Shown one piece after another: positions 1 to 64,000 of a stretch of 64,000 nt of DNA. Made by a program: the position numbers and the translations under genes. The first letter of the stretch is position 1. Every line of letters begins with the position of its first letter. The stretch comes from Bugula neritina (taxonomy: Eukaryota; Animalia; Bryozoa). The DNA is taken from assembly GCA_964035545.1 (NCBI GenBank), contig OZ037771.1, positions 1,561,628 to 1,625,627 of the forward strand. The letters run 5' to 3'. The notes beneath the pieces were generated by a model, which was not told the DNA's origin, searched no databases, and saw nothing but the letters and a program-made list of their open reading frames with translations.

Positions 1-481
1 ACAGCTGGCATATTGTATACGTCTGATCATGTAGTATCACACACTAGTCACTATACTAGTACAAGTCCAGCAACTTTCAGTGTACATACAGTGAGGTGTA
101 CATACAGAACCAAATCACCTAATTTTAGCGGCTTTTAATAAATCTCATAGCCATTGATTGTAGCTTGATTTTTTAAAATCCAATTTATTACAGAGTTCCA
201 TGCTCAGCTTGCTGTACACAGAGCTATAAATGAGTACGTATGTGTATATATAAAATGCGTAAGACAGATAATATGTCATGCATATAGTTTTGTGTTATAA
301 CTTTTAAACTTTATTCAATAACTCTGAAGTGATAATCCAAAATATAGATTTACTTCATCTATTTAGATAAAGTAGTGAGTAAACAAGCGTTTCTCGTCTA
401 TTTTAAATAAAGTTACTAGCCTTTAATAATATAATATTTAAAATATATAAAATATAGAATTATATATAAAGTTATACCCAC

Positions 482-3400
482 CCTCCTATCAGACAGGTTA
501 TGATGCATTCCCATTTCTACAAACTCATTGGACGGAGTAGATGAGGGGATATTCATGTAGTTACCATAGCAGGGTTCTCCAGGCACTGGACCTACAGTAT
601 AACAACGCCTTAGATACAGCAGCTCTCTATCATACAGCTGTCTGGGTAGAGTACACCAGAGTGTAGAGTACACCAGAGTGTAGAGTACACCAGAGTGTAG
701 AGTACAACAGAGTGTAGAGTACACCAGAGTGTAGAGTACAACAGAGTGTAGAGTACACCAGGGTGTAGAGTACACCAGGGTGTAGAGTACACTTGATGGT
801 AGAGTACACCAGAGTGTAGAGTACACCAGAGTGTAGAGTACACTTGATAGTAGAGTACACCAGGGTGTAGAGTACACCAGAGTGCAGAGTATATACAGAG
901 TGTAGAGTACACCAGGGTGTAGAGTACACCAGGGTGTAGAGTACACCAGAGTGTAGAGTACACCAGAGTGTAGAGTACACCAGAGTGTAGAGTACACCAG
1001 AGTGTAGAGTATACCAGGGTGTAGAGTACACCAGGGTGTAGAGTACAAAGTGGACTAATACCCTAGCAACCTACAGCAACTAAACAGAACAACATCCTTC
1101 TGATAATCACAAATCTATCGGACATTAAACTGCAATAAACACAGCTTTGAAGTGATAATTTCAAGGTTTACATAAGTTTTACACAATGCTTGATTTTATA
1201 TCAATCAGCTTAGCTGATGGTTCAGGAACTTCGGCCAGAGGGAAATGTATGGTAATCTTAGATAACAGTGGAGATCAAAGGCGGTGTTAGTTCAGATCTC
1301 CTGGTAACCTAGGAGGATCACGACTAATGGACTAATGGCCGTACAGTACAGCAGCTTTAAGCTGCAGCATATTGAAACAATCTGACCAGATAATGTACGT
1401 CTGCAGGTGCAGACGTCAAACAGAGTTCAGCAGACCCCACACTGAGTTTGACTCTTCCACACGCAACACTTCCACATTCAACACTTCTACACTCAACGCT
1501 TCCGCATTCAACACTTCCGCATTCAACACTTCTACATTCAACACTTCTACATTCAACACTTCTACACTCGACACTTCCACATTCAACACTTCTACACTCA
1601 ACACTTCCACATTCAACACTTCTACACTCAACGCTTCTACATTCAACACTTCTACATTCAACACTTCTACATTTAACACTTCTACATTTAACACTTGGTT
1701 GAAAAATTACAGGAATTGAAAACAAGCAAAAAATGTAGTAGACAGACTATAACAGTGAATAAGAACATGTGTATGAATTCCTAAGATTTAAAGAGCCACA
1801 GAAAATAAACAACTCTACAACAGGAACAGGAAGTTCTGAAGTTGTCCCTCATGTTACAAAAAATTCACTAATAGTTGGAAACTGTCCGTCCCAGTCATAG
1901 CTTCAGTCACTAAACTGTCAATGTTGACAACTAGTAGAACAGTATAATGTAAGGAACTCACTGATTGGCTCATAGATGTTTTCCATTTCCCGTGCGCTGT
2001 TACTATTGCTAGGCTGCACTCCCTCTAAATCCTCGTAGTGATTAGCTGCCTCTCCTTCTGCTAGCTGCTGACGTAGAATCTAAAATAAACAAAGTAAATA
2101 ATATTGTAATACACAACGATACTATAATCTATAGAATGCAGTACCATATATCAAATATAGTTACACTATATAGCAAATAATATATAAAATATAAAACAAA
2201 ATTTAATATACAAAATATGATTTAATTTGCCAGAGATTGAACATAGAAGAATAGAGTATAAATAAGCTAGTACTACTACCACACAAAGTCCAATAGAGTG
2301 AATGTACTGTGACTAGACTGTTTCTGCTGTCTCACAGAGTATAATGAATACTGTATATGCAGGCTACTAGACTATAAAGGGATATAATACAGACTATTAC
2401 ATAACATGAGTTATCACTTACAGCATTTCCTTCTACTTATTGCTAAGCCTTTCACACAAACAATAATCCTAAATCCTTACATTGGTCTACACTGTAGCCT
2501 GTGACCTAACCTAACTGTAGCCTATGACCTAACTACTCTGTAGCCTGTGAACTAACTACTCTGTAGCCTGTGAACTAACTACCCTGTAGCCTGTGAACTA
2601 AGCTCACTGTAGCCTGTGAACTAACCTAACTGTAGCCTGTGAACTAACTACTCTGTAGCCTGTGAACTAACCTAACTGTAGCCTGTGAACTAACTTAACT
2701 GTAGCCTGAGGAGCATCAATACTAATGAGGGTAACCAGGTAACCCTACCTGACAACTATTAGTGTGACAATTTGTTTGTTTGTCCTACTCTGTTTTGTTT
2801 CCATACTGTTAACCCCACTTTCATTCTCAACTAATTACAGAGCAGACTGTAGAAGTACCAGCAGACTGCAGGCAGCAATATGAGACTAAGTGCTGCCTCA
2901 CAACATCCAATAGCATATCATTTATATTTACATTGTAATTTAAGGAGAAATAATCAATAGGGGTGAATTCCTGAGTAACCCTAATGGTTACCACCTATTC
3001 ACAAATATTTCAATAATATAAACAGGGTAATTAAAACAACTTATCTAGAAATTGAATTAGCGATATTACAGTTCATGACACCATGAATACCATCTTATCA
3101 GCAGTCAGCGTTTCAGGAATTCGCTGTGAAAATTCATTTCAATAAATCATTTTCCATTACATTATCTACTTATTGATTTTCTTAGCAGTGGACAATCAAG
3201 TCGGGAGTTATCTGCCTACAGTGTCTGGAGTTGTGTTCCCCAAGGAAGTAGTTACAATGATCTCTCACCTGTTTGCTGAGATGCAGATGCTGCGAATAAG
3301 GTTGGTAGCCAGAGGGCACGTTGGGAGTAACGCTGTCGGCAGCGCGGTCTCCATGATAGAAGCCACGGGAGCCGCCGTCAGCCCTGGCAGGATACGCTGA

Positions 3401-6400
3401 CTCCACAGGGACATCAAACACCGGAGAGTCCATCCGTTCAGTGGGGGGAGTGAAGACATCATTGGAGACATAGCTCGATGTTGAGGATGATGTCATAATG
3501 GCCAACTTAGGCCTTGGTCCACCACTGAATGTCTCCGCCTTAGCGATTCTGGCGCCGCTAGAAGAACTAAGGCTAGGCGAGTTTCTAGACTGTGATTGGT
3601 CGGTAGGAGAGAGCTGCATTGGGCTGGTCTGTGCGTCGGTGTAATTAACAGGCGGTTTGGCCGAACAGTCTTCTATCTGAATAAACTTGGCTATGTGTAC
3701 TACTTGAGTAGCAGACCTATCGGAGCGTGACGCCATCTGATCCTCGCTCACACTTCCTGTTTCAGGGCCTACAGATTCTACCTCCTCCATCAGCGATCCA
3801 TTTTCCTGCTTCAACCGCGCATTCGCCAACGCCTGGTGTATAGCCGGCTGATCGAACATACCCACAATGCTTTTAACCGACCTGCCCTTCTCACTTATGA
3901 CCTCATTTCCCTCGCGAGGAGAACTCTCGCCATGCGACTGGTGGGGTTGGGGGTTACCAGACGATATTTTACCTCCTCCTCCGCCACCGGTTGCTGCCTT
4001 CTTGTTACTCTGCAACCTCCTTTTGACACTCTCCACCCTGCGCACCTTCGGCGCGATGCTCTGCTTGTTAGTCACCGGGGCAGAGAAGGAAGCCTGTCGG
4101 GAAACCCGACTGCTGCTGTTTGGAGTTATCATTCCTTGTGGAATATAGGAGTGAGGGGGAAAGACTTTGCGATGTTTGTAGAAGTTTTCCTTGTCCATTT
4201 GTTCGGTGTGCTTGTGTTGAGGGGGCAGGGGGTCTGGAGTCAGGGAGGACGCATTGTGACCTGAAGGTTTATAATTCACCTGGGAAGGTCTGTGCATTCT
4301 GGCATCACCTCTGGCAGCGGTCATAGGCTGACAACCATTAGAGATTGGCACCTGCAAACATGTTGAATCAATTACATTATTTCAAAAATCTAGTAATTTG
4401 AATAAAATGTAAGGTTAGAATAATCTAGACTATACACAAAGTCTTCAATATTCTCTAAGCGAGGTGCTGTATGCCACGAATCAGCATTCCTCGCCTATTT
4501 AGGTCATTGTAGAAAAGCATAACTCCATTTGATAACTCAAGTTCAAATTACAACCATGGTCTGGAAACACAACGTTCAGCAACTTAGATTTCCAATCTCA
4601 ATTTGGTATTCTATTTCATAAACACACAATTTTCAACTGTGAAAATATATAAAACTGCACAGCCTTTACTTAACCTTCTTCATTATAGACTTAAAACTGA
4701 TGTAATTTTAGTCCAAAGTGCAGACTGCAATATTATCTATCAAGTCTTGCAGCTATATGTCAGTATACAGAAGTTCTAGGCATAGCTCAACTTAGCTAAA
4801 TTTACAAAGGTCAACATTTCAGTATCTACAAAAACTACTTTCCCCACTGCATAGGAAATAAATAATCTACAGAAATTATAGGAATGTATGTTAGTGACAA
4901 AAGAGTTGGTAATTAAGTAGTGAGTGAGTGAGTGAGTGAGTGAGTGAGTGAGTGAGTGAGTGAGTGAGTGATACAGTGAGTGAGTGAGTGAGTGAGTGAG
5001 TGAGTGATACAGTGAGTGAGTGATACAGTGAGTGTGAGTGAGTGAGTGTGTAGTGAGTGAGTGAGTGATACAGTGAGTGAGTGATACAGTGAGTGTGAGT
5101 GAGTGAGTGTGTAGTGAGTGACTGAGTGAGTGAGTGAGTGAGTGAGTGAGTGAGTGAGTGAGTCTGAATACAGCTACTCTACTGCCCCACACGAGGCCAA
5201 CTTAAAATATGGATGGCTTCAAAAAGTTCTCAAACAATACAAATTGTACGTCATATACAGTACTCGTGAAACTGAAAACTGCAGTTTGAGTTTAAAATGA
5301 AGATTTGTCTCCCCAACACTGATCTCTAATAGCAGTCCTCGTATCTCAATATTTACCAAGATTCAACTACAACAGAGATCTCTAGAAACACCTATAAGAC
5401 TCAAAAAGTATGCTAATTTATAGTATAAAACAACTGGTATACCATTACTTCATTATTGTAAATTTGGGTTTCATTCTCAATAAACTGGTGACAGCAAAAG
5501 AAAAAGATTTTCTGCAGCCGAAACAAATAAAGTTTGATGGTAATACCTGTACAGATGGCACAAAGGATAATATTGTAGAACTTCTTCAAGGGAGTCAACA
5601 GTCATCCAGACTATGAGAAATCGAATTTATAGGCAATACAGAGATAAGTGAATAGGAATAAAGAGAAGACCTCCTTATGAGACAAGCAGCCTATTGATTG
5701 CAAGTGAACATGACAAATAAATCGATTAGAACGTGAAACTCAACACCAAAGCATAAATACTTTCATGCAGTGAAGTTACAAAAAGCCATTGTTGTTTAAC
5801 CTAATAGAAAACAAACTTTAGCTTTAGTTCCTTTCACTACATGCTGAGTGCATCTATAAAAGCCGTATAGTTTATCAACTATATAAACAATCAACAAATA
5901 AAAGTATGTTTGTAGGAATGTGCCCCCAGGCTTTGCATGACTAATACAGGCCTAAATAGTTGTCTTTCTCTTTTTCCGTAAATCAAATTTTGGTTTATAA
6001 TTAATGCACAATAATAAATGTAAAAAAATACAAAATTCGTGACTATGTTAGTATAAAAAATCAATAAAATATTTGGCCAGTACGGGGCTCGAACCCGCGA
6101 CATTCGCGTTATTAGCACGACGCTCTAACCAACTGAGCTAACCGGCCACGATGTTAGAATGCTCCCTAACCATTATTAGGACCATTAACACACACAGTAC
6201 CCTGTAACCCATTTCGTTTACATTGTGATGATTTAATATCATTTTCATGAACTCTGCACTTTTTTTATTAACTAGAATTGGTTTGTTTAGTTTTCAAAAA
6301 TTGTTTTTAAATACTCTATTTTTAGCAAGAGCTACATCTTGTCTTGATAGCAATGCTTTTTAAGAAGTGTCCTGCTGTAGACAGAACTTTACAAGGTATT

Positions 6401-8156
6401 AGCCAAGCCAATTAAACAACAGAATCAATTCTGTCACATTATGTGCAAATTTTGATGTTTCATTTCTTATTTTAAAATAATTCAGCTACATTGCATTTGC
6501 TATATCCATACCATATGCATGTTAGAACAGAAAGCTCTGAAACTATTGCATGTAGCACCATCTTGTTGAGATCTCTGAGTAGTTTTGAATACAGTATGTT
6601 AGATAAGGTGCTTTATTAAGTTAAATTCCCAAACTGACTTTGTTATAATCCACTGACCATAAAACATCTTTTCAACGTAATTCATAATATCAGCAAAGAA
6701 AATCTCTACGGCCAAGTCAGTTTGTGATAATAAAACCTTCTATTGCACGAGTGATCACAATTTTAAAAGTTAATTCCTATCATTATTTTTACCAACTGAA
6801 TTAATGCAGTTACACCTATTGAATTGGCATAATTGATTCTGATCACGTTTGCAACACCTCTTCTAATTCATCCACAGGTAATATCTATTACCAGTGCAGT
6901 TGTTTCAACTCTGTCACAATCAGTGACAGGCAAAGTTGAAAGGTGTGTTTATGTTAAGATCAGCTAACACACGTAAGATTGACAAATAGTTGAGAAGTTG
7001 ATGACATGAGCTGGAATGTGGCCAAATTTCATATAATACTAGAGTGTCAGTGTAGATAGGTAGCTAGTAGATAGTCCTTCTCTGAGAGGGAGGAGCTACC
7101 CCTCTCAGAGGGAGGAGCTACCCCTCTCAGAGGGAGGAGCTAACTCTACAAGAGGTTAGAGTCGGAAATATGCTGACTCTCTACACCAAATTAACATCTT
7201 CCCTGTTGGTGGTATTGTGACTTCAGCTAGTAAGTGAGGCAAAGCTTTGCGAAGATATAATAAAGAAAGTGTAGACAGGAAAACACAACCCAAACAACAA
7301 ACAGACAAAAACAGAACATAAAGGAAGAAAAAGTGTCAATATAACTAAACAAAAATTAATCCAATAGGGAACACAACTCCACTAAAACAATTATAATCAA
7401 AAACAGAATAGCTTTGAGTGAAGATAAAGCTTATAGCAGTCACAGGCTGTACTTGCAATATATATTTTGTTAAAGTGTCGATTAAAACTGAGAGGCCCTT
7501 AAGGTGGTAGAAGCAGAGAAACTGTTAGCTGAAATAATGAGTATTTTGTTTATCTGGTCAGAGAGAAAGACTGAAGGGCCTAAAGTATAGCTAGTACAAG
7601 ATCACTCCATCAGCATATCTCAGTATCAGTAACTCACAACAATAAATAGAATGTATAACCAGTTGATCTACTAGCTACTCAAGGAATCTATGTCATTGAG
7701 GGCAAAGGGCAGCTGCCTCACATCAGTTTACAACTTCTACTGCAGGTAGAAAAGCTATAACCTACAGTCCAACACTGAGAGCTGTATAAGCAAGGTGATA
7801 CACAGACCACACACACAGGCACCATGAGTAAGTTAATGAACCTTATCGCTATTTCAGCCATAAAATAAGATCTAAATCACCACATAAACATAAGCACTTC
7901 TCACCTCAGGGGGCCTGTGGTATTGTAGACTGGTACGCTGGTTCCTGCTCATGTCAAAGTGCAAGTTGGCTGCAGAACTGTAAGAGACAGGGGAAGAGAA
8001 ATCCGAAGTATGCCCATTGGTAGACACAAAACCGAATGCATCTATGATGCCACCTTCCATTGATGGAGGTCGACTGAGCTCCCTCTGAGACATTGAACGC
8101 CTGTGAGCACCTGCAAAGCGTGTCACTTCATCATACCGTGTCATGGAGAGCAGGTG
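482..8156 (-). CDS. Partial multi-exon gene: Ser/Pro-rich, low-complexity signalling/scaffold-type protein (family not identified; continues beyond the left edge of the window)
   Basis: Phase-compatible exons with canonical sites: 8156-7905 (HLLSMTRYDEV...YHRPPE|gtgaga; an alternative acceptor at 8110 is possible), 4351-3269 (VPISNG...HLHLSKQ|gtgaga, the 391-aa ORF), 2079-1962 (ILRQQLAEGEAANHYEDL...ENIYEPI|gtgagt), 591-482 (PVPGEPCYGNYMNIP...LSDRR|gtgggt). Exons are GC-richer than their surroundings. No folded domain recognised within the window. Confidence 0.7.
646..1048. repeat. Minisatellite, 17-bp unit GTAGAGTACACCAGAGT, about 23 copies
   Basis: Direct tandem periodicity; explains the spurious ORFs at 416-1048. 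Confidence 0.95.
1453..1697. repeat. Minisatellite, 15-bp unit TTCAACACTTCTACA, about 16 copies
   Basis: Direct tandem periodicity. Confidence 0.95.
2492..2709. repeat. Minisatellite, 23-bp unit CTGTAGCCTGTGAACTAAC(TACT/CTAA), about 9.5 copies
   Basis: CTGTAG recurs at 2492, 2515, 2538 and onward. Confidence 0.93.
4919..5163. repeat. Interrupted (GTGA)n microsatellite
   Basis: GTGA runs interrupted by GATACA or GTGTA. Confidence 0.95.
6074..6147 (-). tRNA. trnI-AAT: tRNA-Ile (anticodon AAT), intronless, lying in an intron of the large minus-strand gene
   Basis: Reverse complement GGCCGGTTAGCTCAGTTGGTTAGAGCGTCGTGCTAATAACGCGAATGTCGCGGGTTCGAGCCCCGTACTGGCCA. Acceptor stem pairs, A box TAGCTCAGTTGG, anticodon loop CTAATAA, B box GGTTCGAGCCC; oligo-T Pol III terminator at 6055-6060. 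Confidence 0.97.
7080..7142. repeat. Short 22-bp tandem repeat (about 3 copies) combined with an 11-bp inverted repeat
   Basis: CTCTGAGAGGG-aggagctac-CCCTCTCAGAG followed by repeats of GAGGGAGGAGCTACCCCTCTCA. Confidence 0.8.
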
Positions 8157-8929
8157 CTATGCAAACATGCAGGTTAAGCGAGAAAAATGCAGAATTTGAT
8201 TTCTAAACTACTACTGGCTGGTAACTGTACAAATTGGAAAGAATTTTAACTCTATTGCCTACAAATTCAACTATAATAGATGCAGGAATGCAGCTGAAAA
8301 TATGGCAGGTATAGACGTAGTCATAAACCAACTGCGTGCAGCTATAATATCTCTTTAACTAGAGAATTTTGAATGCCTGAAAACTGGTGATTTCATGCAA
8401 GTCAGTTGCAGGTAAACTTTTCTACTGCAGGTAAAAGCTCCTGGAACTTTTGTTTATATTTACAAGACATGGAAATTTGTACATAAACAAACAGTACCTA
8501 GGTTTTCAGGAAAAGTATTAGACAGGTGTACATCTCTGTAGAAAGGAGGTTGGTTTAATCCACCATCAATACTTTGAGCGTGAGGTAACCTGAGAGGTGA
8601 TCCACCAATTCTACAACGAGAGAACACAGTCTATAAGGAATAATATAGTATATAACCATGTTCCATGCAAATACTATAGCCTCAGATCTCTGTAGTTTCA
8701 AAAGAGTACACTCTCGGTACAAGATGTTAGTTTCGTATCCAACTGGTGCTAATATGATGAAGGACACATCATCAAGGTCAAGGATAACGTGCAATTCTGT
8801 GCTATTTTTGGATAAATGTAAATTTCCATTTCACCTTGACCTACACTGTGGCTTATGGCTGAGATATAGGAAGGGAAACACAACTTCTGTTCCAAAGACA
8901 ATGAAAGACTGTCATAAACATCAGCTTAA

Positions 8930-9423
8930 AGCTCTGGCCACACGATCGTGAGAATGACACGAAACTCGTGTGACGATTATTCGTGAGTTATCTTTTCGTA
9001 TTGACCAGCCACATGATCGTTTAAATGAAAAGCCATTATGCCGAGATTGGTACCACAAGTTTATATAAGTTATAAAGGAAAAATTTTGCCATTTTTGTTA
9101 TTTTTTTGGTATCTTATGTGTACATTTTTTTAGTTTTGTTTATTGGTAAAGTTTTTAAAAACATTTTTTACATATATAAAATTAAAAAAAATTAAAACTC
9201 ACTCATGCACGTAAATACAAAGCTATAAAGTTTAAGCTTCGCTGTGATTACCATGTGAATATGAATTGAATAATGCTTGCAATAGCTATTTTACGCAAAA
9301 TACTTTACAGTTGCTATAAATGTAAGACTAGTAAATTGGATGCAAATAGGCATAGTAATACTACTCAATTTATGCTATTTTTGAAATTTGTAGTAATTAT
9401 TTGGCGTGCATAATATATATATA

Positions 9424-9471
<48 letters not shown>

Positions 9472-9781
9472 CTTAATATATACCACTTTGATGGCAACAA
9501 GTCGTTTTTATTAGTCCGTGAATGAGTCTTGCACGAGATACAAGCAGCAGAACATTGCCAAATAGAGAAACTTAGTAGAAATGAAATAATCACTGTTGCT
9601 AAAATTCTATTGACCAATCAAATGGTACTTATCGTCGATTGTGATTTTTCGTCCATCGTCATCGTTGTGCACACCCAACGATGACGATTTCGTTTGAATT
9701 CCCTCAAATTTTCTCGTACGAATGTTTTTTCGTGTCAAATAGACGATTTCGTGTCATTCTCACGATCGTGTGGCCAGAGCT
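8930..9781. mobile_element. Non-autonomous PIF/Harbinger-type DNA transposon (MITE), 852 bp
   Basis: Perfect 35-bp terminal inverted repeats AGCTCTGGCCACACGATCGTGAGAATGACACGAAA; TAA target-site duplication at 8927-8929 and 9782-9784; no transposase ORF; internal (TA)n at about 9413-9469. A 3-bp TAA/TTA TSD is characteristic of PIF/Harbinger. Confidence 0.9.
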
Positions 9782-10248
9782 TAAGTCTAGAAAAACTAAT
9801 TAATACAAAAATTGCTCAAAGGAAGGCCACTATTTGTTGAGAGATACAAGTAGGGGGGATATTTCTTCAAGTCAATACAGTACCTCCAAAAGTTAAAAGT
9901 TGTAATTACTGATAGAGCCATAGTTGTGAGCAGGGAGGTGGTTATGGTAATCAACGCACTCCCATCAATGCCAATAAACTTTTTAATGAGTGATATTTTG
10001 ACAGAAGATGTTATCAACTCGTCAAAAAGTTAATGGTATGCGAGACCAAGTGGGCCTGCAGCTTACTTCAGTGATGAACTAAGCAATACACATGATCTAT
10101 AGCGCATTACCTTTTCTAATCATATGAATGAGCACACATCACGAAAACTTGGCAATTAGATGACAGAAATTATATAAACTAAGATATCATTGAACTCTGG
10201 CTGCAGTTCTACAGCCAATAACCTTAACTATCCACTCACTCCACACTA

Positions 10249-10263
10249 GGGGGGGGGGGGGGG
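10249..10263 (+). repeat. G15 homopolymer (potential G-quadruplex); a C12 run also occurs at 28646-28657
   Basis: Seen directly. Confidence 0.85.
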
Positions 10264-13200
10264 CAGTCAACCTGTTCTTCAAATCAAGCTAATAATAGTA
10301 CAGTAGTCTGGGCTTTTTGAGTTTGAAATAAGCTCCAACTCTAAACTGGAGAATCCCAAACTATTGCACTCAGTCACTCCCAACTCCACGCTGCCTGTAG
10401 AACTATTCGTGTTCCTAAGTTACCTAATTGGGGGGCTTCCTTGAACCCCCAATCTTCAGGGTTTTATAATAAACGGCTACAATTATTAACCTTAAAAAAT
10501 AATCCCCAAGGCGCATCCTGTTAAAGAGGAAATGGGAATGTACACCGACCACAAAATGAATCACCTCAGTGGCTGCTTATTGGTGTTAATACCATTTAAT
10601 CTGCCAGAATTCAAGTTGCCTCAGTCCGGGCTGGTAAACATATTTAATGAAATTACCAAGGACAACAAAGCTGTAAGCAGTAAACACAATAATAATAAAA
10701 AGGTTAGGAGGCAAAACAAAGTGTTATCGCTTCACAATGACGGTTTAATTACACATTTTATCAATAAACTCTGTACTGACATACACATAAATAAATGGAT
10801 GCAACAAAATAAAGTTTAGTGCCTACTGTAAGCCATAAACTAATATTATGAAATAGTAATAATATAATAAATGCTGAAAGATGGAGAAGATTACAAACTT
10901 GCGGGAACAAGCCAGCTACTGGATGAAAAGCAATCAAACCCTACCCACAGCTTAACCATCTTGAAATAATTGCAATCTCATTTTTATGGGCCATTAAAAG
11001 AGCTTCATTAACTTTCAACAATTAATATTAATCTTTACCAGATAGCAAATAATTAAATTTATTAGAAAGAATTTAAATTCTCCTTGCATCAAGCTAATTT
11101 GCAATAAACTTTATGTAGCAATAAGCTTTGCTAGACAATTACGTTCTTTTCATCTTGGTGGAAGCAAAGAAAAACTGGGGCTATGCAATAAGCTGAAACA
11201 TCTATTAACTAAATTGATAACATTCTAAGAATTTGTAGTTGAACTGAAAGGATTAATCAAAACAAGCCAGTGTGAAAGGGGATGGGTGGATGAAGGGCAG
11301 GGCTTGTGCCCTTGTCAATATAACAACATGGCTCAAGCCTGTCTCTACCACAACAGGTCATGTGACCTTTGTCCTGGACCACAGCTACTTCCTCATTGGC
11401 TACATTCTATTAATTGCACTTTGTAACTACTTTTCTGTTCAAAACTTCAACATTCCATATTTCTTAATTAATAAGTTACTAGCACAACTAAAAAATTGCT
11501 GAAGTTGATTGTCATTACATGAAGGTGCCTGCCTAGTTAGAAGTGAGCATTAAGTATAGCTAGCAGATTTGTAGGATTACGCTTTAAACTTTACTAACAA
11601 ATGAAGAGTAAAACTATTACTATAAGTTGTACCTGGTGCTGCTGGCACTAACTTCTCTCAGTTTTTATGTAATAAAACGAACACAAATACCAGTAAGAGG
11701 TAAAAGCCATTTCAACAACTGCAACTAGTGCAAACCTGTCATGTCTACACATTGAAACACACAAGTCAATGAGGAAGACGCCTATTAAAACTGATTTATG
11801 AACTAAACGTTTGCCAATACATAAAATTATGCAAAAAAACTGGCGGATTTCACAATGGAACACCTTTATAAATTAAACCATTAGTTGGATACTGAAAGGG
11901 ATAGAAGTTAGACAGTATAGGCGTTGGTTTAACATAGTTTGGTGTAAGAGTGCGGCTGTTTATGTACCATGGCTGCACAGGGTATAAGGCTCTAGTTGTC
12001 ATGTGTGTATATGTGAATTTGAAGTTACCAGAATCTCTCTAAGGTATTAGCCTACTTTTTACAGAGATGAAGCACTAGATTAGAATACCACCTTAGATTA
12101 TCTCTTAGGAGTCATCTGCACACTAGTTGCAGAGATTAATGACAGTAACAAGGCTTGTGATAATTAAAAGCACTAAATCTAAAACAATAGCTCAGGTTTC
12201 TAACCATTTAGTCTTATAAAGTATAGCCGATATTCTAGAAATAAATTTATAAGGACGAAACATCAACTCCTCTAGATCTGACCTCTAAGATAAACATCAC
12301 CATAATCACTAGTCCAGCACAGAATGTAGAACACGACTGTTTTCATGAACTCCACAAATATTCGCTAGAAAAAAGATCCTGCAGCAAGATGTAGTCAAAA
12401 AGACCTTGTAATCTGCAGCAGACCGGGTCATGTGATGTAAAAGTTGACCTCTGTTACTGGCCATTCAACTTGACCACAGAAACAAAGAGAAGAACTCCTT
12501 GCTAGTTTAACGCAGGTGTTTGATCTCAGAAGCCTAGCTAAAAATTCCACACTAGCTAGTAAAAACAATTTGTGTAAACAACTGGTAAAGGCATTCATGG
12601 ATTGGCAAAGTCATTCATTAAACCATTGGAATATTTTCATTCCAAACTTGAACATAATGTAACAATTGAGTTTATATCAACATTAAAGTATCACATATTC
12701 TACTAACAGAAAAACCTGTTTACTTTTCTAGCAAGCATCATTCAAAATTGTTGTGGGTCAACTGATGCTGTAGTAGTTACTTAAAAAGAACAGTTGAAAC
12801 CTACGCAGAAGAAAGGGGGGACTACACTGCAGGATATGAACAATGCTGGTACGGTGGTAAAAAATGTTCAGAATTCCTTCAAGTCAGTTCAAGCTGGACA
12901 AACAACGTATACGTAATTCCAGTATAAGAAAAGTGTTGCATGGGCTATAAGAATGTGCTACAAGAAGTCTACTGTCTTCAAAAGTGCATTTTTATGCAAA
13001 AAAACAAGAGATTTATAATGTTTAAGCGAAGCCACAAAATATCTTTTACTTCCGAAACAGTTCCATTCATTTCCTCATGTTTATTAAGCTCCTAATAATT
13101 CCTGTGTTGACAAGAAAAACAATTTCTACAAAAACATTTAGTCACCATTTTGCTGAAATAAATTTTAGAATAGATAAGATAATTTGGACTAAACTAAATC

Positions 13201-13399
13201 TTTAGTTTTCACTAAAAAAGCACTGATATTTTAAATCCACCCATATTATGGGTACAGTAGATTATTGATTTCGAAGTTGTCCTCTCTCCTTAAGTTATTT
13301 TAGAAAAACACCTGAGCAAAACAAAGGCCACAGGGTTTTTAGCAGCAAACTAAAGTTTTTGCAATCTTTTGTGAACCAATTAGATGCTAGAACTAAATT

Positions 13400-13595
13400 C
13401 TAAGTATATAGAGTAAGTACTAAGTATATAGAGTAAGTACTAAGTATATATAGTAAGTACTAAGTATATACAGTAAGTACTAAGTATATATAGTAAGTAC
13501 TAAGTATATACAGTAAGTACTAAGTATATACAGTAAGTACTAAGTATATACAGTAAGTACTAAGTATTTATAGTAAGTACTAAGTATATAGAGTA
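13400..13595. repeat. Minisatellite, 20-bp unit TAAGTATATACAGTAAGTAC, about 10 copies
   Basis: Direct tandem periodicity. Confidence 0.95.
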
Positions 13596-16500
13596 TGAAA
13601 CTACTAGTTAGGAACTACCACTGCACTATACTTACACGCTAGCCTATCATAAACACACACCACGATCTCTACCCTTTAACCACTAGCAGAGTAGATCTGC
13701 AGAACTGATTGATGAGATGACAGCCAGGACTAATTTACATGCTGATACTCCACTGACAAGCTGACCACACTACTAAATTAATTAATAGTTACAAAAATAA
13801 ACCCGGAGAGTCAAACTAATCCACGCTGGAAGCAACTCATCTTCCCAGTTCTAAAGATAGTACTTCACCTAGCAAGATAGAAGTTGCTAGAACATTGCTA
13901 CCTGTTGCCCTCAACAATGAGCTCTGTTAAATGTTGGGACTTGTTTTTGTTTCTTACACAGCAAAGATGCTGTTTCTTGTGTAGCCTAGGTTCAAAATTG
14001 TTAATTTAAAGTTTGGGTTTAAAACAGAGTCTATTGAAACCTCAAGTAGTCATCTTATTTGAAAATCATAAGCAAGAACTGTGATGTTATTCTGTACTAG
14101 CTTAGTCAGACTACACTGGCATCTCCTCAGTCAAGACGTCAGTGAGGTGTTTTACAGGTGTCAGTCAGGTGTGAGCTAAGTGAATGCTGTTCACAAATGT
14201 GACATAAACATCAAAATCCGGCAAATAATCAAATAATAAAAAGGCCAACTCATCAATTCACAGGTGAAACAAATAGGCAACTAAGTGATGGTAGACAATC
14301 TGTGTTTAGTGTATGTGAACTATTGGAACATGTGTCGCTATGATAAGGTACAAGAGACTGAGCTAAGGAATAGTTGGCTAGATAAGAATATGTAAACAAA
14401 TGTTGGACCCTCGACAACAGCAATTAAACCTATTAAACGATAAAAATAAAAGCTAGCAGAGATAAGAAAGGAATGCAATTTCTATGCTTGAACCCAAGTG
14501 GGAAGGTACAGCATAGCATTGAACTATAACTTCATTGCTGTATAGCAGCTGAGAAAATGTAGAGCAATAAACCAAAGGCAGTTGATTAACAAGCTTTTAC
14601 AGCTCTTAGTCGTGATAATAAACAAAAACGTTCATTTTCATGATTTGCATATATTGAAATAAAACTTATTATTACAGCAGCAGTTGATGATTTTATTTTT
14701 TACATCTACATAAAACATCTAACTTTCCCTTCCGAACATAATTTTTATATTTTTTACATGCAGACTGCTAATGAGATAAACAATTATGATAGATCCCCAG
14801 TCACCCTATTATTTCCTACTAATCTTCTAACAAACGGATTAAACATACTGAGGCCTAATTAATTCCCCTAATCCCAAGTGGCAGTAAATTAACTACAAGT
14901 AAAGAGATTAATATACCTTACATAATAGAATGAGCACCTGCTGTGGTGAAGGAATAGCCTAGCCTTTTAAATACTGGTGGTAATAGTAGCAGACTAAGGT
15001 GAGAATTTGCATCAACCAGTTCATCACACCAATAACTGAGTGCATTTCTATTATCACAAGGCTAAGGGACTAGACGGAAGGATTTACTGTAATACATAGG
15101 CATCGCAGTTGGTGCAATACCAGGGTTTAGCACAGCCAATGAAAATTCTGGTGTTATTTACTGCGCATCATCAGCTGAAATTTAACTTTATGACTAATTT
15201 TATGTGTTGGAGAATTATGTTGAGGGTAAAATGTGTCGGTTTAAAAATTTCAATACCATTTCAAACATTTTAGGAACAGAAACTTCATTTCTCACCCCAC
15301 TACCAGTGAACATATCCTTGAAGGTTTCACATCTGCTAGGAACACCTTCAGTATACAGCTTCAATGTGCCTCATTGATCTTTCATGATGTAAGAATAATT
15401 ACAATACTCCTAGGAGAAGGCTACATTCCTTGAAGAGGTTTCCAGCAAGAATAGAGTTTACAACAAATGAGCAACTATCAGAGCACAGGTAGATTTGCTG
15501 CCAATATTTTATTGCAAAACAAGCTGTTGACTTGACCCAGTGTTTGGTTTGAAAGGTTCAAGGTTATTTTTAATATTACACAAACTCCATAGCAAAAATA
15601 TTTTACCATGATGGAAATAAACACTTTTGAACCACACTAGCAACCAAAATGACTCCAAAATAAGTAAATTCAAATTAAAACTTCTCCGTTACCCACAAGT
15701 CTAATAATCTTGTCAAAAATCCTCTTAGCATCTCAATCTCGTAATAACAATTTGTAGGTAATTTAATGTTCAAGTAATTTTTATTATTGAATATTTTAAA
15801 AGCCACTAGTAGGGTGTCATCCTAGTTAGACGCTATTTATTTATTTTGGTACAATATATATTCTAGGTGCAATTTAATTTAATATTATAGAATTATATGT
15901 ATATGTTCTCCTGACTGTAAGCTTCAATTCTGGGGTTTACATTCTACTACACTGTTGAACAGCTTGGCAAAACATCTTTATATTGCTATTTAAGTATCTG
16001 AGGTGTGCCAAAGTGTTAATTTGCACCAAGGTTAGAGAACAAGAGCAGTGCACAAAATGAATAGTCATTTGGGTGCGTTAACAAAGAGCAAATCTTGTAT
16101 CATGAATCATTGTGAATAGGATTAGTTTATCTACAAGCTACAAAGTAGAGAAAAGAGAAAATTGAAAACTGCTAGCGTACAATGCTTTCTTTTCCCTTCA
16201 CAAATATTTGCTCACAGCGAATAGTTGAGTGACACAGTAATCAATTATTTTCATCACATAACTGTCACAGTCCAATTCATAAAAGTCATCATGTTTTCAT
16301 AACTATTTTACCATGATGCAGTTCAACAACTCTTAAGAGAAGACAAGCATACAAGATGCTTTTCCCATTAAAACGACAATAATTTTCAGTACTTTAAATT
16401 GTCAAAAACTCTTGGATATTTTTCTAGAATTTTCCATTTGCAAGTGGAGATAATTTTTCTAGCTATTATTGCATTAGAGCCATAGAGTGTATCATAAACT

Positions 16501-16989
16501 AGAGCAACTAAAATATCAAACTTCAAGCATATAAGTATTGGTGAATAGCCTGCAACTGTTCCGAATCAATTTCTGGATCAGTAGATGGTCATCGGTTGAG
16601 CCAACTGCACCTACCTCAAATTGAAACTGAATTTACTAAATATAAATATGCCTAATTTGAATTTCAAGCAATCAATACTTAATGAAAAATCAGCCTGTGT
16701 ACATGCATTATACTCACAATTGAAGTAATGCCAACTCTGATGTAACACCACTAAGAGACACAAAGTGAAAGTAAAACTTAGACGAAATCAGTAAAATTAA
16801 ATCTGCAATTCAAATTGATATTGTAAATCAAAATACAAAGCTTTTTTATTTCATGTAAAATTCATTTAACTGTTACAAACCTAGTTTCACTCTGTTTCTA
16901 GTCACAAAGCACTAAGCACTGTGCAGTGTGTAAACTCAAATTGTAATGATCAAGAGAGTGAGAAATAAATCTAATAGTTATCTGATAGC

Positions 16990-17450
16990 AATCATAATGA
17001 TGATGATATTATTATTATTATTATAATATTCTATTAAACTTAATAATAATAGAAATAGAAGTAGATCAAAACTCATAGTCATACTGATACTGATAGTCAT
17101 AGTGTGAGTGTCTGATACGGGTAGTCTTACTCTTAGTCTTAGTCTAATACTAATACAAAAATACTAATACAGTAATAGTAATAGTAATACATACTGATAA
17201 CCAATATCATAGTCAACCTCGAAGTTAATGTTACAGTCATACTGATACTCATAGTCACACTGTCATAGGGCTATGACTGTTAGTCAGTTACTGTTAGTGT
17301 TACACTTACTGACTTAGTCTTACTGTTACACTAACACTTACACTTACAGTTAGTGTTACTGTTACTGTTAGCGTTATGCTAATTACATTTGCAAATTTTT
17401 AATAATTATGATGTAATAAACTTCAACTTACACTCTGCTACCATAGAATA
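16990..17450. repeat. Drifting 6-bp-periodic low-complexity patch A
   Basis: ACTCAT AGTCAT ACTGAT ACTGAT AGTCAT ... CTTACA CTTACA GTTAGT GTTACT GTTACT. Confidence 0.8.
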
Positions 17451-19727
17451 TGAATACCAATGTGCTTCTGCACTAAGCAATACGCTACTAAAATAAGTTG
17501 GTACTCAAGAAATAATTTTAATCATCATCATGCAGTGAGCTAATCTCCTATTCGACAAGCATCAATCATGGGCAATAGAAGTATTTTACTTTTAACCTTA
17601 GACACCAAACAACTTATCAAATAATAAGGGGCGACTGCCGTACGTCGTTCACGCAATTAACCAACCACGAAAGAAGAAAGAAGTAGTGGTGGAACCAGAA
17701 ATTAAAATCGGGGTACCAGAAAATATCTGCATTACTTTATATACTTTACTTTCAAATAATAGAATTTCTAAATACATGTGTTTTATACATAATACAATGC
17801 ATCTTTAACAAATCAACATATACTGCAACTTTGATTTATAAATTTTGAAACTGATGAATATAATACACATCCCACAACTTTATATTAAAGCAATTTGGAA
17901 TTTAAAAAGGTTACCCGTAGATACCAACTAAATTAGATAAATGTTGCCAACAATAAATTACATGCAATATGTTCTGCTAAAACTCTACAAAAGCTAGTTG
18001 TTTTATGTATGCTTGGTGAGCAATTTCAGCATGTCATAGATGTAGCATTTCATCAAAAGCTTCTGTTTTAATAGATGTTTATTAGAATTATATATTAAAA
18101 TATTGATTAACATGATCTTAAATATCTCTTTAAAAAACAGTTCTCTATGGAATAACTCATTCATAGCGTTTATAACCCCCTTCTTTTATGACTACCTACA
18201 TCCCTTTTATCCCTCTAAACAACGTTTAAAAATTTCAGGTCCAGCGAGTCAATTATGTCTGTCAGTGTATCATGATTATTTGCTTGAACACAAATTATTG
18301 AAAAGACAACTCCATAATCAAATAGACGGACACGTTTGCTAGAGATAATTAATGAATGTTCCAACACAGTATAATAACATTTATATTTGGACCAATAAAT
18401 CTTCAGTCATGATTTCAAATTTTATACATAAGGCTCAAGGCTACGTGGACTAGCAATGATGCATCTCACCACCTTTAGTAACTCTGAATAAATAGTCATA
18501 TATGCATACATACATACATATGTAGAAGTTATTATTTCTCACAATGAATTTGTTGCCTTTATAAGTTGAATTATTACATAAATTTGAGCAATAAAATAGA
18601 TAATTAAATTATAGTTCTTGGCTTATAACATCTTTCCAGTTCTTTTAATTGCAGAAACAATTTAAGCTCAAAAATTAGCTTTAAACACCATTAATTACAA
18701 CATATTGCAATAAATAAGAGCTTTTTCCACTTCCATGACTCAACACAACATTATGAACTCCAATAAATGTATTAGTTTAGATAATCTACAAATCCTATAA
18801 TAAAATATGTTATGGCTCAGCGAGTTAAAGGCACTAAATTCACTCTAATATTCTGTAGGACCTTTTAGGTCTATAGCAAGAAACTTTAAAATCAATCACA
18901 AGCCATTGTTTCTTAGATATTTATTGATATTTCAACAGAACATATTTGTTATACTAGTTTAGTTTACAAAAGCATTGTACCAAAAATTAACATGGCCCAG
19001 CCCTTCTGCATGTAGCTAGTACGCTTTATATGTATAGTACAACATTATGATTGTTTAAGCATAGTAACAATCAGTCAAGGCACCTATGAACAAATATAAA
19101 ACTTATAGCAAGTTGTGATTCTACTGTTTTCACGCTCCCACTTTCTCTATTATGCATATTTAATTGATTTTATAATAAGCTATCACGAATTTTCAATTAG
19201 ATAATGCATATTTGTTAAGTCCTGCCATGGCATGTAAATGTTACAAAGAATTGGCTAGTTCAGGAAGGTCACTTTTCTAGCTCACAATATTTTTGTGTAT
19301 AAATAATTATCAATTGAGTGTTTTTATTAATTATAAATAAATCTATGTTATTATGGTAGATGGGAACACAGCCTATATGGTGGCTTTTAGTATTAGCTAT
19401 CATTTACACTTTACTTTAAATAATTGGGCTCAATTTTATTTAATTATTTTGCAATTTGGAAATGGAAGATATTTCAATGTGATGTAATTGATTTCGAAAT
19501 ACATGCTTTGGCGCTGATTGCTATGCCCAAGAATTTAGCTCCAATTACAATCAATTTAAAATATTATATATTACAAAAAGACCATTACTACTTCACTTAA
19601 GCTGGTTTTTGTCATGCTATCCATTTTGATTTGTTCAAGGAAACAAATAATACCAGGTGATACTTTGAGCTCTTCATCAGACAAGTAGATCTTACCCACC
19701 AGGCACTGTAATCATTTAAAATCAAAG

Positions 19728-19872
19728 TGATGACATGATGAAATGAAGACATGTTGATATGTTGAAATAAAGACATGATGACATGTTGAAATAATGATAT
19801 GAAGATATAAAGACATGATGATATGAAGATATAAAGACGTGATGATATGAATATATAAAGACATATATGATG
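19728..19872. repeat. Degenerate repeat of about 22-25 bp (GATATGAAGATATAAAGACATGAT-like)
   Basis: Recurrent AAGACATG and GATATGAA motifs. Confidence 0.75.
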
Positions 19873-21162
19873 CATCAACGCTAGTATAGCAGAAACTGTG
19901 TCTATTAATATCATGCAATTTCCATAATTAATATTTAATTTTTCACTCAATAAATTAATGTGACAGAACTAAATCCATACTTATAGTGCAACGTAATCAA
20001 TAATCAATTTGTTTTTGTACTAGCTTTCACATCAAAAGTTAATTCATATAAACTTCTATATATGCACTATGTAACAGCTATACACTTTGGTTTTGCATTA
20101 AATTGTAGCCCAGTTATAATAATTTTATTGAACAAATTTTGAACTGATGGAAGGGGTAACTTTTTTTTAGTCTTTAGCAATTGCATTACAGATCAAAGCT
20201 TGCTAAATCAAAATATTTTCATTTTTGTTTTGAGATAGGTAGGGAAGATAAATTTAAAGGTAGAGAAGATGAATTAAAAATTTTTGGCTGGTGTAAGCTA
20301 AAAATTAGCAATCCTTACCTACAGACTGTATTTATTTAGCATTTTATTTTAGCATGAAAAACCTTATAACTAAACAGACGCTGTTGCAGATGAAATCATC
20401 GGGATTGCAATTAATGGTGTCAGGTTATAAAACTGCAAACTTGTAGGTGTGAAATATGGAAATACATTTTGACACATGTTATTTCTGTTAGAATTAAGCT
20501 AATATGGCTGGCATTTGATTACTTGGTTTTATAATGAAAGTGGTTAAAAGAATGTTGCAAATGGTGTCATCCCAGATAGACGCTTCCCACGTGGACGTGG
20601 ACGCTTTCCAGTTATTTATTTGTTTATTTATTTGTTTTGTCACCAAAAGTCAGTTGTTTCATTGGAATTTATATTTGATTATGATTATTATGTTCTGCAG
20701 ATGCATTCCATGGTAGGAAGGACAACTTCTATTGCAACATTACAAAAACCCAATTTAAAGTTTAAACTTGAAGGAAGGTTTTGATTTGGCAAACATGTTG
20801 GGCAAGTTAGAGGAAGCACAACTTTCAGCTAGACAGTGTGGAATGTGACATCTTACATATGCTGCTGTAGCAGAGTCACAAGCTGTGGCAAGCACACCTT
20901 GTACGGTCACCATGAGTTTTTCAGCTTTCTTAACTGAGCTGCACTATAGTTTACATCTAGCTTTTGAAAAGAATACACTTTATGCAATTCAGTTGAACGT
21001 GAAATATTACACAAACTCGTAAATAAACACACAATTACTATGAGCTGCTTAAATTAGCATTATGGAAATCTTATTAGCCCTCCTTTCTTATGCTAATGCG
21101 TGAATGACATGTGGCTGAAGTAAATTATCGAGGAATTTATTAATTTTATTTCTGCCGCATGC

Positions 21163-21702
21163 ATGCTACAGTTTCACAGTATTTGCTACAGTTTTACAGT
21201 ATATGCTACACTTTCACAGTATATGCTACAGTTTTACAGTATATGCTACAGTTTCGCAGTATATGCTACAGTTTCACAGTATATGCTACAGTTTTACAGT
21301 ATATGCTACAGTTTCGCAGTATATGCTACAGTTCTACAGTATATGCTACAGTTTTACAGTATGTGCTACAGTTTTACAGTATATGCTACAGTTTCACAGT
21401 ATATGCTACAGTTTCACAGTATATGCTACAGTTTTACAGTATATGCTACAGTTTCACAGTATATGCTACAGTTTTACAGTATATGCTACAGTTTTACAGT
21501 ATATGCTACAGTTTCACAGTATATGCTACATTTTTACAGTATATGCTACAGTTTCACAGTATATGCTACAGTTTCACAGTATATGCTACAGTTTTACAGT
21601 ATATGCTACAGTTTCACAGTATATGCTACAGTTTTACAGTATATGCTACAGTTTTACAGTATATGCTACAGTTTTACAGTATATGCTACAGTTTTACAGT
21701 AC
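21163..21702. repeat. Minisatellite, 20-bp unit ATATGCTACAGTTT(T/C)ACAGT, about 27 copies
   Basis: Direct tandem periodicity; explains three overlapping spurious ORFs. Confidence 0.97.
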
Positions 21703-22475
21703 ACTATGGTTTTACGGCTTCACAAGCAAAGCTTTCAATTATCGGGCACATAGTATGCTATTTGAAGACACTCTCGAACAGCCCAGACTGATGAACTAGA
21801 AAAGTATACCCCCACTAGACACCAAAGCAATACCTCATTAATAACCTCTGAATATAATTATCTTCACATTCATTGGTGTTAGTCATTTTAATTAACTTTG
21901 GGAAACAAGCCCATAGGAAGTTTTTGTACATATTAGTTGTTTTTCATTCCTTTTTACAATTTGTACTTTCAGCCATGCGTCAGTACAAGCGGCTTATTCA
22001 TATCTAATCATTAAAAACATATAACCGTGCACTATTTTATTGACGATTTAGTAACGCCTCTTATCCACCTTCACAGCAAGAGAAATCCTTACACCAAAAC
22101 ATGGCTGGAATAATATATATTTGTTGCACAAATCTGTAGTAAAAAATTTTTTCTTTGAATAATGCTTCATGTTCCAAATTTAAAACTTCACACAATCATA
22201 AAGGCCAAAAAATTGGACAAAACTTTGGCATCTTCAAAACATCCCTTTTTTAAAAAAAGTACTTTTTCTCTGTGGGAAATATAATTTCAAGTTCATAAAT
22301 TATCATGAATATTTTTTAAAAAGTTTCATTTTAACTTCCCAGTGCCCAATGTTAAGCACAGTTGGTGAATTTACCTCCAAGCAACGAGCATTGTCTTGAG
22401 ACTCAAATCATAACTATATATATACAGAATGTTCAGCAGTTGAAGGGTAGATTGAAGAAGTTGCGTGTCTGCTGC

Positions 22476-22724
22476 AGTAGAGTGCAGACGGACCAATTAT
22501 ATCTGCTGTATCTATTAGTAGAATGCAGATGGACCAATTATATCTGCTGTATCTATCAATAGAATGTAGATGGACCAATTATATATGCTGTATCTATTAG
22601 TAAAATGCAGACGGACCAATTATATCTGCTGTATCTATCAATAGAATGTAGATGGACCAATTATATATGCTGTATCTATCAGTAGAATGCAGATGGACCA
22701 ATTATATCTGCTGTATCTATCAAT
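22476..22724. repeat. Minisatellite, 41-bp unit AGTAGAATGCAGATGGACCAATTATATCTGCTGTATCTATT, about 6 copies
   Basis: Units start at 22476, 22517 and onward. Confidence 0.93.
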
Positions 22725-25107
22725 ACTATATGAATATGCTTACTGAAAATTAATTACAATATCATTTATGGGAATAATCATATTTGTGGTTTCTTAGCAC
22801 TTTAGTGCATCAATAGCTCAGTTAATTACAAGGACTTTTAAAGCAAATAAGATCTTCAAATAATGTAATATATATTTTTAAGCCTTGGCATTAAATTTTT
22901 TATTGACTGCGTTATAAAGAGTGCAGTTAAACAAAGCATATTGCAAGACCCACTTGGTCCAGTCTGCATTCTTTACAGCTATTCAGTTTAATTAACTTTT
23001 ACACAAAAGAGTTATAAGAAAATATTATGCTATTTGCAGTATAATTTTCAGTCTATTAGCTATATTTTAGCCAATGCAAAGTATAACTGTTCAAAGTGTT
23101 ATGAATCACTAGCACCACTTTGACTGAGACTACGGTATTCATTTTAGACTTCGTATTGTGTGCCAATACATTGTTATTGTAATTTTAGTAATGCAAACAG
23201 CTAAGTATTAGGCATATTTGCTATTACTAATGGCTCTTGCTATGTTTTGATATTCTTACTTGACGGTATTATACAAAGCTATATAATATAGCTAAGATGA
23301 GAGAGGGGAAGGAGATGATGGAATTTCAAGGGCCCCTCGGCTATAAGGAGAGATTATGACAATACTATTAGTTATAACCACCCAGGAGTGAGCTTTACAA
23401 ACAAGAAAGTAGAAAATTTATGTATTCTGTGGTCATGTTATGTGCAATATGCACTATTGAATAAAATGTTTCCATATCTTTAGCAGTGTCTGTGCATGTA
23501 GTATAATAATAATATATCCGTAGCTGTTTATACCGAAATTTCACTTGTATAATGTATAATAATTGTTTGAAACTAAATAATTAATGATATAATATTATAA
23601 TTTAAACTCTAACTTGATAAAATATTCTTACAACTACTCCTAAAACTAATTATGCCCTGTACTACTCTGAGGGTATATATTTCAATGCTCTGTACATGAT
23701 GTTCATATAATAATCTTCAGTTGAATAATATTGTCAAGGTATTTGAAATTGGTGCGGTTTAGGAAAGGTAAAAATTTGGTACTTTTGAAAAAAAAACAGC
23801 TATAGGATGGCCCGAAGCTGGTTGGGCACTCCTATTAAAAAGAAAAAATTTTGAGTCATATTTAAGGACCTTTTAATTTATTCAAAGTATGCGCCATCTA
23901 TACTTAAGCCATGCTCCAGGAGCGTTTAAGGCATACTTAAAGTATACTCAAGGCATACTCAAGGCAAGTATGTGGATGTAAAAATTTATCTATGTCTTTT
24001 GAAGCAATCACATCCCAAGACTTGGTAGGTCACAGTGAATCAACTTTACCGCCAAAATGTTACAATATTTATTTCTTGCTTAAATAAAATACTGCTTTAT
24101 TTTCCAGGTAGGTCTATTAATTTTGCAAATTAGATATAAATTTTTCCCCACCTTTAATAACAGAATGCTAAGAGTTCATGACCAGTCATATAGTTAGTGA
24201 AAGTTGCAACGGTTTATCTTAACAACTTGATGCATTATTCTCACTCACACCATAAGTGCTATAGTTATAATGTCATGATTTCTAATGTTTGCAGAAAGTA
24301 TATATACTATGGAATTGCCTGATTATCCAGGTTTGATTGAAAATAGTTTTAAGTACTCTTTGTCTCATTTCCAGGTTTCCACATCTTAACTATGAAATAC
24401 ATTTGAAATAGTTTGAATTTTTTAATCATATAAATCTAATAGATTTAAAAGGCAATAATTTCTTCATTATTGACCCTAAGCTACACTAGGAAAATTACCT
24501 TTAATTAAAAGTTAACTAAATCTACAAATTATTAACATCATTAAAAGAGCTCCTTTTTTCACCTCCTACCCGCTACTTAAGAAATTGAGTGATAGGATTA
24601 AAAGCCAAGTACCACATTTCCTTGAGATTTTAAATATAAAACTTATTTGTTTAAACTTAACAGCAGTTTTAATCACTAGCTAAGCAAAAAAACACAGTGG
24701 AGTTATCTTCTTTTTAAACCAAAAAGCGGAGACTGCAGTGTAATACCAAAACCTCGCTGTTCAATGCAAATTTACAAATTATGAAGTATAACAGTAGGAG
24801 TTGTCTTCTTAGTTGAGCCGCACACACATGATATGGAATAAGAAATCTCAGTGTTACTATAATAGCTTTTATAATAAATTAAGAGCTAGCTGCTATGCAT
24901 TAAAAAGGGGATTGTGATTTCCGTAGACCAATGTGCAAAAGAGTTTGTCTACATATTATATGTAGACATTTTAACTACACACACATAAATAGTTGGTAAG
25001 TTGACATGACATTGCTTGTGATGTATGCTGAATATCTTGCTATTATTGGAGTTATTCTCTCTACCCAGTTAGCCACTAATGTGCTACAACAAATAAACAA
25101 GCCTCAC

Positions 25108-25503
25108 CTGGGCTCAGATATGGGGCCTCTTCTCTCGGACTCAACTCTTCTCAGCAAAGCCATATCCTCAATTTCACTACTAAAACGCTGAACAGTACTA
25201 CTCTTTTGTGTAGGAGATAAGTAATTACTTGTGAGCGCCTTTGAGGATTCACTTTCACTGAGGACACATTCCAGAGATCTGCTAGAGTACTTGTTGAACA
25301 GAGTTTTCGTTTTTCGGCTGAGTTTTTGTTTTAGTGACTGGCCAGCAGTGTTTAGCGATTTTAAGCTGTTGGAGTGAAATCTGGAGTAGAAAGAGTTGTC
25401 GGACCTCTCCTGGGGTTGATCGGAATACTTTGTGTGAGCAGGTGAAGGGCTTACGTCATACTCTGTTGACACCAACTCTTCATTCGACCTCCCAAAACCA
25501 GTT
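25108..25503 (-). CDS. Probable upstream exon of the same large minus-strand gene (Ser-rich, 132 codons, phase 2-2)
   Basis: ttttag acceptor at 25504-25505 and AG|gtgagg donor at 25107. The frame is open (TGFGRSNEELVS...MALLRRVESERRGPISEP) and its composition resembles the downstream exons, with RRVES in both. Linkage to the 8.1-kb exon is inferred. Confidence 0.5.
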
Positions 25504-28500
25504 CTAAAAGTTAAATGAAAAATAAAATATATATTGTATTTGTAGCGCTGCTTTCCCAATGTAAACACAAAGTGTTTAATGTTCATATAAGTTGAAATGA
25601 AATTCCAAATTTGACATAAAAACAATCATGCATGTACTCCTGGCAACCAATATGCACAGATAGCAATCTTGATGTATCTTGATAAAATAACAATAAATGT
25701 TAAATTTGAAAAGTTTATGCAATTAGACCAAGTATAATGATCCTAGGAATTGGATTGCATGCAAGCCATGCAGTTCACATGATCTATGCAGACCTCAACG
25801 ATATCTAGGATAAACTTGCAACTAAATTAAAGTATGATTAGCTATTAGGATGATTAGAAATCAATGAATGCAATCAGATATGCCGTTCAACTCTCTTAGC
25901 ATTAGTGCATTTGAATTTTTTATCAATTCCTAAGAGCATGTGCTCACAAGAAAATAGTACTAAGAATTCTTATTTGAATTCTAATACTTCAACACTCCTA
26001 CATTAAAATTACTCATAAATGCCTTTAAAAGCATAGAAGTATTGTCATAGACCACTTTGCCATGAAGTTAAGCCTAATATCTCTAAAAAGCTTTAAACAC
26101 ACATTCAATCAAAGTTGATATAAGAACATTCAATGCTGCAAGAAGAAGCTGGTCTAGAATGTCAGCTTACAAACTAACCCACATCACATATTAATACATC
26201 ATCTAAATCTAGACTCTCTCTTTGGAACTTAGCATAAAAATAAAGAGACCACAAATTGAGAAATATGAAACTACCAGAAATCACTGCAGGCAACAGATTT
26301 CAACTTATTTTCATTGAGCATAAAGTCTAGACTTAAAAACTGAAAAGTTAATAAAATTGTTCTCCTGGAAAGTTTAATTTTTAGCAGATTATTGCAAAAT
26401 GTTGCATGCTTGCGAACTCATTGTACGTTTCAACATAAAACTTGAGCAAATGAGTATGCTAAGCAGAATTAAGTTTTGTCCTATAAAACAAAATATTTGC
26501 ATGAATCATTAATTAGATATAAATAGTACATAAAGATAGAGCTTATAATTACTACGATAAGAAATTAGCTTCAGTTCATAAACTATTTTACCATTCATAA
26601 TCATAAAACCCATCTTATCTTGCATAGTATATACACAACCAGATATTAGCTTTGATCTTTGTCATAACTCTGTCTTCAAAGATAGAATCTAGTCCGCATA
26701 ATGCAACATTGCACAAACACAAATAAGACTTACCCAGGAATGACAAGCTAAAATCTAAGTTATGAGATCGACTTGTAGTCTAGAAGACTACAGTTACACA
26801 GAGAAATGTGCCGATGCGATGACTGCAGACGTTTACTGATAAATATCTGCCCGCAGTTGGGTGGTGAGGTGGAGTCATGAGTCACTGACTTATGTAAACA
26901 ACTACGACCCTTGTGAGACCGAAACAACAATACGAGTCAACAGAACGTCCCCACAGGTTTGCATACGCACAAAGTTGCTAGTACTCGAGATTAGAATACA
27001 ATACTTGAAGCCCTCTAACCTGTTACCTTCATGTACAAAAGCTCGTCAATGATATAGAAACAAGTTGGCCAGTGTCACATTTATCAAATAAATAGAGGTT
27101 ATTGGAACTGTGCTAATGAGCACTCATTACTGGTAAGATGATAAGACAATGAAATGTCACAAAGGGTGAACAAAGAGCGCCAGATAAACACCCTCTACGT
27201 AGTGGAGCATATTTAAGATGAAAGTATGGAGATATGTTGACTTTAAGACACGGATTGCGACCGCAGCCAGACAAAAAAGTACTCGTTTTGAGCTAAAAGC
27301 AAACATTGCTACAGAGTTGTTCTGATTTCAGTCGGTGTAGTATATTGAAGAAATCATAGAATTCTGTTAAAAATGAAGCTAATATTGTATGCAAATTGTT
27401 TTAACCAAATACCTACAGTCAGGCTTAACAAAGATATGAAACAAAGAAATGGGGACAGGAGTTACTCTGCATTACAGTGTAGAACAGTAAAAACAATGTG
27501 CGTGCAGTCAATATTATATATTATAAATTTATAATTATTGTATATTATATTACCCTATATTATATTATATGCTGTATTGTAATATGCTATATTATAATAT
27601 GCTATATTATTATATGACATTAATTTTGGCATTTTATACCTAATTATTACTAATTTTAATGCTACAGTTGAAATTTAAACATTTAAAAAACAATTTGTTT
27701 GAACAATAAGATTTGTTCATCTACTTTTTAAGTAAGGGACTTTTAAGACTAATTTACATAATTGACATAAGATAACAGCTGTAGTCTGGTTGAGTTATGC
27801 ATTATCAAGACGATAATTAGGTATTTCTATAGAAAGCTTGTGTTGTATTTGTAAATCATAACTCAATGTAAATATTATACTCTTAATAAAACGCTAATAA
27901 TAGCTTTCCATCTCTGAAGAATCTATGGATTGTTTACCCAACAACTACTGGAGGTATGCAAAGGCATTCTTTCTAGCTGATATAGAGGTTGAATCAATAA
28001 AAGCAATAAGAGATGCAATTGTTTGGCTTGTACCTTATAGCATCAGTATTATGCATTATTATATTACAGTTATGGTATATATTGGGATAATAGGATGGCT
28101 CTTGAACTCAAAGTCTATAACTAAGGCATTGATTTAGTTACGAGTGCTTTGTCAATAGTTGGTAACAACTTGTTTGCAAAGTCAATGGATTAATATAAGG
28201 CTATGCAATAATATACTCATTTACTGTAATAGACCTAACTTCTACATGAATAAAGTAATTTCTATAAACTCAATAGCAAAACATTTAGCCATACAATAGC
28301 TTACATTATAAAATAAAACAATAGAAGTAAATATTTGGCTAGTCAACTAAATCTCACAGCATCTACAAATCTTTAAAGCCAACAGCTAATCTTTTAGGCA
28401 CCAAATAAATTAAAATTGAATATTTTATTCTTACCGCAAAGGAGTACGCTAACTTAATACGTTCCCAAACACCCGACTAACCTACTGAGTCCACAGCTAG

Positions 28501-30851
28501 TCGTTAGAGTTGCTAAGTAAATTCAGTCTTGTTATCTTCAACATCTTAATTGCAGAAACTACCATATGCTTGACATGCTGGTTAAACATGAGGGGAGCCG
28601 AAGAAGCCGGTGAAGTAAGGAGCTGAACTAATGTTTGGAGACAAACCCCCCCCCCCCACTCACAGTTATGTCAAACACCTCGTGAATATTTGTAGCAGGA
28701 GAAGTTGTCTTCTCGAAAAATGAATCCTCTAACACCACACCAGAAATTATAGACTCCAGCTAGGAAAAACTCCACCTCTCTGCACCCAAGAACTGGCGAA
28801 TCAACCCTCAACAGCAGCAGCAATGATGTAAAAAATTGCATCTGAAAGTCTTTTTGTCCAATATTAAAAAATACTCAAATTTTGTTGTTTGTGGTGAAGT
28901 GGAACATTGATTTTAAAAATTCTTACCAATAGGGATTATGACTTCCTATAAACATGATGTAAGCAAAACAAACTGAGTTATAAAAGTAAGAAAAAAAGAG
29001 AGAAAAGTCTGAGTGGAGAAAGGGTGGAGCAGGAAAGGATAGTGGGATAATCTTCTCACGGATCTGATATTGTTCTCTAGCTAAAGTTTTTTTTATTGCT
29101 GGCCAGCAGAGTAAACAATGTCTTAATTTGACATGTTGCACTTTTTGCACTCAGCAGCACCGATGCATTATAGCAAATTAATCAATGGCGCTAGAAATAA
29201 ATTGTTATGCAAAAATTGCCAACACAAAAATACAAACAATTATACTAAACTCTAAAGCATCAATAATATCATGATGTGTATTGTAAAGGCCATAATTTGT
29301 GTCACATAAAAGTACCACTACTTATCAATAACAAACAAGGCAAAGTCTATCTATCATCAATGAGAATTGAATATTGTATATGATGTAGCTTTGATTCAAA
29401 ACCACTCTGGTAATCATGATTTCAGGGAAAGATTTAATGAGATATTTAAAAACAATTCACTTTTAATTATCACCTAATTTCTAAGGAATTAGAAATGAAA
29501 TGCCAACAAATGGCTATTTTTAGAATGAAGCAACAGTTTACTTCTAATTATTATTAAATTTCATCATAGCAAACAACAATCACGTCCAAGTATATCAATC
29601 TTATGAAATAAAGTGTAATTACTTGCAATACAGAAAAGCGTATGTTCCAAAAAATAGAAACAACTCAAATTCAAATCAGAAAGCAACTAAGAAACTAGGA
29701 CATTGTGCAGTGGAAAGTGCCAGAAAGAAAAGAAACACATACCTGTTGTTGAGATGTTTAACAAACTTAAGCATCCTTACTAACTGACCGTCCTACTAGC
29801 TCTGCCAGAGAGCAGGGAAATTGGTACGGGACGTTAAGTTACTGCAGAGTTATAGAGAAATAATCCAGAGGATTAGAGCAAGGAAGCTCATGCAGAAGAA
29901 AAACTTCCACATTGTGGCATAATTAACCAACCACTTCTAGCTCCCATCATACCTCCATTTAGCATTGAATTTACCAGGCTTTAATTGAATTTTCAATTTG
30001 TTGTTATAATCCTTGCATTATCACTCCAGCTATTTAGACAATGTTCAATCACTTAAGATGAATAAATACCGCATTGTGTTCTGCTATATATAATCAATAT
30101 TTTCAACTCATGAAAATATAAATGTTTTACTGGTATTAGATGTGTACTCTATTATTGATCTGAACCTAATTAGTCTGAAATAAGATTACAACACGAGTGT
30201 GTGGAACAGATTTCTCTACTTAGTAAATTAAAGAATTAATTTGAAAAGATTCAACCAGGGATCTATTCATCCAAATTAAATTATATTCAAAGAAAATATT
30301 AATAGAGGAATAAATGAAAGTAATACATGTTGTAAATTAAAGTAGGTAAAACTGCTAGGATTAATTAACAGCTCTATGTGAAGTATGTCACAATGTTAGC
30401 ACATAATTAGCGGTCATCCATCATAATTCTAGTTTAATGAAAGTGGTAACAAATAGCCATACTACCTGTCTAGTCTTGTTAATTAGCACCACGGGGAGGC
30501 ACGAAATTGTGTTGACATTAATTTACTTATTTCCTCTATTTAGTCCAAACAACTTCCACAATGTTATTACCCTAAAATTTGGTCTGAGTCATGTAAGTTT
30601 ACTTCTAAGCTTTTCGGGTAACATATGTGATATGGTAAAGTTTTATTTTTATTCCTCAACATACCAATATTTGCACGATTTTGTTAAAAGAGGAGTAATG
30701 CTAAAATATGCCCATTGATATACTATAAATTAAGTCTTTTTGAAGTCTCCATTCCTGTAAAAACTTCTGACGGTCATTAATTGTGCTAAGACAAACAGGC
30801 AAAGAAGCAATTATGATTGAATGCCCTTTCTGATTTCACCAATAACTCTTT

Positions 30852-30911
30852 TGGGATTTAAACTCATGACCTTGTGATCACTATGTAAGTACTCTATTCA
30901 CTATAGACCAC
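30852..30911 (-). mobile_element. Possible decayed tRNA-derived SINE head
   Basis: Minus strand reads TGGTCTATAGTGAATAGAG...CAAGGTCATGAGTTTAAATCCC: degenerate A-box and B-box at tRNA-like spacing, with no intact cloverleaf. Confidence 0.35.
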
Positions 30912-31720
30912 TGCTTCTCCACACTTATAATATGCTGTAACTTTGTAGAAAAATGCTTATTCAGCTGAAAAACTAATTTGAAAAATGAAATTATTATAAA
31001 AGCTAGCAGCTTTTTCTTTACTCATTGCATGTACCAAACAAAACTTGTCGCAAATAAATATAGAGCAAGCGTGTCATTTGTCGAACTATTTATGAAATAA
31101 GAAAGACATTCAACTCTAAGACAGTTAATTACCTACAAGATTATAATGTCTCCTCTAAGCCAGAGCAAGCTTGACCGACTTTATGAGTTTCTTCTCCTCT
31201 CTCTTCTCTTAATGACCATAACATCGGAATTTATATTAAAAATAGCTAGTTTAATTTTATTACTAGTAAACTCACTAACTTTAGACAGGCTAATGAGAGC
31301 AACTGAGTAAGAGAAAACATAGAATTAGCTGTAAATGTTGAGTAATAAATTACGAAATGATTGAGATTATGTACCTATTAAACCACGCAGACGCCAGACT
31401 ACTGAATTAAACTCACTTTCTTCTATATTAACTGTCTGATGCATTGTCTTAATTAATTCACAAAAGTAATTAATTTAAAATAAATAATGGAATGCTTTTT
31501 AATGAAAACTTTTTAACTACTCACTGCTGTGCCTGGAACAAGAAAGTCAATTGCTAACAAGAGACCAACTGTAACAACTTTAGGCTGTGACCATTATAAT
31601 ATGTGTGGCATAGTTGCTCATATATTGTTGCATATGGTTCAATAGGACTTCATTGATTTCATGATTTAGAGCAGACAAATAATTGAAAATAGAATGGGTT
31701 TCAGTTTTTGTAAGCGAAGG

Positions 31721-31794
31721 GGAACTGAGAGGAACTGTGAGGAACTGAGAGGAACCGTGAGGAACTGTGAAGAGCTGTGAGGAACTGTGAGGAA
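31721..31794. repeat. 10-bp tandem repeat GGAACTGTGA, about 7 copies
   Basis: Seen directly. Confidence 0.9.
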
Positions 31795-34700
31795 TGATGG
31801 CTGTAGCAGACGTATGTTCCAGGAAGTCATGAATAAACCAATGTTAGCCTATCTGATGATTTTTGTTGGATTTTCACAATTCCAAGTGTTACTTAAATGA
31901 TAATCACTTCCACCCACTATAATATTCAACCAATGAATAATGATCAACATTAGTGTTTGAAAACTAAAGTTAAAGGAGTTGCCTTCTCTATACTAAACCA
32001 AAAATGTCATGTGCAAAAGACTGCATTGTATTCTATCCTGTAGCTGTAATAAGAGTGAAAGCACTTCAGGATTTCATCTTTGATGAAACTTATCTAGGTA
32101 AAATTTACCTAATAACTTCTCTTCCAGCCAAATTATTAAAACATTTTTTTAATTACTAATCACCACTCAGACACAAATCTCAGTCTTATAATCAAATGGA
32201 ATGATGTTGTTGACTTTAGCACCAACTAGATGAACATATATCAACAATTTCTCACCGAGTCTTGCTTTAGGCATGAATAAGTTACAATCCAGCAGTGTCT
32301 ATGAGCATATTATAAAATTAGAAACTTGACTTTATATTTTAGTTAGAATTGAATCCATGAACAAACTATTATAGAGGTAAACTAAAAGCATTTTTAAAAA
32401 TGAAGTCTTTTGAAAAAATACACAACTGCTATTTACCATAATTACCTCCAGGCAATCACATAAACTTTAATTTCATTCCAAGGGGCAACTACTACTAAAT
32501 TGTATTGAAATCTTGCATGGTTTCAAGTAATTGGCAGCATATACTAAAAAGGTTTGCACCTGATCACAGTCTGCTTGGTTATTTAAAAAATTATGTTTGG
32601 GGTTAATAAAAGTCACAGATATTAGGATTATCAAGAGAAGGGAATGTTAATTCTTAGGTAATGTAAGATTATCCTTTTTGTGGTAGCAAACCACATCATA
32701 TTTATATAGATCGTTAATCCCTGCTAATAACTCGCAGTGACATCACGTAATGGGTCCCAAAATAACTTGCTTATAGATTATCATCTCCACTTAGCCTTCT
32801 GATGTCTATTTAGAAGTTGGGTGGGTCACCAACTGTCTAGAAATTATCTCATGACAGAAAACTGTCCTTGTGGGTGGTAGAGGACCATCTCGCACTCTCA
32901 CACCGGATTTGAGTAAAGATTTTTTATCAGCCAGCCACAAAAACCTGGCAGATTCTAAATCTTCAGCCGCAGGATACCAGAAAGAATGTGCAACAAGACT
33001 ACTTACAATGTGTGTCGCCTCCTCATTCTTAACACGACGTCTGCTAGCAAAACTTAGCTATGTTTGTAGCAAAGACCTTAGCAGAAGCAAAAATGTTATA
33101 ACTTATATATCAACCAGTTTTATACTATACCATACTGTCACATTATTATGTTAACTGCCAGTTTTCGATTACCCAAACATGAACAAAATCAATTATAGGA
33201 CTGAATTTTTCAATTGCTGCACATGAATGGTCGTCATTGTATTAATTTGTACCGAAATTATAATCTTTAAATTGTATCAGAGTCTAGGATCTGTATACTA
33301 TGGATTGAATAGCATGAGCTATTAAAGAGTATAAAGGGATATTACATACCCTTGGGTAACAAAACAATAAAGTAACCTAACATGAACAATACTCTCGCTA
33401 ATTAACCAGTGTTGAGCATATCAAATATTTATATTGTTATTACTAACATACACACATAATACTATTACTTTTTCATAAAGTTCAATTATGGAAATTCTTA
33501 TGTCTTTGTTTAGCTTGCAAGGTGAAGGTCAGGTTATTTTATGTACTATCCTTAGATACAGATATTGTTTGGTTCATATAGAAGTGTTCTTGTAATTTAA
33601 AAAACGAATTTATTTTGTCATATTTGTGAGGTAGAAACTGTGCTATACACCAAACCCAATACCATGCTAGTAATAGTAATCAAAATAACTTCAGTATGTA
33701 AGACAGCCCATCTATAATCTACTGAACTACACTATTGAAAAAGCATATGAAGGGCTACATAACTTTTTGGCAAAAAGAAAACAGCCAAGATATTGCCACT
33801 TCACCACTTTGCACAGTGCAACTTAAATTATATTCAAGAGCACTCTGAAACAAAGTGGTTTCATAACTCCAAAAACGCAATTGTTTCTGTATTACTTCTT
33901 ACTGCATTGTATTATGGAAAAATTATATGTGATACACACTTACAAAGTAAACCTAAAACATTTTGACACCAAACTGAATGTAGAGAACTTGAACAAGTTT
34001 GTGTATAGTAACAACGCTTAAATTTCCATATACACAGTTTTATATTTGCCAATTAAAAATTAACAAACAGAAACTATTTTTCTGTATATACATAGAAGTG
34101 TGCATGCATACAGAAATATTGTCTAAACATTTCATATACTAGCTGCAGGGTGTGTGACTTTATGTAAAGAGAAACTGAGTGTTTGTTCAACAAGTAAACT
34201 CAACGTGTGAGAGAAATATGAGTGTTCTAGTACTTTCTTTCGCACAGACTTGATAAACTAGCTGTCTATCAACGCCCACATGCCATGCTGTTTGTTTGGT
34301 GTCAAATAATCGAACCACTTTAGTGCAGCACTCGTGATGTAACCAAGACAACAGGTACATAAGTTTCAGGAGCTAATAGAGCACAACTCCTAAGTGCAAA
34401 GTAAACTACTGTACTTCTTGATTTTATTTTAGTAAAACTGAAATATATTGTACGAGTATTTAGCTGGGATGGTATTGATTAGTTTTCAGCTACAGAGTTT
34501 ATGTGATGCAAGATGTTTCTTCAATAACCATGTGCAGGTAGTATTTTACCAAATATACTCTCCTAAAATGTTATTGCGCCTTTGCACTATTAAATAAACT
34601 GGTTTTAAAATATTAGAGTCCGATTCAATAACGCTGAATTATAAACAAATGTTTTGCTTGAATTATTAAAAGATATGTTCAATTGTAATTTATTGATAAT

Positions 34701-35174
34701 TCTTAATAAAGTAAATGCTATAATCAGCAGTTTGTTTACTAACCTAAATTCAGAAAAATAGAATATATAGAACATATTGACGTTCACAAGAGCAGATAAA
34801 TCTATACATACAAAATACTGGCTACGAAAATGCTTTCTTAGGTGCAACATAGAATCATTATACATACAGACATATTCCTAGCAATTACCAGAACTAGAGT
34901 AATTCACACCACAAACAATCATATGAAAAATTACTTATTTTACAATTGCAACATACATTTAAATACCACACGAATATAAGATGCGCAAAGGTGTTATTTT
35001 TGAATATAGAAAACACTAGAAACAGTAATTTATTGACAGGTAAAGAGAGATAAAACTAATAACAGTATTGAGCTACTCTGTGTGTATATATAATAGATAT
35101 GAGCTACACAAAATCAATTTACTTGCATTTGTAAAATATTATTGTGCAAAAATAAATTCAAATCAAACACAAAA

Positions 35175-37469
35175 TCACTGGGACTTGGTGGTGGCATTAT
35201 AGACAGCTCCGAGGAGAGTTCCAGCTGCCAAGCCTAAGGCCCCTCCGCCAAGTACGCTGCTACCACGGGCCACGGCCGTGGCCACCCCTACTCCAGACAC
35301 AATGATAGAAGCTCGGTCTACTCTCACCTGACCCCTGTTATGACGGAGTCTGTAGGCGCGGTCAAAGTATTCGTAATCCATGTCCACATCTGGCTTCTGT
35401 AACACACAGAGAATGTTAAACAGTTCAAAGTTGTCTTCTCTTAGCTATGAGAAAAAAACTGGAATGCCATTTAGAGCAGCACATATTATAGAAGAAGTTG
35501 AGTGAAGAAAAGCTCAGCCTGTCTGTAATTTAGAGAGTGCTGAAATTGTTTAGAGGTTGATTAAAAAGTTCTTGTCTGGTAGTCTTTCAAACAGATATGA
35601 CTCCAAGCACCAAGGTATAGCAGAAGTGGCTATCTTATTCTAGAGTTTCTTTAACTTTAGCAAAATATCATGCCATAATTAGAACAAAACTAGAATAGTT
35701 TTAGTTTCACACTAGTAATAAAAATATAATTTCCTGAAACAGAAAATATCTTTAAGAACTAGTACTACGATTTAGGAACAACTGAAGTGGAACCTATAAA
35801 TGTTACTAAATAGTATTTCACATAATACTCAGCAACCCCATACGAAGTATGGCATTTAATAGAGAAGATATTTAATGGCTGACCTTAGAAGTGTTGCGCA
35901 TAGCTCCGTACGTAGCCAGCACTCCCAAGGGAGCTCCTATAAGCATGCCGTTCCTTGAGCCGTTCATGAGAGAGCGGGAGATGGGTCCAGTCTTCCTGAC
36001 GGCTGCGACGCCAGCTCCTATGATGGCTCCTACGATAGAGCCAGCTTGTTCCATCTTCAGCACTACATGGGTATACAACTCTCCCTACACACAAACCAGT
36101 CTCTGTGCAATACAACGTAGTGAAGGAGATCTACTGTACATATATACAGAAATACGTGAAGATAGTTTGCCTTTTTGCATTATAGAAAGCAGCTTACACA
36201 CACAACTAAGCTATAAAAGTTGATTTTAAAATATTGGAGCAAAATGTTGTTTAACAAAAATATTATGTAAGTAGAAATTAAACTTTTCATTATAATTTTT
36301 GCTCCTCCAATAATAAAATATGCTGGAGTTATGTGCACCATACAGTATTATCTTGCATAACCCTATATCTTTAAAGAGAAAACCCCAGGCTAAACATGTC
36401 ATCATAATCTTGATATATGCAAGGAGACGTACATTGAAGCCTAGTGGCTTACAACACCAGTGCTTGAACTGTCCACTGTGACAGGTGGCATTATGATTGA
36501 TAAATATTTCATCCAGGATATCCATGTTGGTAAGACTGTTATGGCCGGGCAATTATGAAAGATGAATCACTTATCATAACAAATTACCATATTTCTAATC
36601 TCTGTGAATTTCAAGTTGCATTATATATATTCTATCATCCGTAAGAGTTAGTGGGGATATTGAAGCAGGTTGTATATTATCTTCAAGTGATAGCAAAGTA
36701 ACATCCGAATGACAAACATACTTGCTCTTTTCAAATCAATTGAAACACAAAGAAATATAAAATATAGTAAGGTAGCTAAATTAAATTATATTGCCAACAT
36801 CGAACGCTTGCTTATAACTTTTGGCAAACAACAAAATACAACCAACAAAATTTCCTGCGACATCTGCAACTAGGTCTCAGCCAGGTGAGGTAAGCTTGCA
36901 GACAGTCTAATTGAATACCACTGCAATATTATCACAAAGTAAACAAGGAGTCTTCAGAAGAGATAAAGCTAATGAAAAGAGACTGTATAATGAAGCTGCT
37001 AGATCTTTATAGTAGAGCCCCAACCTATTCTAAATGTTTGTTTTTATATCAGATACTGAATAAGGTGCAGTACAAACATACTCTAAAAATAGGATGAAGC
37101 ATCAGAAAGATAAACAAAGTAAAAACTAGAAGTAAATTTAGTAGCACTGAGGTCTAACAAAGCCCACTATTTCCTCTCTAATAACACATGGGAAATTCAG
37201 CAATAAAAAACCCTAAAATTAAAGTACTACAGGCTACATGTGGTGAATGAATCCCAAGTTTATCTAAAGCTAAATTTGCTTTCAATCTGAATATCTGCTG
37301 GAGTTTGAAAGGCGATGCTGTAAAGCCTGTGTGATCTTCTAAGAAAGGAAATGAGCAATTGTGTTACCTGTGCGTGCGGAACTGATTTCATGCTTTCATC
37401 ATCAACTTCCATACCCACCACATTTCTTAAGTATGGGTACGACACAACTGGACTCGTCTCTCCTGCCAT
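35175..37469 (-). CDS. Small Gly-rich membrane protein, DUF1757-like, 174 aa, 3 coding exons
   Basis: Exons 37469-37368, 36084-35884 and 35396-35175, all phase 0 with GT-AG introns, total 525 nt. MAGETSPVVSYPYLRNVVGMEVDDESMKSVPHAQ/GELYTHVVLKMEQAGSIVGAIIG.../...DRAYRLRHNRGQVRVDRASII... The DRxYRLRxNxxQVRVDR motif is recalled from DUF1757 (not searched). Putative 5'UTR exon donor at 38469; AATAAA on the minus strand at 35029-35034. Confidence 0.85.
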
Positions 37470-37719
37470 TGTTACGGTTTCTAGAATGAAATAAAATTAT
37501 TATAATTCAAATGTCATCTTATTTTGTGCAATCCAAACAATCCAGTTAATCAGGTTTATACTTATTGCAGGTGAAATTAATAATATTAATAGCAATATCA
37601 ACACTAAGTTTGAATAAAAATGCAACGATGTAGATACTTTTGTAGGACGACATATCATGAGATAAGAGATTAAAATATAGCCACTCAAACATATGGGGTT
37701 TAGCATTATAATAATTATG

Positions 37720-38390
37720 GTAATTATTTGCATTACTACTATCAAGCATTATTGTGACAAGTTACAAGTAATACTAATAGTATTTGATGAAACATTATTC
37801 GTAATGATAAAAATGATCATACTCATAGACCATAGCATATCAGTAACCTAAGTTAACTGTTAAAGTACCGCGCAACATAAGTAAAGCTAAAGGTTAGCAG
37901 AACTAACAAAAGTAAAAAAAATTAAAATTAAGTGCACCACGTTCAACTACTACTAGCAATATCTCACTTTTTTGTATGATACTAATTACGGTAATAGTAA
38001 TACTAATAGCGTTAGCGTTACAGACCATCAATTCATCAGTCAAAGACTCAAAATAAATGTAATTATTTACACTTACACTTACTCTTAGTCTTACAGTTAT
38101 TATCATAGTGATAGTTGCATAATTAATATTATTATGCTGGTATTTCAATTTTGTTACCTGTACTTGTAGTTCACCAGATTTATATGTATGTCGTTGTATT
38201 TATATTATTGAAACAACCACAATTTAGAAGTTTAAGTTAAACTTAATCTAAATATTAAAGTTAATCTGTTTTTATTTTAATTTTTCGTGACGCTCACACT
38301 CAGTCTCACAGTCACACTGACACTGACCTGAGTCTGACTCGCTCATTATTTATTATTATAAGTTAAAGCTATTTGACATGCATGCAAATT
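37720..38390. repeat. Drifting 6-bp-periodic patch B (inferred first intron of the DUF1757-like gene)
   Basis: GTAATA GTAATA CTAATA GCGTTA GCGTTA; CTTACA CTTACT CTTAGT CTTACA; CTCACA CTCAGT CTCACA GTCACA CTGACA. Confidence 0.75.
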
Positions 38391-38469
38391 GCTATTTACA
38401 TGCTTGTTAATAAAATAACAACTACATCAAAAAATTGACTTAATTCATTTTTATTCTAACAGCACTTAC

Positions 38470-38972
38470 CAGATAAAAATTAAAATAGCCGTGATCTTTG
38501 ATAATAAATGGACGTTGAACCTTAGCTGCAAGATAGTAATGTAAACACAGTTAAAAAGCTTAAAAGATAAATCGCTACAATAGTTTACGGTTTGAAGTAT
38601 CCGCGTTGCTCTCCAAAGTTGACCGCAATAAGTATTATTATAATATTCTAGGTAACATAAAAAGCAATAGAATAGCTTTACTGCTAATAAATGTTTTGTG
38701 AAACGTGAATAGTTAATTTGTGCAAAATTAACCAATAATAGCAACGCTAACTAAAATCGCAAAGTTAGCGGTTCCCCTTGCACAAAGTCACAATAATAAC
38801 ATCGCATGTGAAAAGTTACATAACTGTAGACTGAACGTGAATGGCATTTTAATTTTAACTAGCCGTAAGTGGACATAAAAATTATTTATGAATAATTGCA
38901 TAGGTGGTTAGGAATAAACCATAAGACTTTAAAAGAGTAAAATATCTACTATCCAATCACAATGGCAATTCC
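38470..38972. promoter_or_regulatory. Probable bidirectional promoter between the DUF1757-like gene and POLH
   Basis: Divergent donors TCTG|gtaagt (minus, 38469) and CC|gtaagt / CC|gtaagc (plus, 38865 and 38973); locally more CpG; CCAAT at about 38953. Confidence 0.55.
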
Positions 38973-38984
38973 GTAAGCGTTAGT

Positions 38985-39780
38985 AACATTAAATTTTGAT
39001 TTTCACTTAATCTTCATCTTAATCTTATACTTGTACTTGTAGTTATAAGTTAATGTTATTACATTTACTTATAGTTATACTTATAGTTATAAGTTATTAG
39101 TATAAACTTATACTTATAGTTATTAGTATTACTATAACTATTAGTTATTACTATTAGTATTACTAATACTAATATTAATAGTGATTACTTAGTCATAAGT
39201 TGATGTTATAGTAATAGTTATTATGTAACACTAACAGTAACAGTAATTACTAGTTAATAATTATAAATTAGTATACTGCTACTCATAGTCATAGTGATAT
39301 ACTTATACTTATAGTGATAGTCATATTTATACTCATACTGATGCTGATGATACTCATAGTGATAGTGATACTGATCGTCATTGTCAATCATATTCATACT
39401 GATACTCTGTTACCCATAGGGCATAGTGATAGTGCCTGTGATAGTGTCATACTCAGACTGATACTGTATAGATAATTATTACATAGCAGTAAGCGTAGCT
39501 TTAACTTGAACTTTGAGTTCGAGCAGCGTAATTTAATTTTATATAACAGACTAAAACTAAGCTTTAGGCTTAAGCCATGCCCATTAAATTTAATCATTAT
39601 GATTGTGATTGTTATTATCATTGTGATGGCCTTTAGCATAACTTATATACACCTTTATTTTCTTTTGAAGTTCAAATTCAATTCGAAATAAAGAATTAAA
39701 ATGGCAATTGCATTGAGTGAATCATTGACAGTTACACAATCTCAATCACTCTGAGTATGAGAAACATGATTATCAATACG
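38985..39780. repeat. Drifting 6-bp-periodic patch C (inferred first intron of POLH)
   Basis: CTTAAT CTTCAT CTTAAT CTTATA CTTGTA CTTGTA GTTATA; ACTCAT AGTCAT AGTGAT; ACTGAT GCTGAT. Confidence 0.8.
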
Positions 39781-40082
39781 AATGTTATAATCACTTTTTA
39801 TCGATATAAATATGAATAATAATAATTAATACCATATATTGTATAATCAAGGATATCATAAATTTTTACAATGCAGTTTTTTATTGACATTCTTTAAAAT
39901 TAAAGTAAGTGACAGTATGACTTCCGTTTTCTAAAATATGATTTTCATTACAAATGGCTACAGATAAATCTTTGTAATTTGAATTTGGCATATTTAATAA
40001 AAATGTCTCAATTTTCGACCTGTTTAAACTGTTTTAGAGCTCAATTATTGAATTTTATACCAAGTTTAAAAACTCAGACAAA

Positions 40083-43000
40083 ATGATGGATGGAGGTAAC
40101 TTATATTTCAACTCTAACGTCTCCAACAAAGAATCTCATCGAAAGTTGAAAAGGTGATCAGAAATTGTTAACCTACAATATAGTTATAAATTAATAACCT
40201 GTATTACTAACTATAAATAACTTGCCTGTGAAATACTAGTAGTTGTACATTAGGCTAATTTTAGTTGGTTGTTGCATCATACTATACTCAAATTACATAA
40301 CTCTAAAAAGAATCTCAGTGATAAAAGTTATATAATACAATAATACAATATAGTTTGCACTTGTTTGTTGTTATAAAATTAGGTGAGAGAATATTTACAA
40401 ATATCCACGGCCTAAAACTTGCAGCTATTCATTTGTATGCTCAATGTTGTTTAAATTAATTGGCTTTTAGTGACATTCAAAGCCGAATAGTAGCACTGAT
40501 TGACATGGATTGTTTCTATGTTCAAGTGGAGCAGAGATTGGCTCCAGAATGGAAAGGAAAGCCATGTGTTGTAGTACAGTATAATGAGTGGAAAGGTTTG
40601 TCTAGCCTGTGGTGTGGAAATTGTGAGACTAGAATCGTATTTAAAGCATCAGTTTTTGTCACATTTTATTGTGTTGGTGTGAAACCGTGACTTTATCAGT
40701 CTGACATGAAGTAATATTATAGGTTGAAGTAGTAACTCTGCACTATGGAACTATTCATGTTACTGGTTTGAGTTCTACTTTAATAAAACTGTGTTTAAAA
40801 TTCTATAAAATATTTTGTACTTATCTTTAATTTTTTTCTTGCTGGTGTGAAACCAGATGCTACTTGGATGCTTTTCCCAAAGTTGTATTACAAATAACGA
40901 CAGTATAATACAAGCTCTATGCAAATGTATGATAGATCTCATTGGCTGTTACTGTTAGGAGGGGGAATCATAGCTGTCGGGTATGAAGCTAGGGCTAAGG
41001 GAGTCACTCGCAGAGGTATGAGGGGAGACGATGCCAAACAAGTCTGTCCAGATGTGAAGCTGTTCAGTGTGCCAGAAATCAGAGGTGAGGAAATATTTGC
41101 TGCTTCACTAAAGAAGCTGCCAATTCTTTCCGCATGCTTCAAGGCAGTACGTTTACACTCTACATTACATTACTGTAACTGTGTACTACTTGAGATGTTT
41201 AGGGAATTGATTTTAGTTATCTGCCAGCATTGCAGCATTTGTGTGTGCAACTTAGTTGTAGTTCTATTGTTTCTAGTGATGTCAGAAGGGGTAAATTAAC
41301 TATAGTGTGTAGTTCATAGCCTGAGGGTTTTGTTACAGACCACTAAACTATTAGAACAGTGCATTATAGGAATGCCCAGAAAATAGCAATTTTACTTGTA
41401 TATATTAGAAAAGCATTTATATCCATATGATTATATTTACTTCTATATATTTCCTTTATGTCTTTAAATGATTATTTTTACTTTTACATATTTGAATAAA
41501 TATAATATTTACTTTAACATCTTTACATGAATATATTTACTTTAACATGTTTATGTGAATATATTTACCTTTATACATTTATATGTATATTTTATTTACG
41601 TGTACATATTTGTATGTATATACTTCATACGCAGGTACATATATTTGCATGTATATAATTCATACGCAGGTAAAGCAGATCTAACAAGATACAGAGAAGC
41701 TGGGGCGGAGGTAATATCTGTTCTCACACAGTTCACGGGATGTAGAGTGGAGAGAGCGAGCATAGACGAAGCGTATATAGACCTCACTGATAAAGTACAG
41801 GATATGATTTCACAGGTTTCAATGTCACAGCTAGCGATACCCTCCACTCAGGACTTACCTCATACGTTCGTAGTCGGCTCTGAAAACGGTATGAGTTGTA
41901 CAAGATGTCTAACATATACACAAGTAACATTATATTGTAATAATAACAAATGGAATAAAACATTTCTTTGTTTTATTGATAGAATATTTAATAATAGTTT
42001 TTTCAATAGTTTTATTACTGAGATTATTGTTAGTGACCCAGGTTTGTTTTGCGGTAGGTTTTACGAATCACACTATAGATTTATAATAAGTGCAGCTCCT
42101 ATTTATTCTCTGACTGTATCTAAAACCTGGATGCATTCTGATCACGTTTTTAGCATTTGTTGTAAATATGTATACTCTGAGACGCTAAAAGAATAAAACT
42201 TGGACTCGAGGCAATCTATTTAAGGACTTTAGAGCATATCACATGACCAGAATGTCGTATTGATATAAACCAGCTGTTTGACAGAGGTTTGGAGTGGCTC
42301 CTTTCTACTTGTATAGACTGTGGCTTCTTAAACTCTCACAGCTTTTGATCCTACACTTTCCTATGCTTTAGACAACCGTGAAGATTCGCTCAGAGAGTGG
42401 CTCGAGTCATTGAGCTCTCCAGACTCTCTGGATTCTCACAATGATCTCCGATTGTGTTTTGGCGCCGTCATTGTGGAGAAGATGAGAAAGGCAGTTAAGG
42501 ATCAGACAGGGTTTGAGTGCTCAGCAGGCATTTCACATAACAAGGTAGAATACAGTTTCACATAACAAGGTAGAATATAGTTTCACATAACAAGGTAGAA
42601 TACAGTTTCACATAACAAGGTAGAATATAGTTTCACATAACAAGGTAGAATATAGTTTCACATAACAAGGTAGAATATAGTTTCACATAACAAGGTAGAA
42701 TATAGCTTCACATAACAAGGTAGAATATAGTTTCACATAACAAGGTAGAATATAGTTTCACATAACAAGGTAGAATATAGTTTCACATAACAAGGTAGAA
42801 TATAGTTTCGCATAACAAGGTAGAATATAGCTTCACATAACAAGGTAGAATATAGCTTCACATAACAAGGTAGAATATAGTTTCACATAACAAGGTAGAA
42901 TATAGTTTCACATAACAAGGTAGAATATAGTTTCACATAACAAGGTAGAATATAGTTTCACATAACAAGGTAGAATACAGTTTCACATAACAAGGTAGAA

Positions 43001-46000
43001 TATAGTTTCACATAACAAGGTAGAATACAGTTTCACATAACAAGGTAGAATACAGTTTCACATAACAAGGTAGAATATAGTTTCACATAACAAGGTAGAA
43101 TATAGTTTCACATAACAAGGTAGAATATAGTTTCACATAACAAGGTAGAATATAGCTTCACATAACAAGGTAGAATATAGTTTCACATAACAAGGTAGAA
43201 TATAGTTTCACATAACAAGGTAGAATATAGTTTCACATAACAAGGTAGAATATAGTTTCACATAACAAGGTAGAATATAGCTTCACATAACAAGGTAGAA
43301 TATAGCTTCACATAACAAGGTAGAATATAGTTTCACATAACAAGGTAGAATATAGTTTCACATAACAAGGTAGAATATAGTTTCACATAACAAGGTAGAA
43401 TATAGTTTCGCATAACAAGGTAGAATATAGCTTCACATAACAAGGTAGAATATAGCTTCACATAACAAGGTAGAATATAGTTTCACATAACAAGGTAGAA
43501 TATAGTTTCACATAACAAGGTAGAATATAGTTTCACATAACAAGGTAGAATATAGTTTCACATAACAAGGTAGAATATAGCTTCACATAACAAGGTAGAA
43601 TATAGCTTCACATAACAAGGTAGAATATAGTTTCACATAACAAGGTAGAATATAGCTTCACATAACAAGGTAGAATACAGTTTCACATAACAAGGTAAAA
43701 TATAGTTTCACATAACAAGGTAGAATATAGTTTCACATAACAAGGTAGAATATTGTAGACGGTTTCATCCTCTAAGCCCTCTAATGATATAAACTGTAGT
43801 TATAGCAAGTTTCATACAGCAATTCATGTGTTGCCCAGGTTCTTTCAAAGCTAGCCTGTGGACTACATAAACCACAAAAGCAGACCATTCTGGGCATCAG
43901 TGCAGTGCCCGACTTATTTTCCACTTTCCCAATAAGCAAGGTCAGACATTTTGGCGGAAAGCTGGGGCAGAGTATAAAAGAAGACTTTGGTGTGAACTTT
44001 ATAGGAGAGTGTGTGACAATTCCTCTCAAGGTGAACTCTTTGATGCAGAAGTTCGTAAACAATATTATATAGGCTGTTGGATACCCCCACCCGATAGCTA
44101 ATTGTTAATCAGAACTCTAAGGCTTGTACAGCCAGTTACAGTCAGACTGTTTCTATTCAGTGATCTCTTTAAATCTGAATTATTCAACTTCTTAATTTTA
44201 TTTTCATTTTATTGAACCTCACTTCTTGTGGTACTTCCATTACTTTTTCTCCTAAGATTTATTATTAAGATTTCCCCCTCCCGAGATGATTATTTAAAAA
44301 TGATGTCAGGTTCTATCATTGTCAACATTATTATCCACTATTCAGGATTTGAGGGACCAATATGGTACAAAGACGGCTAACTTTATACACGACATGTGCA
44401 GAGGTCATGACCCCGAGCCTGTCAATGACCGACAACTCCCAAAGTCAGTTGGCTGCAGTAAGAATTTTAGAGGAAAGCTTATAATAACCACATACAAGAA
44501 GGTACTCACTGTTAACTGTTGACTATTTACTGTTCACTACTTACTATTACCTATTCACTATTAACTACTCATTATTTACCAGTAATTATTTACCAGTTAA
44601 ATATTCACAAAATGTTTATTGCTGTTCCTGTGTATTGCTAAACCAACTTATGTACCTTAGCTTTCAATGTAAGTAATTTATTATGTGAGTTTGCTTTGTA
44701 ACCAGGCCCGCTATTGGCTGAAACAGTTGTCTGCAGAAGTAGAAGAGAGGCTGATTAAAGATCGGGAGCAGAATCATAGAATACCTAAAAGTCTCTCCAT
44801 GTCAGTGAGGTTTGTGTATAGATTTGTGTATAGACTTGCGTAAAGATTTGTATAGACTTATGTATAGACTTGTGTATAGACTTGTGTATAGACTTGTACA
44901 CGATTTGTCTATATACTTATGTATAGACTTATGTATAGACTTGTGTATAGACTTGTGTATAGACTTGTGTATAGACTTGTGTATAGACTTGTACACGATT
45001 TGTCTATATACTTATGTATAGACTTGTGTATAGACTTGTACACAAGTTGCTGAACTATCCAGTCTCTTATGACTGTGAATAAAGTAGACTGAATTGTTCA
45101 CCTGAAGAGGGAGGTAACATACAGAATATCTCTACAGGCGTGGAAAATGTTTAAATACACAAAAATAAAGAATCTAGATTTTCTGTACTGAAAATATATT
45201 TTTATAGAATTTTATAGCAAAATATTTTGTAAATAAATACTGTGTTGTAGGTTCACAGACTATCAGTGGCTGTCCAGGGCCCTCCCCCTCTCTAAGATGA
45301 CGCAGCAGGCAATAGAGAACTCAGCTATGACTACTCTCACTAAGATCTGTGGTGAAGAGACTACAGTACTCAATCCTGCCATCACCTGTTTGAGTACGTC
45401 TGCTTATTCTCTCTGCTTACCTTCTGCTTTCTCTGTTTTCATATCTGCTATGTTCTTTCTGGTATTAATTGTCATCAACGCTTGGCAAGTTTCTAAAAGT
45501 TGTCACATCATGTTTTAGAAACTTCATTTTTGTCGAATGCTGTTTAATTTTACTATCATATTATTTGTGTATAACAGCAGTTGCAGGTGTTTGTGCCTAG
45601 AGAAAGTAATCTCACATGTTGTTATGGTCATATGTATTTACTCAAATCAATTGCAGTTTGCCATGCTGCTTGTTGCACTATTATAGGTCTAAGTGCTGGG
45701 AAGTTTGAGGAGCTCGAGGGCAAGTCCCTTACAAACTACTTCTCTACCGGAGCTAAGTCTACAGTTGACATATTTGACAGCATAGCCCCTCCGTCCCCCG
45801 AACCCCAGGTGATTCCCGGACCGCCGCTACCGCCGAGTAATGGCTGCAGTTTGAAGGCTTTCTTCAATGACTCACACAAGGTCCTTGACCCTTTCAACTC
45901 CCTAGCTAACTCCTTCACTTCTCCGTCCAAACCCGAACCGGCCAAACCAAAAGGCATTGCTAAATATTTTAAACAAACTGCGCTGAATAAAGTATCTCCC

Positions 46001-47248
46001 AAAGCCTCTGTGGGTGTATTTTATGATCCGAGTGGAGGCAGACTGAACGAGGATGTTTTAGATATGGACTCCTATTCAAACTCTGGACTACAAGAAGACT
46101 GTGTCAAATGTGATGAGTCAGGAGAATTGACAGATCTAGGAGAGGACAACTTTGAGAGAGAAAACTTAAAAGACATTTCACTGAAAGAATCAGATGTTAC
46201 TGTCGTCGTAAAGGAAGTGCTGAACGAGCTGATTGATTCGTTTGCCAGTGACTCATCAACTCACTCGACCTCTAAGCTGTTAGCTGAACTAACGGATGGA
46301 AAACAGGAGGTCTGTGAAGCTACAGTCCCGCACTCTGACACTTCATTTCTAGATGTCATTGAAAGGGAGGAGCGAATGTTTAGAGAACGGACCAATCAGG
46401 TGAAAGATTCAGTCACATCTCTAGAAAATTTCACTAATGTCAAATCTCCGCTTCCGATTGGCCGTTTCATAGAGAAGCCCGTTACTCCAAGGCGAGATAA
46501 TTCCTCCAAGTTGAGGAAAATGACGTTGAATAAACAAAAGAAATCTGGTGTGACAGACAACTCGAAGCGTCCTGGTATTGATATCAGAGCTTTCACACAG
46601 TCCAGTAACTCGACAGTGTGGGATAGAAGTTATGAGCCGGTGTTGAGGGTTCGTGACTGTGAAACCGGGGGTTTGGGGTTTGATGCTCTGAGTAGAGAAG
46701 ATTCTAGTAGAACTCGGGGTACTAGGGAGAATATGGAGGACAGTGATGAGGAGATTTCTGTGGTGTGGCAAGCTGATGGCTGCCGTAAAGTCTCTCCAGG
46801 TGTTGGTAAGTCTTCTTTACTCTTACATGTTCTGCATCCAGAAAGGTGACAACTCCAGTGAAACCTAGCTAATGTGTAAACATGTGGGACATTTCGGCAT
46901 GCCATCCTAGTACTACAAACTTATTTTATGTAAAAAGAGTGAAGATGCATACTTTTCTTTTACAAATTTTTTATATTTTGGAATGCGACAGCTTTATGTT
47001 CACAAGATACGTTTATATCCAACCACCCAAAGTGCCATACTATAAGGAGTTTAGGACTATATGTCTTCACTTTTTTGTATTTCAACTCGTAGTCTGTAAA
47101 AGGCATCCTTGTTCTTTTTTGGCTGTTAGTGTAGTGAACACGCTGCCTTCATAAACTGTTTGCAGGCGCCAAAAGTAAGTGGAAGTCAGCACAGGGAGCC
47201 TCTTCATCACATAAGAAGTTGAGGTCCATCACCGATTACTTCAAGTAG
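40083..47248 (+). CDS. POLH: DNA polymerase eta (Y-family translesion polymerase), about 836 aa, 11 coding exons
   Basis: Exons 40083-40153 (start least certain), 40471-40595, 40959-41084, 41670-41888, 42372-42544, 43839-44030, 44346-44501, 44706-44809, 45251-45393, 45687-46805, 47166-47248; total 2511 nt in frame. Motifs RIVALIDMDCFYVQVEQR, WKGGGIIAVGYEAR, GKADLTRYREAG, VERASIDEAYIDLT, CSAGISHNKVLSKLACGLHKP, FGGKLG, RQLPKSVGCSKNF and the C-terminal PIP box RSITDYFK match the Pol eta/Rad30 subfamily. Confidence 0.96.
42531..43753 (+). repeat. Minisatellite, 25-bp unit TTTCACATAACAAG|GTAGAATATAG, about 49 copies, built from the POLH exon 5/intron 5 junction
   Basis: The first unit is the last 14 coding nt of exon 5 (ISHNK) plus 11 nt of intron. 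Confidence 0.97.
44810..45043. repeat. 12-bp tandem repeat GACTTGTGTATA starting at the POLH exon 8 donor
   Basis: GAG|gtttgtgtata gatttgtgtata gacttg... Confidence 0.92.
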
Positions 47249-48687
47249 CCTTACAGGGCAGGAGTAAGCAACTCCTGGCTTTAAACCAAATACTTTTAGA
47301 AAACGACTCTATAGACTGAGAATTAGAAACAATAATTCTTTACTAATCTCTGCAAAACAGGTTATGTTTCAGTTTATTCTAGATTCTTACATTTTTCTCA
47401 AAATTAATCTCATCAAAATTATAATCCTTTTATGTCAATTATTTGTTTTACTTTTGTACGGTGCTAATAATAAAAACTGGATATATTTTCTAAATAACCA
47501 TTTTTCTCACAGTTTTTTCAAGGATACGCTTTTCTTGAAGCCTTCTGAACAAATCAAATGCATTTATTTAAAAACATGAAAATTAAATTTATTACTTAGA
47601 AAATGGAACAAAAAATGTTAGTTTTTTTAAGTTTTGCAATGTTAAATAGTGTATTGTTTGGTGACACTTGACCTTGGCACATAGCCTGAGAGTCTGTTGT
47701 TGGGTGTGTGGCTAGACGGGCAGTCTTGAAAGGCTCAGTAGTAGGGAAATATTTTATTGGTCTTTTGGATACATTTTAGTTTATGTTGTGGGTTGAAGAT
47801 TGCATGAGAACATAACTTCTCTTGTTACATTTCTCATTACTGCAACTAACGTGGCGGATGAACATTGATATCTAAATGGTTACTGAGGGGTTATATAGCA
47901 ATGAGATCTAAACACTGATAGTGGCTAGTAACTTGATAGTATAATACAGACAATGTGTAGTCCATATCAGTCTAGGGTAGCTTTTGTTTGTTATTAGGGA
48001 TTTGATTAATGACCTTTTAAATGATGTGAAATGTCACTGGAATGACGGCTACTTTACCAGTTTGCTATAGTTTTATATTGTAATTACTAGCAAGTTACAC
48101 TCCTATAGACCAGCCTGATAGATTACCCTTTAACCCTTTGCAATAGACTAACTTATACTAAAAGTAGAACTTCTGGGTGCCAGTAACAGCTTAGTAATAC
48201 CAAGGTACGTATTCTATTCTACAACATTCTACTGACAGTATTTCACTTACAGTATTTTTCCAGACTCCAATATAAAACTAAAAGTAATTTTATTATTATG
48301 TAATACTGTATTCAACTAGTAAAGGCTTTAAAGTATACCTGTAAAATATGCAAGCAATATCATATAATGCAATATTCTATTATATTATTGATATTACTGA
48401 ACTTATATCAATCTTTATTGCATTGCCAGTAAGTGTAGCAGTCTACTGGTGTATTGTTCAAGTAGAAATGCTTCCTAAATTAACTGTCGTGCTTTGCTTT
48501 ACTCTGGCTTTACTTGCTGCTATTAGCATTAGTTCCAAGACAGGCAAAGTCGGGCAGTGTCTTTATAGAACCTCAGGCTATGGAAGTCTCTATTTAGCTG
48601 CAACATAGATTCAGTAGTCCTTAGTATCTACGCAGTATCTACACATGCAGGTTTTTAGCCTAAGTTTCTATTTCATAGATTGTAGCC

Positions 48688-51487
48688 ATGGTTTCTACAC
48701 CCAGCAGAGAGATGACCGGGGCGTTAGTCCTGGGTGCCGGAGTGCTACTAGTAGCTGGTTATGTTCTTTATAAGCGGAAATCAAAATCCTATTCGGTTGG
48801 GAAACTTTCACAGCTCATCCTCTATCCGATCAAATCAGGGCCACCCATGCATGTCCAATCAGCAGAATGCTTAGAAACTGGACTTAAATATAAACAAGTT
48901 TATGATAGGTCAGTATATGTTGTTGTCATGGCAATATGTGTATACACAAAAATTATTTGCATCGCAATTTCAACGACTTGAAACTTGTTTATTAGTGCAC
49001 TGTCTTGTGGTTGAGGTCAAGGTCGATACGCTTGTAATGCGATATTTTCATTTCCTCTGCAGACAGTTTGCTCTGATAGGAAAGACAACTTTCATCAGCA
49101 TAAGAAAAAACCTACGACTTCTAAAGTTAAAAATAAATTATGACGAAGACACGAATAGCTTGATTCTAAAAGCTCCTACGATGACTGCTGCATTGTCTAT
49201 ACCTCTGCAGGTTCCAGAATATGACCCCAGTAAGGTCAAATCCTTCATGTAAGTGAGACTATCGTAAGTTATGCTTCATTACTATGTTTCTAATGGTAGC
49301 ATAGATTGCTGTATCAGTTGGAATATTTATTGGGTGCATAATTCTATAACATATCATAATAAATGAATTTACACATGAAAGGGGAAGCAACTCATGAATT
49401 TAACTTTTTCACAAAAAAATAACTATTTCTGCTTATCGATATTATAAACAATCTTAAAACAAAACTAAACCATATCACAGAAATAGAAATGTGTGAATTT
49501 TATTGACAGGTGGTTCGATAATCGAGAGACCCTCTACTTTGATTACGGAGATACGTACTCCAAGTGGCTCAGTGAATTCCTTGAAGAAGAATGCAGAATG
49601 GGGTATGCACACCCTGAGATTGTAAGGGAGATAAATCCTGAGATGGTGTACAATCATACAGACGTACACCCAGACAGCAAGGTAATAGGCTCACAGGCTA
49701 CACATCATGAACTTCCTGCTGACTAGCCTTAGCTCTAGAGTTGTATAGCCGCAATGTGTAAATCATACTAGTGTATTAACAAAGAGTGCTTTATAAGCTG
49801 TCAGTGAACAGGCTGTTGTTCTACACATTTTAGTACAAGTTTTAAAGGTAATGGAAAATACCCTTATGATAAACATTGCAAATTCTTAAAGTGTACCAAG
49901 TGGCTTATATTTGAATAAATGTGTTTTAGAGATGAGGTTTTGAATGTGAAATTTTGTCACAGAAGATGATCAACACTGGCTTATCTAATTTTTTTTTGCC
50001 AAAGTTCTAAATTTTTCTGAAGATGCAAGTGGCTGTGGCATGTTTTTTTATATGACTACCGAGCCTATTACCATCAGGCTAAAAGAGTTTATGTCTAAAA
50101 TGATTCAACATTTAGCTATTTCTTTGTAGTGAATCCATTTCACTTTGACATTATTTACAGATTTTGTTCTCAAACACTCACCCATTTATGATTGCCACAC
50201 AAGCGTCTTTAGATGATTTGAATGAAAGGCTAGAAGACAAGGTCACTATGGATTCATTTCGACCCAACTTTGTAATAACAGGAGAAGGCAACTCCGTCAT
50301 TGAACCGTACATCGAGGTCTGTAGTCTGTTGAACAGAATTATGTATTGCAGTGTTAGTATTTAGCAGAATAATTTAGATTTTGTGAATTTGAGTTTGATA
50401 GAACAAGGGGAAACACAACTTCTTAAACATGAATTGCCAATATTTTTTTATTTTGAATGTATTGCAGTGAAATAAAAGTGATGTTAAAAGTTTATTAATC
50501 TTTTAGAAAGTTCATAACTCTAACTATATAAAACCAAAAGCTTTATAAGGCTATTTATAGCTTTATAAAGCTATAAATAGCTTTATAAAGTTATAAATAG
50601 CTTATGTCAAGTGTCTTGGAACAGCCAGTCTATAGTTCCATAGTTTAGTTTAAACTCAAATATTACACAGGAAGAATATTTTCTAAAGCCTACTCATCGT
50701 TAAGCTTATTAAAAAGCTCAAGATTTTAAATATTTTCTGAGCAGTTTACATCAGCTAATATTGTCAACGGCTAATAGAACACAAGTACAAACATATATCA
50801 TTGACAAATAGTGCATGCATTCTGTAGGATTCTTGGCGTGAGATTTGCGTAGGACCAGATGCTGTTCTGTACAACTCGCGGGCGTGTCCAAGATGTCCCA
50901 TGATTTATGTTGACTACAATAACCACAAGATGAGAGATAACAAGGAACCAATGACAACTCTTCTCAGGTAAGTTACAGCTGAGCAACCAATGGCAATGCT
51001 CGATAAAAGCAGTCAAACTCTCTAACTAGTAACATGAAATTATTGAGCATTAACGACAATTGAAATATCTTTTATATCAGTGATGTAAACAAACCTCATA
51101 ATTTAATGTGCAATTTATAATCTTATCAGCCAGTAACAGATTTTCTAAATGAGTAAATCCACAATATACATAAAACTAATAAGCAAACCATGCCTTATAA
51201 TAACCCTAATAGTGTTGAAATAGTTCTACTAGTACTAATAGTACCAATAATCCTAATAGTCTTAGAGTAGTACTTCTAGTACTGCTAGTACTAATAGTCA
51301 TGATAGTCTAGTTAGTACTACTAGTACCAATAGTCCTAAAAGCTATTAGCATATTACTCTTAGATATCGCAGAGGGACTGTGAAGAAGGACAAAAGCAAG
51401 ACTGTATTTGGAATCAATGTTACTCTGATTAAACATGGCCGAATTTCTGTCGGAGATAAATTCGTAGCTGCTTATGCTACAGCATAG
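48688..51487 (+). CDS. MTARC: Mitochondrial amidoxime-reducing component (mARC/MOSC family) paralog A, 332 aa, 6 exons
   Basis: Exons 48688-48908, 49063-49248, 49510-49681, 50161-50316, 50828-50967, 51364-51487; total 999 nt. N-terminal TM anchor followed by basic residues, LYPIKSG, DRQF, ASLDDLNERL, FRPNFVI, EDSW, Moco-ligating ACPRC, KEPMTTLLRYR, FGINV, GRISVGD. Confidence 0.93.
50541..50590. repeat. 50-bp near-perfect palindrome in mARC-A intron 4
   Basis: CTTTATAAGG-CTATTTATAGCTTTATAAAGCTATAAATAG-CTTTATAAAG: 32-bp perfect core and one G.T mismatch over 50 bp. Confidence 0.9.
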
Positions 51488-53400
51488 AAAGACATGGTAA
51501 CACTGTATGGATAGGTAAACCAGTAGATATACAGATACCTACACATGTCTACAGGTGTCTGCAGGTGTCTGCAGGTGTCTGCAGTTACTTTACATGTTTA
51601 GCTCAAACATATAATTGAAAGTCACCCATATGGAACTTTGTGATTTTTGCTTTGATAGAAAAGCCCCACAAAAAGTTACACAATTACTTAAACATTGATA
51701 GCTTATATAATTATTCTTTTTATTTTGAGTGTATTTTATTTAGTTTAATTTCTTTCAGAAAATTTAAATCTGTATTTTTGAAGTGATATCCTAAAGTTTT
51801 TTCAAGCATATGAAAGCTCATTAATTATTTTCATCAAGTTTTAACTTGACACATGCTGCTTCGGATTCAGAGCATGCTGTCTAAATGCCTAATCTAGTCT
51901 AGTTTTTGTAAACATAAAATTCAAACATTACAACTGTTACTTTCACAACTTTAATTTTTCTATCTTGAAACTTTCTGATATCTGCAAAATATTATACAGT
52001 ATGCAACACTTATCTTATTCAACTGTCTCTTATTATATTATGCAACTGTCTGCAATTGAAATGTTCAACTATCTGTGTAGATTTAAGTAACCAACGTCTA
52101 GAGATCACTTTACCTGAATGCTAACAGAAGAGCCATTACAATGTTATATCTAGCTTACTGTATGCAAACTGTACACACCCTAATAAGATGACCTCACGTG
52201 TCTATAGCAACTATATACAGTCTAGTTAACACTATGAGTAAGAGTATTTGCATCATTATTCTAATATACACTTTATTTTAAAATAATTATATGTAACACA
52301 GTGCTACATATGGGTTGGGAGCTAATACTTAGCTGCATTGACTCTTAGACTCCTGACAGTGCACAGTTGGGGTGGGATGGGGCTCCCCCACTAGTTGTTA
52401 GCCCTTATTGCTGAGCTATCTTGCAATAGCTGCAGGCTTTCATCAGTTAGAAAAGCTTCAGACAGGTGTAGCTAGCATTTGTGTTCTACTTTCTATAATT
52501 TAAAGTTTAAACTCATAATAGTAAGTAAAAAGAAATGTAAGTGAATAGTATGTAAACGCTTCTCTCCTTCATTTCCTTTCTTTGTGACTAGCTATTGATA
52601 TGATGACATGCATTACAATGATGGTAATCAGTGTTTGTTCTCAGGACTACTGGAGCACCCAGTTAACCTAACTATTAATAAACAACTGTAACTACATACT
52701 TGTTGTATAAATAGCTGTCTCCTTGTTACCTGGAAGCATTTATCACCTGTACCTTGTTATGTTGCCTAAAATAGTTCATCACGTGATGGCTGGCTTATTG
52801 GAAAATTCCACTGGCCTTGTTGATAAGGTGAACAGCAGTATTATGAACCAATTTCATACTCTCAAAGGCGCTGGCCCCATAGCTGAAAAGCTAGAAATAA
52901 AATTAATATCTGTTAGTTAGGCAGCTTGCATCAACGTTTATGTTATACATTTTCACCAGTGTAAAGGTTCATTAATAAGCCTAGATAATTGATGTTTTAT
53001 AATTATTTTGAAAACATTTTATCATAGGATGTGCTTATATTTTGTACAGAATGTATTTCTGTTTTGCATAGAGCGCATTTAAATTTTGTATAGATTGTAT
53101 TTATATTTTATATAAAATGTATTCACATTTTGGATGAAATGATTATTACCCAATGTGTCTCTTAATCTTATAGGCTAAAAAGTAGACTGTATGTTTTGAG
53201 CTGACCAATCACCATCTTTTTATAGCATGTTGTCAATTCACTGATATAAATGTGTGGGAGTAGGTGTTAGGCTATCACTATTGCGTTGGCTATAGGTCAT
53301 TTATGAACCAATTCCAAGTCAACTATTAAGAACCAAAGCGTAAAGTGGCATTTTTCTCGAAACAGAGGAACTTTCTAGAAGTTATTTTACGGCAGCAGTA

Positions 53401-55759
53401 ATGGATTCAGGGTCAAGGAGTTTAATGACAGCAGCAGCAGCAACACTACTGTTTATTCCTGTGATGTTTTACATGCTTCAAAGGAAGAGAAAGTCAGCAA
53501 TGAAGGCCGTAGCAAAAGTTGAGAAGATTCTGGTGTATCCCATTAAATCTTGTCCTCCATTGGTAGTTGATCAAGCTGAGTGTACACCAATAGGAATGAA
53601 GTACCGCAAGGCTCGCGACCGGTAAGTTCTGATTCTTTATGGGGGAGGAATTCGGGAGAGAGCAATGTATGCATAGATTCACTTCGAGTAAAGCTATAGG
53701 ATGGTGAGAGAATTAAAACTAAATTTTAAAGCAAAACACATTGTCAACTATATAGCTTTGTCTATTTTACAATAGAATGCTCGAACATGATCTCCTAAGT
53801 GTATGCCTCAGGCTTTAAAAGATGTTAGAGCATGGTCTACCAACTTCCAGGCAGTTCATGCTGGTGAAGAAGGGAAGTTATGAAAGAATGGGACTTAAAA
53901 ACAACATCTCTCTGAATAATATCTCACTGACGTATGATGAGAAGACAGATTGTTTGAATTTAAAAGCTACCGGAATGGCAACTACGTTAACTGTACCACT
54001 GGGCTTTCCCAACTATGATCCTAGCCAGGTTAAAGCTGTTATGTAAGACATACTCAATATCACGGCTACTCATACAAAGAGATAAGGTACATTGTAAACA
54101 ATCAATCCTGCATCTCATGCTAAGCTGTTAAGGTGAATGGAATTTATACATAAATTCAAAGTTTTTTTATCCGTTGTGAAGAGGAAATATCTTGTATAAA
54201 AGCAATACCTTTTCCATATTTATTTAAGTAATGCAAGTATTTTAGAAAAATTAATGTGCATTACAATATATAACTTGCCTATATTGTTTTTTTTAGCTCA
54301 TTATCTGTAAACAATTCTAAAGCTGATGTTGGAAAATTGTTTAATAATGAAATACAAATAGATATCAGATAGTACACTGGAAGTATTGCAAAAGAATACT
54401 TCTTCTCTTTTAACCTTTCCTTGGCTGAATCTTCCTCCACATGGAGCAAGTGCTAGCAAGTGCTACATGCTTGTTTACATCTTTTATTCTGGCAGGTGGT
54501 TTGATGGAAAAGGGAAGAAGTTTGTTGAAGCAGGTAAAGATGCCTCGAATTGGTTTTCTAAATATTTGAATAAAGAGGCGCTTTTAGTGACCACCCATCC
54601 TGACCTCATGTCAGAAGTAAATCCTCAGCTAACTTATTCAGAAACCGCAAGAGTTGAGAGACACAAAGGAACAAGAGTAAGATACTGTAGAGCTCCACAT
54701 GGTATCTACTGTATATATTTAGATATTGTGTATTAAAAGAATTTTAACTAATGTATGTATGTATCCCACAACTATGTCTATACTTATCATAGTGCCATGT
54801 TATCATGGGTACAAAAGCACACTTGCCATGACTGGTGATATGTTGTTTAATGTAGTTTTCATACAACAGGTCACATTTGAAGGAACACACCCATATCTTC
54901 TCATCAGCCAAAACTCCATTGACGACCTCAACACTAGAATTTCCGAGCATGTAACCAACGACTCCTTCAGGGGAAATATTGTGCTTTCAGGGAGTGCAGA
55001 ACTGACCCCCCTCCACGCTTATGAAGAGGCAAACAACTTTACTGTTTCCTGTCTTCTAAAGCTGAAATGTTACAAACCTAAATAAACCCATAGTCATGGT
55101 GACAGGTGTTGATAGGTGTCTGTTTGTGTGTCCGCTTGTGCAGTATTTGGGTGAAAATAATTGCACAGTAGGCCTTTAGATATAAACATAGTGTGTATGA
55201 TGATATGAAATGATTGAGGAAAATGGTAACCATATGTATTTGATTAAAGATTGGTTATGTAAGCTGCTACCTAGACATGTTGTGTATGCTATACTTACTT
55301 CCTACAACTACCGGTGAAAGCAAAGTTTTCTTATTTTGTTGCAGGAAAACTGGAAAAGAATAAGAATTGGAGCTGAGGCAATGATGCATATAGAGAAGCC
55401 GTGTTCAAGGTGTCCCACTATCCAAATTGACTTTGAGAAGCTTGAGCTACGAAAGAACAAGGAGCCAACAACCACACTGCTTCGGTGAACCTGATTTAGC
55501 CTAGTTTTGTCGTCATCTTCATGTCAACATCGCTATATATATAATACTGAGATATTTATTGAACTATACATACTGTGTGTTATCTGTATACTACACAAGG
55601 ACACCTCATGTGGCAGAAAACTATATTATTGTCGTATATTTCAGGTACCACCGTGGGACGAGAGGGAAGGATAAATACACTCCTGTCTTTGGAGTTAACT
55701 GCTCTTTGATCCAAGAGGGAGTAGTATCTGTTGGTGATTTAATTTCTGTTACGTACTAA
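53401..55759 (+). CDS. MTARC: mARC/MOSC family paralog B, 335 aa, 6 exons (intron 4 probably GC-AG)
   Basis: Exons 53401-53621, 53851-54042, 54496-54676, 54870-55028, 55345-55484, 55645-55759; total 1008 nt. Intron positions and phases match paralog A. VYPIKSC, DRQFMLV, SIDDLNTRI, FRGNIVL, EENW, KPCSRC, KEPTTTLLRYHRG, PVFGVN, GVVSVGD. Confidence 0.92.
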
Positions 55760-56128
55760 TAATTCGAGGGAATATTCACTGGTAGACATTTGCTCATTAC
55801 CTAGAGAAGCATGTCGTGATTTTGCATATAAAATACAGTCAGCTTATAATAATTAGGAAATCTTTGATGACCAATAGTTACTTGTGTACCTTGAATATTT
55901 GAGGGCATATTGTAAGCTTATTTTGGATGCATTGTAAACCAATGCATGCATACTATAGGTAAAGTAACTCCTACTTAGCCTGTATACTATATATACATTA
56001 TTCTTATTCTTACACATAATTTCCTGAATGTTACATTTATTATAATAACCCTGTAGAATAATCTGACTGCTACTACCAGACTGTGTTTGCGCTGCTAAAG
56101 TTGACAGATGAATAATATTGATGAAAAA

Positions 56129-56142
56129 AATAAAGTTTTATT
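56129..56142. terminator. Back-to-back polyadenylation signals, AATAAA on + at 56129-56134 and on - at 56137-56142, between convergent mARC-B and FAM114A
   Basis: Sequence AAAAAAATAAAGTTTTATTTTT lies between the two stop codons (55759 and 56417). Confidence 0.55.
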
Positions 56143-56416
56143 TTTAATTAAATAATAAGAGCATGAAATGTGTGGCCATACAAATTTGTGATTTAAGTAC
56201 AAGAAATGTACACGAAGCTTAGCTCAGAAATGTTATAACATCTACACATACTGAGTGAGTGTGCTTCAAGAACTCAAAGGCCTGAGGAATTCTCTTTTCA
56301 TAAACGCTGATAACCGCCATTAACCAACAATAAGCAAAACCGCTACCCAGTGAATAAATACATCCAATGATGTCCAGCATATCAAGTGATGTAAGTAAAA
56401 ACAGCTGTAACAAAGA

Positions 56417-59400
56417 CTAGGTGACGGCCATGATACATTTCTTCATAACGGGTAGAAGTAGTTTGAAAGCATCTCTGACGTAGCTGCTGCTGTTGCTGGC
56501 CTCCAGGAAGATGTTAGTAATCATCGGGTTGATAGAGTCCGGGTCTTCGGAGTCGTCTGCTGCTGTGTTGAGGCAATCGTTGTACAGACGTGACTGGATG
56601 GAGATCTCATTGGTGACTAGTCTCAATATACTGCAAATAAATGTTAGACATCAAGTTATCTTCTCAAATATTGCTCAGTATAACTCTTTGATACTGTGAG
56701 GACAGATATGAACGTTGAAGCAATGTTATACACGCATATAAATATATCTATTAAATTGATTGGTATTCTTGCCAGCTTTCTGTTACACTAGTCTTACATA
56801 TAATAAAAAAGAAACATTAAAGAGATGTGATTGGTTGAATCACAGTTTATTGTGATCAAATATTATGGAGGTAAAAACTCTGAAGAAGCTATTCAAAGGT
56901 ATTTATTTGTTCTGCTGGCATGTCTTGGCATACCATAACTCCTGGTGAGAGATGATGAGAGATAACGAGGGAATTGCAGGATTACAAGAGAGATTTGGTG
57001 TATATACTATATAGAGCACGAACCTGATGAAAGAATCGCTAACAGCATCAATGTCTATGCCTGACTCTTGTGCTGAAGGTAATAAAAGAAGTTCACCAGA
57101 TTTATGGCAAAGTTCTATTGTAGCTGAAGAGATCTCAGCAAATGAATTCAAAGCCTCATTGTGAATATCATGACCTTCAATCTGCAATGTGACGCAGTAT
57201 TACTACAATAATATATACAGTATATCTTATAATGTAACACAGTAATACTACAATAATATATACAGTATATCTTATAATGTAACACAGTAATACTACAATA
57301 ATATATACAGTATATCTTATAACGTAAAGCAGTAGTACTACAATAATATATACAGTATATCTTATAATGTAACACAGTAATACTACAATAATATATACAG
57401 TATATCTTATAATGTGACGCAGTATTACTACAATAATATATACAATATATCTTATGACGTAACGCAGTAATACTACAATAATATATACAGTATATCTTAT
57501 GACGTAACGCAGTAATACTACAATAATATATACAGTATATCTTATAATGTAACGCAGTATTACTACAATAATATATACAGTATATCTTATAACGTAACAC
57601 AGTAATACTACAATAATATATACAGTATATCTTATAACGTAAAGCAGTATTACTACAACAATATATACAGTATATCTTATAATGTTATATTATGATCATA
57701 TATTACATCTATATGCTTTTGGAGACCACAAAAATTGGAAGCTTTTTTTACAGATTCTGCAAAATCCCAAGGCTGCCATTGAGTTTGAATACAAGAGTAA
57801 TCCCCAATTTGTGGGAACATTTGGATACATCTACTAGTCAGTCTACCAATATTATCCTAAAACCTGAGACTAGAAATGAGCGCCAGCTCCATGCGACAGC
57901 AAAGCACAGATATAGTCTGTGTTCACTGAACCTAAGGCTACACTAGGTTACGGGTGGCTCAACTCACCCGCTCTCCTGCGTCTTGCCGTTGTTGACAATC
58001 TGTCAACCAATTTCGAGCTTTCTGTTGCGCCTCCGTCAGCCTTGCATGCTTTACTGGCAGCGAAAGTTTTTGAGTGAAATTTTCTATTCCGGCTGGGAAA
58101 TCATGTTCCTCTTCACATTCTGTTACACACATATACGAGATATAGTCTAGTTGTGTTTATGGATATGATACTTTAACATATAGTTATAAAGAGATCAAGT
58201 TAAAGAAAAACATTCTTATACCAAAAAGAAGCAGGCAGAGTCTAGCGGGTCGAGGTATGACAGACACTGTTAGACTGAAGGTCCTCTGTAGGCCATTGAT
58301 GATGTCATAATTACTCTTGAGCTACTCTGAAAGTTCTCAAGCTATGATGGCAAACAGTTTGAGGTGCAACAGGGCGTCCCCTACCTTTTCAATCAAATCG
58401 CAACTATCAACAAACATTTCTTTAGATTTGCCAAGAACCTCTACTGGCAGCAAAGAATTGAAATCCTGATGACCCTAAATCGATTGACAGCATCTCCTCT
58501 ACTAAAGTTACTTGCCACATCACATACCTTCATCTGAGTCGTATATCTGTGAGAATTTTTCAGCCAAAGAGTCGAATGTAGTTTGAAGGTCGTCTCCGGG
58601 GTCACCTTCAAGGTCGTCTGAGTGAGTGAGAGAGTTGACGCAGGTCACTGAGAGAAGCTCCAGAGCCTCTAAACTAGCCAGACCTGAGAAGCAACACACA
58701 GGAAGTACAAAAGAGTGTCTACCGATCAGATGCATAGTTTAGTCCTAATAACCTCACAGCAGCGTACTTTTTATTCTGAATACAACTTTAACTAAAACAT
58801 AATAGGAGTTGCATTCTCAGTCTGAGTCAAGACGTAGATTGCTGGCATAAAATCTCCTCTTAAGAAATAAAGAGTGAGGAGTGAAAATTTCTATTAATAA
58901 TAGTCAATGTTATTTTAATTTTGAAACAGTGAAATTATTTGAACATAATATTATATCATTACTTATGAGTGTGATGGAGAAGTACAAATTTTACCTTCAT
59001 TATTTTTTGTTCAACTACAATTTAATAGAAGAAAAGACAAATCCCAACGAACTTGAACAAAGTTTAATAAAACATGTTGCTTGATTAAGCAACGTTTAAA
59101 CCACGCACGCACGCAGAGCATACCGTGATGTTGGTCAAACAGTGTACTATAAACAACTAGTGGCTGTGCATTGCTCTCTTCAGCTGTTCGCCTTTCACTC
59201 TCTGCTTTAGCTTCTCTTAGCATCTGTGGAGATCAATGAAGATAGTGAGTTTACATCAGAGCTGAATAAATCAGTCATTGCTAATTGATTAAAGCATTTT
59301 GATAGAAATTAACTGCATAAAATTGGGCTATTAAACTATAGCCTTAGTTCTTATAATAAACAATACAGACCTGAGAGAGGTTGGTCTTTTGCCCTTTCAG

Positions 59401-61946
59401 AAATCCCTTAGTTTTGGCAAAACCTGGATCAGACTCTTTAATCTGTTCCATCGTCTTCTTCCCAATCGTCTCCAGCACATCCAGCCCAGAGCCGAGTATA
59501 ACTTTAGTCTACAAGTTAACTGTGTGTATCAGTGGTCTTATACTATGCTAGTTTATCCTTCAACTAGAGATCAGACAAAACATTCTTTATATTTATAGAG
59601 GTTATAAAATATTCATATTGCAGAAAAATCAGCTACATTTAACCTTCAGAGTGTAAAGGTGTTTTATAATGTGAATAGTATACTCTACCTTAGATTGCAG
59701 TTGATCTGTAATGCCTGACACGCCCCAACTGCTAAACCAATCAGAGCTGGCCTCTTTATTTACCTCCTTGCCTACAGTAGAGCAGATAATAATTATAATA
59801 TGATAGCTATATATACATAAGAGTAACTAAACTAACTTGATGTTTATACTATGCCGTTCTAGCAAATTCTACTCACTGAAAACACAATAACTGGTACATG
59901 CCGTGCAGCGAATTGACACATTTGTAAGAATATAAACATAACTATGATAGCTGTAAGTCCAAGCACCATCAATACTAAATAATACAGGCAATAATGAAAC
60001 CACACAGTACAGTTGCACCTACTGGAATCATCCCCTCCTTCATTAGTAGCTCCGTCAGTTGGAGGATCCGGGCTAGAGAGTTGCGCTGCCTGATCTTTCT
60101 GAATAACCTGCTCCCCTTCATCAGGTTCTTTCACAAACTTAGACAGATCTTCATCAAGTTGGTGAGGTGGGGGAGCGCCAACAGACGCCTCGAACGTCTC
60201 TACGACTGTATGCATTCCTTCACTAACTTGACCTAAATAAGAAATTATCGCAGAGTGTGTTGAATCATAACGCTGAAGTGTAGATTTATATTGTTTGACA
60301 ATCTGGTACTTATAGACTGTAGTGTTTACCTGTAAATGTTTGTATGCTGGAAGTAGCTGTGCTAAGTAGGCTTGAACCCCACGACCCCCATGACCCCCAG
60401 CCTGATGACTGCTGCTTCTACAACAGGATATTACATAATTAGAGACACCCAGAATAGAAATATCAATAGTTTAGCATGTCTGCTCACACAGAACTCGTAC
60501 AAAGCAAAAATAATAACAATAAATCCAGTAGGCTAATGATAAAAAGCCTGATGGATTGATTTAAAGGTAAGAAGTATAGTAATTGCACCTTTTAAACTTT
60601 TTAGAAATATAACAGAAAAGGTTAGTTAAAAACAAGTAACATTAAACAACAAAAGTTGTATACCTTATAGTAAAATTACAGTACCTTTTCACCGGCCAAT
60701 GCAAGTTTTTCTAGAATACTCTGTTCCTTGTCATGTTGATGACTAGTTACGTCTGCAGCAGATGAGTTTGCAGCAGACTCGTCTGCAGACGACTCATCAG
60801 CTGATTTAGAGAAGCTCTCTCTTGTTTCATTTGAAGTGACAGCCGAAACTTTGTCTGCCAATTGTCCTTTTTCATCTGACTTATCTGCAGATTGTCCTTT
60901 TTCATCTGACTTATCTGTAGACTTCCTCTGTTCATTTAAGGTTTCGCCAGATTGACCTCCTTCACCTGCAGATTGATTCTCTTCATCAATATTACTTACA
61001 GATTGACTTTCTTCTTCAATATTTTCTGCAGATTGTTCTAAAAGCTTTGCGGCTGCAGCGTCATGTTCCGTGACTTCAACATTAGTATGACTCATCTCAG
61101 AAGTATCATCTGATTGGCCAGTGTTGTGGTCCTGACTCACCACAGCTGGCTCATCTGATTGGCTCTTTGTTTCAGACACTGTGGGTGACTGAGTCATGTT
61201 AACTGAGTCAGCTGCTAGTTGACTGTCACAGCTTTCTGATATAATGATGCCTGCTGCTTCCTTTGAACTTTCAGGTTCTTCCTCTCTTGGTTCTCTAGAC
61301 TCTCCCTTAGAAGTCAATATGCTTACATCCTTTTCTCCTACACCAGGTAACATAGCATCACCTTTTGCAATATCCTCTTTCTCCTCAGTACCACGTTTAC
61401 CCTTTTTTTTGTTTTTCTGTTTCTTAGATTTAGTTTTTGAATCTCCGGCACTTGAACTCTGAGAGCTGTTACCTTTGGATTCACTAATGGCTTCAGCTGA
61501 GGCTACTTTCTTGTCCTTCATCTGTAGAAAAAAATTTATAGTTCAAAATTAGACGTCAATGACATTGGCAGCTTAGTCTTGGGGAAAGAAAACTTATTTC
61601 AAAATAAAAAAATCCAAAATCTAAGAAATATGACACCTATTTTTAAGCGAACCTACTTTGGAGGTCTTCTCTTGAGTTTCAACTTTTTTGTTGACATTTT
61701 TAACATCCTCTTCTACAAAATAGTTAGACTCGGATACAAAAAACCAGTCACAATAAAAAAATATAAATGAAGTTATTAAAAATAAAATCTGTAACAGTAC
61801 TTGTAACAAGTTTCTTTCATATATCTTGAGCTTCAAAGAATGTGTAAAATATTAGTAGAAACAAATCTCTTACTTGGTAGAGTACCTGCAGACACTGCTC
61901 CCTCTCCTTCGTCTGCACTAAGGAAATCTTCATCTGAATCCGACAT
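56417..61946 (-). CDS. FAM114A2: FAM114A family protein (FAM114A2/Noxp20-like), about 750 aa, 12 coding exons
   Basis: Exons 61946-61886, 61712-61657, 61521-60685, 60417-60330, 60232-60023, 59771-59689, 59508-59371, 59223-59124, 58683-58528, 58119-57968, 57181-57024, 56630-56417; total 2253 nt in frame. Family motifs GWGSWGSWGSSLLSTATSS, GLDVLETIGKKTMEQIKESDPGFAKTKGFL, LSQMLREAK, YSTLFDQHHGLASLEALELLS, INPMITNIFLEASNSSSYVRDAFKLLLPV. Confidence 0.93.
57186..57685. repeat. Minisatellite, 45-bp unit, about 11 copies, abutting the FAM114A exon 11 acceptor
   Basis: Unit AATGTAACACAGTAATACTACAATAATATATACAGTATATCTTAT; the array ends 2 nt from the acceptor AG at 57182-57183. Confidence 0.95.
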
Positions 61947-62099
61947 GATGAATGCAGCTAAAATAAAACATTATAAACTAATAAGATGCATGGAAAAACC
62001 TACATAGATTATTTTGGTAGTGAACCAATACCAATAATAATTGCAAATTGACATAAAGTTAAAAGAGAGATTACATAACAATACTTATTGATTTGACAC

Positions 62100-62650
62100 A
62101 TGACTTAGTCACAGACTCATGAGCATATTTATTAATATAAAATAACATATTTTATAATAGTTTAAATTATACTACAGATCAATAATATTAGTAGTAGTAG
62201 TACCATGAATATAAGATTTAGACAAAACTATAATAAATAATTATAATAGCCAAAGAAATCACATCAAATAAATAATATACAAAATGAAAATTTACAATCA
62301 CAATGATCATGATGATGATGACCTGAACTTGAAGCTGATTATGGTGATGATCATGATGATGATAATATTGATTTAATAATTATTACACTCATAATCACAA
62401 TGATAGTGACCATGACTATCAGTATCACCATACAATTTTAATATTACTATGCCTATGGTCTATGAGTATGACTATGACTAGTCACTGAGACCGAGTATGA
62501 CTATGAGTCTATGACTATGACAGTACATGACTATGACTTTGACTATGACTTGAGTATCAGTATGACTGAGTATGAGTATCAGTATGAGTGAATCAGAATG
62601 TTACAGTTTGAGTTAAACTTAATGTTTATGTTAACATTAAGTTTAACTCA
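62100..62650. repeat. Drifting 6-bp-periodic patch D (inferred first intron of FAM114A)
   Basis: ATGAGT ATGACT ATGACT; ATGACT ATGACT TTGACT ATGACT TGAGT ATCAGT ATGACT; runs up to the GAG|gtgagt donor at 62651. Confidence 0.8.
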
Positions 62651-62651
62651 C

Positions 62652-63010
62652 CTCGTAAAAACGAAAATAATATGATAATGTAGGATGATAAAAATTTAAA
62701 ATAAATTAATCTATCATACTTTAAGTTTATAAATATAATATAAATTGTAAATATAAGGTAAATTATAATTACCAGTGTTCACTAGGTTGACTTTCAGTTT
62801 CAGGTAGTTAGATTTTCATACTTGTGCTTTTGTTATGATCCTCCACGTCAAGAGTTCAAATCGTATAGTATAGTCGAGTTTAACTAGCATAAGTCGATCT
62901 TTGACGGCCACTCGTTTGAACACCAGGATTTTAGGCTGCAAAACTCTTGCATTGAAGATAACAACCTTTCCCTGTTTACAAATATACGCATGTGCGCTTT
63001 AATAGCGGAA
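62652..63010. promoter_or_regulatory. Probable bidirectional promoter between FAM114A and the next plus-strand gene
   Basis: CpG-richer core with an NRF1-like ACGCATGTGCGC (about 62986-62997), ETS-like GCGGAAAT, YY1-like AAATGGC, CACGTCA (CRE half-site) and a B-box-like GAGTTCAAATC (about 62852). Confidence 0.55.
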
Positions 63011-63031
63011 ATGGCCTCGAATTACCAAGCG
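63011..63031 (+). CDS. Probable first coding micro-exon (MASNYQA) of an unidentified gene continuing beyond the window
   Basis: GAAATGG start context in the CpG core, followed by GCG|gtatgt donor. Confidence 0.45.
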
Positions 63032-63129
63032 GTATGTTTTTTCCATTCTCAATCTGATGTTGTAAATGATTTTTTCATATAGCCATTACTTTTGTGGAAC
63101 TTTGTACAAAAGGACCTTTTGATTTTCAA

Positions 63130-63725
63130 TAAATCATATTGTTATGACGTTTATGAATTATGAACAAAAATTGTTATATTCACTTTCATTTTGATTTTCG
63201 AGTTAAACTTTACACTTCAAGTTGAAGTTCCATTTTCATTTTGATTTTGACTTGCATTTACTGACTTAGTCTTACAGTTGAGTTACTCGTAAGCTTAGAG
63301 TTAGTCCTACTCTTGCAGTAAGACTCTTAGTCAAAGACCAACAGTAAGTCTTACACTTACAGACTGTAGCACTAATTGTAATACTTAGTCTTGCTGTATT
63401 TTAATGCTTTAAGTTAAACTTAAACTAAAGTTAATTTTTTGTTGAACTAAGCCTAAGGTGAGGGCTAAGACTAAGAGTAAAAATAAAATTGAATGTTTTG
63501 TAAGTCAAATGTATACAAATTTAGTTTTTAACACTAATGCTAATGGTAATACTAATAGTAATACAAATGCTAATACCAATAATAAATCACTAAATGTAAT
63601 ACCATGTTTTTAATTTAATATTATTAATTATTAAATTTAATGTGAACTTGAATCACACTCAGTCTGACAAGTAACAGTTTATTTAGTTTTAACTAAAGCT
63701 AAATGAGTCAATGATTTTATATTAA
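63130..63725. repeat. Drifting 6-bp-periodic patch E (inferred first intron of the plus-strand gene)
   Basis: TTCAAG TTGAAG TTCCAT TTTCAT TTTGAT TTTGAC; CTAATG CTAATG GTAATA CTAATA GTAATA CAAATG CTAATA CCAATA. Confidence 0.78.
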
Positions 63726-64000
63726 TATTTTACAAGGTTTATTATTTATTTTTCAATTTAGCTTACTGTGGTCAGGATCCATATAAACATTTGTATTAAT
63801 CATTGTATACATTTAACTTTCAGCTTCAAACGTTATACAATGGCATTTTTATTGGAAAAAATACAAAAAAATGCTGCATTGTTTAATTTGTCACATTTGC
63901 TTTGTTCTGCATTTCAATACTGGTAAAAATTTGGAGCAAGTTACTTAATTTATTGATTTGATATTTTAAAGCTGTTGAAGCAGAATCTTCTGTATGCAAT

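Follow-up and report, generated by a model that had tools for sequence, protein, structure and literature searches.

We found that the 37.9-39.8 kb region of the window (the whole 64,000-nucleotide stretch analysed here) is best explained as one instance of a genome-wide class of non-coding DNA, which we call the ACT/AGT-anchored hexamer lattice. Its unit consists of A-[C/G]-T (A-S-T) plus an AT-rich triplet, and the tracts occur beside thousands of promoters (sample: 264 kb, i.e., the 64-kb window and 200 kb of another contig, plus 17 motif-selected loci). Our overall reading, a lineage-specific, strand-blind, promoter-flanking DNA lattice with functional constraint as the best guess, is held tentatively and falls a little short of an even chance of being right.

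Results

Period-6 patches in the window

Within positions 37481-40037, 43.4% of the bases match the base 6 nt away (lag-6 self-match 0.434), as compared to 0.300 ± 0.008 in 200 dinucleotide-preserving shuffles (maximum 0.322; z = 17). An earlier note on this DNA had described drifting lag-6 patches here, and the shuffle comparison that it proposed shows them to be real. Patches were called in sliding 120-nt windows at a lag-6 match threshold of 0.45. Those discussed below carry no strand assignment:

37876..38427: left hexamer-lattice patch of the POLH locus; lag-6 match 0.48, lags 5 and 7 at 0.27-0.28
38905..39846: right hexamer-lattice patch of the POLH locus; lag-6 match 0.53
62171..62848: left patch of a second putative promoter; lag-6 match 0.51; adjoins CpG-undepleted bins 62750-63249 (observed/expected, o/e, 0.95-0.99)
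63110..63729: right patch of the second putative promoter; lag-6 match 0.48
16714..17472: one-sided patch; lag-6 match 0.50 (0.60 over 16993-17417)

The background at lags 5 and 7 was 0.24-0.29 in both patches of the POLH locus. Their limits are close to those given in the note (37720-38390 and 38985-39780), and the stepwise change of the unit can be read in the sequence as described there; the start of the right patch was placed ~10-30 nt past a donor at 38973 (sliding-window span 38905-39846). The patches are separated by a non-periodic core of ~480-570 bp, the width of which varies with the detector, in agreement with the previous estimate of about 500 bp. The repetition of this layout at 62.1-63.7 kb was likewise borne out, as was the lack of a patch at the mARC starts: no lag-6 patch was detected in 48.7-55.8 kb, where a 9-mer array at 51164-51350 is the sole signal. 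The one-sided patch has a CpG-undepleted bin to its right (17500-17749, o/e 0.97) and, on the patch side, a T>A skew directed outward, which is consistent with a minus-strand gene.

Beyond the window, sampling covered 200 kb and 30 short loci. About ten further sites with such a layout were found in the 200 kb, and it was present at 15 of the 17 loci chosen by motif; lattice tracts make up roughly 4-5% of the sampled DNA. The excess of "drifting" windows is confined to lag 6, with 3303 starts in the window and 11,445 in the 200-kb sample, as compared to 75-1039 and 736-6525 starts, respectively, at lags that are not multiples of 6 (mostly ~200-900 and ~2000-3700); the signals at lags 12 and 18 are harmonics. 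In the pooled patches, the lag-6 periodicity reached z = 41 versus shuffles. Tandem Repeats Finder (TRF) reported only short fragments, with a period of 6, 12 or 18 and 67-87% matches.

Divergent genes at the POLH locus

The gene parts around the core are as follows:

37260..37480, minus strand: exon 2 (first coding) of a DUF1757-family gene, an ORF with its ATG at 37469-37467
37481..38469, minus strand: putative intron 1 of the DUF1757-family gene; donor CTG/GTAAGT at 38469-38464, acceptor AG at 37482-37481
38428..38904, no strand: non-periodic CpG-undepleted core, a candidate bidirectional promoter that would hold both first exons
38962..38978, plus strand: candidate end of the first coding exon of POLH, ATG GCA ATT CC/GTAAGC, from a frame and phase scan
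40471..40595, plus strand: POLH exon where the IMS (Y-family polymerase) domain begins; positions 1-30 of the Pfam profile PF00817 are matched at E = 2.4e-07

The ORF at 37260..37480 has no Pfam match of its own; DUF1757 matches lie on the downstream exons 35872-36078 and 35175-35405 (minus strand). Its predicted acceptor, ...ttcattctag/ ending at 37481, combines a polypyrimidine tract with AG. On the other side, the POLH exon is preceded by an acceptor (ttttag/ at 40470) and an in-frame stop at 40457-40459, and therefore the POLH ATG should lie in an upstream exon. The candidate first coding exon joined to 40471 gives MAIPDIQSRIVALIDMD; a second strong donor, CC/GTAAGT, is located at 38865, and an alternative first coding exon is possible at 40083-40153. 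As to the intron bounds proposed earlier, the end at 40037 corresponds to just one of these two possible readings of the POLH 5′ part.

The two genes diverge from the core: the DUF1757 exons lie leftward of it on the minus strand, the POLH IMS exon rightward on the plus strand. The AT skew flips its sign at 38428-38904. The CpG o/e is 1.36 and 1.09 in 38500-38999 (~1.1-1.4) versus 0.42 in the whole window. The core is single-copy in the genome; it gave no match to an Rfam family at E ≤ 0.1 and none in a phage collection. The divergent arrangement and the skew agree with the bidirectional promoter postulated in the note, and splice-site logic at both genes fits its placement of the patches inside first introns. 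The core at 38428-38904 probably serves both POLH and the DUF1757-family gene, such that each first intron would open with a patch.

Link to promoters and the transcribed side

The claimed promoter linkage held in the unbiased sample: 13 of the 15 patches lie at most 400 bp from a CpG-undepleted segment versus 6.0 ± 1.9 for random positions, and none of 2000 random placements reached 13. A CpG-undepleted core also adjoins the patch at 15 of the 17 motif-selected loci. When 26 cores were pooled, the CpG o/e was 0.93 (genome, 0.42) at genome-average GC, and CpG-containing hexamers alone stood out as a common motif; the cores appear to be unmethylated in the germline. An outward T>A skew of the sense-strand type was observed on 29 of 34 patch sides (p = 4e-5) versus 11 of 18 patch-free sides, and the genes flanking the cores point outward. 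With distance from the core centre, the lag-6 match stays on a plateau of 0.52 between 300 and 700 bp and has fallen to baseline by ~1.3 kb; the tracts are located ~0.3-1.2 kb from the core on the sides that the AT skew marks as transcribed. This layout suggests start sites within the cores and introns at the patches. At several loci, though small in number, outward-facing GTRAGT donors were seen at the inner edges of the patches.

Most promoters carry a one-sided patch only, and there are CpG-undepleted segments without a patch, e.g., 5994-6188 and 9542-9813. In the tracts, neither strand is favoured (ACT 961 vs. AGT 923 on the sense strand), and ATASTS is randomly oriented relative to the gene (sense at 6 loci, antisense at 9). 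Transcription-coupled processes are strand-asymmetric and the tracts are not; therefore, a transcription-coupled mutation footprint, one of the mechanisms suggested in the note, is not supported. Nor does a double-strand-break footprint symmetric about the promoter agree with patches that are mostly one-sided.

Unit grammar and the C/G rule

In the local sample, every major unit class contains A-S-T. Copying of the A/T letters between units is local, with a memory of ~2-4 units: the same-letter rate P(same | both W) is 0.72 at lag 6 and decreases to 0.50 by lag 36. For C/G, P(S|S) is 0.56 at lag 6, whereas P(same letter | both S) is 0.53 there and stays at ~0.5 at all lags, and the central base of ACT/AGT and TCA/TGA is memoryless and tends to alternate. 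With identical flanks at lag 6, ACT gave C at 0.39 and G at 0.50, and TCA gave C at 0.42 and G at 0.38, but ACA gave G at only 0.03 and TCT at 0.07. The C/G swap is thus restricted to triplets with complementary flanking bases. Genome-wide, 4786 (TAATAS)×5 runs comprised 31 all-C, 61 all-G and 241 alternating ones, the expectation being 150 for each class if C and G were independent, so that pure C or pure G arrays are under-represented. At the W position, ~70% of (TAWTAS)×5 runs are homogeneous, and one 16-unit run bears a single change at an A/T position. Slippage predicts alike neighbours and common pure arrays, and the C/G position shows the opposite; therefore, the 6-nt slippage invoked in the note is not supported as the sole process.

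The tracts contain indels, their units drift, and blocks of 12, 18 and 24 nt are amplified within them; a 24-mer ×36 array at 90% identity adjoins a core. Differences in the other minisatellites of the window are mainly transitions, with C>G in 8 of ~190, as compared to C/G swaps of 38-50% at ACT and TCA in the patches. Relative to AT-matched DNA, TpA steps are enriched 1.34× and A/T runs of at least 5 are depleted 2.7-3.4×. The WW dinucleotide spectrum of the patches peaks at 6 bp (3.0 vs. 0.35 in controls) and shows no excess at 10-11 bp (0.21-0.41 vs. 0.37-0.42), so the analogy with C. elegans PATCs (periodic An/Tn clusters) drawn in the note is not supported in physical terms.

Several candidate causes were rejected. 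Hairpins or cruciforms are not a general cause, as folding gave z = −2.1 for AWT-AST arrays but +3.7 for ATASTS arrays; the C/G swap frequency is independent of palindrome arm length. Whole-triplet inversion disagrees with the depletion of reverse complements of non-palindromic triplets at lag 6 (0.014 vs. 0.030). A genome-wide C-to-G mutation bias is missing from the window's other minisatellites, and avoidance of polyadenylation signals is not seen (AWTAAA, 57 vs. 52 ± 7 in shuffles).

Raw reads, relatives and other lineages

Raw-read contigs of run X1 reproduced parts of both patches, which for these parts provides the read-level confirmation advised in the note. Contigs over 39349-39583 and 39554-39774 had 0 differences from the assembly, and those over the left patch (37871-38423) had few, all own-locus ones being transitions; among the contigs listed, none of any length represented the locus itself at ~39000-39340. 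Paralogous contigs stack in thousands at 39005-39500 and match the patch at ≥90%, each over a short stretch of ~50-60 nt. Common A/T letters with a random C/G position would by themselves yield such matches, at ~92% identity. Lattice motifs were in great excess in the runs of a second study, and mixed ACT/AGT arrays were also present in three further runs from two studies.

In a related organism (run X2), the core is kept at about 92-96% identity and the motif excess is common to both. No lag-6 patch was found upstream of the equivalent POLH exon at ~20 POLH loci of other eukaryotes. A search with the neighbouring 281-aa ORF for the orthologous patch of a near relative found nothing, a search with the POLH C-terminal exon gave just two JGI fragments at 87% identity and far from the promoter, and a metagenome scan for near-relative POLH returned loci of more distant eukaryotes only. 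In an all-against-all BLAST of 16 patches, neither cores nor outer flanks had common sequence. Judging from the POLH loci and run X2, the lattice is lineage-specific. A 6-bp signature flanking promoters was not described in the literature searched, in keeping with the suggestion that it is undescribed.

Discussion

Taken together, the results confirm the observation reported in the note. Its interpretation is supported in part, including the promoter link; 6-nt slippage as the sole process, the two footprints and the physical side of the PATC analogy are not supported.

An assembly or polishing artefact that scrambled C/G in repetitive arrays is hardly credible: mis-mapped polishing reads could act in this way at the variable positions of near-identical arrays, but X1 contigs reproduce 39349-39774 without a difference, and the mixed arrays recur in three more runs, drawn from two studies. 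If the tracts were plain hexanucleotide microsatellites in decay ("cryptic simplicity") that lie in AT-rich introns, with a spurious promoter link, this would explain the short period-6, 12 and 18 arrays at 67-87% and the decay of A/T neighbour similarity, which proceeds as slippage predicts. However, the closeness to CpG-undepleted cores is far above chance, lag 6 alone is affected, C/G has no memory, pure arrays are depleted genome-wide, and the mismatch spectrum differs from that of the window's minisatellites; this very improbable reading is largely refuted. The start of the tracts just past the putative exon-1 donors, on transcribed sides only, and the resemblance of some units to branch points (CTRAY) or donors (GTRAGT) might point to an RNA-level signal of the first intron that controls splicing, prevents premature polyadenylation or shapes RNA structure. 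This reading is disfavoured by the missing strand bias of both ACT/AGT and ATASTS, and with polyadenylation hexamers not depleted and folding inconsistent between array types, we consider it highly unlikely. Remnants of a transposable element or a dispersed satellite (e.g., Helitron-borne arrays) inserting near promoters are improbable as well, even though the genome is minisatellite-rich, contigs matching the patch at ≥90% number in the thousands, and a Helitron-minisatellite origin is reported for PATCs (bioRxiv 10.64898/2026.08.08.743475). The matches extend over no more than ~50-60 nt, as A/T letters held in common with random C/G would give, the orientation to the gene is random, and a TE consensus, considered in the note, is disfavoured by the lack of common core or flank sequence among the loci and by the single-copy core.

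More weight should be given to a neutral mutational footprint, namely, unusual repair or duplication in open, unmethylated promoter-proximal chromatin without any function, which is a serious possibility though on balance doubtful. One process, perhaps error-prone gap filling or the repair of breaks targeted to promoters, would make short tandem duplications and redraw the central base of pseudo-palindromic triplets. The short memory, drift, indels and young higher-order arrays (the 24-mer ×36) resemble ongoing turnover, the tracts are lineage-specific, their strand symmetry suits a chromatin-targeted rather than a transcription-coupled process, and PATCs are reported to arise via mutational bias (bioRxiv 10.64898/2026.08.08.743475). 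Also in its favour, C-to-G changes are associated with break repair in the human germline. Against it, we know of no process that flips C/G solely between complementary flanks (ACT, TCA) while sparing ACA and TCT. Moreover, the own-locus X1 differences in the left patch are all transitions, pure arrays are under-represented, contrary to slippage, and a process symmetric about the nucleosome-free region would leave two-sided patches, whereas most promoters have one-sided ones.

In the functional-lattice reading that we tentatively prefer, the lattice would fill roughly the initial 0.3-1.2 kb on the transcribed side(s) of cores apparently unmethylated in the germline. A process blind to the strand would generate and maintain it at the DNA level, limited to the chromatin that directly follows the start site (the first few nucleosomes, which form the unmethylated zone). 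The lattice may grow by local duplication, with a constraint that would keep A-S-T every 6 bp while being blind to the ACT/AGT orientation in the duplex. Our best guess is that this TpA-rich, A-tract-poor, CpG-free stretch may serve in organising or insulating the first nucleosomes, where the unmethylated promoter gives way to the methylated gene body, a role that would be comparable to that of PATCs but physically different. Against such a function, drifting units, indels and a share of ~4-5% of the sampled DNA are much to hold under selection, and we know of neither a protein that reads a 6-bp period nor a mechanical property that has one. Selection alone does not account for random C/G amid near-perfect A/T; a process that redraws or flips the middle base has to be assumed. 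The promoter rule itself is weakened by the CpG-undepleted segments without a patch.

It is also conceivable, though rather unlikely, that a strand-blind DNA-level rule operating in the first kb downstream of active promoters represents a new chromatin element or a new kind of repair. Under this rule, ACT/AGT, TCA/TGA and, less so, AAT/ATT would be kept every 6 bp in random or alternating orientation. As a chromatin element, the tract might be read by a dyad-symmetric factor or through nearest-neighbour DNA mechanics; as a product of repair, it would reflect a promoter-proximal mechanism inverting single base pairs.

According to published work, PATCs shield germline genes from silencing and originate when repeats in transcribed DNA are remodelled (PMC4947018; bioRxiv 10.64898/2026.08.08.743475). 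Both they and the lattice are abundant, periodic, AT-rich, lineage-specific, intronic in a subset of genes and devoid of a fixed consensus. PATCs, however, have a 10-bp helical period with curvature and clustered A-tracts and spread through introns, whereas the lattice has a 6-bp period without 10-11 bp power, is depleted of A-tracts and is confined to ~1 kb beside the promoter core; its orientation-blind ACT/AGT rule has no PATC counterpart. Promoter-proximal short tandem repeats of human, birds and Atlantic cod are enriched near start sites, as the lattice tracts are, and associated with expression and methylation (e.g., PMC4857002, PMC4725869, PMC5241972). They are homogeneous, however, with 1-6 bp units of many motifs, whereas the lattice follows one grammar that recurs beside thousands of promoters, with pure runs under-represented, in tracts of 0.5-0.9 kb that are one-sided with transcription. 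The cryptically simple sequence of Tautz, Trick and Dover (1986) is said to consist of scrambled short motifs explained by slippage. Like the lattice, it has drifting motifs and is repetitive above chance without a clean tandem array, but it lacks a fixed period or positional rule, while the lattice keeps strictly to 6, is promoter-fixed, and contradicts slippage at C/G. Somatic hypermutation of immunoglobulin genes begins 100-200 bp downstream of the start site and fades within 1-2 kb; it depends on the transcribed side and affects both strands, and its changes can be mostly C-to-G and G-to-C. Its zone resembles the lattice in position only, being somatic, produced by an enzyme with a known hotspot, and creating no periodicity. 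We do not propose it as the lattice mechanism; the flank rule (ACT, TCA; not ACA, TCT) misfits a deaminase hotspot.

Extrapolating from the sample, perhaps a third to half of the promoters carry the lattice. If functional, it would be the second case, after PATCs, of chromatin behaviour encoded in bulk non-coding DNA, in contrast to protein-binding motifs, with a period and physical logic different from those of PATCs. If it is a mutational footprint, it would point to a repair process tied to promoter chromatin, and we are aware of no mechanism matching a base flip to the complement solely between complementary flanks. The near-deterministic grammar of the lattice makes the question testable by standard assays. 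Either way, the tracts show cheaply, and without annotation, where the promoters of this genome lie and which way they point.

Results

Over 37481-40037, around the putative shared promoter of POLH and the DUF1757-family gene, bases matched at lag 6 with a frequency of 0.434 (z = 17), compared to 0.300 ± 0.008 in 200 shuffled sequences of unchanged dinucleotide content. Sliding windows resolved this signal, and similar ones in the window, into the following patches:

37876-38427: left patch of the main locus, lag-6 match 0.48
38905-39846: right patch of the main locus, lag-6 match 0.53
62171-62848 and 63110-63729: second two-sided layout
16714-17472: one-sided patch

Lags 5 and 7 stayed at background level in the main-locus patches, and when lags 1-30 were scanned, the excess of "drifting" windows was restricted to lag 6 and its multiples. 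These data clearly bear out the strong lag-6 self-similarity described in the earlier note, the stepwise change of the hexamer unit, the recurrence of the two-sided layout near 62.1-63.7 kb and the absence of a comparable patch at the mARC genes of the window. Parts of both main-locus patches were also recovered in contigs assembled from raw reads of run X1. The window is unusually rich in homogeneous 15-45 bp minisatellites as well (e.g., 646-1047, 21163-21701, 42531-43753, 57186-57685).

Every major unit class combines A-S-T (S being either C or G) with an AT-rich triplet (AATAST, 28%; ATASTS, 17%; AAAAST, 9%; others), and the resulting lattice is TpA-rich, A-tract-poor and CpG-free. An S is followed by another S at lag 6 in 56% of cases vs. 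about 20-30% at other lags, the letter being the same with a coin-toss frequency of 0.53; A/T pairs at lag 6 keep the same letter in 72%, falling to chance over about 30 nt. With identical flanks at lag 6, ACT gives C or G in the centre (0.39 and 0.50), as does TCA (0.42 and 0.38), while ACA yields G at only 0.03 (T at 0.37) and TCT yields G at 0.07. Because ACT and TCA swap while ACA and TCT scarcely do, the swap to the complementary base is restricted to mutually complementary flanks. A/T centres obey this rule more weakly (0.19-0.26 vs. 0.03-0.13 elsewhere). In the window minisatellites taken as a control, unit differences are mostly transitions, with C>G making up 8 of about 190, so the swap rule is a property of the lattice and not of the general mutation spectrum.

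Longer runs follow the same grammar. A 16-unit AATAST run bears one change at an A/T position and a scrambled C/G string. The genome contains 4786 (TAATAS)x5 runs, compared to 138 for their mirror image as a control. C alone fills the S positions in 31 of them and G alone in 61, while 241 alternate strictly; independence predicts 150 for each of the three. The W position is homogeneous in about 70% of (TAWTAS)x5 runs, the mixed ones switching blockwise. Long pure (TAATAG)n or (TAATAC)n arrays are rare (assembly contigs C5:2201455-2201634, C4:20456505-20456576, C7:9019725-9019778). Two arrays (C1:754652-754741, C1:1903132-1903215) comprise blocks of TAATAS and TATTAS, which are mutual reverse complements; inverted segments therefore adjoin within one tract. 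In a contig 1 sample (L017:4563-5438, contig 1 at about 1,154,563-1,155,438), the 24-mer TACTAACAGTTATACTAATAGTTA is repeated 36.5 times at 90% identity. Its four A-S-T hexamers alternate between ACT and AGT and contain no CpG; a CpG-undepleted segment is located about 750 bp away. This array may represent a hexamer patch at an early stage.

The genome is strongly depleted of CpG (o/e 0.42), whereas 38500-38999, adjoining the patches, shows 1.36 and 1.09, and 26 such non-periodic cores pooled reach 0.93 at genome-average GC. Of 15 patches, 13 have a CpG-undepleted segment no more than 400 bp away vs. 6.0 ± 1.9 for random placement (0 of 2000 placements reached 13), which upholds the proposed promoter linkage. 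The core-beside-patch arrangement recurred in 15 of 17 loci picked solely by the ATASTS motif. Genes point outward from their cores, as seen for the DUF1757 exons (minus) and the POLH polymerase-domain exon (plus) in the window, and for an MFS transporter and a methyltransferase on contig 1, both on the minus strand and each left of its own core. A T>A skew, as sense strands usually show, marks 29 of 34 patch sides vs. 11 of 18 patch-free sides. Outward from the core centre, the mean profile rises at about 250-300 bp, stays at 0.52 to about 700 bp and is lost by about 1.3 kb; a one-sided patch is the rule at most promoters. Some candidate promoters lack the lattice: 5994-6188 and 9542-9813 are CpG-undepleted (o/e 1.4-1.5) without a hexamer patch, the second adjoining only an (AT)n run. 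Within the main core, two copies of AACGTGAAT(A/G)G (38700-38715 and 38832-38846) and an inverted repeat GCTAACT...AGTTAGC (about 38745-38775) could be factor-binding sites; neither is enriched across cores.

The exon opening the POLH polymerase domain begins after the acceptor 40470, shortly downstream of an in-frame stop, so the start codon must lie in an earlier exon. The relevant sites are:

38962-38978, plus: candidate first coding exon within the core, ATG GCA ATT CC|GTAAGC (MAIP)
40083-40153, plus: alternative first coding exon, 3′ of the acceptor 40037, giving a 23-residue extension
38469-38464, minus: consensus donor leaving the core, CTG|GTAAGT
11 nt before the ATG at 37469, minus: strong acceptor of the minus-strand gene

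Spliced in frame, the short exon yields MAIPDIQSRIVALIDMD, of the length usual for a POLH N-terminus; the alternative is likewise compatible with POLH, but the MAIP exon matches homologue length better. Under both readings the patches would fall within first introns, as the earlier note proposed, and splice-site logic favours this placement for both genes; the acceptor 40037 used there as the POLH intron end is one of two candidates.

Our sample covered 264 kb and 17 short loci of a 216 Mb assembly, the window lying on its contig 7. The same detector found about 10 further patches in 200 kb of contig 1, several of them paired, and the genome contains 3162 ATASTS x4 runs. Read depth over patch motifs was several hundred times normal in four runs from two studies. 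The lattice is specific to this lineage. A relative with about 92-94% identity in unique DNA, present in run X2 (one of the four, a "symbiont metagenome", 2016), has the motif excess too. In other eukaryotes, about 20 POLH loci recovered from metagenomes gave no lag-6 signal upstream of the equivalent exon. Two JGI protein fragments (P0001, P0002) match the POLH C-terminal exon at 87% identity. Given these and the X2 relative, public data contain a sister lineage, which could supply orthologous promoters.

Discussion

Full-text literature search revealed no account of a 6-bp, ACT/AGT-anchored promoter-flanking signature. The nearest described class is PATCs (PMC4947018), which a 2026 preprint traces to Helitron minisatellites via transcription-coupled bias (bioRxiv 10.64898/2026.08.08.743475). 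Looser parallels are found in promoter-proximal tandem repeats and in cryptic simplicity. The analogy with PATCs drawn in the earlier note fails in the physical sense, as the lattice shows no helical periodicity.

Nor is 6-nt slippage supported as the sole origin: it predicts alike neighbours and many pure arrays, and the C/G position shows the opposite, pure arrays being under-represented. Whole-triplet inversion does not occur. A transposon origin is unsupported, since cores and flanks of different loci have no sequence in common; the many contig matches to patches are short, and common A/T letters with random C/G would be enough to yield them. Transcription-coupled mutagenesis is normally strand-asymmetric, so that a footprint of germline transcription fits poorly with a strand-symmetric lattice. 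A role at the RNA level is unlikely as well: relative to the gene, the tracts are balanced between strands (sense-strand ACT 961 vs. AGT 923; ATASTS in sense orientation at 6 loci and in antisense orientation at 9), and patches show no avoidance of polyadenylation hexamers. Nor do hairpins characterise the tracts in general (z = -2.1 and +3.7). Break repair symmetric about the promoter, or any process symmetric about a nucleosome-free region, is at odds with mostly one-sided patches.

We tentatively favour a functional chromatin element, without regarding it as probable, over a pure repair footprint, which we consider a slightly less likely rival. The repair footprint leaves the randomised middle base beside intact neighbouring letters unexplained, and so does the functional reading; this is the main unexplained fact. 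We read the lattice as a strand-blind feature at the DNA level, A-S-T being held every 6 bp while the orientation of the duplex triplet is free. It would grow as blocks of one to four hexamers are duplicated locally, as the 24-mer array beside one core suggests, and would be bound to the domain of chromatin that immediately follows the start sites.
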